Source: Eledone cirrhosa | Taxonomy: Eukaryota | Length of the DNA: 64,000 nucleotides | Direction of reading: 5' to 3' | NCBI GenBank assembly: GCA_964016885.1 | Contig: OZ024745.1 | Location: 36,022,001 to 36,086,000 of the forward strand | Shown: one piece after another, positions 1 to 64,000 of the stretch | Numbering within the stretch: the stretch's first letter is position 1 | How the letters are laid out: each line of letters opens with the position of its first letter | The notes under the pieces: model-generated | What the model was told of the DNA's origin: nothing | Databases searched by the model: none | The model's input: the letters and a program-made list of their open reading frames with translations, nothing else | Position numbers and translations under genes: made by a program

Positions 1-330
1 AAGGAAACTATCAATGGATTTCAACCACTTTTTCGTTTGTATGGCTATTATGTTACTTATTCATTTTAGGGGAAGAATTTAAACCATTTCCTTCTTACAG
101 CAATAGTTGAAAAGAGATGTTTGAAACGGGTCAACGCAGTTTATACAACGTTCCATTTTGTGGTACACAGATATTTGCTTAGAAAGTCACAAATATGGAT
201 TACTTCTTGTTTTGTTAGCTACATCCGCACCCACCCACACCCACACACATATATATGAAAATACATATACATACATAATTTATATATAAATGTATATATA
301 TATATATATATATTTGTGTATGTATATATA

Positions 331-621
<291 letters not shown>

Positions 622-1029
622 TCAAAACAATTTGTACACGAAGTTTCCTGAACAATACAGGAAGATAGAGATCGGAGAGAGAAGACAGATTTTGCCGATA
701 CATGTAATAGCCAAATTAGTGTTTATATACTGAATATCTAATATTTATTTGTATACAGAAATCTATGTGCTTAGTGGAATTGTAGCCAATGGCATATTGT
801 ATTAAGATAAACAAGGAAGCATGAATTGTTGACCCCGCCAGCGAATTCTGTGTAATTCTGCAGGAAATTATTGAGAAAATGTTTTCTTTGATTGGATAAA
901 AACATTATTTGTTAGCAACACATAGCTTCAACAGACAACTCACCAACATATGTATGCGTAGACAAACACAGATTTATACATATATTGTATACATATTGCA
1001 TACATAGGTATATTATATATACATAGGTA

Positions 1030-1072
<43 letters not shown>

Positions 1073-1103
1073 ATATATATATATATGTATATATATGTGT
1101 ATA

Positions 1104-1143
<40 letters not shown>

Positions 1144-1955
1144 TGTGCGTTTATGTTTATAGAGAGATAGACAAATAGATATAAACAGATAGATATATGT
1201 ATAGGTATATTAATATACATGCAATTACTGCAGCTATATTTGCGTAATCAATGTTGTATATATATATATATATATATATATACACAATAATACATTCAAT
1301 GATACGCTCACACATGCACACGCACGCACACGCATGCACACACAGGCACACGCACGCACACACTAAAATAGGCATATATATGTTTGTGTTTTTGTGTGCC
1401 TACTTGTGTGCATATATTTCTTTAAATGTATGTAACCATGCGTTTTCTTTTCAATGGAGCTAGGTTTGAGTGTTTCTTGTATATAATCCTAATTGAACAT
1501 CAATTATCTATAACCGGAGGTAATTTTATAATCCTTGTGCATTTATACTTAGATTGATTAATATGGCAATTTGCCTCTTCAACAGCTTGATTCTTTAGCA
1601 TATGAATGTGTATACATGGTTATGTAGTGAACTGTGTGTGATTCTATATATATGTATATCTTTTATATTTATTTATGTACGTATGCGTGTATGAATGTGC
1701 AGACATACGGTCGTATGTACATGTCTAAGCGTATGTGTGTAGTCAGGTATTTTATTGCGAGTGTTTGTATATACAAAATATATAAAGTACACTCGCAAAT
1801 ATTGTCTTATTTGCAAAACATATATGTACAAAATATATAACATAGCTTATTTACCCCAGCACCGATTGAACAAACCTCATTGGTAATGGATAATCATCGT
1901 GGAATACTACATTTTGACGTTCTCACATGGGTACTGATGCAGCTGTAACATCACC

Positions 1956-1987
<32 letters not shown>

Positions 1988-2858
1988 CTCTCTCACTATA
2001 TATATATATATATAATCAATAACACAAGGGTGATTCATAATAAAGGTTTCTATGTTTATTATACAGAAACATTCCTTACAACCCTCCACATGCACCCGTA
2101 TTATGCACATATATACGCACCTGTGCACGCCCCCTCATCCATATACATATATATATATATTATGCCACCCTCCCCCAAAAGCATGTGTGTCTGGAATTTG
2201 TTAGCAGTGCAATACGGTGAAACATGTTGAAGTTATTTATATCCACTAGAGATGGATTTTGTAAATAGCAAATAATTTTTGCTGACTGTTTATTCAATTA
2301 ATTAATTATTATTGACTAAGCATCCTGTACCGAAATTAAATGTGTGTAACATCAAACGTAATGTTTTAGTCGCCAGTATGAGATTTGATTAATTGTCATG
2401 AAAATCAAGGTTAGGTTTACCTAATAGACGTTACATATTAACCTATTACACTATTTTTACAATAGAAATAGCATATGTGAATCAATATTTATGCCAATTA
2501 ACTAAAGTGATTTTCTGAAGACACTACAATTCGTGGATACACATAGCTATAGAACTTGATTGCGTCATGTTTGGGCAACCACTTGATCCCAGTTATAGCA
2601 GTCCCTTTATTGTTTCCGTCTAAGGTATGGGCAATGGTAGAAATATGTTTATATGCGATGGTCGTCTAAAATGTTCATAAGATGAACAGTCTCATGGAAT
2701 GATCAAATGAGGTTTCTTTTTCAATATAGTAACAAAGAAGCAATGTAATTATTAAAAAGTAGAGTGTAAATTAATGCATGCGAAATTTCACAGTAGTAAC
2801 ATCATTCCTTCATAGTCCTATGAACATTTCAACCGACCCTCGTACATATATATACATA

Positions 2859-2937
<79 letters not shown>

Positions 2938-3000
2938 CTCCAATCGTTAAGGTTGTCTTTTTTTCCCGGTATGTCAATATTTATTTATAAAACAAATCTG

Positions 3001-3066
3001 TATTTTAACTGATGAAAGTGCACCATAATTTGCCTTGGTTGCCCTTGAAATATGTATAATAAAATA
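3001..3066 (+). ncRNA. Minimal type I hammerhead-like motif (PLE type)
   Basis: TATTTTAA-CTGATGA-AAGTGCACCA..TGGTTGCCCTT-GAAA-TATGTA-TA-ATAAAATA; one mismatch in stem I next to the core. Confidence 0.55.
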
Positions 3067-3193
3067 AATATGGTTTTATAAATATAGTTTCCATTTATTA
3101 ATATATTGTATATTTACTACACTAAATTGTTGAGTGCTTTATGTCAGTTATAAACATTTTTTTAAATTAAATATAACCTCTGCATATATATAT

Positions 3194-3459
3194 AAATGGT
3201 TCCACAAAAGTTAGTTCACCAGTTGGTGAACTAACTGTTGTGTAACCACTTCTATATATATATATATAAATGGTTACACAAAAGTTAGTTCACCAGTTGG
3301 TGAACTAACTGTTGTGTAACCACTTCTATATATATATAAATGGTTACAGAACAGTTAGTTCACCAGTTGTTGAACTAACTGTTGTGTAACCACATCTACC
3401 TAACTCGTCCGTTGGACTGAGTGCTCTACCACTACGGATATTACCTTCTAGTGTTCCAC

Positions 3460-3463
<4 letters not shown>
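3194..3463. repeat. Three tandem ~60-bp hairpin units separated by (TA)n; the third continues into a unique tail
   Basis: TGGTTACACAAAAGTTAGTTCACCA-GT-TGGTGAACTAACTGTTGTGTAACCA at about 3194, 3268 and 3338. Confidence 0.85.
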
Positions 3464-3514
<51 letters not shown>

Positions 3515-3515
<1 letters not shown>

Positions 3516-4437
3516 AGGAGGATATAGTTCACTTGAAGCATTGTGTAATGAGGTATAAACGTTTGTATATGTATAATAAAGCCAAAAGAATGCAGGTTTG
3601 GACATAGAATAAATAATGCAAATGTAAAAGATATTGTTGACAATTAGTCTTTTACCTTAGATTTATTTAAATGTCCTTAATTTTCGAGATAATATCTCTT
3701 CTTCGGAGGGAAGTAAAGTGGTTAAACCAGTGTTCTAAATAGCTTGCCAAGTCATGCTGACAGGAAATGGTATAGAGTATCTGTTCTATCTCTAATGTCA
3801 AAGGTTAGGTGGATAAAGAGTAGTCTCCCTTTAAAAGGTTTTTTTTTGTACATGCCTGTTTAAGTGTGTGGGAGAATGCATGAAGGTGTAAGTATGTGAG
3901 TGTGTGTGTCTGAGTGTGAGAAGATATGTCTATACGTAAATGTGGGGGATAGATGTTATCTCGTGTTAGAACTGGTCTTTATGTGTGTATGTGTATGTGT
4001 GTGAGAGAATAAGTGGAGGTGTAAGCGCGTGTGTGTGTGTGCGTGCGTGCGTGTGTGTGTGGGGGGTATAAATATAGGGCTAGAAGCTCTATCAAGTTAT
4101 AAATTGGGTATTGAGTTCTAGTCTATTATTGATTGGTGGTTGTGTTTTGTCTATAATTAGTGCTTCCTTAATTCTAAGATTGTGGAGGTTTCTTTCCTTA
4201 GTTTCTATCCTTAGTTTCTATTTTAGGATGTCAGCATGACCTGGCAAGCTATTGAGAACCCTGGTTTAACCGCTTTACTTTCCTCCGAAGAAGAGATATT
4301 ATCTCGAAAATTAAGGACATTTAAATAAATCTAAGGTAAAAGACTAATTGTCAACCATATCTTTTACATTTGCATTCTTTATTCTATGTCCATACCTGCA
4401 TTGTTTTGGCTTTATTATACATATACAAACGTTTATA
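3515..4437 (-). mobile_element. Penelope-like element 3' fragment with inverted pLTR copy
   Basis: About 210-bp inverted repeat (3554-3762 / 4229-4437); minus strand ~4090-4200 encodes KERNLHNLRIKEALIIDKTQPPINNRLE, a GIY-YIG C-terminal-like motif; hammerhead-like motif in both arms; (TA)n flanks. Confidence 0.8.
4281..4317 (+). ncRNA. Hammerhead-like motif with CCGAAGA core (mirror copy at 3674-3710, minus)
   Basis: TCCT-CCGAAGA-AGAGATATTATCTC-GAAAATTA-AGGA followed by AATAAA. Confidence 0.5.
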
Positions 4438-5587
4438 TATATACATATACAAACGTTTATATATATATATATATATACGGAGGATTACTTTATCGTATCA
4501 GATGATAACTTTCTCAATATCACCCCCAATTGTTCCTGCACGTCTATACCCTCATATGTGGACGGAGGAGATTTTTCAATCTACCAACAGAGGACCCCCC
4601 CCCCCCATGCTTCCAGGCACTTACCACATTCCAGCATACGATACATCTGTACAATGGACTTCAAAACCTTGACTGTCCCAAACTATACTACATCTCTTGA
4701 AACTACGGAAATGGTAGAATTTCATTGTCGTAAATACGCATAACACCCCAAAAGCTAGAGCAATAGGTTCAATGTCTATATGGTGCCGGGAATGCAGAGT
4801 GTTCACCTGCATCGGCCGTAGAGACAGAATGACAGACATGATGACAAAAGAGACATCTGTACATTATGGATTATAGTGAAAAAACGCTTTTACAATAGTA
4901 GTCCCATTCTCTAAGTTTGAGATTATTATTTGATGACAAGCATATGCAAGATGATCAATACCGCGAAGACTGTAGGCTTCACTTCGGTGTTGTCCCCTCG
5001 TAGAAGTATACCTACACCACAGCTCGGATTCCTTCGCACACATTTGACATACTGTGCGCTCTCACAACAACCATACACTCAATTGTATTGCAATATACAT
5101 ATACATATGCACATATATATATATACATGCAATTACAAATAGCACTACCATAGTGTGATTCGTAATAGAGGAGTATATGATAGCTTAAAATGATGTTTAC
5201 GTAGAATTATCAAGAACATTATTAACCGTTGTCATATATCATTATCTAATAATTTATAATGAATTTATCATACAGTATTGCACGCTTTGACACAAGGTAA
5301 AACAAAATAGCATCGATTCTCTTATGGAAATCCATATAAAATATATATACTTAATGAGTTCAGAATTGTAGACATTACTGCAGAAGGGGACAGTCGTGTT
5401 TCATAGCTATAATTCTCATAAAAAGGAGTCGAAATTTTATGTTTATCTTGTGATGTTTCTACAGAGAAGTGAATTACTTTTTTCACCTTGCCACAGTTTT
5501 TTTAGATTATGTGTGAATTTGGAATTAGTTGATATATTATCTAGAACGTTTAGCCATAATAGATTGGTATTATATACATGTGTATGA

Positions 5588-5797
5588 GGGCGATGGGTTG
5601 ACAGTGTCGGTAGAGTGTCGGACAGCAAGCTTCGCGGCAGAGAGTTACGGTACTTTACGTACTGAGTTCAAATCCCGCCGAGGTTAGCTTTGCCTTTCAT
5701 GCTTACGGAGACGATAAAATCAAGCGTCAGTGAGTACTGGGGACGATTTAATCGACGTTCCTCACCATTTCAAATTCCTGACCTTGTGCCATCTTAG
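5588..5797 (+). mobile_element. tRNA-derived SINE (family S1), diverged copy
   Basis: B-box-like GAGTTCAAATCCC followed by GCCGAGGT..CTTTGCCTTTCAT..GATAAAAT core shared with the other copies. Confidence 0.85.
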
Positions 5798-5954
5798 TTT
5801 CGTATATTTGAAAAGGAACATGTTGGTCGAAGAAAACAATGTATATTTAAAAAGGTGATATGATAGGAGCATGTGTATGTCTGTGTATTCATTATTATAA
5901 TGATTTGTATAAAACCCAGTCCCCACAAAGTTTATTTTTCCCTATTTATAATAT

Positions 5955-6420
5955 GGCTTTCTAATCTAGACACAATACCAACAATTTTGGGGGAGGGGAA
6001 GTTCGATTAAATGTATTGTTGGTACTTATTATATCGACCTTGTGGAGGATAAAAGTCAAGGCTAACATCGGTGGGTTTGAAATCAGGATGTAACCCTATG
6101 CCACAAAGCATATTGTCTGAGGTTTTCCATAAAAAATAGTTTCTGATTTAGGCAGAAAGCCAACAATTTTGGGGGACCTGAACATCGAACAAATCGCCAG
6201 CTGTATGTTACTAGTACTTTATTTTATAGAACTTGTAAGAATTAAATGCAATGGCAACTTCAGATGCATTTGAAATCAGAACGTAAAAGGCCGTAACGAT
6301 ATGCCATGCAGCATGGTGTCCGGTACTCTACTGATAATGCCAATTTTAATTCAGTGAGGAAATAACCGGAACGAATGCTGCAAAACACATCCGACCTTCT
6401 AACAACGTTACCAATACGCA
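5955..6420 (-). mobile_element. Degenerate tandem S1 SINE fragments
   Basis: Two decayed reverse-strand copies (TTTCT..TAGGCACAA.. tail; ..TTTGAAATCAG.. B-box). Confidence 0.55.
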
Positions 6421-7158
6421 GTCTTTTAAGATATATGTAACTGGTGAAAATGACTTTGTCGATTACATTGTAGAAAACAGGAATAGAGATTTTAACATAT
6501 TCTCATCAGATTTTCAATGTTATAGCAACATTCTTGTTACACGAATATAACCTGTAGAAGTGTTGATAACATGCATGGCCTTTGTATACATGTACTCTAT
6601 ATTGTTTGCAAGGAAACTTTTTTATAACAATTTTGGTCTGATAAAGTATAAATGGAATGCGGTATAGAAGTAGTGTAATTGGCAATGCTGCTGGAAACAT
6701 CGAATTAATAACTTTATATTTTCTAAAATAACTGGGTAAATATATTGATTCGCGTTTTTCTTTCTAGCTAGAAGTCAGGGCCAATCTCTTCAGAAATATA
6801 TGTAATGTTATCTGAATAATGGAATACAGATTTTTTCACTGAATTTTATATAGCGTTTTTAATATTGTCGTATCTTATGGAAATAGATCCGATATCTATA
6901 GTTTAAAATATGAGTCGCTTTCGACTTCAGAGTTTTAAGTAGATAATTAAACTTTGATGTCTTAGTATATTGATATGAAGATGTTAGTTATGGCTGACAT
7001 AAAATATAGCCTTCGTTAGATAAGTATAATTTTAACTTGTTGAAATTCAGAATAATACAGACAAATCAATCTATCTACATATACATCTATCTGTCAATCT
7101 TTCTATCTATCAATCGATACATATTCCTTTCTCTGTGTATAAATGTCTGTCTATCAAT

Positions 7159-7169
<11 letters not shown>

Positions 7170-7247
<78 letters not shown>

Positions 7248-7338
7248 CCTCTATCTATGTATCTTTCTATCTCTCTATATATACACACAGATGTATATAT
7301 ATGAAACATTCCGCTTCCATGTTCATATATATATGTGT

Positions 7339-7430
<92 letters not shown>
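7170..7430. repeat. (TATC)n and (GT)n microsatellites
   Basis: Read directly. Confidence 0.97.
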
Positions 7431-7433
<3 letters not shown>

Positions 7434-8954
7434 AGTGTATTTTGATGTGTGTGTTCATGTATGTGAGTGTAAACATATGTTCAGACACTTGATCTTTATC
7501 AGTTATCAGTTCAAATATATAAAACCTTACTCTTCATTTGCTGGAAGGAAGAGAAAGAAAATCGTTGGCTGACAAGAGATTAATTTAATAACCTATTTCT
7601 AAATGTCTGCATTACTAATAAAAAGAACTACATTGCGACTTATTTCTATGTGCTTCTGTTAACAATCTTACTGACGGACGGGGCTATATTTAGAACCGAC
7701 TGTCATTAATGCTAACATTACATGTACTCGAAATGATGCAGCGGTGTCATTATTTAACAAGTTGTCTATCTAATAGCTGTTCTCTTAAAGCATTTTAAGA
7801 ATATAAATATCTGACCTCTCCCTTTATCTATTTCTGTGTGCGTAAGTGTACCTTTGCTTTTGTTAAATGAATACCAGTGAACATATTTATGAGCTATCAA
7901 TGTCTTCGGAGAGAATGCTCATTCAGCTCCAGTTTGTCTCCATTTGTTGATAGAAAATTATGAGATTTTATTCTTAAAAAAACTATTTTTGTCAAAATTC
8001 CCTGTCCGGTAAAGTAGAAGCGTTAGTAATTGATGTTTGACATTATATATTGTTAAATGCAGATATTGGAAAAACATAAAATGGGATTAAGAGAAGTTAA
8101 GGGAGATTTAAATATCATTACTCTGGGTCAATATACGAGAAGCACAATGCGAGGAGTAGTATGGTTGTTAGGAAGAATAAGGTAGATGAAATACAGTAAG
8201 AGGAACGAAAAGAGCGACTACAAATTTGTCTAAATGAAGCAAGTCAGATTTCTATAAATTCGCGTCTTTGTATGAATGTCCGAGTAGTGTAATAAAATTC
8301 CCCCTAATGTATTTATCTGGCGTTTAAGGGGGATTTTTATTTTCCATGCTGTGTGCAGATTATAATTTTTGCTTTTATTGTGTAGAGATTGGATCATATT
8401 TTAATTTCGCAACTAGTCCGGAGAGTCTTTGTTTTTAATTTAAAATTTAACAGAATTTGTTATATTCTTTTATGTATGTCCTTAAAGTAGAGGATGGCAT
8501 GGAATATATGCTTACTGGCATACCATACGTATATTGAGCATTGTAAATGTCACCTCATCAATTATCTTTTCAGCATTGCAAGTTTGGTCTCGTTGACATG
8601 CAGGTGGGTTATGTTATGAATACTTGCCTTAGGTTTTGAAGATGGATTTGCATTTTCCTTATTCTGGTTACACGAATAACTAAAGTTTATGTTGTACATG
8701 TTGAAACTATTTCTATACATGCAGTTAAGAGGGCAATAATTGTCTCTTGTAGTGAGCAAATCGTTTGTTAAATTAAACCTTGCATTGAATTAAAGGGTTT
8801 GGGAGTACATATTGTACCCTTACATCTTTGAGGTTGACAATAAAATTGAATGCGCAATTTTCTTCTTCGATGAATCTGCTATCTCGTAAGAATTTATTTA
8901 AATAGCGGTACACCTTACCGTATATTGCTTTGTAGGAATATGGACTAATGCTCC

Positions 8955-9003
<49 letters not shown>

Positions 9004-9004
9004 A

Positions 9005-9092
<88 letters not shown>

Positions 9093-9251
9093 AGAGAGAG
9101 AGATTTTGAGTATATGTCGGTTGTACACCAATACCCCAGTATGCAGATTGGAGCACTCGACGAAGTGCGCAGGTTGGTTTGGTTACTCCGGAGTAATGTA
9201 AAATAAGATAAAATAAATAAGTCAAATGATTAAAATTTACCTTCTTTTATT

Positions 9252-9306
9252 ACTGCTATATATATTTGGGTGACAGCCATCTGTGACTGTGACCTCTTCA
9301 GGCAGT
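9252..9306 (-). ncRNA. Hammerhead motif with GAAA mutated to CAAA, in a PLE pLTR remnant (~9100-9310)
   Basis: Minus strand: ACTGC-CTGAAGA-GGTCACAGTCACAGATGGCTGTCACC-CAAA-TATATA-TA-GCAGT-AATAAA. Confidence 0.65.
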
Positions 9307-10464
9307 CCGAATTAGTGTAGTATAGACAAGTACGTATGTTGTTGAGGTGTATAACCTTGTCAATACTCTGATATGCCCAGTTCCTGGTTGGGTTGTTATT
9401 TCACTGAGGAACTGGAATCATATGAATTCAAACAAACGAATTTCAGTGTCAAAGGGCCTTCTCTCCTCTCATTGGTCAGTTGTTAGAACATTCCTCATTC
9501 AAAAGTCTATAGAAATTCGTTCTGAGGCAAGCCAATCTGTAGTTATTGTTCTTGTTATTGTTAGGCACATCTGACGTCAATTCTTGTGTTGGTAGTTTTG
9601 TTATAAAAAAAATTAATAAAGTGGGAGAAGGATTAATAAAGTGGTAGAAGGATTAAGGTGGTAAAGGAACAAAATAACAAAAAAATGTCAAACTTCCCAT
9701 TGGTCAGTTTTGAGAGCATTCTTCAGTCCGAAGTCTATAGAAATTCTTTCTAGGGTGAGGCTCCCTGTAGTGTTTGTGTTTGCTATTGTTAAGTACATCT
9801 GACCTCTACCTTTATTTTGGTAGTGTTGTTGGTGTTGTGGTCAGCTTATGTCTTGCTGCTGCTGACAATTTAGAAGTATCTGTGTGTGTTTTTTTTATCC
9901 CTCCTGCCACCATCTCCCGTGGTGGTGTTGGTGGTGGTGGCGGCGGTGGTGGTGGTGGTGTGTGTGTGTGTGGGGGGGGGGGTTATTCGATGTATATGAA
10001 GAAATATAAGGCATTAAAATGAAGAAAACAGAAAATAAATAATAAATTGAGAATAAAGAATTAATGAAAAATTAAAGAAAAAGTAATGAAAATGAATATG
10101 TAGAAGTGAAAAATAAAATGAAGATTGAAATAAAGTAAGATAAAGTGTGTGTGTGCTATAGCCAATCACAAGGTCAGAAATATGTTGGATATATTGATAT
10201 GAGGAACAAGATGGTAAAATAATAAAAGAATAAGATAATCAAATAAAATGTGTTTTTTATAACCAATATATATATATAGTTGTTATATAGTAAGGTGTAT
10301 TATTGGTTGTCATACGGTCCAATAAACCTTTGTTAGCAATATTAAGTTCTCCATGCTTTTGTATATCTCCAGTTCCATTTATGGGAACAGCTAGATCATG
10401 TAAAGCGGAGTATTTGTATCAAATAAAGATCCGAAGGCATGGTATACATTTCCAATCATTTTAA

Positions 10465-10536
10465 TCACGACACGTTTCAATAAGAGATAGATCGATAGTT
10501 TGGTCATGATCGATTACCACTGGTCTCATCAGGTGA
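10465..10536 (-). ncRNA. Degenerate hammerhead-like motif
   Basis: Minus strand: TCAC-CTGATGA-(poorly paired stem II)-GAAACGTGTC-GTGA. Confidence 0.4.
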
Positions 10537-11442
10537 ATAATGAATTGCCTTCAAATCTTTTATATGAGGTGGAAAAACTAACGATGTTCACTCACTAGAG
10601 TTCTGTTCCACATATGAAGATTCAGCAGCCAAAACACGTCAACTATAACGTCTTCAGTCAGGGTCATAAATCCATCAAGTCTCTATCTCTCAACAGCTGT
10701 AAAAGACGCTGGATAGGTCTAATCTCAACATCAAATCTGTAGAATGTCGGTCGGTCACAATTAGTGTGACGCGAGGTCAGAGAAAAATATATAACCCAAC
10801 AGAGTACGCACCCAAAGTTAGGTTGCAAAACAACAAATGTTATAATGGTCAAATCTCAATTTTAACGATGTAAATTAGAAAGATTGGGAAAACCACAACC
10901 CTATACACACGCAAGTAAATTCCGTTCAACATTCTGCTATACGTATATCGATAGAATTGTAACATCCGTAACGTCTAAATAGTGTGTGTTTTGGTATATA
11001 CACATCCATGTGTAGAGCAAGCAGTCAGCTGGTATCGAACTCTGTATGTGCCGTTGTCCCGTTGAGAATCTGAGTCCCTAACACTGTGCGTGCAAGCACC
11101 CGCCATGTAGGCCACCAAGGGGTTCCATGTAGGGTTGGGTATCTGAGTTAAGGTGTCAGTGGGTGCGTTTCCCCGTCATATGGGCCCTCGGGCTTTTAAG
11201 ATAAGTGTTTGAGTGGTGGAGGTGCGTTACCCAACACAAAAATAAAAATAAAATAAAATAAAGTAAAACCCCCGGGATGGGCCCATTGATGGCGTGTATG
11301 TAGTATTGTCCATTCAGCAACTGTGAGCACTCCATGGTTAGAGGATCACAGATCAAAAACCTAGTGTAGTATTCAATTGATAAGATCGTGACTAGTCATA
11401 ACTGTGGGAACTCCGGTACAGTGTGTAGAATTATGTATAAAG

Positions 11443-11745
11443 AGCGTAATCGTCCTTAACTGAGTGTGTAATACGTCTAACTATTTACTAACTGAGAGAA
11501 CTCTATGGTTAGGGTATTCTAAAGTAATGGTGAGAGCGCGTAATCGGTCTTAACTGAATGTGTAATGGTTCTAACTATTTACTAACTAGGTATTCCAAAG
11601 TAATAGTAAATGTGCACTCAGCTGCGAGAACTCTATGGAAACATACCGAGTAGCGTGTGTAAGTGCGCAAACGATCTTAGCTGTCTACTACCTGAGTGTG
11701 TGATTGTCTATTTTTTGCTAATTGAGAGAACTCTATGGCTAAGGT
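11443..11745. repeat. Imperfect ~90-bp tandem repeat
   Basis: Recurring TAACTGAGTGTGTAAT..CTAACTATTTACTAACT and GAGAACTCTATGG. Confidence 0.7.
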
Positions 11746-11806
11746 AAAAAGGGTGGAGTTAGTGGTAGGTTACTTTGTATATACACTTTGTATATATATA
11801 TGTATA

Positions 11807-11862
<56 letters not shown>

Positions 11863-11864
11863 AT

Positions 11865-12065
11865 AGGAAAAGAGTCAGAACCCCGACGGCAGAGCTCAAG
11901 CCGTTTAAACAGCTATTTCTGGATAGTTTAGAAATAGCTGTCGAAAACGGCTTGAGCTCTACCGTCGGGGTTCTGACTCATTTCCTTTTACCCACTCTAC
12001 TACCCAAAGTATCGAGTACTCTGGTGCGTTATGTTCCACCTGTTCCTTATCACACTTCCTTCGTT
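11865..12065 (+). mobile_element. Family A element with 5' fold-back (arms ~11865-11920 / 11930-11985)
   Basis: Inverted arms and family homology read directly; (TA)n on both sides. Confidence 0.8.
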
Positions 12066-12679
12066 ATATATATATATATATAGGTGTGTATCGCAGACCG
12101 CCTATGCGGATAAATCCCCTGGGTATATGTTTTGGAAACATAGTGTTATTTCTCCTAACGCTTGGAACTGCAACCAATGGATGTGCTTCGTAGGGTGCTG
12201 ATATGATACGGAGAATCGACCTGTTACAAGGCGATATAACTGGAGAGCACCATACTTCCTATGAACAATCATACATGTAAAGCTGCACCACCGCTAAGCA
12301 ACTATTCTTCTCACAGACTCATGCTTGCAAGCTCTCTTGATCTGCCTGCACACCCTGTATTTGCACTGCTTGTGATTTGATGTATCTATGGTTTGCTTTT
12401 TTATGTTATTGTTTTTTTTATTATCATGCTGAGTAACACCTTCACTCATTCCTTGCTACACTGTCACAATCTCCTTATCATCTATTGCACCATTTATGTG
12501 ATACATTTTTGATATAATATTTGATGTAATTTTTTATGACATTTTATGATATTATGTGCGTCATGTATTGGTTCTTTTTCTATATAGCGCTGAGCTCGAG
12601 ACCCCCCTGCTGGTCCTTTAACCTTATTCTGATGACGCAGCTTGATGGAGCATGCAACTATTTATATACTCTTGTTTAT

Positions 12680-12727
12680 AGGTTCTGATGATTCCTGCCA
12701 TAGGGTATGGATGAAACACTGTTAGCT
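12680..12727 (+). ncRNA. Degenerate hammerhead-like motif in a PLE-like remnant (~12080-12775)
   Basis: GGTT-CTGATGA-TTCCTGCC..GGGTATGGAT-GAAACACTGTT-AGCT-AATAAA; a second CTGATGA lies at 12629. Confidence 0.45.
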
Positions 12728-12774
12728 AATAAAAAAATGTATTTCTAAGCACTCTTTGGTTATTTCCTAAAATG

Positions 12775-13155
<381 letters not shown>

Positions 13156-13170
13156 TAGTAATAGTAATAA

Positions 13171-13287
13171 TTGCTTCTACTTTTGGCACAAGGCCAGCAA
13201 TTACCCAGGTACATTACTGGTAAGTTATTTTATCTACCCCGTAAGGATGAAAGGCAAAGTTGACCTCGGCGGGATTTGAACTCAGAA
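13171..13287 (-). mobile_element. S1 SINE, 5'-truncated
   Basis: Core and tail identity to other copies; AATAGTAATAAT-like direct repeats on both sides. Confidence 0.85.
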
Positions 13288-13386
13288 TAATAATAGTAAT
13301 AATAATAAATTTGAAGAGTAAAATCCAAAGAGGGCTCGATAAGGATAAATATAGATCAAATGTATAAGAACCGTAGAGCAAATATT

Positions 13387-13467
13387 TATTAAAATAACAG
13401 ATTAAAGTTTCAGAAGATCCCGATAAGTGTGAAAGTTGCGATTCTTTTCTTAAACTTTAATCTGTTA

Positions 13468-13475
<8 letters not shown>
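13387..13475. repeat. Fold-back (24-bp arms) ending at (TA)n
   Basis: TATTAAAATAACAGATTAAAGTTT ... AAACTTTAATCTGTTATTTTAATA. Confidence 0.8.
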
Positions 13476-13510
<35 letters not shown>

Positions 13511-14619
13511 GTGTGTGGGGTGTGTGTGTGGGGAGGGGGTATAAACCAATAAGCATATCAACTCTATGCGAACTGGAAATGTTTGATATATATATATAAT
13601 CTTATTCTTTCTCGACAAAAAACTTACTGAAATATACAATTCTTTATAGAATGGAAACTAAGCCATAATTATGAAATAGGACTGTTATTTCAAACATTTC
13701 TGTTCACCATAGATATCTTCCTTGGTTAGCATCTTTCGTGGACTAATATTGGTGCGCAATCAATGATAACGGTGACATTAGCTGACCGTTCCGTGAAGAA
13801 TAGAACATCGCTGAAAACTATTCTACTAGGAGGTTACAGTAATTGTTTATTCACATTCATTCTTTTTTTCTCTCTGTCTTCCAGTCTGACAATTTTAAAT
13901 ATTTTGAAGAATCACATTGATACATTATGTTTTCTGTTTAGAATTAATAGGTTTAAGAAAACATTACGGGTTGATTTTGGAATAAATAATTTATTGTACT
14001 TCTTTAGACAAATCAAATTAAATATTCATTAACTAGTCCGAATCTTAAGTGAAGACACGCCATAACTTTCCCTTAATATATAGATATTAATATTATATTT
14101 TTCATCATAATTAACTCCATCCTATAAAGATATATTATGTTGAATTGGTTACCTTGTCAATTACTATGTGTAATAATATATATTTTTATATGATTTATCT
14201 CACTCTATCAGATTTTGTATAATACTTTATAAAATTTACATTAACACTCTAACCCTTATATTTCCTTATCCATGTCATAATCGCTTACTTCGCTGTTAAG
14301 AAATACTTTGTTGCCTTATAACTTAAAATCCAACATAAAAGTTTACTAATTGTTAACCTTTTAATATATGGTATCTTAAAACAGGAACCACAGCAACGGA
14401 TGATATAGACATTCTGCAAAACACACCGACACAAGCTGATAGCTTCATGACCGCCGTTTTCAGTTTGTTTGGCCTCTATAACGCATGTTAATTGGTCTGG
14501 TCTTCTTTTAGTCCATTAAGCACTTGCCGTATATTTCGAAAATTGCGTTTCACTTTGTTTTTGACCATAGCCGAAATACGATCTCGCTGAAATTATATTT
14601 GTATATATATATATATATA

Positions 14620-15275
14620 CTAGCATTAAAGCCCGGCGTTGCTCGGGGTTAGTAAGTTACCAACGTTAGATTGCACCACCCATTTTATGGCAGCACTTTT
14701 TTTTCTGCCAGGCACTGGGTGAGTGAATTGTAGACCTGGACTGCCGAATCAGGAGCTGCACCAGCAGTGACAATTGCAGTTTCGCCTATGGGTTATTATC
14801 TCTGTGCAAAGAAGTGTTGAAATTTATTGTTTCACAGTACTTGCGCAACACGCGCGTAGACGATGCCGGCCGAACAACAGAGCTGCGATGGAGTTGTTCT
14901 GCGTGGTTGTCTAATGTGTGTTTTTTAATAAGACAGTAGGGAGGGGTGTGATATGGGGGAGAGATAGCTGCTGTTTCTAACAGGTTTAGTGGCCTCGTAA
15001 AGGATGTGTTTTCTAAATTTAAGACAGTAAGGAGGGGTGTCATATGGAGGAGAGTTAGCTGCTGTTTCTAGCAGGTTTAGTGACCTTATAGGGGATATTA
15101 TTGTGTATAGTAAATAAACTGATACTTCTTTCTTCCACGTTCGTTGAGAGATGTTTTGAAAAAGATTTATCGTTATTTTTTTTTTGTTGTTGAATAAATT
15201 TAACTGTTGCTTTTGAATAATTGTTGTCATTGAAGTAAATAAATGTTTAACTGTTCCACACACAAAAACAAACGT

Positions 15276-15354
<79 letters not shown>

Positions 15355-15744
15355 ACTCTCTTCTCTCTATCTCTCTCCTTTATTTATTTCTCTCTTTTTT
15401 CTTCCGTGTTCCTAAAGGAAGTTTTTAAGGAGTGGTTTGAGCGTATATCAGAGAAAATTGCAGCATGTATGTAGTTTTATCGAATTTTAAGGGGAGTAGA
15501 GAGAGATTATCAGATTGTATTAGAGGAGTAAAGCGTCATGTATTTAGTTTTATCGTTTATATCCGTAATTGTGGGTGATTTTGAAATAAATAAATAGTCA
15601 TTGATCTTAGTTAGACCATTTACAACATTCATACAGACTTTGAGTGTAATCGGTTTGACATTGTGCAAATGTATAAACATGGAACATGCACACACACACA
15701 CACAACAACAACAACAGCAACAACAACAATCTGCCTTTTATAGA
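14620..15744 (-). mobile_element. Non-autonomous Helitron
   Basis: Minus strand A|TCTATAAAAGG... 5' end; 3' GC-rich hairpin CCCGAGCAACGCCGGG 8 nt before CTAG|T; internal ~91-bp tandem (14929-15090) and (CT)n. The 5' boundary is less certain. Confidence 0.65.
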
Positions 15745-15761
15745 TAATGATATATATATAC

Positions 15762-16052
15762 AAATGAATATATGAGGGATGAACACCGATACACGTATAC
15801 ATGTGTTCGAATTGCAAATGACCAAGTTAGGTTGAATAATAATTGTTGCAAAACAAATTTAGAATTTGTCCGGGTATCCGGGCATCACGGCCATTGCAAA
15901 TATAGATTTGTTATTTTTATTGATTTATTATTTTAAATCGAGACAGGCAAACCATATTATGTTAAATTAGTATTTCAACTTAGCTAACTTGGTCATTTCC
16001 AATTCGAACACATGTATACATGTATCGGTGTTCATCCCTCATATATTCATTT
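15762..16052. repeat. Inverted repeat with ~68-bp arms (15762-15829 / 15984-16052) starting at a (TA) tract
   Basis: Read directly. Confidence 0.85.
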
Positions 16053-16998
16053 CTATTACACGGCTCAGAAATATTCCCTTCTTTGAGCTATTAAATTGTA
16101 AAAGACTATTTCGAGTTTATAACTCAATATATGATATATATATAATATTAAGGGTACTATTTATGGTTATGTATGCAATAAAACCATTAATGGTAATATA
16201 TTATATATACAAACCCTAAATAGTGAAAGATAGTCATTAATTACTATCCTATTACCAGTAAGATAAATAGCTCAATGTAATAACATCAGTTGTTTTACAG
16301 AGCAGTTATATAGAGATTACAATAATCAAAGTTCAGTTTAAGTCATTTATTTGCTTACAATTGTTTCCTCCAAACCGAGGTTTGGATTCTTCGGAGCAAC
16401 TATGTATTGTTCTATAACATACTTGACCTGCTTTTCAACCCAAGAGACACATAAAACATATGCGCATATTGATCAACAGTGGGGTGACATTCATCAAATG
16501 ATATAGCATGGCAATTTACATATAAAGGTTGCAGGATAAAAATAAAAAACAAGAATGAAAATAAAGATAAACATGAAGCGTTGGCAGTCTATGAAGATAA
16601 AGCAAGAGGAAAGTTTAGAGTAGTCAGTGTATGAAACAATCTCACGTGTAGCATGCACGCGTGTCTTATTTATACATGATTAGAGTGCGTCAGAATGATA
16701 TTTGCAGGGTCAGGCAGTTGAAGCAGGCAATCGATCTTATTATGTGGGTTGAATTATTAAGTCATTTATTCTCATACATCTGTATGATATACAGTCTCGG
16801 ATGCAGGGGAACACCAAAATATCAAAAACTTTCAACATACTATAAACCTTATTGTATCGTAGGCAAAGCCGTACCACTGTCTTCGCTCACACCACCACTC
16901 ACATAATCCATGAGACGCAATATATATAGAGAGCACGTGTCTATCGTATAATTCGCGGTGGTTCAGCATATAATCAAGCTATAAACCGTATCCAGTCG

Positions 16999-17318
16999 GT
17001 TCTTAATTAATAGATCATGCTGTCCAGATTCCGGAAGTGTCTGAATGACTAAGGGGAATTAATGCGTAAGGGGAGGTAACTAGCTAGTTATCTTAGTTAA
17101 ATTACTATCCTGAACTACATTAATGGTGATTCAAATACGTGCCTATCATATGAAGTTATAACTAATTTCTAGAGTATGTTACCCATTTATAGGTTAGAGA
17201 GTTGTCCGTTAAGAAGTACAAGGGTGTATATATTAGGATGATTACCATCCATTAAGGGGTGTCATATCTGAACGTTCTATAAGAGGAATCTGGACAGCAT
17301 GATCTATTAATTAAGAAC
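16999..17318. mobile_element. MITE-like element with 34-bp perfect inverted termini, inside the spacer of the larger fold-back
   Basis: GTTCTTAATTAATAGATCATGCTGTCCAGATTCC ... GGAATCTGGACAGCATGATCTATTAATTAAGAAC. Confidence 0.6.
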
Positions 17319-17763
17319 ATATAGTATGCTGAAAGTTTTTAATATTTTGGTGTTCCCCTGCATCCGAGACTGTATATCATACAGATGTATGAGAATAAAT
17401 GATTTAATAATTCAACCCACATAATAAGATCGATTGCCTGCTTCAACTGCCTGACCCTGCAAATATCATTCTGACGCACTCTAATCATGTATAAATAAGA
17501 CACGCGTGCATGCTACACGTGAGATTGTTTCATACACTGACTACTCTAAACTTTCCTCTTGCTTTATCTTCATAGACTGCCAACGCTTCATGTTTATCTT
17601 TAATTTCATTCTTGTTTTTATTTTTATCCTGCAACCTTTATATGTAAATTGCCATGCTATATCATTTGATGAATGTCACCCCACTGTTGATCAATATGCG
17701 CATATGTTTTATGTGTCTCTTGGGTTGAAAAGGAGGTCAAGTATGTTATAGAACAGTAAATAG

Positions 17764-17812
17764 TTGCTCCGAAGAATCCAAACCTCGGTTTGGAGGAAAC
17801 ATTTGTAAGCAA
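17764..17812 (+). ncRNA. Hammerhead variant (CCGAAGA core, A.G at base of stem II); mirror copy at 16351-16399, minus
   Basis: TTGCT-CCGAAGA-A-TCCAAACC-TC-GGTTTGGA-G-GAAAC-ATTT-GTA-AGCAA; the mirror copy has palindromic CAATTG in stem III. Confidence 0.7.
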
Positions 17813-18067
17813 ATAAATGACTTAAACTGAACTTTGATTATTGTAATCTCTCTCTCTCTATATATATATATATATAAATGAAGTTAATATGTCCACGGGT
17901 ACTAAGTACCCCTGGAAATATATAGGTTGTCTATGATACATGGTTGTTCAATGGTATTAATTTGACATACCAGAACTATAATATTGAGATAAGCAGAACA
18001 AGCAAAAATCTAACAATTTTTCAAAATAAATTAAAAAATATAATTTAAATATTTACTTACTCTAGTC

Positions 18068-18148
18068 GCTCTTACCGATCGGTTTCCCTTTACAAAACAT
18101 TTGAAATCCATGGGATTTCAATGGAAAAGTAAAGTTCATCAGAGAAGC
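18068..18148 (-). ncRNA. Hammerhead ribozyme motif with intact core
   Basis: Minus strand: GCTTCT-CTGATGA-A-CTTTAC..TTGAAATCC..GGATTTCAA..GTAAAG-G-GAAA-CCGATCGG-TA-AGAGC. Confidence 0.75.
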
Positions 18149-18218
18149 ATTTTCCTTTCCTAGGCCTAAAGTCCCATATATATATATATATATATGTGTG
18201 TGTGTATATATATATATA

Positions 18219-18600
18219 TAAATGGAATAGAATGAAACGAAATTTCATTTCTCACTCTTAGAACGGCACTAAGAGTGAGAAATGAAATTTCGTTTCATTC
18301 TATTCTATTTATCGTTTCCGGTGCGCCCGGCCCACTGAACTCACTCTATATGCAAATTAGGCTGCTCAGCCGTTAATATGCATTAGGAATGTATATACTT
18401 TCAAACGTTCAACCATCTGGCAGGAAGGTATACGATGCTGACAATAGCTAATAAGCTAGAAACTAGTATATCGTTCCTCTGTCAGTGTTGAACAAAAAGG
18501 TGACGTGGTTGCTTAAACACTGTACGGCGTAATTCGGGCTGTTTTTTTGTTTACAAACAAACAAACCGGGCATTAATATGAATGTTTGGTAAACCGATAC
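18219..18600 (+). mobile_element. PLE pLTR-like remnant with 5' fold-back (18219-18271 / 18279-18312) and hammerhead-like motif at 18432-18475
   Basis: ACGATG-CTGACAA-TAGCT-AATA-AGCTA-GAAA-CTAG-TA-TATCGT; (TA)n flanks. Confidence 0.65.
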
Positions 18601-18676
18601 GTGCATATATATATGTGTGCATGTATGTATATATATACATACTAGTGTACGTCTGTATACATATATGTATGTGCGT

Positions 18677-18842
<166 letters not shown>

Positions 18843-18852
18843 CGTATACATA

Positions 18853-19290
18853 TAGACGACGAATAGTTTGGCGACGTGGTTGGGGCCTACATGTTGGTAG
18901 AAATTATTCGAGAAGGAAAAGCAATTGAGGGTGAAGACTAGCTCGTCGAGGAGGGTCAGTTCGGGGTTTAAGAATAGATTGGAGTAAGGTGTCAAAGAGA
19001 TGCATGGCGTGCTTTATGTCGGATATGTGGGTGGGTATGGTCGCTACTACTTGTGCGATGATTGAGTCGAGGCAGGGGGAGATGAGTTCGGTGCACCTGT
19101 TGCAGGCGGAGAGATGGGAGGGCAAGATATCTGGATAGTGGTTTGGGGGGAGGAAATGAAATGTGGTGGTGCGTGGTGTGCGGAAGATCAGGTGGTGGGT
19201 AGGAGGGAGTAGGGGATGTGTTTTACTACGTTAGATCATACGTTTTGCTGGTATTGTAGGTTGAGATCGGAGAGGATGGAACCGTAGAAA
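18853..19290 (-). pseudogene. Penelope-like (Neptune-type) RT fragment with frameshifts and internal deletion
   Basis: [38 protein letters not shown] and [23 protein letters not shown] resemble PLE RT motifs 1-2 and B'. Confidence 0.7.
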
Positions 19291-19399
19291 AGGGGGCTAC
19301 GAATGCAACGTACCCATACATATTATTATTGAATATATACTATTCTCAGTGTCATAACTTAGTAGCAGCATTTATAATTTTAATCATTTTCATTAGAGT

Positions 19400-21100
19400 T
19401 TATCGATGATACCTCCATAAGTATTCATTTCCGTTCATTGTCTTCATTATTTTATTCTCTAAATTTAATATAGACAAATAAGGCCGTAGTCATCGCAGCT
19501 TTAGATAATTTGTCTCATTTCGAAACGTGTAACTCATTATCAAATTATTCATTAATCAACTTTTAATGTTCTACAATTCTTAACAATGAAGGTACGTAGA
19601 TGCTTATCAAATATTTTATAGGTAGCGTACGACGTGAACGACCTAGTATTATATAACTTAACATGTGTGTCTTTGTGTGTATGAAATATCTGTGGAATTT
19701 AATACTTGCATAGTTTTGGAAAATATTTTGTATATACCCCCACATCTCTGTGTATATTAAACATAGTCTTCTGTTTATTTAATAGATTATAAATTCTAAT
19801 GTTGACAAGCCATCTATTTAGTCCTAAATCAGGTATATTGAAAACAATATCCATATTATATTCCTCGGAGTTTATGTTCATATTATGTTCCTAAAGATGT
19901 TCACTAACTGGTATGAGCAGGAATATATTTATGAAGTATTCGGAAAAATAAGAAGATAATGATATTTCTTCTCATTCGCTTTCTCGGTGGAAATATACTG
20001 TTTCCAAGAACACATATTCTCAGTAATAACTGCCAGATAACTAAGGCCTTTTAATACCTCAGATATTTTCTGGAGCAAAGACTGTAAATTTGTTTCACTT
20101 ATTCTCTCTTTCGAAATTATAGTAGTTACAATGCACTTGTATTTAATTTCATATTAATCCATTTCCAAATCTTGATGAGATTATAGATGTTGAATTCGAT
20201 CTGGGAGTGGGCAAAATGTTGCTACTGAATAATAATAAAGTCTATTTAATTCCATCTTTTTATTAGTGTAATACTAAACTCCTTTATGTAAAATATAGGT
20301 TTTCATTTGCATTCCATTCTTTCCAGCATTGTTTATGAAGTGGTATTTTAAAAGTCTAATTTAATACTTAAATCCATAGAAATATAATTTATATTTTAAC
20401 ATATGTGTATCACATGTCAAATGCGATTATATTTCTTGAAATTCAAGTTCGTCTCATTACCAGAATTTAAACCCCATGGATTTTCCTTCGATATGGAAAC
20501 CAATCGTTCATGCCATGTTAGAGAATATGAAACATAATATTATATCCTCAATTATTCCGCTTCTTATTTCTTCCCTAACGCTATATATATCATGTTATAT
20601 TAAGGCTCAGCATGAGGGATTTGAATTACTACTTTATCTGTTATTTATCCTAAAATACATAAAATGTTATTGCATCAGATTTTCCTTTTTAATACAACTC
20701 ATTCTTGCTATTTTACTAACCACAAACGTTGTATACAATTCAATTATTCATAGTTGTTAAAGGATGACTAACATATATCTTATTTATATCATTCTGTGTA
20801 TAATCAGATAAAGTTAAATGTCCTCTCCAATGGGAAAACATAATATACAAATTTCAGTCCCAATGCTAAATTATGTATTTATAGCTAATAGTTACTAATA
20901 AATACATGTGACATATTGGTGTATACATATTGATAACACATTTATGTTATATGAGATCATTAACAATATAGAATAGTGTAATCAATAAAATATTTCCAAC
21001 AAATGAAGAAACGGATTATTTACACCCCACAATCATTACACATCTTATTTTTTCTATTTTCTATTTAGTTTCTATATACTTGTAAATTAAATAACAAATA
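19400..21100 (-). pseudogene. Possible very old non-LTR RT remnant
   Basis: Faint YMD-, FG..KC- and KYLG-like traces in the expected order; no clean ORF. Confidence 0.25.
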
Positions 21101-23469
21101 CAAGCCATAGTATATTATAAGCAAATCAAAGTAGTTGTGAGTACATGGCCAGAGTTTTAATTGTGGGCTAACTATGTTTATATCGTAATCACATGGTACC
21201 AGTTTCATCCTTCAATGCGCAGTAATTTGGTCATGTTTTTTCTAATATAAAATCTGCGGGACTTCGCATATAGTGTGAAATATCAGAGGTACAGAAACCA
21301 TGTATGTCGTTGCCAGTATAGATTTGTGAGACATATTAACGGTGACAGCTAGTGAAAGAACTGTGCCCGTGAGACGACATTGATTGTGGATGTTTTTTTT
21401 CTGCATCATGTTGTGGATATTCTAGACATAATAAAGACAATGTAGCATGGATTGGCCCACCGAAAACATGCAATCAAAACGCTCTTCTTCACCAATTGTA
21501 CAGTTAAATGGCACAAACTAAGAATTTTGAAGAATATTTTAATATACTATAGATTGCTGAAAATATCTATCTCAAAACGAACTACTTTATTTCACATATT
21601 TAGTATCCAACTATAGTATATACAAACAGGAAAATCACAAGTTTCAATCATTTTCATTTCATCAAACTAACAAAAAGAAACTATTAATCTACAAGTGTTT
21701 AAAGAAATATATTAACTAAAAGAAACTACAATCACGAAATAAACCTTACGAAAATGTTTCTAAAACCATATACACTTTAGAAAATAAGCTTTGGAATCTC
21801 TGAAGATCATATTGTAGAGCAAATATATTTTCTTGAAACTGTATACATATATGAATTGAAGACGATCACTGAGATATGTGAAATTGTGATACAGTTAAGA
21901 AATCAAATATTAGAAAGAATATAATATTTAATTATAAAGAAGTAGAATGCCTGTATGTATATATATGCATGTATATATGTATCATCTAACATAGATGTTT
22001 TGAGTATTATCTTCATGAAACATGAACATCCATACATTCCACACAATACAGTTTCAGAGAAATGTTTAACGTATGATGTAAACTACATATTCGTGTATGA
22101 ATTAAATATATTCTCCGGAAACAAAACTTAAGTCATAACATGAAGTATTAATGAATACAGGAGGAAATTTGCTGTTAATGCACATTTGATATTCAACATG
22201 GTTTGTATACAAAACACAAGTTCTAAAACCCAAAGAAGCTTCTCGGAGTATAGTATGATTTACTGTTCATGAATATAAGATGTGAAAGGAAGATTTCAAA
22301 TCATGTTATCGGAATTGAATGAATGTGTAAATGTTTCTTTGCTAGAAAGTACAAAATTAATATATGCTAAAGTTATGAAAACTGCAGAGAGAAATTAATA
22401 AACGTCTTGTTTATTTCAGAGTAGATATTGCCACAGGGACGGGTATTCTTGTATAATTTATTGCATGTTTCCGAGAAATGTTGGTAAATTATTTTTTTCT
22501 TTTTTTTTATTCGCCAATGTGATTATCATTGAACACGATCCAAATCGCCTCTGCACTTCCAACTCAAAGTTAAACTGTGACCTACTTTTACTACATTGTC
22601 ACAGACAGGCATTATGCACATTATATCATGTAGTATTATCTCGTTAAATAATAACATACGCATTGCATAAATCATAAAATGATAGTAAATATTTAGTACA
22701 CCTAAACTATTTTAAGAAACAATATTTCAAGGTATACACATATAATTGTCCACGCTTACCAAAATAATTCTTAACAATTATGACAATCCCAGTCTGTACA
22801 TATTTCCTGCCACCAATTTTCTCTTAGTAAGAATATGTGGGCAAAAATGATGCCGATTTTTCTATTGAAAACATCATCATGAGGGACGTAGGTAAGCCAA
22901 TAGTAATATATAAATATCTTCAGTAAGTTTCTTGTATTCGAACGTCAATTCGTCTACGTTATTCTACTTCAATATATTAGAACATATGAGGTAAGTCCGA
23001 AATACATTAGAATCTAATTAGGCGATCTAATGAGAGGAAAAAGCACCTTCATCTGGAAATGTTAATGTTCTTGCCGGAGTTATTTAATTAATAATATTTT
23101 ACAGAAGCATAATTCTAATTTTAATTAACTGAGATTTCGGTATTGTCACATCTACCTGCCTTGATCAGAATTACTACGTAACAGCGTTAGAATTGATTGA
23201 TTATAAATAACTTACTATTAAACATGCTAACGCAAATTAAATAAATATTCAAATTATTATTCCTGCATATAAAAGATTAACAGTAATATAGATATTTGAA
23301 GAAGGACTAAGAGTAATGCAAATATGGAACACCTACTTCGTAGCCATCTAGAGATGTATACTCCAAACCTATAATAATTAAAGGAAGGTAATTTGCTTGC
23401 GGAAGGAGCAGTATTTTAGAAAGCTATAGCAATGGAAACAGGCACTATAAAACATTGTTTTCTATAAAC

Positions 23470-23484
23470 TTCTTCTTCTTCTTC

Positions 23485-23544
<60 letters not shown>
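23470..23544. repeat. (TTC)5(TTA)20 tract at the 3' flank of Dong copy 1
   Basis: Read directly. Confidence 0.97.
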
Positions 23545-23545
<1 letters not shown>

Positions 23546-23689
23546 AGTTGAAATTTATCTTGCTTTATGTTCATACGAGTTATCACCAAGTCACAACCAG
23601 TGACATCAAGAGACAACAAGGTCCGCCATGTTCAAGAAAGAACATACATATTCACACATGCATCTTTAGTGTTTAGACTTGTGATGTAC

Positions 23690-26600
23690 TTATATTGACA
23701 GAATCTTCCTTAGTATATGGGCAGTTCCCATTAGTACTATCTTTTGTATTTCTCCTATACGCGGGTTTCCTGGGATTTGCGATATGTAATCATTAGACCC
23801 CTTAGGTATCATTCCCAGAGCGCCTACAACCACTGGTATTGTTTTAGTTCTCAATTTCCACATTTTTCCAATTTCTATCTCCAGGTCCTTATACTTGCTC
23901 AATTTTTCAAATGTTTTTATAGATACATTCTTGTCTATTGGAACAGACATATCAATTAGCAGGCATACCCTCTTTTGAAAGTCTTTCAATATTATATCAG
24001 GTCTGTTTGCATCTATTTTTCGGTCTGTTTGGATGCTAAAGTTCCACAAGATTGAGATGTCATCTTTTTCAAGTATGGGAGGTGGTTGATGCTCCCACCA
24101 ATTCTTTTGATGGGGCAGGTCAAAATACTTACACGTTATCCAATGTATGTATTGTGCAGCTCTGTCATGCCTGTTTAGGTATTCGGTTGGAGCTATAGGA
24201 CTGCACATTGAAATTATATGGTCAATGGTCTCTGGTTGTTTTTTGCATACACGGCATAATGGGCTGCACCCATTTTTTATTATGTTGGCTTGGTAATTTT
24301 TTGTTGGCAGACACTGATCTTGTGCTGATATAATCAGTCCTTCAATCTCCGATTTCAGTCCAGAGGATGCCAACCACTGATGGATTAAAGTTTTGTCAAA
24401 ATCAGGATTGTTAGCTCGCTCTGGGTATTTTCCATACAGAGGCTTTTCTTGCCATTTCTTAGCCAGTTTCTGAAGCAGTTCTTTCTTTGCAGTTACTTTT
24501 ACCTGCTTTGCTTTTTCTGTGTTTTCCATTTCAGCAGTAAATGGGACTTCTGAAATTTGTAGTCCATTACTGTATATTTGTGCATCTTTTGTAATGGAAT
24601 ATGATCTTTTGATGCTTTCGTGTTTCAAAACGAGTTTGATCATCCGATCATGTGATTCCCTTAGATATGTAGATAATCCAATTGTTGCAGTTTTCAACGC
24701 AATGTCTAACTGGATTAACCCACGTCCTCCTTCTTTCCTAGGGAGATATATTCTATCTATATCTGCCTTAGGGTGATGCATTCTGTGCATGGTTAAGAAT
24801 TTTCGAATTCTTGTATCGAGCCTACGGATCTCTGTGCTTGACCAGTTGATGACATTGTAACTGTAGCTTACTACTGGTATGGCAAGCGTGTTTATGGCAT
24901 CGATCCTATTCCTTGCATTCAATTCCGTTTTTAAGATTGCTCTCACTCTGCGGTAACATTCCTTCCTTATCCTTTCCCTCATTGTCGAGTGCTTGATTCC
25001 GTCTCCTTCACAAACACCTAGATATTTGTAAGTTATTTCTTGATCAAGTTCTCTTATCACGTTCCCCCGATCAAGATTAATGTCTGAACTCTTCAGCAGC
25101 TTTCCTCTGGTGAACGTTGCTTTGGCGCATTTATCTAGTCCAAACTCCATTTTAATGTCATCACAGTGGATAATAGCCCTTGCAATTGTTCATCATTTTT
25201 TGCAAATAGTTTCAGGTCATCCATGTAGAACAGGTGATTAATGGTTTTGTCATAGACTTTATATCCATGTTTTGTTTCATTGAGCATTTTACTTAATGGT
25301 ATAAGTGCGATGCAGAATAAAAGCGGTGATAAAGAGTCACCCTGAAAAATTCCACACTTAATATTAACTTCTCCAGCTTCCAGTGATTTTGTTTCACTAT
25401 TCAAAAGGAGTGTCGTTTTCCATGTCTTCATACTGAATGACAAAAACCTCCTGACAACGGGGAATACTTTGAAAATCTCTAAACATTTTTCAATCCAACT
25501 GTGTGGCAAACTATCAAATGCTTTTTTATAATCTATCCAAGCAATCGATAGATTTTTGCGTCTATTATGACAATCTTCCAGTATCATTTTGTTAACCAGA
25601 AGCTGATCCTTACAGCCATATGAGCCTCGTTTACACCCTTTCTGCTCATGGGAAATAGGTCATTTGTTATCAGGTGGTCATATGTGTATTCAGTTAGGAC
25701 TGATGTTAACATTTTATACATTGTGGTCAAGCAAGTTATCGGTCTGTAATTTTTGGGATTGTTTGTCTCATCATTCTTCGGAAGCAGGAATTTAATGCCG
25801 TTAACTAGCCATGAGGGTATCTTTTCTGGCTCCTTAACTATTTCATTGTAAAGTTGGGCTAACAGCTCATGAGACTCTGTGAAGGCATTTATCCAAATGT
25901 TTTGTATTTTGTCTTTTCCTGGGGATTTCCATTTGCTGGTTTTTCTTAGAGCCAAGCGCAACTGTTCAACTGTTATATTTTCCCATGTTTGTTCCTCAAG
26001 GTGAGCTGTATCTTTCATTTGTCTGTCTATCCATGGGGCATGTATGTTATGAACTTTTTCTTCGGCCCAGATCTTTTCCCAGAATTCTTGCACTTCCTCC
26101 TTGGGTGGTATTGATTTAGCAGTTATTGTTGACTTACCAATTTTTCTGTAGAAGTTTCTTTGGTTGTTTTTGAACATATTATTGTCCTTATAGAATCTAG
26201 ATCGTTTTTCAAAGCGCATTATACGATTAGCTTTGGCCGACACTTTTTGCTTGATTATTTCTATCAGCATGTCTATGTCACATGTTGATTTTATACTGTA
26301 CTTTTTTTTCAATTTTCTAAGTTTAGTTTGTTTAACATGTTCACCTACTTTATAGTTTGTTAACATTTCTATGTCAGATCAGAGAAGGTTTATTTGGCGA
26401 TTGATGTTCTCTTGCCAAGTAGATTTCTTGTGGGAATTCCTTTGTTTTTTCATCTTCACTCCACATAAGTGAGTGGTGACTTTAGCCGATGCATAATAGA
26501 GATGATTTAAATCAGTAATGTTTAGTTTATTTGTGATGATAATGTTTTTGAGAATTATGTTAGTCTTGTGTATTATCTTTTGGTTCTGTTTGGAGTTCTG

Positions 26601-27326
26601 GATCTTAGGGAGGGTGTCTCGTTGCCCCATGTCAGATTCTTTCATGTTCATCCATTCGATCACAATTTCATCCTTTAAGTTGGCAAGTTCATTCTCATTC
26701 ATTTCTTTATCATTTACGATCTCATTATTTTCATTTGGAGTTTCATCCTGAGCATGCACTCCCTCCACTGTTTCGATCCTTTCTTTAATTTTTTCTGTTG
26801 CCAGTGATTCCGCCCCAACCCTGGGATTCGAAGTGTTACAGTTTACCTCGTTTTCACTGACACATGTTTCATTTTCCCCTCGCTGACTTTGTGCTAATAG
26901 CTTGATCTGATCAATTTCTATATCAGTTAGTAACTTTTTTCTTACAATATTTCTTCGTATATTGGCTAGTTTGTTGCTGTCAATATAGCATCTTTTTTCG
27001 GGATGTTTCTTTTTCCAGTTGATATATGTCTGTTCTGTATTCGATGTATTTGATGGGTAGTACATGGCAGTGTAGAAAGCCTCAAGGACTTCTTTATTAT
27101 CTTCCCTTGACCATTTTTCTCTCTTTTTCTTTGGATTTCGTGGTGGTGAGCATGGAGGGCCAACAGTAGGAGTATTCCGGTTATGGGAGGTCTCCAGCTC
27201 CGAAGTGATAGGAAGGTTTGAACCATTAGCTGATTTTTCGACCCCAGCCTGGTTCCTCTCTGAGGGACGCGGCCCTTTTTTACCCGGGTGACGGCCGATC
27301 CGGTATGAGATTTTATCATTAGACAT
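23690..27326 (-). pseudogene. R4/Dong polyprotein (~1200 aa) broken by a stop at 26379, a 1-bp deletion near 25648 and a 13-bp deletion near 25163
   Basis: KWSREDNKEV (Myb-like), NYRPITCL, GIFQGDSLSP, FYMDDLKL, YKYLG, CRVC..HIISMC, RHD, RPDI..LIDMS..K..KY. Confidence 0.92.
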
Positions 27327-27344
27327 TTACTTTATTTTGTCGCG

Positions 27345-27480
27345 TTTTATCCTTATCCGCCAAGGGGTAATCATTTCGTGTTACCACTTCTAGAACGAGT
27401 GTCAACCAAGACTAGAGGGGTCGTTCTCCCCTAGAGACACGGCTATTCCCCGCCGGCCGCCATCCCGGTATTTCTTGGTC
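27345..27480 (-). ncRNA. Candidate pseudoknotted RNA element upstream of the Dong ORF (also at 32536-32665)
   Basis: Pairings GACCAAGA/TCTTGGTT, GTGTC/GACAC, AGAACGA/TCGTTCT, GGGG/CCCC, GGTAA/TTACC and CCTT/AAGG are present in both copies. Confidence 0.5.
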
Positions 27481-28446
27481 GCGGTGTTTTCATTTTGTTG
27501 TTTTTTTAAATTGTTATTATCATGTGTGGTTCCTTAATGTGTGCATTGCGTGGCTTAAGAATGAAATTATTAATAATTGTCTCCACTCCAGGCACAAGGC
27601 CAGCAATCACCCAGTGCATTACAATAATATAATATACTTTTTGTTGTGGTTGGCTGTTATTGTTGTTGGCTATGTCGGTGGTGGTGCCGGGGCTTTTTAT
27701 ATTGTTGGTGAGGAAGGGGTGAGCCAGCAGTCCCATAATTGTTGATGTGGCCAGGTCACTAAGTCAATCTATTTATATCTTTTGCTAGCCTCTCCCTTGT
27801 CTAGTGATACCGCCACCTTCCCCTTTCTCTCTTAAGTTAACAGGGGAATAGTGGTGGTAGCATTGAAGGAGTGGTGGCGGCGGGGAGATGTGGGAGACAG
27901 TAGCGACGGTATCGATACTGAGACAGTGGTGGTGGTGATGTCGATACCGAGGCAGTGGTGGCGGTGATGTGATCGTATTACTGTAGCGATGGTGTTGTAG
28001 CGGTGGAAGCAATGAGGGAGTGGTGGCGGCGGTGATAGGATAGTGGTGGTAATGATGGCAGTAGTGAGTGGTGGTGGTGAAATTGCCGTTATCTGGCTGT
28101 TGTGTTTAGTGTACACAGAGAGGTGATAGTGTAGGTGTTGTATCTAGTTTCTGGTGTTGTTTGGCTGTTCTATATAGCGTAGACAGAGGAGGGGGGGGGG
28201 TTCTTCTTCCATTTATAGCCATTTTCTTCTTTGAATATACAATGTACAATACAAAGTTGAATATTTGAATATTTGAGCCTTATAACAATATATTTTGGGT
28301 CCGAATTTTTTTGGGGCTCAAGCCGGATGCTTTACGTAGCATTTGTACTAAGAGTTGTTATTTCACAAATGATTTAAATATGTTAAAAATTCAAAACTTA
28401 CGGGAGCAATTTCATGACCTTCTACCACCTCGTGCGTCTTCTTCCC

Positions 28447-28506
<60 letters not shown>
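28447..28506. repeat. (TTA)20 spacer between the two Dong copies
   Basis: Read directly. Confidence 0.97.
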
Positions 28507-28507
<1 letters not shown>

Positions 28508-28650
28508 AGCTGCATTTATCTTGCTTTATGTTCATACGAGTTATCACCAAGTCACAACCAGTGACCTCAAGAGACAACAAGGTCCGCCATGTTCAAGAAA
28601 GAACATACATACTCACACATGCATCTTTAGTGTTTAGACTTGTGATGTAC

Positions 28651-31600
28651 TTATATTGACAGAGTCTTCCTTAGTATATGGGCAGTTCTCATTAGTACTA
28701 TCTTTTGTATTTCTCCTATACGCAGGTTTCCTGGGATATGCGATAAGTAATGATTAGACCCCTTAGGTATCATTCCCAGAGAGCCTACAACCACTGGCAT
28801 TGTTTTAGTTCTCAATTTCCACATTTTTCCAATTTCTATCTCCAGGTCCTTATACTTGCTCAATTTTTCAAATGTTTTTATAGATACATTCTTGTCTATT
28901 GGAATGGACATATCAATTAGCAGGCATACCCTCTTTTTAAAGTCCTTCAATATTATATCAGGTCTGTTTGCATCTATTTTTCGGTCTGTTTGGATGCTAA
29001 AGTTCCACAAGATTGAGATGTGATCTTTTTCAAGTATGGGAGGTGGTTGATGCTCCCACCAATTCTTTTGATGGGGCAGGTCAAAATACTTACACGTTAT
29101 CCAATGTATGTATTGTGCAGCTCTGTCATGCCTGTTTAGGTATTCGGTTGGAGCTATAGGACTGCACATTGAAATTATATGGTCAATGGTCTCTGGTTGA
29201 TTTTTGCATACACGGCATAATGGGCTGCATCCATTTTTTATTATGTTGGCTTGGTAATTTTTTGTTGGCCGACACTGATCTTGTGCTGATATAATCAGTC
29301 CTTCAGTCTCCGATTTCAGTCCAGGGGATGACAATCACTGATGGGTTAAAGTTTTGTCAAAATCAGGATTGTTAGCTCGTTCTGGGTATTTTCCATACAG
29401 AGGCTTTTCTTGATATTTCTTAGCCAGTTTCTGTAGCAGTTCTTTCTTTGCAGTTACTTTTACCTGCTTTGCTTTTTCTGTGTTTTCCATTTCAGCAGTA
29501 AATGGGACTTCTGAAATTTGTAGTCCATTACTGTATATTTGTGCATCTTTTGTAATGGAATATGATCTTTTGATGCTTTCGTGTTTCAAAACGAGTTTGA
29601 TCATCCAATCATGTGATTCCCTTAGATATGTTAATAATCCAATTGTTGCAGTTTTCAACGCAATGTCTAACTGGACTAACCCACGTCCCCCTTCTTTCCT
29701 AGGGAGATATATTCTATCTATATCTGCCTTAGGGTGATGCATTCTGTGCATGGTTAAGAACTTTCGAATTTTTGTATCGAGCCTACGGATCTCCGTGCTT
29801 GACCAGTTGATGACATTGTAACTGTAGGTTACTACTGGTATGGCAAGCGTGTTTATGGCATCAATCCTATTCCTTGCATTCAATTCCGTTCTTAAGATTG
29901 CTCTTACTCTGCGGTAACATTCCTTCCTTATCCTTACCCTCATTGTCGAGTGCTTGATTCCGTCTCCTTCACAAACACCTAGATATTTGTAAGTTTTTTC
30001 TTGATCAAGTTCTCTTATCACGTTCCCCCGATCAAGATTAATGTCTGAACTCTTCAGCAGCTTTCCTCTGGTGAACGTTGCTTTGGCGCATTTATCTAGT
30101 CCAAACTCCATTTTAATGTCATCACTGAACTGCTCCACAGTGGATAATAGCCCTTGCAATTGTTCATCATTTTTTGCAAATAGTTTCAGGTCATCCATGT
30201 AGAACAGGTGATTAATGGTTTTGTCATAGACTTTATATCCATGTTTTGTCTCATTGAGCATTTTACTTAATGGTATAAGTGCGATGCAGAATAAAAGCGG
30301 TGATAAAGAGTCACCCTGAAAAATTCCACAATTAATATTAACTTCTCCAGCTTCCAGTGATTTTGTTTCACTATTCAAAAGGAGTGTCGTTTTCCATGTC
30401 TTCATACTGAATGACAAAAACCTCCTGACAACGGGGAATATTTTGAAAATCTCTAAACATTTTTCAATCCAACTGTGTGGCAAACTATCGAATGCATTTT
30501 TATAATCTATCCAAGCAATCGATAGATTTTTGTGTCTATTATGACAATCTTCCAGTATCATTTTGTTAACCAGAAGCTGATCCTTACAGCCATATGAGCC
30601 TCGTTTACACCCTTTCTGCTCAATGGGAAATAGGTCATTTGTTATCAGGTGGTCATATGTGTATTCAGTTAGGACTGATCCAAAAATTTTATACATCGTG
30701 GTCAAGCAAGTTATCGGTCTGTAATTTTTGGGATTGTTTGTCTCCTCATTCTTCAGAAGCAGAAATGTAATGCCGTTAACTAGCCATGATGGTATCTTTT
30801 CTGGCTCCTTAACTATTTCATTGTAAAGGTGGGCTAACAGCTCATGAGACTCTGTGAAGGCATTTATCCAAAAGTTTTGTATGTTGTCTTTTCCTGGGGA
30901 TTTCCATTTGTTGGTTTTTCTTAGAGCCAAGCGCAACTGTTCAACTGTTATATTTTGCCATATTTGTTCCTCAAGGTGAGCTTTATCTTTCATTTGTCTG
31001 TCTATCCATGGGGCATGTATGTTATGAACTTTTTCTTCGGCCCAGATCTTTTCCCAGAATTCTTGCACTTCCTCCTTGGGTGGTATTGATTTAGCAGTTA
31101 TTGTTGACTTACCAATTTTTCTGTAGAAGTTTCTTTGGTTGTTTTTGAACATATTATTGTCCTTATAGAGGATTGGCAGAGGATTGGCAGTACCAGTAGA
31201 GGGTCGGACGCCATGCTTTGACGCATAGATTTACGGTCCTTGCCATTCTGAGTTCAAATCCCGCCGAGGTTAACTTTGCCTTTCATCCTTTCGGGGTCGA
31301 TAAAATAAAGTACCAGTAATACACTGGGTTAATTGCTGGCCTTGTGCCAAAAGTAGAAACAATTATTGTCCTTATAGAATCTAGATCGTTTTTCAAAGCG
31401 CCTTATACGATTAGCTTTGGCCGACACTTTTTGCTTGATTATTTCTATCAGCATGTCTATGTCACATGTTGATTTTATACTGTACTTTTTTTTCCATTTT
31501 CTAAGTTTAGTTTGTTTAACATGTTCACCTACTTTATAGTTTGTTAACATTTCTATGTCAGATCGGAGAAGGTTTATTTGGCGATTGATGTTTTCTTGCC

Positions 31601-32511
31601 AAGTAGATTTCTTGTGGGAATTCCTTTGTTTTTTCATCTTCACTCCACATAAGTGAGTGGTGACTTCAGCCGATGCATAATAGAGATGATTTAAATCAGT
31701 AATGTTTAGTTTGTTTGTGATGATAATGTTTTTGAGAATTATGTTAGTCTTGTGTATTATCTTTTGGTTCTGTTTGGAGTTCTGGATCTTAGGGAGGGTG
31801 TCTCGTTGCCCCATGTCAGATTCTTTCATTTTCATCCATTCGATCATAATTTCATCCTTCAAGTTGGCAAGTTCATTCTCATTCATTTCTTTATCATTTA
31901 CGATCTCATTATTTTCAATTTGGAGTTTCATCCTGGGCATGCACTTCCTCCACTTTTTCGATCCTTTCTTTAATTTGTTCTGTTTCCAGTTATTCCGCCC
32001 CAACCCTGGGATTCGAAGTGTTACAGTTTACCTCGTTTTCACTGACACATGTTTCATTTTCCCTTTGCTGACTTTGTGCTAATAGCTTGATCTGATCAAT
32101 TTCTATATCAGTTAGTAACTTTTTTCTTACAATATTTCTTCGTATATTGGCTAGTTTGTTACTCTCAATATAGCCTCTGTTTTCGGGATGTTTCTTTTTC
32201 CAGTTGATATATGTCTGTTCTGTATTCGATGTATTTGATGGGTAGTACATGGCAGTGTAGAAAGCCTCAAGGACTTCTTTATTATCTTCCCTTGACCATT
32301 TTTCTCTCTTTTTCTTTGGATTTCTTGGTGGTGAGCATGGAGGGACAACAGTAGGAGTATTCCGCTTATGGGAGGTCTCCAGCTCCGAAGTGATGGGAAG
32401 GTTTGAACCATTAGCTGATTTTTCGACCCCAGTCTGGTTCCTCTCTGAGGGACGCGGCCCTTTTTTACCCGGGTGACGGCCGATCCGGTATGAGATTTTA
32501 TCATTAGACAT
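28651..32511 (-). pseudogene. R4/Dong polyprotein, copy 2: stop at 29335, SINE insertion, further lesions near 31920-31990
   Basis: ORF pieces of 227, 605, 224 and 173 aa match copy 1. Confidence 0.92.
31170..31361 (+). mobile_element. S1 SINE inserted in Dong copy 2 with 17-bp TSD
   Basis: TSD ATTATTGTCCTTATAGA at 31153-31169 and 31362-31378; empty site in copy 1 (~26178). Confidence 0.95.
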
Positions 32512-33657
32512 TTACTTTATTTTGTCGCGTTTTATCCTTATCCGCCAAGGGGTAATCATTTCGTGTTACCACTTCTAGAACGAGTGTCAACCAAGACTAG
32601 CGGGGTCGTTCTCCCCTAGAGACACGGCTATTCCCCGCTGGCCGCCATCCCGGTATTTCTTGGTCACGTGGTTTTTTTTTTGTTGTTTTTATTAAATTGT
32701 TATTATCATGAGTTGTTCCTTAATGTGAGCATTGCGTGGCTTAAGAATGAAATTATTAATAATTGTCTCCACTCCAGGCCCAAGGCCAGCAATCACCCAG
32801 TGCATTACAATAATATAATATACTTTTTGCTGAAGTTGCCTGTTTTTGTTGTTGGCTATGTCGGTGGTGGTGCCGGGGCTTTTTATATCGTTGGTGAGGA
32901 AGAAGTGAGCCAGCAATCCCATAGTTGTTGATGTTGACGTTTGGCCGGTGGCCAGGTCACTAAGTCAATCTATTTATATCTTTTGCTAGCCTCTCCCTTG
33001 TCTAGTGATACCGCCACCTTCCCCTTTCTCTCTCAAGTTAACAGGGGAATAGTGGTGGTAGCAATGAAGGAGTGGTGGCGGCGGTGATGGGATAGTGGTT
33101 GCAATGATGGATGGGGTGATGGCGGCGGTGGCATTGTCATTACTGAGTTTTGTGATGTAGTATCTATGAGTTTGTGTTCGTATGTTTAATATATATTGTG
33201 TTGACATATTCCCGTAAAATTGGGATTAAACATTTTGTTAAAACTTGAGACAATAATAATAGTAATTATTATTATGATGCTGGGATTGATGGTGGTGGTG
33301 GTGAAATTGCCGTATCTGGCTGTTATATTTAGTGTGATGGGATAGGTGGTGTATCAAGTTTCTGGTGTTGGTGAAATTGCTGTTATTTGGCTGTTCTATA
33401 TAGTAGACAGAGGGTGTTTTCTTCCATTTATAACCATTTTCTTTTTTTGAATACAAAATATATGATACAAAATTGAATATTTGAGCGATATAACAATATA
33501 ATATGGATCCGAAATTTTATGGGACTTCATTCGGTGGTTTATGCAACATTTGTACTAAGAATTGTTATTTCACAATTGATTTAAATATGTTAAAAATCAA
33601 AAACTTGCAGGAGCGATTTCATGACCTTCTACCGCCTCGTGCGTCTTCTTCCCTTCC

Positions 33658-33707
<50 letters not shown>

Positions 33708-35899
33708 TTGGGTTTCAGTATATGCAATATATGTGCATCCACCGTACGCCTTTGAGTACACCTAAGGCCCCAATCTGTCACTTGTTATCCGGTACGACGG
33801 AGGATACAGTATGGGTACTTTTAGTGCATATGATCATATTGTAGATATTGGAAGTCTTGTTCGCTTCAGACACGAATTTGGTAATATTCTAAGACACGTG
33901 AAGAATAGGCTTTTTTACTCATAAACGAAGGCTAATGGTTTCCATATACAAAAGGTATTTTATGCATATGGGAAACAAATATCAAATTTAATTGTGAAGA
34001 TTTGGTGTTCAGTTCGAAAAATAATCATCTGATTCCTGTAACATATAATCGAGAGCTCATCATTGGAAGCTTTGAACTTTATTTTACCTGTATTTTTTAG
34101 GATAAAATATGTGACTGTTTGAAACGAAATAAACATTTACATACTTAGAAGTGTAACCGAGTCGACGCAAGACCGGAGGATGCTATTTGTCGAAAGTGAA
34201 AATCGATAATGTATTAATTGAATGTATGTAGTATTTCATGAAATTGATAATAACGTTCTCACTGACGATATTAATGGTATTAATGGGAGTAACAATAGAC
34301 CTGATAAACGAGCGATATTGGTAATGTCGAATATATTAGTAGCATTGGAAATATAGTGGAGGGTGTTGTAGTAATATAGAACACCAGTATTAGATTTCGT
34401 ACTATGAATAATAGAACTAACATGCAGATGTTACGTAGGAATAATCTATTAATATATTTAAATGTATTAATATAATATACATTAGACAATATTCACATTA
34501 CTCAGTAGGTTAAATAGGGATTACTAAAATATCGCTAAAGAAATGCGAACTAAATTTGTAAATATTTCAAATAGATTCCATACCCCAAATAATGGGTCAA
34601 CACTAAATGTATTACGAATAAAGATTAAAACAAAGTTATTATTCTAGTTATAATTTCATATGTAAAACATGACGTAGTTAAAGTTCTAAAACAAAATATT
34701 AATCAACAAGAGTATCACAACAAACACGTTGCAATAATTAGCTTTCATCAGATTTTGCCATCATATGAAATTACAAAAGGTTTTCCTTTAATGTCAGACA
34801 CAGTCTACAGAAATGGCAACTAACGTGTTTACATGAAGTATTTTAAACCTAGCAACATGCATTCCGTTACTTAACTATAAAAATAAAATAAAACAGCACC
34901 ACAACATAAAGTTGAAATGTCATAGAGTTGCCCTCATCCACGATATTTTTCAGATTCCATGTCTAATGTTTGGAAACCAAATATGTATTTATTTTCACAT
35001 ACATTGTGAAAACAGCAGAATACATAAAATGAGATAACACAGCCGGAGAAAATGAACTAGAGAGAGAAAACTAAATTACATTTATGTACTATTTAAAACA
35101 GAATGAAACGAGAAGATAGAAAGCATTCAAGATGAAACAAATGTTTCCTCTATTACGTGATAGCCGGGGATGGAGCCTCTCAGACGTCTTTCCTGCACTC
35201 GTTTTAGTATTATTCAAATAATGTGATTAAACGCTTCCTGGATGACCCAATACATGTTGATGCTTTGTTTAATGTATTTAGTACGACAAAGGGGAACTAG
35301 GAGACACACAGACACACACACACAGACACACAGACACACACACACACAGAGGTTTATTATATATATACTAGTAAACATCGTATATATATATACGAGGTTT
35401 ACTAATGTGACAACAGAAAGATCCATCGGAATGAATACACTTAGGTATATATATTAAAATCATATTCTTTATAGGTTCATATCAAAAGTGTTATTCAATA
35501 TTGTTTTACTGTTCAATCATCAACAAAAACTGTGATTTTACATTACTAAAAATTCAAACTTTCTCCGCTTAATTTTTCTCAAAATACACGAAATCTATGG
35601 AAACTGTTCCCTTATTGGGAATATCAATACTACTACTACCAGAATTCTTCATGATCTGAAAATATCATTTGACCAAAACAGATGCAGGACATTTACAATA
35701 CAACGAGTATTAACAAATGCATTGATAGGAAATAATGACTGACTTTCATAACTTCGAATGTTCTAGTTAATTGAGAAAACCCGAAGAACAATATAAAACA
35801 TCTGCATTAAACTGTACTATTATCGTCAGCAACCCCCTTTAGACGACAGAGCGTAAGTTATAATTTTGTGTTGTGTAATGTCACAGAATGAATAACAAT

Positions 35900-36660
35900 T
35901 GATCGTGATGCAATTAACCTACTAAACACAAATCACATATTATACTAGAAATGAGAATTCCATCAACAACGCATTTATGAATAGAGACTAGAGAATAACT
36001 GAATATCACAGAATATTCTAAGAAGGTGAATATTAACACTGTAATTTACTTTTCAAATACAATCGTAAAGCTTCTCAGTTACTGTGGAACGAAAGGTAAT
36101 GAATGAATCATATCCAAAAACATGTGATACTATAGAAACTTTATGACTGTCTGAAAATCCAACTGAACAGTCATAAATATCTACCTAATGAATAATGCAT
36201 GGTGGCCTTCAAGCAGAGGTATTCAAATCAAAGAGACTGGAGAATTGGTTATTATAATTCTGGAAGAACGTACCACTTTTATTAGAAAAGTGCAAAAGCT
36301 AATACGAAAATCTTCAAGTCTTAAAAAATGTAAAAAGAAAACAGTTCTGATGTGTTGAGAAAGAAATTATTTGACATTAAGCAGATGTATTCGATCGAAA
36401 AGGCAATTTCTGCAGTGATTGTAAACAACGAGGGAGCTCTTATTTCGGCACTCAATCTGCTAGAAATAGAAAGTAAATTTGTCTCAATTCAGAAAATTCA
36501 GGCTTCGGAAAGGAAACGATACAGATTTGCATACCCCAAAACTAGAGAGCTATTTATTATATATTTGGTAAAACAATACAAACTTCCGGCACGATAAAAG
36601 GAAACGCATCTAGGGATTCGAGATGGTGAGACTTAAGCAAACACTAAAAACAACATGCAA
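35900..36660 (+). pseudogene. Possible decayed LINE RT remnant
   Basis: IKQMY..KAISAVIVNN resembles a region of non-LTR RT; otherwise eroded. Confidence 0.25.
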
Positions 36661-36921
36661 TATTCGTAATATGTTTATGTAATTTTCTGTTTTTGTCGAA
36701 AGACACGTAAATTTCCCTGTCTATTCTTTGATTTCTTTTATCTCACATGCATCTTACCACAGAGTGTTTGTTCAAATTATTGGGCAACTGGCATTACATA
36801 TTTAATAACACCTTATTACGGGTGATTGCACGTCATCAAGATGGCTAAAGTGCTAGAAATACAGTTCACTGTCCGTTTTATGTAACAGTCTTTCTATATG
36901 CATTTGTTGATAAATACATTC

Positions 36922-36981
<60 letters not shown>

Positions 36982-37025
36982 CATATATATATATATATGT
37001 GTGTGTGTGTCCATGCATGTATACT

Positions 37026-37138
<113 letters not shown>

Positions 37139-40100
37139 AAAATTAAATTAAGGGTGTCATGTCCGAGACATGCACCATATCCACCGTACAATAAGCTCAA
37201 AGATTCCAATGAATATATCCGAGCATGAAATATATACAAGGAAGATTAATCATTTTAAAAGTTATCTATATTTGAAGTTCTAGTTAAATTTAATTAGTTA
37301 CCTACCTGGCTGTGTGTAATCGCACACTTTCCAAATTATCCCCTGTGATTGTTTCATGTGTTTATTTTAGATATATATATATATTTCAATCAATTTCTAG
37401 TTGTTATATATATATATATATATATATATATCAAGTATCAATTCGAAAGGCGTTTATTCAAAGAGGATCTTTCAGAGTACATCTAATCGAATGGCCACGT
37501 GGTAATTGACCGATCATTATCCTTTTGACGATTAATTCATTTTAAACTACAAATATATACTATACATGACATATAATGAGAACGTTCCTTCTTTTTGATC
37601 ATACACACAAGAACAGAGATGAAAAGAATGAAACGGTGAGAGTTGTGATGGAGTGGGAGAATGAGACATGTTTCATCGGACAACATGTTATATGAATCGA
37701 TAAATGACTTGAAGAAATTAGACATGAAAAAGAAAACGCGTAAATATTACGATGTATTCTTATTCATTTATTATTGTTTTGTTCGGTGTCATTCATTATA
37801 ATGCAAACTTATTAAATTTTATCCAAAAGTACATTATCCATGGTTCCTTTTTTTGTGAAGCTAGGATATGATTTGGGGAACATTTATTTCACATTTCTTA
37901 AATGCTGAAAGGCACGTAGAGATTCCTTCTCTTCCCGTGTCTTTTGGTAGAATACATTGATAACGGTATCATTTTATATACTGGATGTTTAGAGGTAGGC
38001 AAAAAAAGCAAATATAATTCAATTGTTAATCTATTTATAATGTTTATTTAATTGCTGCTTCGCTTATAATGTTCTACTGTCAAGATTTGTAATTTATCTT
38101 TGAAAACATTTTGTATAAGGCAGTACACTACATGTGGGGAGAATATATACGATATGCGAGAGGGATGATTTGTGAATGTGTATGTTATTGTTGCTGTGTG
38201 TGTGTCTAAATAACATAATGAGATATCAATGCTGAATTATGAAATCATTATTTATATTTAAGAGACTTTTATTCTACTACTGTATAGAAATGATATATAA
38301 CAATACAATAAATAGTGGAATACTGCGCTCCGTTTCACCTTCACACAGTTGGTGGTTATTCAATTGATTAGCAGCCTCGAAATGTCTCGTGAAATCATTT
38401 ACACAGTCTAATACATTTTTTAGCAATCGTACTTATTCAATGCCAATTTATTACACTGAAATGATTGATTTCTTGTAATATATGCATAAATTAGAAAATA
38501 AAAATGATTCGGAGCGCAATCTATTTTTGAATAATATAGCGATATTGTATTTATTTTTATTTTCTTAATTGTGTCTTGAATCACTATAAAGTATGTAATT
38601 TAATATTAGAGATTAAAAGTGGTGGCTAGGCACAAATGTTTGGGTGTCTGTCAAAATGATTTGCGATATTTGCTCCAGATTTTCTAACTCTGATTTCAAA
38701 TGACAATGAAATAAAATTTGTCATTTTTCTTAACAGGTTCAATAAAGTAAAGTCCCAATCAAGTACTGGATTTGATTGGGACTTAAAAATTCTCAGTCCT
38801 CCCTATAGGTAACGTTGTGCTTCAATTAGAAACCATTCAGAAACGAATATCGCAGTGTATCGGTTTATGAATCTGGCAATATTGCTAAACATTTGAACTA
38901 TTCCACTATGGTTTTTCAGCATAAATCACATTCTAATTATGAAAACATAAAATGTCAATTATAAACATAACCTAAATGGAATAAATTATTGCAAGGGTAT
39001 TAGCCTTTTTTTTAAAGAATAGTTAAAACACTGTCCTGGTTGACATTCATTTTCAGCCAGCTGGGTTCGATAGTATATTTAAAACACACTCAATAAATTG
39101 AGTTGATATAAACAGCTCTAACTCGCCATCAAGTGTGGCTTCCGTAAGCTAATTAATATAATAATATTTGTTTGCTAACTGAAATTTTCACCAGTGAAGT
39201 ATATATTAGATCTAACGGAAACAGATTTATATATAGTCATATGGTTCTAATATAAATGTATTGGTAGATATATTGCATAATGTTTCTAGTAGTTATTAAG
39301 GAATATGTGGAGTTATTAATTTCACTATTTACTTTTGGAAATCAGTAGAGTATTTAGTCATAATTGCATACAATTGTAGTGGAAAGCCAGAATGTGAATC
39401 AACTCATATTGTGCGGATATTTGACAGCTTGTTATTTACTTCATCAGGAGAATCTGAGTATCTTGGAATCATTTTCTTATTTCTTTTAGCTGATGTACTC
39501 ACATGATAAATATTGGCACAAATGTGTCCAGTAATGGGCGCAGTGTAAAGATCAACATCTGTGCCAACACCCCATATCAAATTAAACAATTTCTCCACTA
39601 AATTTTAAATGAAACAAGCAAGCATATGGACGGCAACGGATTCTCCTAACCGTTTAAAGGAATTCAAGCAAAACGTATTCAGTCGCATATAGGGCTTCTG
39701 GAAGACTAGGATACAAGGATAGACTTAGTGATTCATGATATCTGCGGTCTTGCTCGTCTATTGTGAGTACAAATAATACAGCGGTCAACGTTGCATTTAA
39801 TCTATACAAATTCGATAAACGAAGTGCCAAAAAATCGATTGAATACTTTATATGCTTCTCCTTACAACAATAAACTTTATTTCTAAATGAAATAAGATCA
39901 ATATTGTTTGTTGAATCTACTCTTTCATTTCGATGGTACCTCTTCTTTCCTTTCCTCAAAATAAATAGATAGTTTGTGATTACTGAAAAGGAACTAATAA
40001 TATTTTATCATGTGATCTCCGAAGAGTGACCGTAAAATAAATAATATTATAACCCTCCCTGAACTACAAGTGTCGATTAAATAAAGGGCACATCAACTTG

Positions 40101-41100
40101 GATAAAACGAATTATTTCTCATACGGGAAATTCTATTAATATGGCGAAACTTCGTGTTGGAAGTATTTTACAAAGTAGTACCTCTACCGATTTGGGTAGG
40201 AATAAGTGTCTCCCAATGTGATCTGTACTCGTCTCACTCTCCTCTAATGAATAATATTAAAATCGATAGCAATTATAAACTATTAGCATATATCTAACGA
40301 AAGCTTCCTCGCTTAGAACGGTTAATCACGTATATAGTAAGTAGAATCAACATAGCACGCAATTCGCAAAAAAGAAACATTAATATAATATAAGTGTATA
40401 TGAATTGTCAACTTTCTGTTTACAGAAATTCTCTTTTCTAAAACGCTGAATATAAAAGATTCAGTTTTGGTCATTATCAAGAAATCACCAAAACTAAAGA
40501 ATTGTGTGATCTTATAAACAATGAAATTTGTCAGATTAATTAATAAAGCACAAGAACAATATTTCTGACAATCAAAGGTTTGAAAATGATGGATAGACAT
40601 GTGTTGTCTCTTATTATTCTGGAAATTCCATATGGCTACATTTGAAATATAACTCTAGTTCTCTCGGATGATGGGATTGTCACTGATTTGCAAGAATTCC
40701 AATTGATGGGAGGCTATCAGTTGTCAGAACACAATTGAAAGGGGGAAAACCTTGTAAAGAAACAAAATATACCCTGTGAGAACATAATGACTATATTGAT
40801 AGTGTGTGTTAACGGTTCTCTTCCAATTGAGAGGATAACATACATCAGCATGTCGTAAACATGGTAATGGATTCTCCATTATATTTTGTAAAAGTTAATG
40901 TTTATTTGAATATTTTGAAACCATTGACTTGAAGTAAATGTAAATCAATAAATCCCGGAGCTTACATCAGCTATCTGGATGACATAGTCATCCTTTCGAA
41001 ATCTCATTATGAATTTTAATTCGTACTTACCCGTACACACTCCATGTCTTGATATAAGTAGATAGTACAATTTCTCTCTTTGAACGTCATTAATGTATCA

Positions 41101-41285
41101 GAGCGGTGGATTGGCAGTATCGGTAGAGGGTCAGACACCATGCTTTCGAGCATAGTTACGTCCCTTTACGATCTGAGTTCAAATCCCGCCGAGGTTGACT
41201 TTGCCTTTCATCCTTACGGGTTCGATAAAATAATGTACCAGTAATACCCTGGGTAATTGCTGGCCTTGTGCCTAAAGTAGAAACA
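41101..41285 (+). mobile_element. S1 SINE, near full length
   Basis: A/B-box-like head, core and tail; imperfect TSD ATTAATGTATCA / ATTGATGTGTCA. Confidence 0.9.
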
Positions 41286-42599
41286 ATTGATGTGTCATGG
41301 CATTACGGTGTCTTACGTCAATGTATCAAAAACATACATTTCCATCAGGTGAAAATATATTATAATCAAATGTCATTTCAAGAGTGTTTTTGTTAATGTT
41401 ACAGTTGTAGCCGTCAAATATATTTATATCCGTTTGAATCCATCTAAATACAACATAACATATCCTCATATGTGCCGAAAATAAAATGTAAATTGTCTAT
41501 TCCATTAAAAATATATATTCACAAATCTTATACCACCTGAAAATGGAAGGCCTTTGTGCTAACAAGCTATCACATTAGCTAACAACTGATGAGTATATTT
41601 AATCAGCCATATATCGGTGTGTCTTTAAGGTCAGACAGTTATGATATAACCCATAGGATTCAACTGTAAAATAAAGGATACAGTTGCAGACTATCAGCCT
41701 GAGCCGATCACACATAAATATATAATCACAAGGCAAATGGAAAGAATACTGGTTTTAGATGGTTGTTAAAAAAAATAGTGTGTATTATATTGTTTATTAA
41801 ACAAGGAACAGTGATAACGATGTTGATATTATACTGAAACATAACAAATATACTAGTGGTACTTCCACACTAAGGTGAAGTTACACAAAATTTATAACAG
41901 TAACATTTGCTAGATAAAGATAATTAATTATAACGAGAAAGGAAATAGAGTTATCAGTGCATACCTGATTCAATCGTATCATAAAGTATGCTTGCTTAAA
42001 TTTCATTTTGATGAGAATTGATTACACATATGATTTAGCATATTTTCCAATGCAATTATCTTTGCATGTGGTTATTAATTTGTTTATATAAATACTGAAT
42101 ACATTGAGATAACTTTGCAGCATTAGCATTGATATACATCTGAGATTTTCCATTGTACTTATAAATCTTAATGGAACAGTGATAGTGATTCCAGCGAGAT
42201 ACCGTGCAAAACTCTCAAATGAAAATATACTTATCACACTCCATGCATATATGTAGAAAGAAGTGGCATAAATAAATTATATATATATATGTATGTATGT
42301 ATAGCGGTGTGTGTGAGTGGGTGTGCACTTCAATATACCTGATAAAATATACACCTAAAGTACATTCGAACATAAAATATTGATATGAAAATAATTATTA
42401 ATTAGCCCCAGGCACACGTGTGTTTTGCTATTTCTCCGTATCTGCACCAGTGACGAAAACATGTTTTGTTTGAACAATCACAAACGTCCCCACACCCATA
42501 TACACACGTGAACATGCGTGCACATATATATTTATATATATATATATATAAAAGGAACGATCGACTTTCGTCAAATCGGACCGAGGGAACAATGTTTCC

Positions 42600-42734
42600 G
42601 TTGGTCTTTCCAATTGCTAATACTATCTAACGGTCGCAACTTCAGGTAGAAGGAGCAACGTGAAATAAAGTGTCTTGCTCAAGGACATAACATATCGCCT
42701 GGTTCAGGAATCGAACTCACAACCTAACGATTGC

Positions 42735-42737
<3 letters not shown>
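42600..42737 (-). mobile_element. Second tRNA-derived SINE family (S2) fragment
   Basis: Minus strand GAGTTCGATTCC B-box followed by GTCCTTGAGCAAGACACTTTAT. Confidence 0.7.
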
Positions 42738-42783
<46 letters not shown>

Positions 42784-42785
42784 TA

Positions 42786-43285
42786 ATAATGAAATGACAG
42801 GAGGCTGGATTTGTGTAAATCCTTGAAAGGTTTATTATACTATGATCATTTCAATGACCGGGTTCCGTATGAATCCGGTGATATCATCAGGTATTCGAAA
42901 TATAATACGTGAATGTAATAGGTAAAATCCATGGGGCTGAAAATCGAGACCCGAGGGCGACCGCTATTCTGTTCCTTCAACCTCAGCCGGTCGCCCTGGA
43001 TTTTACCTATTACATTCACGTATTATATTTCGAATACCTGATGATATCACCGGATTCATACGGAACCCGGTCATTGAAATGATCATAGTATAATAAACCT
43101 TTCAAGGATTTACACAAATCCAGCCTCCTGTCATTTCATTATAATATTTAACTCCGTAATAGCACCACCAACTACAAAAACAAAGACGGTTGAACTGCTT
43201 TACGTTGAGTACTCTCTATATTATTGCATTACGATTGACCATACGGAATAGACCAGCTCTATACAGTGGTGAACCTCAAACCTGA

Positions 43286-43290
<5 letters not shown>
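42786..43290 (+). mobile_element. PLE pLTR fold-back with 146-bp apparently perfect arms (42786-42931 / 42997-43142) plus tail
   Basis: Read directly; hammerhead in each arm; (TA)n flanks. Confidence 0.88.
43034..43091 (+). ncRNA. Hammerhead motif with intact core (mirror copy at 42837-42894, minus)
   Basis: ATAC-CTGATGA-TATCACCGG..CCGGTCATT-GAAA-TGATCA-TA-GTAT-AATAAA. Confidence 0.75.
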
Positions 43291-43347
<57 letters not shown>

Positions 43348-43350
43348 GTG

Positions 43351-43406
<56 letters not shown>

Positions 43407-43524
43407 GTTTTGAATCAACATATATGATATGTTGATTTAAAACTGCACTATCCACAAGTGTTTTTTAACCTTCATATCATGTTTTCCTGTTTTATCGGAT
43501 GAAAACACAAATATTATTGCATGA

Positions 43525-43685
43525 GAGGGTCGGACGCCATGCTTTCCAGCATAGTTACGTCCCTTTACGATCTGAGTTCAAATCCCGCCGAGGTTGACTT
43601 TGCCTTTCATCCTTACGGGGTCGATAAAATAAAGTACCAGTAATACACTGGGATAATTGCTGGCCTTGTGCCTAAAGTAGAAACA
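43525..43685 (+). mobile_element. S1 SINE with 12-bp TSD
   Basis: TSD ATTATTGCATGA at 43513-43524 and 43686-43697. Confidence 0.92.
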
Positions 43686-43759
43686 ATTATTGCATGATGA
43701 TATTTGTTTTTGAAATGCGCATAATAAAATACATGGAACTCTTTTAACCATCTTTAGTT

Positions 43760-44002
<243 letters not shown>

Positions 44003-45635
44003 TATATATATATATATATATATTTTTTTTTTTTTATTTATTTATTTATATATACTACAACATTGTAAATTGTGTCAATGTAAGGCATCAATATCGATCT
44101 CATATTCAGGCATCAATTTGTACTATATTTCATGAATGCCGAAATGAAGAAAGGTAATTTGTCTGGCAATGATATACAACGTCGATGCTCAACCCAACAA
44201 TAGTTTTCATTTTCCGAATATTAACATAAGATAGTAGTATAACGTTGGTATCCTTTGTAATCTCTCTACAGTAAATAAAAATTGCAATGTTCGTATCTGA
44301 TGCTTATCCTCATTGGCAGCAGGATTATTGGTTCCTTTTGCTCACTCTTCCAACATTAATAATGCCCCTCTAAAATATCTCCAATCCTCTCCTATATATC
44401 ATTTACTACAAATAATTCATATAACAGGCTAACATTTTAAATATCAATTTTATGTTATAATATATATCTTACTAAGTGCTATATTTATGGTGTTCTCTCC
44501 ATTTCCTTAATAGTTATTTTCACATGTTGTTTTCCCGCAGCATAAATTAAATTAGACGTTTCATGAGAATAAGCGTTGATTTCCTTCATTTTCAAAGCGG
44601 TCTACCTACAATTGAATGTTTATATATCAAAAGCTATGATTATGTGGTTGGCCTATTATTTGGACAGCAGTATTTACATGATAACATTATCAAGCCTCTA
44701 AACCTTGTACGTATGCCCTTTATTTGTAGATAACATAACATCTGTGTTACTCTACTGCTAGTGTTACTTATTGTCCGACCATTCAGCAGCTTCCCTATTA
44801 GCTGGCACATAATCTTTTATACGCCTTCCTTCAGTTGCTAACCACTTCCCCAAGATAATATAGGTTCTTCAGAGGCTCAATCATTTTGGTACCTTACATG
44901 TATCAACGTAGTGGTTTAATGGGACGCCCATACGGTTTGGTTTCATATATACGTCTACCATTTAATATGCAACTGTTTTTGCGTTCCTGGCCGTTTAGAA
45001 ATGTCAACCAAATTTCCTAGAAATCTTCTAGATACATTATAGATGACAAAAGTCCATGCTTTTTAACTGGAGGTCTTTATTGTAGATCCTCAGAATCATG
45101 GCTGATTCACATCAGTAGCTTTCTCTTATTCAACACCTATGGATCACGGTATAATTATGAAAGTATCGTGATGAAGAACTGTTTTTACGTATGAAATATT
45201 TATGACGATGCAAAATGTTCCATTAGTCACAGTGCGAAACTAACATTTGCTGCAAATTTATTTAGATATGTGAAGGCTTCATTTAATTTAAATACTAAAA
45301 AAGAAAAAACAACTAATTGTTGACTCGAAAGTAAATGTGTGTGTAGTTGGCATTCATTGAAATAGTTTGAAAACTACGCATGAATACCTGTTAAAACAGA
45401 CAAATGCCATGAACGACAGCATGTAAGTCGGGTAAAAATAACTTAAGCAATGGCCAACCGTCGGCAAAGAGAAAAGTAAAACTGCGAGGTGGGTGACATT
45501 AAGATGAAACAGAAAAGAATCAGAGAGGAGGGGAAGAAGTGCATTGGCATGTAGAAATGACATGAAGAAAGAAAGGAAGACACATTTGAGTTATAAATGA
45601 TAAAACATTCACACACACGCGCGCGTGCATCTTAC

Positions 45636-45709
45636 CTCTTCAGCTCTCAAAAAGGCCCGTGGAGGAGTGCATTTTTAAAGCCATCTCATACAACAGAAAA
45701 TAAACAATC
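45636..45709 (-). other. Candidate non-coding (5'UTR-like) exon
   Basis: TTTTTCTTAACAG| acceptor and GAG|GTAAGA donor; all three frames closed; adjacent CpG-richer unique region. Confidence 0.35.
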
Positions 45710-46909
45710 CTGTTAAGAAAAACAGACAGACACATCATACAGCGAAGTAAAGCGCGTCTGTCAGCATAACGCCGCCAATAGAAAGCACAGTATTAGCAGT
45801 TCGCAAGTGTCAGCATGTGATAGTGACAGCGGGAGCAGCAAGTACACTTCTGACGTTTCTCGTAATTAGCCGTATATCGCTGCTAGAAAAAAGGCCTCAT
45901 ACTGTGTATGAAACCTATCCTGGCGCTGTCAAGGTTAACCCTTGCTTGGAATAATTGCCTTGGAATAAACGCTTGTTGTATTGTTCCACACCATCAGCTG
46001 TAGGTAAAATGTCTTCGGTTAAGACTCATTGATTAACTCTGATTAATATCCATGACCTTATCATGGTAATCCAATATTCTGTACACTTATAACTTACATC
46101 TCATTAGTTTTAGCTACTGATTTCTACACAACACAATGAAGTGAAACAACAATCATTTGCTAGACAATGAGGTGTAATTTTCTACTTTTTCTAGAATATA
46201 TATAGTTCTGTCATTGAGGAATATCTTCGTTTGATTATTACTAACACTTTACTTTAAAAACAAAATAACGTGTTGATTTGAGTTCAGTTCATATGGTTTG
46301 TTTATTTTGTTATTTAATAAATCGGTGTCAAACAAAGATAAAAAGTTACATTAATAATCGTATTAAAAAGATACATAACCGTGTAAGTAATATTTTAAAA
46401 TGAAAATCAATAAAACAGATGTTATGTTCCTTATTCAATATTCCAGGTAATGAAATATATGCAACATATTCACAATATATAACGAACACAATCGTTTGAA
46501 CGTAAGCATAGGTTTTAAGACTAGTATTACTAAAACAATATACAATCAGCTTCGATATAATATAGTTCATATGATTTCTGTTTGTGCGTAGAATAGGTTT
46601 ATGGTAGAATAAGATGCCTAACAGATGATGCCTTCATCATTTTCAGATAAACTCTTACAGGTGATAGAGGCGTTTGTGATACGTTTTACAAATAACTATT
46701 TTAAATACGTATTGTAACAATGTACAACATCTTGAAGACTCTCGTATATACACAATGATATATAATTATAAATAGGCGAAACTCCAGAGTAAAAGGCTCG
46801 CATTGTAGCCTTAATATAAATGAATATTAAAAATCTTCTCTGGTATTGAGTATTTATTTCTCTCAGACGTCAAGTACATACGGGTATGCATATATGTGTG
46901 TGTGTGTGT

Positions 46910-48448
46910 GATACTTGATAGAGTAATCCAAAGGATATTTATCCATGTTCAGTATTGGTTTAAAATCCTATTGACTGAAGAGTGCTCGACTTTGAAAGGG
47001 CTGGAGGGTGCCAATCTCATAAAAATGTAGAATATGCTGCGATCATTCCCTTGGGAGCTGTATAAGTATTGTAGTTTCCGTTGAAAATTGAAAAAAGTCA
47101 TAGGAGTGAAGCGTGCTCTATATACCAGAGCAAAATTTAATGTTTAATAAACAATACAATATAATTACCTCATTACCAGAGGTTTCCCGAATAAGACGGA
47201 TACGAAAAACGTCCTCATTCGTTCGTCGGACAAGGCAATTTAAAACATAGTGAAATATTTGGAAAGTTTCCTCAAGAAATGCAAAACATATATAAATAAA
47301 AGTAATGAAAGAGATATATAAAACAATATAAGGAAATATAGTTAGGGTATGTGTATATGCATGTATATAAGAAATCACCCAGAGAACATCAAAATTGCTC
47401 CTGTAGAGTCAAAAGTGAATGCCCATTACAAGGTAAATGCAACACCAAAGCCATTGTATATGCGGCTAAAGTGACAACCATCAGCAACAACCAACCAGCA
47501 ATCAGCGAACGATTGTGCGTATGACACAAGACAAATTCAAAACGCGTTATTACTCACATGTCGCATCTTTCCGCCATCCAGAAAAAAAGATTCACAACAG
47601 CTCTGGCTAGCAGAATATGGGATTTGAACGACCAATGTATCCAATATAAATTGGATTGGTCAATTTTGAACCAATCTAAAGAATATGCAAGAGGAACAAG
47701 AATTTGCACACTCTGCATAAGTGAAAAATATTGGATTTTACAGAACCTTAAATCACCAAAAACCTGCCTAAATACAAAAACAGAAATGTTCACACATGAA
47801 ATCACACTTGCTTTCCAGCTCATATAAACTTAACTCACTTTCAGATACTTATCCTCCATAAACTCCTTTTCTTCACTTTCCTTAATGTATCCTCTTCACA
47901 GACTTCTCTTTCTGATTTACTTTCATTTTTAACTTTATTTTTAATTTTATTTTTATTTTTACTTCACATCCACCAGTAACCCCCCCCCCTCCCGCCCCTA
48001 CTTTTCGATTCACTGACCTAATATCTTCACATTCTACATTTTACTTCCCCATTTTCTTTCACTACCTGATACCTGGGTCACTTGTGTTTTCCACTCCAGA
48101 TATATTCTGTTGTTTCGCAGCCGATTTTATATTTGTACTCATTTATTCATATGGCTGATTTATCATCTGTATCTATGTGTCTGAGTGTGCTTATGCGTGT
48201 ATACGTTCTGTATATGTATACGAACGGCTCCGTATGTGTGCGTGCGTACGTATATATATGTGTGTGTATGTGTGTTTTTATATCTATCTTTTTTTATATC
48301 TATGTTTTTTACATTCTTATTTTTACGTGTGTGTGTATGCGGGTAAATGCATGTGTATGTATATGTGTATATGTATGTATGGGTGTGTATGTATATGTGT
48401 ATATATATATATAGTCGCGTACGTACGTGTGATTAGATATACATGGGG

Positions 48449-48488
<40 letters not shown>

Positions 48489-49205
48489 GTGCCTCGTGTG
48501 TATGTATGTACGCATGCATGCGCTTTTGTCTGTACGTATTTGTGTGTATACATATTTTTTTATATATATATATGTGTATGTACGTGCGTACCTATGTTTC
48601 TTTTCTCTAGTGTTAATTGATTACTTTCTCTGTGATTTAAAATTTTTTTCATTCTCATATATTGTTTCATTTTTATACATATATCGAGAATGACACTTCT
48701 TTTTACTATTACACTCCCTTCCCTCTTTATCTTCCGCATATAAGAGACCGCGCGTGTGTGTGTGTGTTTATACGCGTGCTTTCATACTCGTATGTGTATT
48801 TAATACCTGTATCTGGATGCGTGTCAACTATATTTTCATACAATTTCTTTTTCAACTCATATTATATACGTATTTGTGGTCACATATACACAAATATACT
48901 TGCCCTCATATATGTACTTACGCACACATTTTCACCATACACATGCATTTGTACATACACACATATGTACATTTGTGAGTGTATATACATACATATACAC
49001 ATACCGTAACTATATTTCTTTATATTGTTTTATATATCTCTTTCATTACTTTTATTTATATATGTTTTGCATTTCTTGAGGAGACTTTCCAAATATTTCA
49101 CTATGTTTTAAATTGCCTTGTCCGACGAACGAATGAGGACGTTTTTCGTATTCGTCTTATTCGGGAAACCTCTGGTAATGAGGTGATTATAGTGTATTGT
49201 TTATT
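46910..49205. mobile_element. PLE insertion with inverted pLTR (47147-47369 / ~48980-49205) and GIY-YIG remnant (47370-47830, plus)
   Basis: WSILNQSKEYARGTRICTLCISEKYWIL..LNTKTE resembles a PLE endonuclease C-terminus; hammerhead variant in both arms. Confidence 0.8.
49116..49183 (+). ncRNA. Hammerhead variant (CCGACGA core, A.G); mirror copy at 47168-47235, minus
   Basis: CCTTGT-CCGACGA-A-CGAATGAGGACG..CGTCTTATTCG-G-GAAACC-TCT-GGTA-ATGAGG. Confidence 0.65.
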
Positions 49206-49209
49206 ATAC

Positions 49210-49269
<60 letters not shown>

Positions 49270-49273
49270 CATG

Positions 49274-49317
<44 letters not shown>

Positions 49318-49426
49318 TAAAAGGAAAAGAGAATGCTGACAAATTGTTCCCAGTTAAAAATAGTTTAATTAGGAATAAGCAAAACTCAGTAATAAGTATT
49401 GGTTAGTATTCAGTTTTAGTTTTAAA

Positions 49427-49463
49427 TTTTTACCGGTTGCGCATTTCTAATGCTTTTCAAAAA
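49427..49463 (-). ncRNA. Degenerate U3-A8 hammerhead-like motif
   Basis: Minus strand: TTT-TTGAAAA-GCAT-TAGAA-ATGC-GCAA-CCGG-TA-AAA. Confidence 0.4.
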
Positions 49464-49540
49464 TAATTTTGAGATAGAGCGCCCGTGATGTTTGCTCTAA
49501 TCTCTAATCTCATATATATATATATATATGCTTATATAAT

Positions 49541-49727
49541 TGTTTCTACTTTTGGCACAAGGCCAGCAATAAACCAGTGTATTACTGGTACTTTATTTTA
49601 TCGACCCCGTAAGGATGAAAGGAAAAGTTAACCTCTGCGGGATATGAACTCAGAATGGCAAGAGTCGTAACTCTACGCGTCAAAGCATGGCGTCCTACCC
49701 TTTACCGATACTGCCAATCCATCGCCC
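49541..49727 (-). mobile_element. S1 SINE
   Basis: Family homology; TSD ATGCWTATATAAT. Confidence 0.9.
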
Positions 49728-50047
49728 TTAAATGCATATATAATTAAAACATATTTTAATGTGTAAGAACACTATTGATGATAATTTGTAATATTGGAAA
49801 TTATCAAAATTGTGAGAGAGTTTCCAAATAATGTAATCTGTTTTACTAATTGACAGGTGATTCTAATAATTGAAATGTATGGCTTATATATATCTATTGC
49901 AGCCAAGGCCAAGTGGTTAAGGCGTTCGCTTCGTAATCATGAGGTTGCCATTCTTCTCCATTGTGTGGCATCTATATTTAACTCATTGACGCGGGTCTAA
50001 TGTACTATTAACTCGATACCTGGCTATGATACCTGGCTATGATAAGT

Positions 50048-50229
50048 CGGTGGATTGGCAGTATCGGTAGAGGGTCGGACGCCATGCGTTCCAGCATAGT
50101 TACGTCCCTTTACGATCTGAGTTCAAATCCCGCCGAGTTTGACTTTGCCTTTCATCCTTACGGGGTCGACAAAATAAAGTACCAGTAATGCACTGGGTAA
50201 TTGCTGGCCTTGTGCCTAATGTAGAAACT
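50048..50229 (+). mobile_element. S1 SINE
   Basis: Family homology. Confidence 0.9.
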
Positions 50230-51282
50230 ATTATAGGTATTGGATAGACTTTAATTCTGTGAAACCCTGTCGGAGGGAGTGGCCCTTTATGTGATATTTC
50301 CAGCATACATACAGAGACTCTTAGGAGTGGAAATAGCGTTAAGAATAGCGTTAAATTAGGTTCGACGACAACGACACCTAACTTTATCGGTCTTTGTCGA
50401 TCCATTGGAGAAGACATTTGCTAGATATCGACAAATCACCCTTCCCAGCATTATCTATTGGAGAGGCAAACACATAGGCAATCAGTCTTGGGTGCAACTC
50501 CCATGATCGAATAGAGACAATAATTTTCCTTCCATTCAGAAAATTTCTCAAGTTCTTTTCAAAATATCAAATCGATCTCACTTAAAAATGGCAAATTTAA
50601 AGAGAGAGATCCGGGGAATATGTAAGATATAGAGTTGACTTGATGCTTCAAGTGAAATCAAACAACATTTAAATTTAAGTCAGTATGTTGGCGATCAATT
50701 TTATCTGGAATTGTAGTGAACATTTACATGTATATAACATTTCTGAAATCTCAAGTTATTTCCTTGTTGAGTATTATTTCTTTATTCTTCAGAGAGATTC
50801 AATTCTGTAATATGGAAATTTCCTTCATCTGTGAAAATATTTTTCTCTTTGACATTTATTGAACAATTCTTTGCATTCACACAACATGCAAAGACACAAA
50901 CAATCTATGTTTCTTTCTCGTATCTCTCTTTTCTTAGACTGTTTATCATTGCTTTGATTATATTCCATATTCAGCATTTCTTTGCATTTCCCTGTCTATG
51001 AACCTACCGGAACTCTAATTTCTTTCTGGCGCTTATTTTCTTAAAATTCCTAAATCATTTTGTATATTAAATGAGAAAATTGCACATCAAGCAGAAACTA
51101 GACAAATCCGAATACTTGAAAATCTGCCGCATTCCCTCGGAAAAAACTCCAGGATACAGTCTATCATTCAAACATAATAGCCAATACAGTATTTTTTTTT
51201 TACATTCTACTGTATATATATATATATACAGAGGAGAGAGGGAGAGAGAGAGAGAAAGGAGAGAGAGAGGAGAGAGAGAAGG

Positions 51283-51356
<74 letters not shown>

Positions 51357-51580
51357 GAGAGATTGATATTTAAATGGATACATATAAAGAATATTATAAC
51401 GAATATAATGAAAGGAAATAAATCTTGCCCGTACTCTGTGGTACACAACACGAATTTCTGCTTGAAAACATTGTTGTTCAACACATGCAAATACACAAAC
51501 ACATCAACTTCACTCACACACATATATATGCGTATATTATTATCTCTCTCTCTCTTTCTCTTTCTCTCTCTCTCTCTCTC

Positions 51581-51639
<59 letters not shown>

Positions 51640-52005
51640 AAAAAGAGATGAAATCGAAAATGCAAAAGAGAGGGGGGGGTTGTCACAGGTTGTTTTTTCA
51701 TATATGAGTGTTTGAATTTCTTTTTACTTGAAAAAAGGAGGCTCACGAAGGCTTTTTTTGGTTGGTTATAAATGAAATTTGGCTGTCACGTGAACAAGTT
51801 TTTATTACATTTTTGCGCCCTTATTTGGAAAACTATTCTGTAGTCTTTATAGTGAATGTTATGACAATGGAGAGATAGTGGTCAAGAGAAAAGGGATTGG
51901 GAGAAATGTTCTGGTTCAGTGAATATGGCCAGCTCGCCGGGGTGTCAGAGTTCAGATTTTCTATTGAGACTGAAGATATGTATGTTTATTTGTGTGCTTG
52001 TGTGT

Positions 52006-52068
<63 letters not shown>

Positions 52069-52541
52069 TATTGGAAGATGATTCTATTAGTAGAGATGGG
52101 GGAGGGAGTTGTGTGTGTGTGTAAATGGGTGTTATGTGTGTGTGTGCGAGTATGTTAAGGTGGAGAGAATATATATTTTGTGTGTGTGTATATATATATG
52201 TGTGTAGGAAAGGGGTTCTATTAGTAGAAATGGGGAGGGAGTTGTAGGTGTGGGGGTTGTCATGTGTGTGTATGGGTGTTATGTGTGTGGGAGTATGGTT
52301 AGCATGTTAAGATGAAGAGAATATATATATATATATATATATAGTGTGTGTGTGTAGGAAAGTGATTCCTTTAGTAGGAATATTTTTGAATGAACATATT
52401 TTCCTTACTTTTTCGTGTTTGCTGTTGTATTGCCAGTGCAAACGTATGTTAAGGTTTATTTAGTTCGGGTTTTTATTTTCTAAAGTAGAAGGTGTTATGT
52501 GTGTGTGTGTATGTCATATTGTGGTGTTGACATAATGTATA

Positions 52542-53714
52542 TTAAACCTTATTTAATGTTGGTCTATATTTTTGAATAAACATATTTTCCTTATTTATTC
52601 GCATTTGTTCTGCTGTATTGTTAGCGCAAAGGTAAAATGGGAAGACTTGGAATTTGGGTGTCTTATTACTTGCACAAATGTCTAGATGTGCACTTAGTGG
52701 TATCTGTCTCGTGGTTGGATCTCGTAATTGTTGGCGATGAACTGTCATTCTGTTTCTGAGTGTGAGTTTAGTTTGTCCTATCTAATCTTCATTGCATCCT
52801 TTACAATAAATGGCATAAATTAGATTTTTTGATGAGCAAGTGAAGTGATTTTTTACAGTAAAATTTTGCCCTGATTTAAATGTATACGTGTTACCTTCAA
52901 TGAGGTGAGTGCAGGTTCCACAATTAGAGCGACCACATTTTTTGATACTTGGTTGTGGGTTTGTGGTAGGTAATTTGGCATTGGTGAGTAATGTTTTCAG
53001 TGATTTTGGTTGTCTTTTGCTTTTGATTATTTTGTGTGTTTCAAGGGCTTTTTTCATTCTTGGGTTTTGTTTTAGTAGTGGGATGTTATTGTGAATAGTG
53101 TTGTAAGCTTCCGCATTTCTTGGGTTGTGTGTTGAGATATATGATAGAATATTGGACGTACCTTGAATTTGTTTCTGTTTCCGTAATTCATCAATACCTA
53201 TTGCTTTAGCCCTTTCTATTCCATTATTTATTAGTAATAGTGGGTACTCTCTCTCAAGTAGAATTTCCTTTAATTCTTGAAGTCTTTTATTTCGCGTTTC
53301 ATAATTGGAGACAATTGTGCAAATTCTTCTTGCTAGGTTAAAAGGAATGTTCGTCTTCGTGTGCTTTGGATGGTTGGAGGTGAATAGCAGATATTGTTTG
53401 GAATCTGTTGGTTTGTAGTGTATGTCAGTTTCGATATTTGTGTCTTTTTTTAAGATTAAGATGTCCAGAAATGGGAGTTGATCTTGGCTGTATTCCATTG
53501 TGAATTGGATGTGGTTATTGATGCCGTTTATTAAGTTTTTGAAATCCTTCAGTTGGTCGAGTGTGTGGGACCAAAGAATGAGGCAATCGTCCAAGTAGCG
53601 TTTCCAATTCTCTGATAAATATTTGTGGAAGTTCAATCCGTATTTTGATTTGGACTTTTCATATATCTGGACTTCTAAGTATGCCATGACTAAGTTGGCA
53701 TAAGTTGGAGCGGC
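52542..53714 (-). pseudogene. PLE RT (motif B' to thumb), Cys-rich linker and GIY-YIG endonuclease; one stop at 52782
   Basis: APTYANLVMAYLE, WKRYLDD, FTME, LPFLD, YKPTD..YL..S.HP, CGRSNCGTC, NLIYAIYCKGC..*IGQT..R..H..H. Confidence 0.92.
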
Positions 53715-53725
53715 TTATTACACAC

Positions 53726-53784
<59 letters not shown>

Positions 53785-53898
53785 TCTTCATCTTAACATG
53801 CTAACCATACTCCCACACACATAACACCCATACACACACATAACAACCACCACACCTACAACTCCCTCCCCATTTCTACTAATAGAACCACTTTCCTA

Positions 53899-53938
<40 letters not shown>

Positions 53939-54456
53939 TACACACACACAAGCACACAAATAAACATACATATCTTCAGTCTCAATAGAAAATCTGAACT
54001 CTGACACTCCGTCGAGCTGGCCATATTCACTGAACCAGAACATTTCTCCCAATCCCTTTTCTCTTGACCACTATCTCTCCATTGTCATAACATTCACTAT
54101 AAAGACTACAGAATAGTTTTCCAAATAAGGGCGCAAAAATGTAATAAAATCTTGTTCACGTGACAGCCAAATTTCATTTATAACCAACCAAAAAAAGCCT
54201 TCGTGAGCCTCCTTTTTTCAAGTAAAAAGAAATTCAAACACTCATATATGAAAAAACAACCTGTGACAACCCCCCTCTCTTATTTGAAGAACTATTGTAA
54301 CGCGAACTGGCGCGAAATTTATTATAATTATTGACAAACCAATCAAATTACTTCTCGAAAAACCTGGAATTTCGAGCCACTTTTTCCATATAAAACAAGT
54401 AACATTCAGAGACCAACCAGATGTGAGAAAAACCACAGACCCTCCGTCTCAACTCA

Positions 54457-54494
54457 CCTTTTGAAAAGCAGAAGAACTGCGAAACCGGTAAAGG
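54457..54494 (+). ncRNA. Minimal hammerhead with compensatory U3-A8 core
   Basis: CCTT-TTGAAAA-GCAG-AAGAA-CTGC-GAAA-CCGG-TA-AAGG followed by AATAAA. Confidence 0.7.
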
Positions 54495-54632
54495 AACCAA
54501 ATAAATATATATATTTAAAAAAAGAAAAATAAATAAGACTTCAGTTGCATTTTCGATTTCATCTCTTTTTCTTTATACTTTCACTCGTGCAGGACACCTC
54601 GGTTATTTTTCATTTTGTAAAAAAAACCTCAC

Positions 54633-54669
<37 letters not shown>

Positions 54670-54745
54670 TATATATATATATATATATATTTTACATATT
54701 TATCTATTATTATTACTATATATATATATAGTAATATATGTATAA

Positions 54746-54865
54746 ATAAACACAGTAAATTTCGTGTCTAAAATTACGAGGGTAAAGAATACCACAAATG
54801 TTTTAAATATTTAATCTTAAACATACAGTCAGTATAATTTTAGACACGAAATTGACTGTCTTTAT
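54746..54865. repeat. Fold-back with ~31-bp arms next to a (TA) tract
   Basis: ATAAACACAGTAAATTTCGTGTCTAAAATTA / TAATTTTAGACACGAAATTGACTGTCTTTAT. Confidence 0.75.
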
Positions 54866-55255
54866 ATTACTAATAAATGCTCAGTATTTATACTTTGAGC
54901 TGAGCTTGTTTAATTGCAGGATATCAATATGAGTTAATAACTCTGTATTCTATTTGATTTGTATATATACACTGGCTGATTGGCCTATCGGGCAACCGGG
55001 CAAATGCCAGAACGGCCGGTGTGCCAGAGGGCCGGTGCTGCTGCGAACACTTTTAACAATATTTTGGTCACTGATACTGCAGCTTGCAGTGTGGCCAGCC
55101 TGCCTGCATGCCGAAGAATGTTAGTACTATGTTGTGTAGCATGGTCATTGGCAGGGCCGGCGCTACTGTTAGGCGAACTAGGCGCTTGCCTCGGACGCAA
55201 AAAAATACTACAACTTTAAAAAATACTACAAATGAAAAACGTGTTATGATATAAT

Positions 55256-55431
55256 TGTTTCTATTTTAGGCACAATTACCAGTACATTACTGTACTTTAT
55301 TTTATCGACCCCCGTAATGTTGAAAGGCAAAGTTAACCTCGGCGGGATTTGAACTCAGATCATAAAGGGACGTAACTCTATGCTTCAAAGTATGGTGTCC
55401 GACTTTCTACCTATACTGCCAATCCACCTCC
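55256..55431 (-). mobile_element. S1 SINE within the inner hAT
   Basis: TSD TATGATATAAT at 55245-55255 and 55432-55442. Confidence 0.9.
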
Positions 55432-56424
55432 TATGATATAATAATTATTAAAAAGGTATTTACAATAGTTATTTTAATTAAAAATTGCAATAATAACTTA
55501 TTTTGTTTTAATGTGGAGCGTACCTAAATCCCCCTCGAATTCGTAGAAACTGAATGCTTTCGAATTCTCGGAAAAAGGTAGCGTACATAAATTCTTCCTC
55601 GAATTCGTAGAAACTGACTACTTGCGAATTCTAGGAATATTGGTTGTTGCTGACTTTCACACTGATTGACCTTACTGACAAACTGACCAACCGCGACCAG
55701 GGGCGGATCTTCAGTGCAACAGAAAATCTTAACACTGAAAGACATGCATATTAGTCGTTCCCAACATGTATTTCGTTCAACAGATAGTTCTCAAACGAGA
55801 ACACGGGATAATCTGTTGTCCTCACCGAACGACTATAACCCAACAAATCTCTATGTAACATTCATACAGAAAATACGACGTCTACAAACTGTCAACAACT
55901 AACCAAGGTAATCTTGTATTCTACGCATACAGCTTATAAACTTTGCCACACAAATATGTATTTCTTTTATGACATCTGTAAACACACTTGGAGAATGCGT
56001 TCATACAATAAATATATGTTCAAAAATACTTTGACTAGATTTTGTTGTTCCAATACAATTAACGTTTAACGCAGCCTAAAGCCTTCTGATACTATTTCTA
56101 ATTTGGAATCAAACAAGATAGTAAAATAACCAAAACCACGCATTTTCTATACTAGATAATATACTATATTGGATGTTATGGTTCATTCACTACAATGGCA
56201 ATTTTCTATAAATGTATTGATATGTGAAATGAACTTTTAAAAGTTCATGTACTTTATTTTTTTAATTATAATTTACCATATTAACATTTTTATTTAATAT
56301 ATATAAAATAATATAATTTAAATTAATATGGCTTAATAATATTTGTTAAAAAATAATTCTTTTTTTCAGATGATATAAATAATTCATTTAGGGATGAGGA
56401 TAGGAATAAGGACAAGTTATTTTT

Positions 56425-56969
56425 GGCGATATCCAATTTTAGTGGACTAAATGCTGCTTACGTGCTGTAGTTGCTGCTTACTTCAATGTATGAGGCTATT
56501 CCAACAAATTAACATTCCCTTTTTTTTAGCCGTTAAAAGAAATATCGATTTATTTATTGTTTTTTTTTTGCGATTTATTTGCCACTGGGGCATAGATTTC
56601 TTTATTTCCCTGGCAGAAAGGTCGCACACTTTCTACGGGTGTGTGTGTGACCCCAAAAGGCTGCCTCTCTATTGAGGACTTAATTTTTTATATTCCTTTT
56701 TAATCACTCGTTAAATGTTTGTACTTGATTTTTGTAAAACTTCCTCCGCCTAATGCTCTAGTGGCAAATAAATCGCAAAAAAAAACAAACAAACAAACAA
56801 AAACGTGGCAAATAAATCGCAAAAAAAAACGAAACAATAAATAAATCTATATTTCTTTTAACGGCTAAAAAAAAGGGAATGCAAATTTGTTGGAATAGCC
56901 TCATACATTGAAGTAAACAGCAACTACAGCACTTAAGCAGCATTTAGTCCACTAAAATTGGATATCGCC
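56425..56969. mobile_element. MITE with ~160-bp TIRs, GG termini and 8-bp TSD (Merlin-like; Mutator possible)
   Basis: GGCGATATCCAATTTTAGTGG... / ...CCACTAAAATTGGATATCGCC; TSD TTATTTTT at 56417-56424 and 56970-56977. Confidence 0.8.
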
Positions 56970-57015
56970 TTATTTTTTAGTATATCATATTGCACTAAGC
57001 TATTATTTTTTTAGC

Positions 57016-59544
57016 ATGGCAGATAGTAAACGACCATCTGGTGCTCAGTATCGCAAACGCAAACTTGAAAAAGAAAGGGAACTTGCAAAGCAAAAAGGAT
57101 CATTTCTAAAATACCTTTGCAAGGTGAGAGAGACTGAAGGTGATGATTATGATGAAAATAACTCTATTTCTGTTTCTATTGATGAATTCTATGATGTAAG
57201 TATCATACAGCCAGGAAATGAAAATATCTTTGATGAAAGACATGAACATTCAGAAACAGAGTATAAGGATGATGGATCAATCGAAAATGAAGTTTTAAAT
57301 CCAAGTTACAGTGATATCCCACCTGGCCAAAAAAGTTTAATGATAATGTTAGAAGGCTACTAGTTCAACATGGACCGGAACAAGTTAAAAATATAAAGTT
57401 TCCTAAATATAAGAATCGGAGAAAATTTTCAAACATTCATTATACTAGAAAGTTAATTAATGGTGAAGAAATTAATCGTAATTGGTTACAATATTCAGTA
57501 TTACAAGACTGTGTGTTCTGCTTTTGCTGTAAATTGTTTAGTAAAAAAAATAGCTAGTCTATCAACTCTTGCAGTACATGGATTTGCAGATTGGAAAAAT
57601 ATGTCAGCTATACTATCATCTCATGAAAAATCAACTGAACATTTTGAAAACTTTAATAACTGGAAAGAATTGGATTTGCGATTAAACAGAAATGCAACAA
57701 TTGATGAGGAAAATGCTCGTCTAATAAAACAAGAAGAACAATATTGGAGACATATTTTAGAACGTTTATTAACTTTAGTTCGGACTCTTGGTGGACAAAA
57801 ATTTAGCCTTCAGAGAATCTGTTGATAAACTGTTTACTGCTGGAAATGGAAACTTTGTTAAGTTGTTGAATATCTTGCTCTGTTTGATCCAATAATGAAA
57901 GAACACTTGAGAAGAATTAGAGATAATGAAACCCATATACATTACCTTGGTAAAGAAATGCAAAATGAACTGATACAGCTAGTGTCAAATGCTATTATAC
58001 ATGACATAGTAAAGTCCTGTCAATCAGCTAAATATTGTTCAATTATACTGGACTGTACTCCCGATGTAAGTCACATAGAACAAATTACATTGGTAATAAG
58101 ATTCATTGATATGCGAATGGATGAAGTCAAGATTCGTGAACATCTTTTGACATTTATTAAACTGAAGTAAACTACTGGTGCATTTATGTCTGAATGTCTT
58201 CTACAAAAATTGGAAGAACTCGGGTTATCTATGGTAAATATACGTGGACAAGGCTCTGATAACGGGAGCAACATGAAAGACAAACATAGTGGAGTTCAAA
58301 AAATAATTCTAGACCTTAATCATGGTGCCTTCTTTGTTCCTTGCAGTAGCCATTCACTAAATTTAGTTGTGAATGATGCAGCAAAATGTTGTCTAGAGGC
58401 CACTAGTTTCTTTGATATATTGCAACGTATGTATGTGTTTTTTTCAAACGTAACCTATCGTTGGGAAGTGTTGATGAAACATGTGCCAACTCTAACAGTA
58501 AAACGTTTGAGTGATACATGATGGGAGAGTCGTATTGACGCATTGAAGCCTCTGCGTTACCAGATTGGCCATGTGTATGATGCACGAACTGAACTAGCTG
58601 ATGATACTAATCTCAATGGATCATCTAGTGATACAACACGATGTGATGCTGAAGCCCTTTCAAATGTTATATCAAATTATAAATGTATTGCTTGCCTTGT
58701 TTGGTACAATAGTTTATTTGAAATTAATATAACAAGTAAATTACTGCAAGAAAAAGACTTTAATATTCAGGCTGCACTTCAGCAGTTAAAACAAACAAAA
58801 TCATTTCTTGAAAATAGCAGAACAGATGAAGCATTTCAAAGAAATTTGGTTGATGCTTCAGAGATAGCAAGAGAACTTGAAGTTCCATCGGAATTCGAAA
58901 ATGAAAAACAAATAATTAGAAGAAAAAAAAGACAGTTTCAATATGAAAGAATATATGAACCAATTCAGGAGCCGAAGGAAAAATTCAAAATAGAGTTTTA
59001 TTTTACTCTATTGGACAAAACAATTCAATCTATTAAAGAAAGATTTGAGCAGATGAATTTAATCAGTGAACTTTTTGGATTCCTTTATGATTTGAAGGCA
59101 CTGCAAAATAAGACAACAGAAAACATAATGAGTTATTGCTTGAAGCTTGAGTCTGCATTGAAATCGGGTGAATCAAAAGATATAGATGCAATAGATCTAT
59201 GTAATGAACTCCAAGCCATTGCACGTCGTACACCAAAGAGTGTGAATCCACAAGCTTTGCTTCAGTATATTTGTGAGCAAAAACTTGTTGATAGTGTGCC
59301 TAATACAGTGGTTGTCTTGAGAATACTGTTGACATTATAAGTAACAGTGGCCAGTGGTGAGCGCAGCTTCTCTAAGCTTAAGCTGATTAAGACGTATTTA
59401 TGATCCTCTACGGTACAAACCAGACTTACAGGACTGGCATTAATACGAATAGAAAATGAAATAGCTCATCAACTCAACATGGAGGATATTATATCTCAGT
59501 TTTCGAAATTAAAAGCACGCAAAGTTCACATTAAATTCAATTAG
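57016..59544 (+). pseudogene. hAT transposase (ZMYM1-like type) with multiple stops and frameshifts
   Basis: WLQYS..FCFCCKLF, ILDCTPDVSH, RGQGSDNGSNM, PCSSHSLNL, VASGERSFSKLKLIK (dimerisation domain). Confidence 0.92.
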
Positions 59545-59890
59545 TTTTGTCTTTATATTTAGTTTTAAAAATAAATTTCGTTTTAATTACCAGGTTTATA
59601 AATTTGTTATTTAAACTTAATATTTGTGTCTATGCCTATAGTGAAATAATAGCTTGCGCCGACCCTGGTCATTGGTCAGGTCATTGATGAAGTGAAGCAA
59701 GCTTTGCCTGCCTGTTGGCTTGTTATTGTTAATCGATTTTATTCTCCTACCCTCATCTGCCTGTCTGCTTGTCGCTTGCTTTCATATAATATAAACACGG
59801 CCGCTGGCTATCGACGTGATTTTTAGTCTTGAGTTTTTGTCTTGATAATAAGGTATGTAGGCCGAAATACTAACTTCATAGTGCGTAAAG

Positions 59891-62060
59891 GTGAATAGGT
59901 ATTCCAATTCAGAATATGAAAGAACAAAAAGGAGGCGGGAGAAGAAAATAAAAGCTTTCGTAAGCGCGGCTGCAACTTCAGCAAAAATTTCTAAGTTTTT
60001 TTCGAGTGAAGCACAAACCGGAGCTGCAGGTTCAGAAAGTGATAGCCAATCTGTAGCTGGAATTACAACGAGTGATACTAATACCCGACCTGGAGCTGTC
60101 AGTGCTACCAAAACTGGTGAGCGATACCCAATTCGGAGCTCAAATTACTGACACTAATTAATACTCAAACTCAAGTTGGAATTACCGTGAATGATACTCA
60201 ATCCGCAGTTGAAAATACTGCTGCGAGTAAGGAAAGAGAACAGTCTCTTGATGAGTGTTCGGTTGCAACTCTGGATTATTTTGCGGTGCCAAAAACTGCC
60301 AGTGACACAAAACGGTTATTTGCTTACCATCCAGTTCAGCCAAGAAAAATTTTAAAGACAAAAGCTAATGCCTTTGTGCGATAAAATGGCACTGTTCGTA
60401 GTTGGTTGACGTATTCGCAAAGAGAGGAAGCTCTTTTCTGCACTGTGTGCTTAGCTTATTTCAAGGATACTGAACACAGTTCCTTCATAAATGGAATGAA
60501 AGACTGGAGACATGTTCATCAGAGAATTGAGGAATATGAAAAATGCAGGTACCACAATGACTGTGCAGAAACCCATTTTATCACTGTCAATGAGAAGGAT
60601 GTCGGGGTTCAATTATTTGCTAAAGAGAGAAGCCTGTTCAAAGAAACAATTCAGAACAACAGGGAAGAAATGCAACGTGTAGTTGACATTGCTAAAGTAA
60701 TTGGAAAACGGGGTCTTAGCTACTGTGGATCATCTTCTGAATCTGAGTCAGCATATGGGTTAGATAATCCTATTCTTGATCACGGCACCTTCTTAGAACT
60801 TGTTTTGCTTCTCAGTAAGTATGACATCCTCCTAAAAGATCATCTGGAAAAGGTGATCAAACTGAGTAAGAAAGCACATGACGCAGGCAGTAAAAGTCGT
60901 GGTAGTTCTTTGACTCTGATTTCAAAGACAACAGTTAATCTTGTCATTATGGCCATTTCTTCCCTGATTAAAAGTGTTATTGTTGATGAAGTTCGACAAG
61001 CTGGCATGTTTTCGTTTCAACTACTGGATACGACCCAAGATGTTTCAGTGAAAGACCAATGCTCTATAATTCTTCGAAACGTCTTTGAAAATCAGATTTA
61101 TGAAAGATTAATCGCAGTTGTGAACACCTCGGATTCCACCGGAAAAGGGATGTGCGAACTGCTGAAAAAGACACTGGACGAGAATAATATTGGTATTGGG
61201 AATTGTGTCTCAAATTCAACTGATGGAGCGTCAAACATGCAAGGCATATATAATGGTTTTACAGCTTGGTTGACGAAAGAAGCTCCTGGACCGATTCATA
61301 CATGGTGCTAGAATATTCTGGCTTCGTCATCACTATTTTCTCTGATGAATCAAGTTGCCGTCTTTTTCCGAGAATCGTACAAATGCATGGATATTTGGGA
61401 GAACATCAGCAAAAATCACAGAAAGAAGCGTCTTCAGATGATCGGAGAAACAATGTGGTGGGCTAAACATGCTGCTATTTCCAAAGTATTTGGCTGTTTC
61501 ACAAACACAAACCCTGATAATAATCTTGACGTGGACGTAGTGCTAGCACTTTTGTCTATCGAAGAGAATGAGGAAGCCCAGCCAGATATACGACCAAAGG
61601 CCAGATCCCTCAACAATTCCCTATTGAAGTATGAAACTGTTATGACAGCTTTTACGTATCTTAGAATATTTGAATTGACCACACTGTTGTCAAAATATCT
61701 CCAGACTAGTGGCATGGATGTTCTTAAAGCGCATCGGTTTGTAATGAGCACGATAACTGAAGTGCAAAACATACAGAGAGATGTAGAAGGGGTTCACTGT
61801 GCTGTGTCAGAATTTATTGACTGGACTTCCAAAAAACTGGAAGAACGTTGTGAAGCTGATGGCATTGAAACTGTTTTGACGCCTCAAGACTCCTTTCCAG
61901 AAAAAAGAGAATGCAAGGAGAAAATGGAAAAGATGAACCTATAGCCGACGCAATGGAAGATTTTACTGTGATTGTACATAATAATATCACGGATCAATTA
62001 GTCCAAAGCTTGAAATCGAGATTTGAATAGAATGGTTCAATTTACAGAGATATGGCATGG
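59891..62060 (+). pseudogene. Second hAT transposase, disrupted and lacking the C-terminal dimerisation domain
   Basis: WLTYS..LFCTVC, LDTTQDVS, STDGASNMQG, HTWC, ETMWWAK. Confidence 0.88.
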
Positions 62061-62255
62061 GGGGGGGGGGGGTAGAGGTCACGGGGGGATTAAAGGATGG
62101 GAATTCTTAGAAAAAACAAAATTTATTTAGAGATAGAAGTTTAGTAGCAGGTTGCAATTGTAATAAACACTATCTTATTCTATAGCACAATTTTGAACAA
62201 AAGGTATATCAAATAGTTGATATAATCATCTGTGGAAATGGTAGGTTAGTACTAG

Positions 62256-62703
62256 GTCACAAGCACTCACGCCAACACACACGCGCCAACGCACACACAC
62301 GCACACACACACACACATGCAGACGCACATAAATACATATATACACATACATATACCTATATACAGACACACATACAGACATACATACACATACATATAT
62401 ATATACATCTATACATATATATATATATATACATACACACACATATATATACAAACATATACACACACACACGTACATATATATATATACATACACACAT
62501 ATATATATACATACACACACATATACACACATATATCCATACACACATTCTTACACAAATACATATATATATATGAGTCACAAGCACTCACGCCAACACA
62601 CACGCGCCCACGCGCACACACCCCCACACACACATGCAGACGCACATAAATACATATATACACATACATATACCTATATACAGACACACATACAGACATA
62701 CAT

Positions 62704-62720
<17 letters not shown>
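62256..62720. repeat. ~320-bp tandem duplication of a CA/TA-rich unit
   Basis: GTCACAAGCACTCACGCCAACACAC.. at 62256 and 62577. Confidence 0.85.
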
Positions 62721-63061
<341 letters not shown>

Positions 63062-63063
63062 CA

Positions 63064-63133
<70 letters not shown>

Positions 63134-63138
<5 letters not shown>

Positions 63139-63210
63139 ACGTAATGAATTCTCGATGGTTACATTGCGTAACTATCTTTATCCCATTACAGAAACTAATT
63201 AGTTGGAGTG
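63134..63210 (+). ncRNA. 5'-truncated hammerhead motif abutting (TA)n
   Basis: TGATGA-C-GTAATG..CATTAC-A-GAAA-CTAATTAG-TT. Confidence 0.55.
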
Positions 63211-63330
63211 AAAATTTTAGTAAGTAAGTTAATTTTTAATTTTTAAAATTTTCTTATTTTACGTCTTTCATATACATATATGTACATATATATATACACA
63301 TATATGTATATATATATACATATATATATA

Positions 63331-63410
<80 letters not shown>

Positions 63411-63417
63411 TACACAC

Positions 63418-63450
<33 letters not shown>

Positions 63451-63545
63451 TATATATACATACATATATATACATATACATGCACACACATACATACGCA
63501 CATATATATATACATACATACGTATACACACATACACACATACAC

Positions 63546-63586
<41 letters not shown>

Positions 63587-63785
63587 TACAGATATAAACA
63601 CATATAAAAATACGCAAAGGGGAAAATTTAAGGAAACGATCAAGATATGAAAAACCATCAAATAACATGAATTAAAATTAAGTAACATAAGATACAAGTA
63701 GAGAAAAGTAAAGTATAAATTCTAAGTTTGAAAGTTAACAAAACGAAGGTAGGGTTGGGATGGGAGGGAGCGCGGTGGAGTTTGT

Positions 63786-64000
63786 TTAATGTTGATTCCG
63801 TTGTCTTATGGGATCATCGGTCAGGGGGAAGAACTGGTCTCTATGACTTGTAAGTGCATAGTTTTTGTGCATGCAATTCAAGCAGTGTTCTGAGAGTCTA
63901 TTGAGTAAGGGTCCTTTGGCGAATAGTATTTCGTAACTCTCGGAAATACAAAGGTCACAACAATTATGGCCTCCTGTGTAAGACTGCGCTCTCTGGAGTA
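63786..64000 (-). pseudogene. C-terminus of a PLE GIY-YIG ORF (continues beyond the window)
   Basis: LQRAQSYTGGHNCCDLCISESYEIL..LLNRLSEHCLNCMHK, same motif class as 47558-47827. Confidence 0.7.

What the first reader, a model, noticed from the sequence alone, without database searches (positions are those of the whole stretch)
16351..17812. Recurrent U4C core variant (CCGANGA), twice coupled to an A.G pair at the base of stem II
CCGAAGA/CCGACGA replaces CUGANGA in both arms of three unrelated elements (3674/4281, 16351/17764, 47168/49116). The last two also have A10.1.G11.1, as does the intact-core motif at 18068. Presence in both arms and across families, and a T-to-C direction opposite to CpG decay, argue for an inherited variant rather than erosion. 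It may be an attenuated or protein-assisted hammerhead class.
Basis: partly seen in the sequence, partly recalled or inferred. Interest (0 to 1): 0.72.

Follow-up and report, generated by a model that had tools for sequence, protein, structure and literature searches.

The report
Penelope hammerheads with inherited C4 core
These repeats are the tail ends of three Penelope-type jumping genes whose small self-cutting-RNA (hammerhead) motif has C in place of a normally fixed U in thousands of copies, which likely makes a slow cutter that the elements can afford because new copies include the sequence beyond the cut site; the A·G pair noted beside it is a separate trait, not a fixed partner.

Summary
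Observation confirmed. All seven motifs are type I hammerhead folds at the 3' ends of truncated, inverted Penelope-like elements (PLEs). C4 is the family state, not erosion. Family A (16351/17764): 1115 C4 against 9 U4. Family C: 224 U4 of 2374. Family B: 287 U4 of 951, a U4 sub-lineage. A and B are Hydra-clade PLEs; C is a canonical non-Hydra PLE. The two arms are copies of one template, so they are not independent evidence. A·G is heritable but not tied to C4: C4 also occurs with C·A, C·C, U-A and G-C, and A·G occurs with U4. A mismatch at that position is already published for Hydra hammerheads. Across C4 lineages the core and stems stay while free positions change, and copies end 44 to 217 nt past the cut site. 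Best reading: a slowed, still-selected, probably protein-assisted ribozyme; cleavage is untested. U4C is known from a viroid; I found no paper giving it as a PLE family state (Lünse 2017 could not be read). This scan noted the same variant before, in this genome and in others. New variant of a known kind; interest 0.4.

The parts
16143..17290 (-). Family A (Hydra-clade PLE): 5'-truncated 3' end of the element, with the longer end (213 nt past the predicted cut site)
   Evidence: BLAST to a tandem full-length unit from L040, 95-97%; end classes +44 and +213
17320..17851 (+). Family A: shorter inverted copy, ending 44 nt past the predicted cut site, next to (CT)n(TA)n
   Evidence: 98.3% inverted repeat of 16312-16844 over 533 nt; sequence
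16351..16399 (-). Type I hammerhead, CCGAAGA core (C4 at 16393), A10.1.G11.1, palindromic stem III CAAUUG, predicted cut after A17 at 16356
17764..17812 (+). Type I hammerhead, C4 at 17770, A10.1 at 17776, G11.1 at 17795, GAAA 17796-17799, private T at 17802, predicted cut after 17807
46911..49216 (.). Family B (Hydra-clade PLE): truncated copy 47367-49216 (+) holding an endonuclease remnant, plus inverted copy 47369-46911 (-)
   Evidence: BLAST to L180; window endonuclease fragment sits in the B clade
47163..47240 (-). Type I hammerhead, CCGACGA core (C3 at 47229), A.G at the base of stem II
49111..49188 (+). Type I hammerhead, CCGACGA core (C4 at 49123), A10.1 at 49129, G11.1 at 49164, predicted cut after 49177
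3514..4437 (.). Family C (canonical C-terminal-endonuclease PLE, not Hydra): truncated copy with inverted arm
   Evidence: BLAST to L175; L175 holds a 900-aa open frame with RVT_1 and GIY-YIG
3674..3710 (-). Minimal hammerhead, CCGAAGA core, extra A, G10.1-C11.1, stem III AAUU
4281..4317 (+). Minimal hammerhead, CCGAAGA core (C4 at 4286), extra A at 4292, G10.1-C11.1, predicted cut after 4313
18068..18146 (-). Family D hammerhead, canonical CUGAUGA core, A.G sub-lineage of a family that also has G-C and U.U

Best explanation
The motifs are hammerhead folds at the 3' ends of three Penelope-like retrotransposon families in which C4 is the inherited majority state, and they are likely slowed, still-selected ribozymes predicted to cut as dimers with help from the element's own protein. 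Shown: the fold, its place on the sense strand behind a PLE reading frame, C4 as family state, a kept core and stems across diverged C4 lineages, and inserted copies that run past the cut site. Inferred: U4C lowers the rate; slow cutting is tolerated because reverse transcription starts downstream of the ribozyme on uncut RNA; the palindromic stem III pairs two copies. A.G is one of several 1x1 mismatches that Hydra-clade hammerheads carry at the base of stem II, and it changes independently of position 4.
For: Counts: A 1115 C4 vs 9 U4; wider A hairpin 4852 matches, 99 of the first 100 with C4; sister lineages 1265 C4, 129 U4, 55 A5; C 224 U4 of 2374; B 287 U4 of 951; family E 194 matches, first 100: 86 C4G5, 8 C4A5, 4 U4, 2 G4. 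A public run shows no other letter at 17770 above 5% and 32% T at 49123 (it may be the window's own species or sample). PLE frames lie upstream on the same strand. Selection on the fold: sister lineages with 43-78% protein identity to A by fragment differ from A at N7, N17, loop II, 10.1, 11.1 and the upstream flank, but not in the core or stems; 3'-half core letters that the search did not demand are G12 46, A13 49, A14 49, A15.1 48, U16.1 47 of 49, 1 further copy left out. Uncut template: 0 of 71 A copies and 0 of 58 C copies end at the cut site; A ends at +44 to +50 (48) and +213 to +217 (21), C mostly at +122 to +125 (22) and +161 to +169 (28). Literature: the viroid U4C variant has much lower activity yet suffices in vivo (PMC3088659); CUGA-turn mutants show low activity with no rescuing second change except the C3-G8 swap (PMC9901934); an anole PLE hammerhead cuts only with protein and its mutants do not affect insertion in vitro (PMC11167929).
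Against: No cleavage data; no RNA run was available. U4 and C4 copies of B end at the same places past the cut site (32 of 33 and 39 of 41 at +30 to +99), so uncut ends do not show that C4 is slower than U4. Non-core neighbours in the sister set are about as conserved as the core (46-47 of 49), so that count alone does not isolate catalysis. In energy models a non-hammerhead fold wins as monomer (-14.7 vs -10.6 kcal/mol) and as dimer (-35.5 vs -32.4). No full-length A or C copy began at the cut site (2 A and 10 C starts seen). A 21,309-match Hydra family with A4 shows position 4 can drift further, which also fits loss of cleavage.
Confidence: 0.55

Rival explanations
1. The C4 motif no longer cuts. 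The fold is kept as a binding or positioning signal for the RT-endonuclease protein near the reverse-transcription start sites, or is a young vestige.
For: Insertions include the whole motif; hammerhead mutants do not affect insertion in vitro for the anole element, and Naiad PLEs spread without a canonical hammerhead; position 4 is U, C or A in different abundant families; C4 is joined by a mismatch at the normally conserved 10.1-11.1 pair in A, B and E.
Against: G8, G12, the C3-G8 pair, A15.1-U16.1 and a non-G at 17 are the majority state in every C4 lineage seen (A, sisters, B, C, E) while stems and loops differ; U4C is a known active natural variant.
Confidence: 0.3
2. C4 and A.G compensate each other or form a switch and define a separate hammerhead class with near-normal activity. 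One possible route is a U2.1-C3-C4 / G11.1-G12-A13 helix that locks the core until the protein opens it.
Against: C4 occurs without A.G in 16 of 100 A-group copies, in the sister lineages and in family C; A.G occurs without C4 in the U4 sub-lineage of B and in D. The families are related and partly hand-picked, so the p value is not a fair test. Pairwise mutagenesis of a type III hammerhead found no rescue for U-turn mutants.
Confidence: 0.12
3. The window copies are private mutants of canonical families (erosion).
For: None beyond one private change at 17802.
Against: C4 is the majority in A, B and C. A.G is seen in 84 of 100 A-group copies and 48 of 48 B copies.
Confidence: 0.01

Closest known systems
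Hammerheads of Hydra-clade PLEs (Craig et al. 2021, PMC8557442; seen: passages, section 11, supplement part 2 with File S2, and protein rows)
   Same: Families A and B have the clade's protein marks (RWR/RWK, DKT, CxCX5C linker, YRDD) and a type I hammerhead with a 3-4 bp stem III. A mismatch at the base of stem II is common there: U.U in 14 and U.C in 1 of 26 Hydra rows.
   Different: All 26 rows have U4 and none has A.G. Family A's unit is 4.7 kb, against under 3 kb typical.
Minimal hammerheads (min-HHR) in pLTRs of metazoan PLEs (Cervera and De la Pena 2014, PMC4209133; seen: main text parts 1-2 of 4, supplement parts 1-2 of 3)
   Same: Family C matches the consensus: extra nucleotide between 9 and 10.1, G10.1-C11.1, 2-bp palindromic stem III; opposite-strand pairs of motifs; low in vitro activity as dimers.
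   Different: All 56 rows of Fig. S3 have U4; their descriptor fixed the core, so C4 would have been missed. A, B and D lack G10.1-C11.1.
Natural U4C viroid hammerhead variant (as cited in Perreault et al. 2011, PMC3088659; seen: section 8 and passages; the original paper not read)
   Same: Same core change; activity much lower in vitro but enough in vivo.
   Different: A sequence variant of a plant viroid; here C4 is the majority state of thousands of transposon copies in two PLE clades.
PAc Poseidon hammerhead of Anolis (2024, PMC11167929; seen: passages)
   Same: Two reverse-transcription start points downstream of the motif that give a 'tail'; uncut RNA as main substrate; cleavage needs protein. 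Two end classes are seen here in A, B and C.
   Different: Position 4 of PAc was not checked; the tails here are longer in A (169 nt) and B (about 60 nt); no assay exists for these families.

Membership tests
Type I hammerhead ribozyme | Three-way junction with stems I, II, III and open stem I | tested here: met
   0 folds at score >=26 in the reversed control
Type I hammerhead ribozyme | C3-G8, G5, A6, A9, G12, A13, A14, A15.1-U16.1, H17 | tested here: met
   all seven window motifs; family majorities
Type I hammerhead ribozyme | U4 of the CUGA turn | tested here: not met
   C4 in A, B, C; filed as a core variant, for which a natural precedent exists
Type I hammerhead ribozyme | Paired 10.1-11.1, usually G-C | tested here: not met
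   A.G in A, B and the window copy of D; met in C
Type I hammerhead ribozyme | Site-specific self-cleavage after N17 | not testable with these tools
   no assay; no RNA run listed
PLE minimal hammerhead (dimer type) | Short or palindromic stem III | tested here: met
   A CAAUUG, C AAUU, D CCGAUCGG; B CCUCUGG is a 3-bp hairpin or imperfect palindrome
PLE minimal hammerhead (dimer type) | Located in the pLTR on the sense strand of a PLE | tested here: met
   tandem units of 4697 nt (A, L040/L041) and 3126 nt (C, L175) with a motif at each unit end; B frames 1.2-1.4 kb upstream; no frame seen for D
Hydra clade of PLEs (families A, B) | RWK-type motif, DKT in place of DKG, CxCX5C linker, no CCHH, C-terminal GIY-YIG | tested here: met
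   read by eye in the frames against section 11 and rows of PMC8557442; Pfam GIY-YIG only weak for A, E 0.0032, below cut-off
Hydra clade of PLEs (families A, B) | Placement in a tree with published Hydra proteins | not tested
   trees used this genome's fragments only
Canonical C-terminal-EN PLE (family C) | GxKF, DKG, YVDD, GIY-YIG with CCHH in one frame | tested here: met
   900-aa frame in L175; RVT_1 5.8e-16 and GIY-YIG 3.5e-05; Penelope/Poseidon versus Nematis not resolved

The most novel reading that the evidence does not exclude
Position 4 of the hammerhead core is a tuning site in Penelope-like elements: U, C and A states have each fixed in successful lineages of one genome, in at least two PLE clades, while the catalytic guanines stay. 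The element's RT-endonuclease supplies what U4 normally does and times the cut to after reverse transcription starts; in the C4 plus A.G families a C4-G11.1 helix holds the core shut until then.
Probability: 0.15. Interest if true: 0.72.

Novelty: new variant of a known kind. Interest (0 to 1): 0.4.

Why it matters
What the hammerhead does for Penelope-like elements is open. Family B has C4 and U4 sub-lineages that both spread, and family D has G-C, U.U and A.G forms on a U4 core, so natural matched pairs exist to test whether cutting speed matters. Search descriptors that fix CUGA and G10.1-C11.1 would miss roughly 9,000 C4 motif matches here (sum and the non-U4 parts of 17 and 18; arms counted separately) and 21,309 matches of a family that read A4 in 100 of 100 listed. 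The impact is moderate: the host elements, the fold, the stem II mismatch and a viroid U4C variant are all known, and activity is unmeasured.

Tried and rejected
Rfam scan: no hammerhead hit, only repeat-driven matches below gathering scores. RNA evidence: no RNA holder listed; contigs cannot show cut ends, and runs X1, X6 and X7 covered the motifs little or not at all, so conservation in other species is not shown. U4 over A5 excess at the core CpG (C 224 vs 59, B 287 vs 12, sisters 129 vs 55) was tried as a test of selection on G5 and set aside: non-core CpGs also lean to TG in B (54 vs 11) and A (22 vs 13), U4 sub-lineages explain the excess, and family E shows none (4 vs 8). Order of U4 and C4 inside B and C: not resolved; the trees have no outgroup, B kept 61 of 71 rows, C 46 of 69, A 67 of 77, and paired arms shorten branches. 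Separate origins of C4 in A and B: not shown. Two tests that rejected one clade were flawed because nested members were left in the other group; the corrected test did not reject it (p-AU 0.073). A link between positions 4 and 7 was dropped: C4 occurs with A7, C7, U7 and G7. Family E could not be tied to a reading frame in 13 loci. Literature: searches for hammerhead + U4C, CCGANGA-type strings, Penelope + dimers + variants, Penelope + octopus, natural core variants and G10.1/C11.1 gave no report of C4 as a PLE family state. Lünse et al. 2017 (about 150,000 PLE-linked variants, recalled) and Nelson and Uhlenbeck 2008 were not held; the former and its supplements could contain C4 forms. bioRxiv 10.64898/2026.07.22.740005: part 1 of 5 read, nothing on position 4 there. 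PMC13725137, PMC6155905, PMC6765202 and PMC3376415: passages only, no C4 data seen.

Full report
Setting. The window lies in a 3.0-Gb animal genome rich in (TA)n. The species was not determined. The flagged stretch is a long inverted repeat, 16312-16844 against 17320-17851, 98.3% identical.

The observation. Families A (16351/17764) and B (47168/49116) open stem II with A.G. Family C (3674/4281) has an extra A followed by a normal G10.1-C11.1. The motif at 18068 (family D) has CUGAUGA with A.G. In 904 kb scanned, 74 folds reached score 26 (62 U4, 10 C4, 2 A4) and none did in the reversed control. The scanner needs a 4-bp stem II and so under-counts short-stem families.

What the elements are. 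Longer copies were fetched by place. Family A forms 4697-nt tandem units with an RT and a C-terminal endonuclease on the same strand as the motif. Its frames and those of B show RWR/RWK, DKT, YRDD and a CxCX5C linker, the marks given for the Hydra clade (matched by eye). A and B are 31% identical over 171 residues. Family C has a 900-residue open frame with GxKF, DKG, YVDD and a CCHH-type GIY-YIG domain, so it is a canonical non-Hydra PLE. The window copies are 5'-truncated ends with an inverted partial copy attached, the usual PLE insertion form. Both arms most likely come from one template, so their agreement is not independent evidence.

C4 is inherited. Exact counts: A 1115 C4 against 9 U4; the wider A hairpin 4852 matches, with C4 in 99 of the first 100; sister lineages of A 1265 C4, 129 U4, 55 A5; C 224 U4 of 2374; B 287 U4 of 951. 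Listings are the first 100 places, mostly on contig C1. In B the U4 copies share many linked sites and mostly group together, so both states spread. A further C4 family, E, turned up beside an unrelated hit: 194 matches, 94 of the first 100 with C4. U4 is the majority in 30 of the 35 families that passed the score in 1.75 Mb of loci (6 lower-scoring clusters left out; loci were enriched for A to D) and in all published rows seen, so U to C is the likely direction. C4 is present in two PLE clades, which points to at least two origins. Separate origins in A and B are not shown (p-AU 0.073).

A.G is a separate trait. It is heritable: 84 of 100 A-group copies, 48 of 48 B copies whatever their position 4, and a sub-lineage of D, where position 10.1 is G 58, T 25, A 17 of 100 and position 4 is U in 100 of 100, with G-C in 10 and A.G in 4 parsed copies and U.U in others. 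C4 also occurs with C.A, C.C, U-A and G-C. Eleven of 30 U4 families have some other mismatch there, and U.U is found in 14 of 26 published Hydra rows.

Is the fold still under selection? Sister lineages of A are about 70-80% identical in flanking DNA and 43-78% in protein fragments. They differ from A at N7, N17, loop II, 10.1, 11.1, one stem III letter and most of the upstream flank, and not in the core or the stems. Half of the core was demanded by the search pattern; the other half (G12 to A15.1, U16.1) was not, and is kept in 46-49 of 49 copies. B, C and E have unrelated stems around the same core. G8 and G12, the catalytic residues, are kept in all these lineages. Against this: neighbouring non-core letters are about as constant within the sister set, and a huge Hydra family carries A4.

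How it most likely works. Transcripts through tandem units carry a hammerhead near each unit end, and palindromic stems III would let two pair into a double hammerhead, as proposed for PLE motifs. Inserted copies end at two fixed distances past the predicted cut site and not at it: A +44 and +213, C +123 and +163, B about +30 and +90 for both C4 and U4 (1 of 74 ended just before the site). This matches the two internal reverse-transcription starts and the uncut template reported for an anole PLE, whose hammerhead cuts only with protein and is not needed for insertion in vitro. U4C is reported to lower activity strongly while allowing viroid infection, and CUGA-turn mutants were low with no rescue in a pairwise scan. 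The best reading is therefore a slow, still-selected, probably protein-assisted ribozyme (0.55). A non-cutting fold kept for another role (0.30) and a compensating C4 plus A.G class (0.12) are the rivals. Energy models favour a non-hammerhead fold for the A arm, which fits low activity under either of the first two readings.

Novelty. PLE hammerheads, the extra A, stem II base mismatches, protein assistance and a viroid U4C variant are in print. I found no paper giving C4 or A.G as a PLE family state; Lünse et al. 2017 could not be read and may hold such rows. Earlier notes of this scan report C4 families in this genome and in others and the A4 family. They are unreviewed and were used as leads: the Hydra assignment came from one of them and was checked here. 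Verdict: real, inherited, new variant of a known kind; the coupling claim is not upheld; interest 0.4.

Noticed in passing
window 13408-13465 (+), decayed copy; loci L343-L354: Family F: Hydra-type PLE whose hammerhead has A4 (CAGAAGA), U.U at the base of a 3-bp stem II and a hairpin stem III; 21,309 matches, A4 in 100 of 100 listed. Also noted earlier by this scan.
   Followed up: partly
L016:2500; L331-L342: Family E: C4 and A.G with a stem II domain of about 60 nt and stem III CAAUUG; 194 matches; no reading frame found nearby.
   Followed up: partly
window 18068-18146 (-); L190-L209: Family D occurs as 297-485 bp tandem units with no coding frame seen, like a non-LTR retrozyme; it has G-C, U.U and A.G sub-lineages.
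   Followed up: partly
window 51663-54490: Inverted repeat around a Penelope-type RT/endonuclease fragment (52782-53714, -); a U3-A8 hammerhead variant (UUGAAAA) lies at 54461 (+), a family seen in 10 loci.
   Followed up: no
window 42781-43147: Short foldback with canonical-core hammerheads (U.U at stem II base) at 42890 (-) and 43038 (+).
   Followed up: no
window 23690-32511 (-): Two broken copies of a non-LTR retrotransposon with RT and a C-terminal restriction-like endonuclease (R2/R4-like, judged by eye).
   Followed up: no
window 56956-61944: Fragments of hAT-like transposase frames, judged by eye.
   Followed up: no
window 370-470, 11935-12064, 12889-13060, 43868-43979 and the 31181/41100/49536/55250 group: Abundant short hairpin-rich repeats of about 100-190 nt next to (TA)n, not analysed. 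Earlier notes describe rearranged hammerheads in this genome; whether these repeats are that family was not checked.
   Followed up: no
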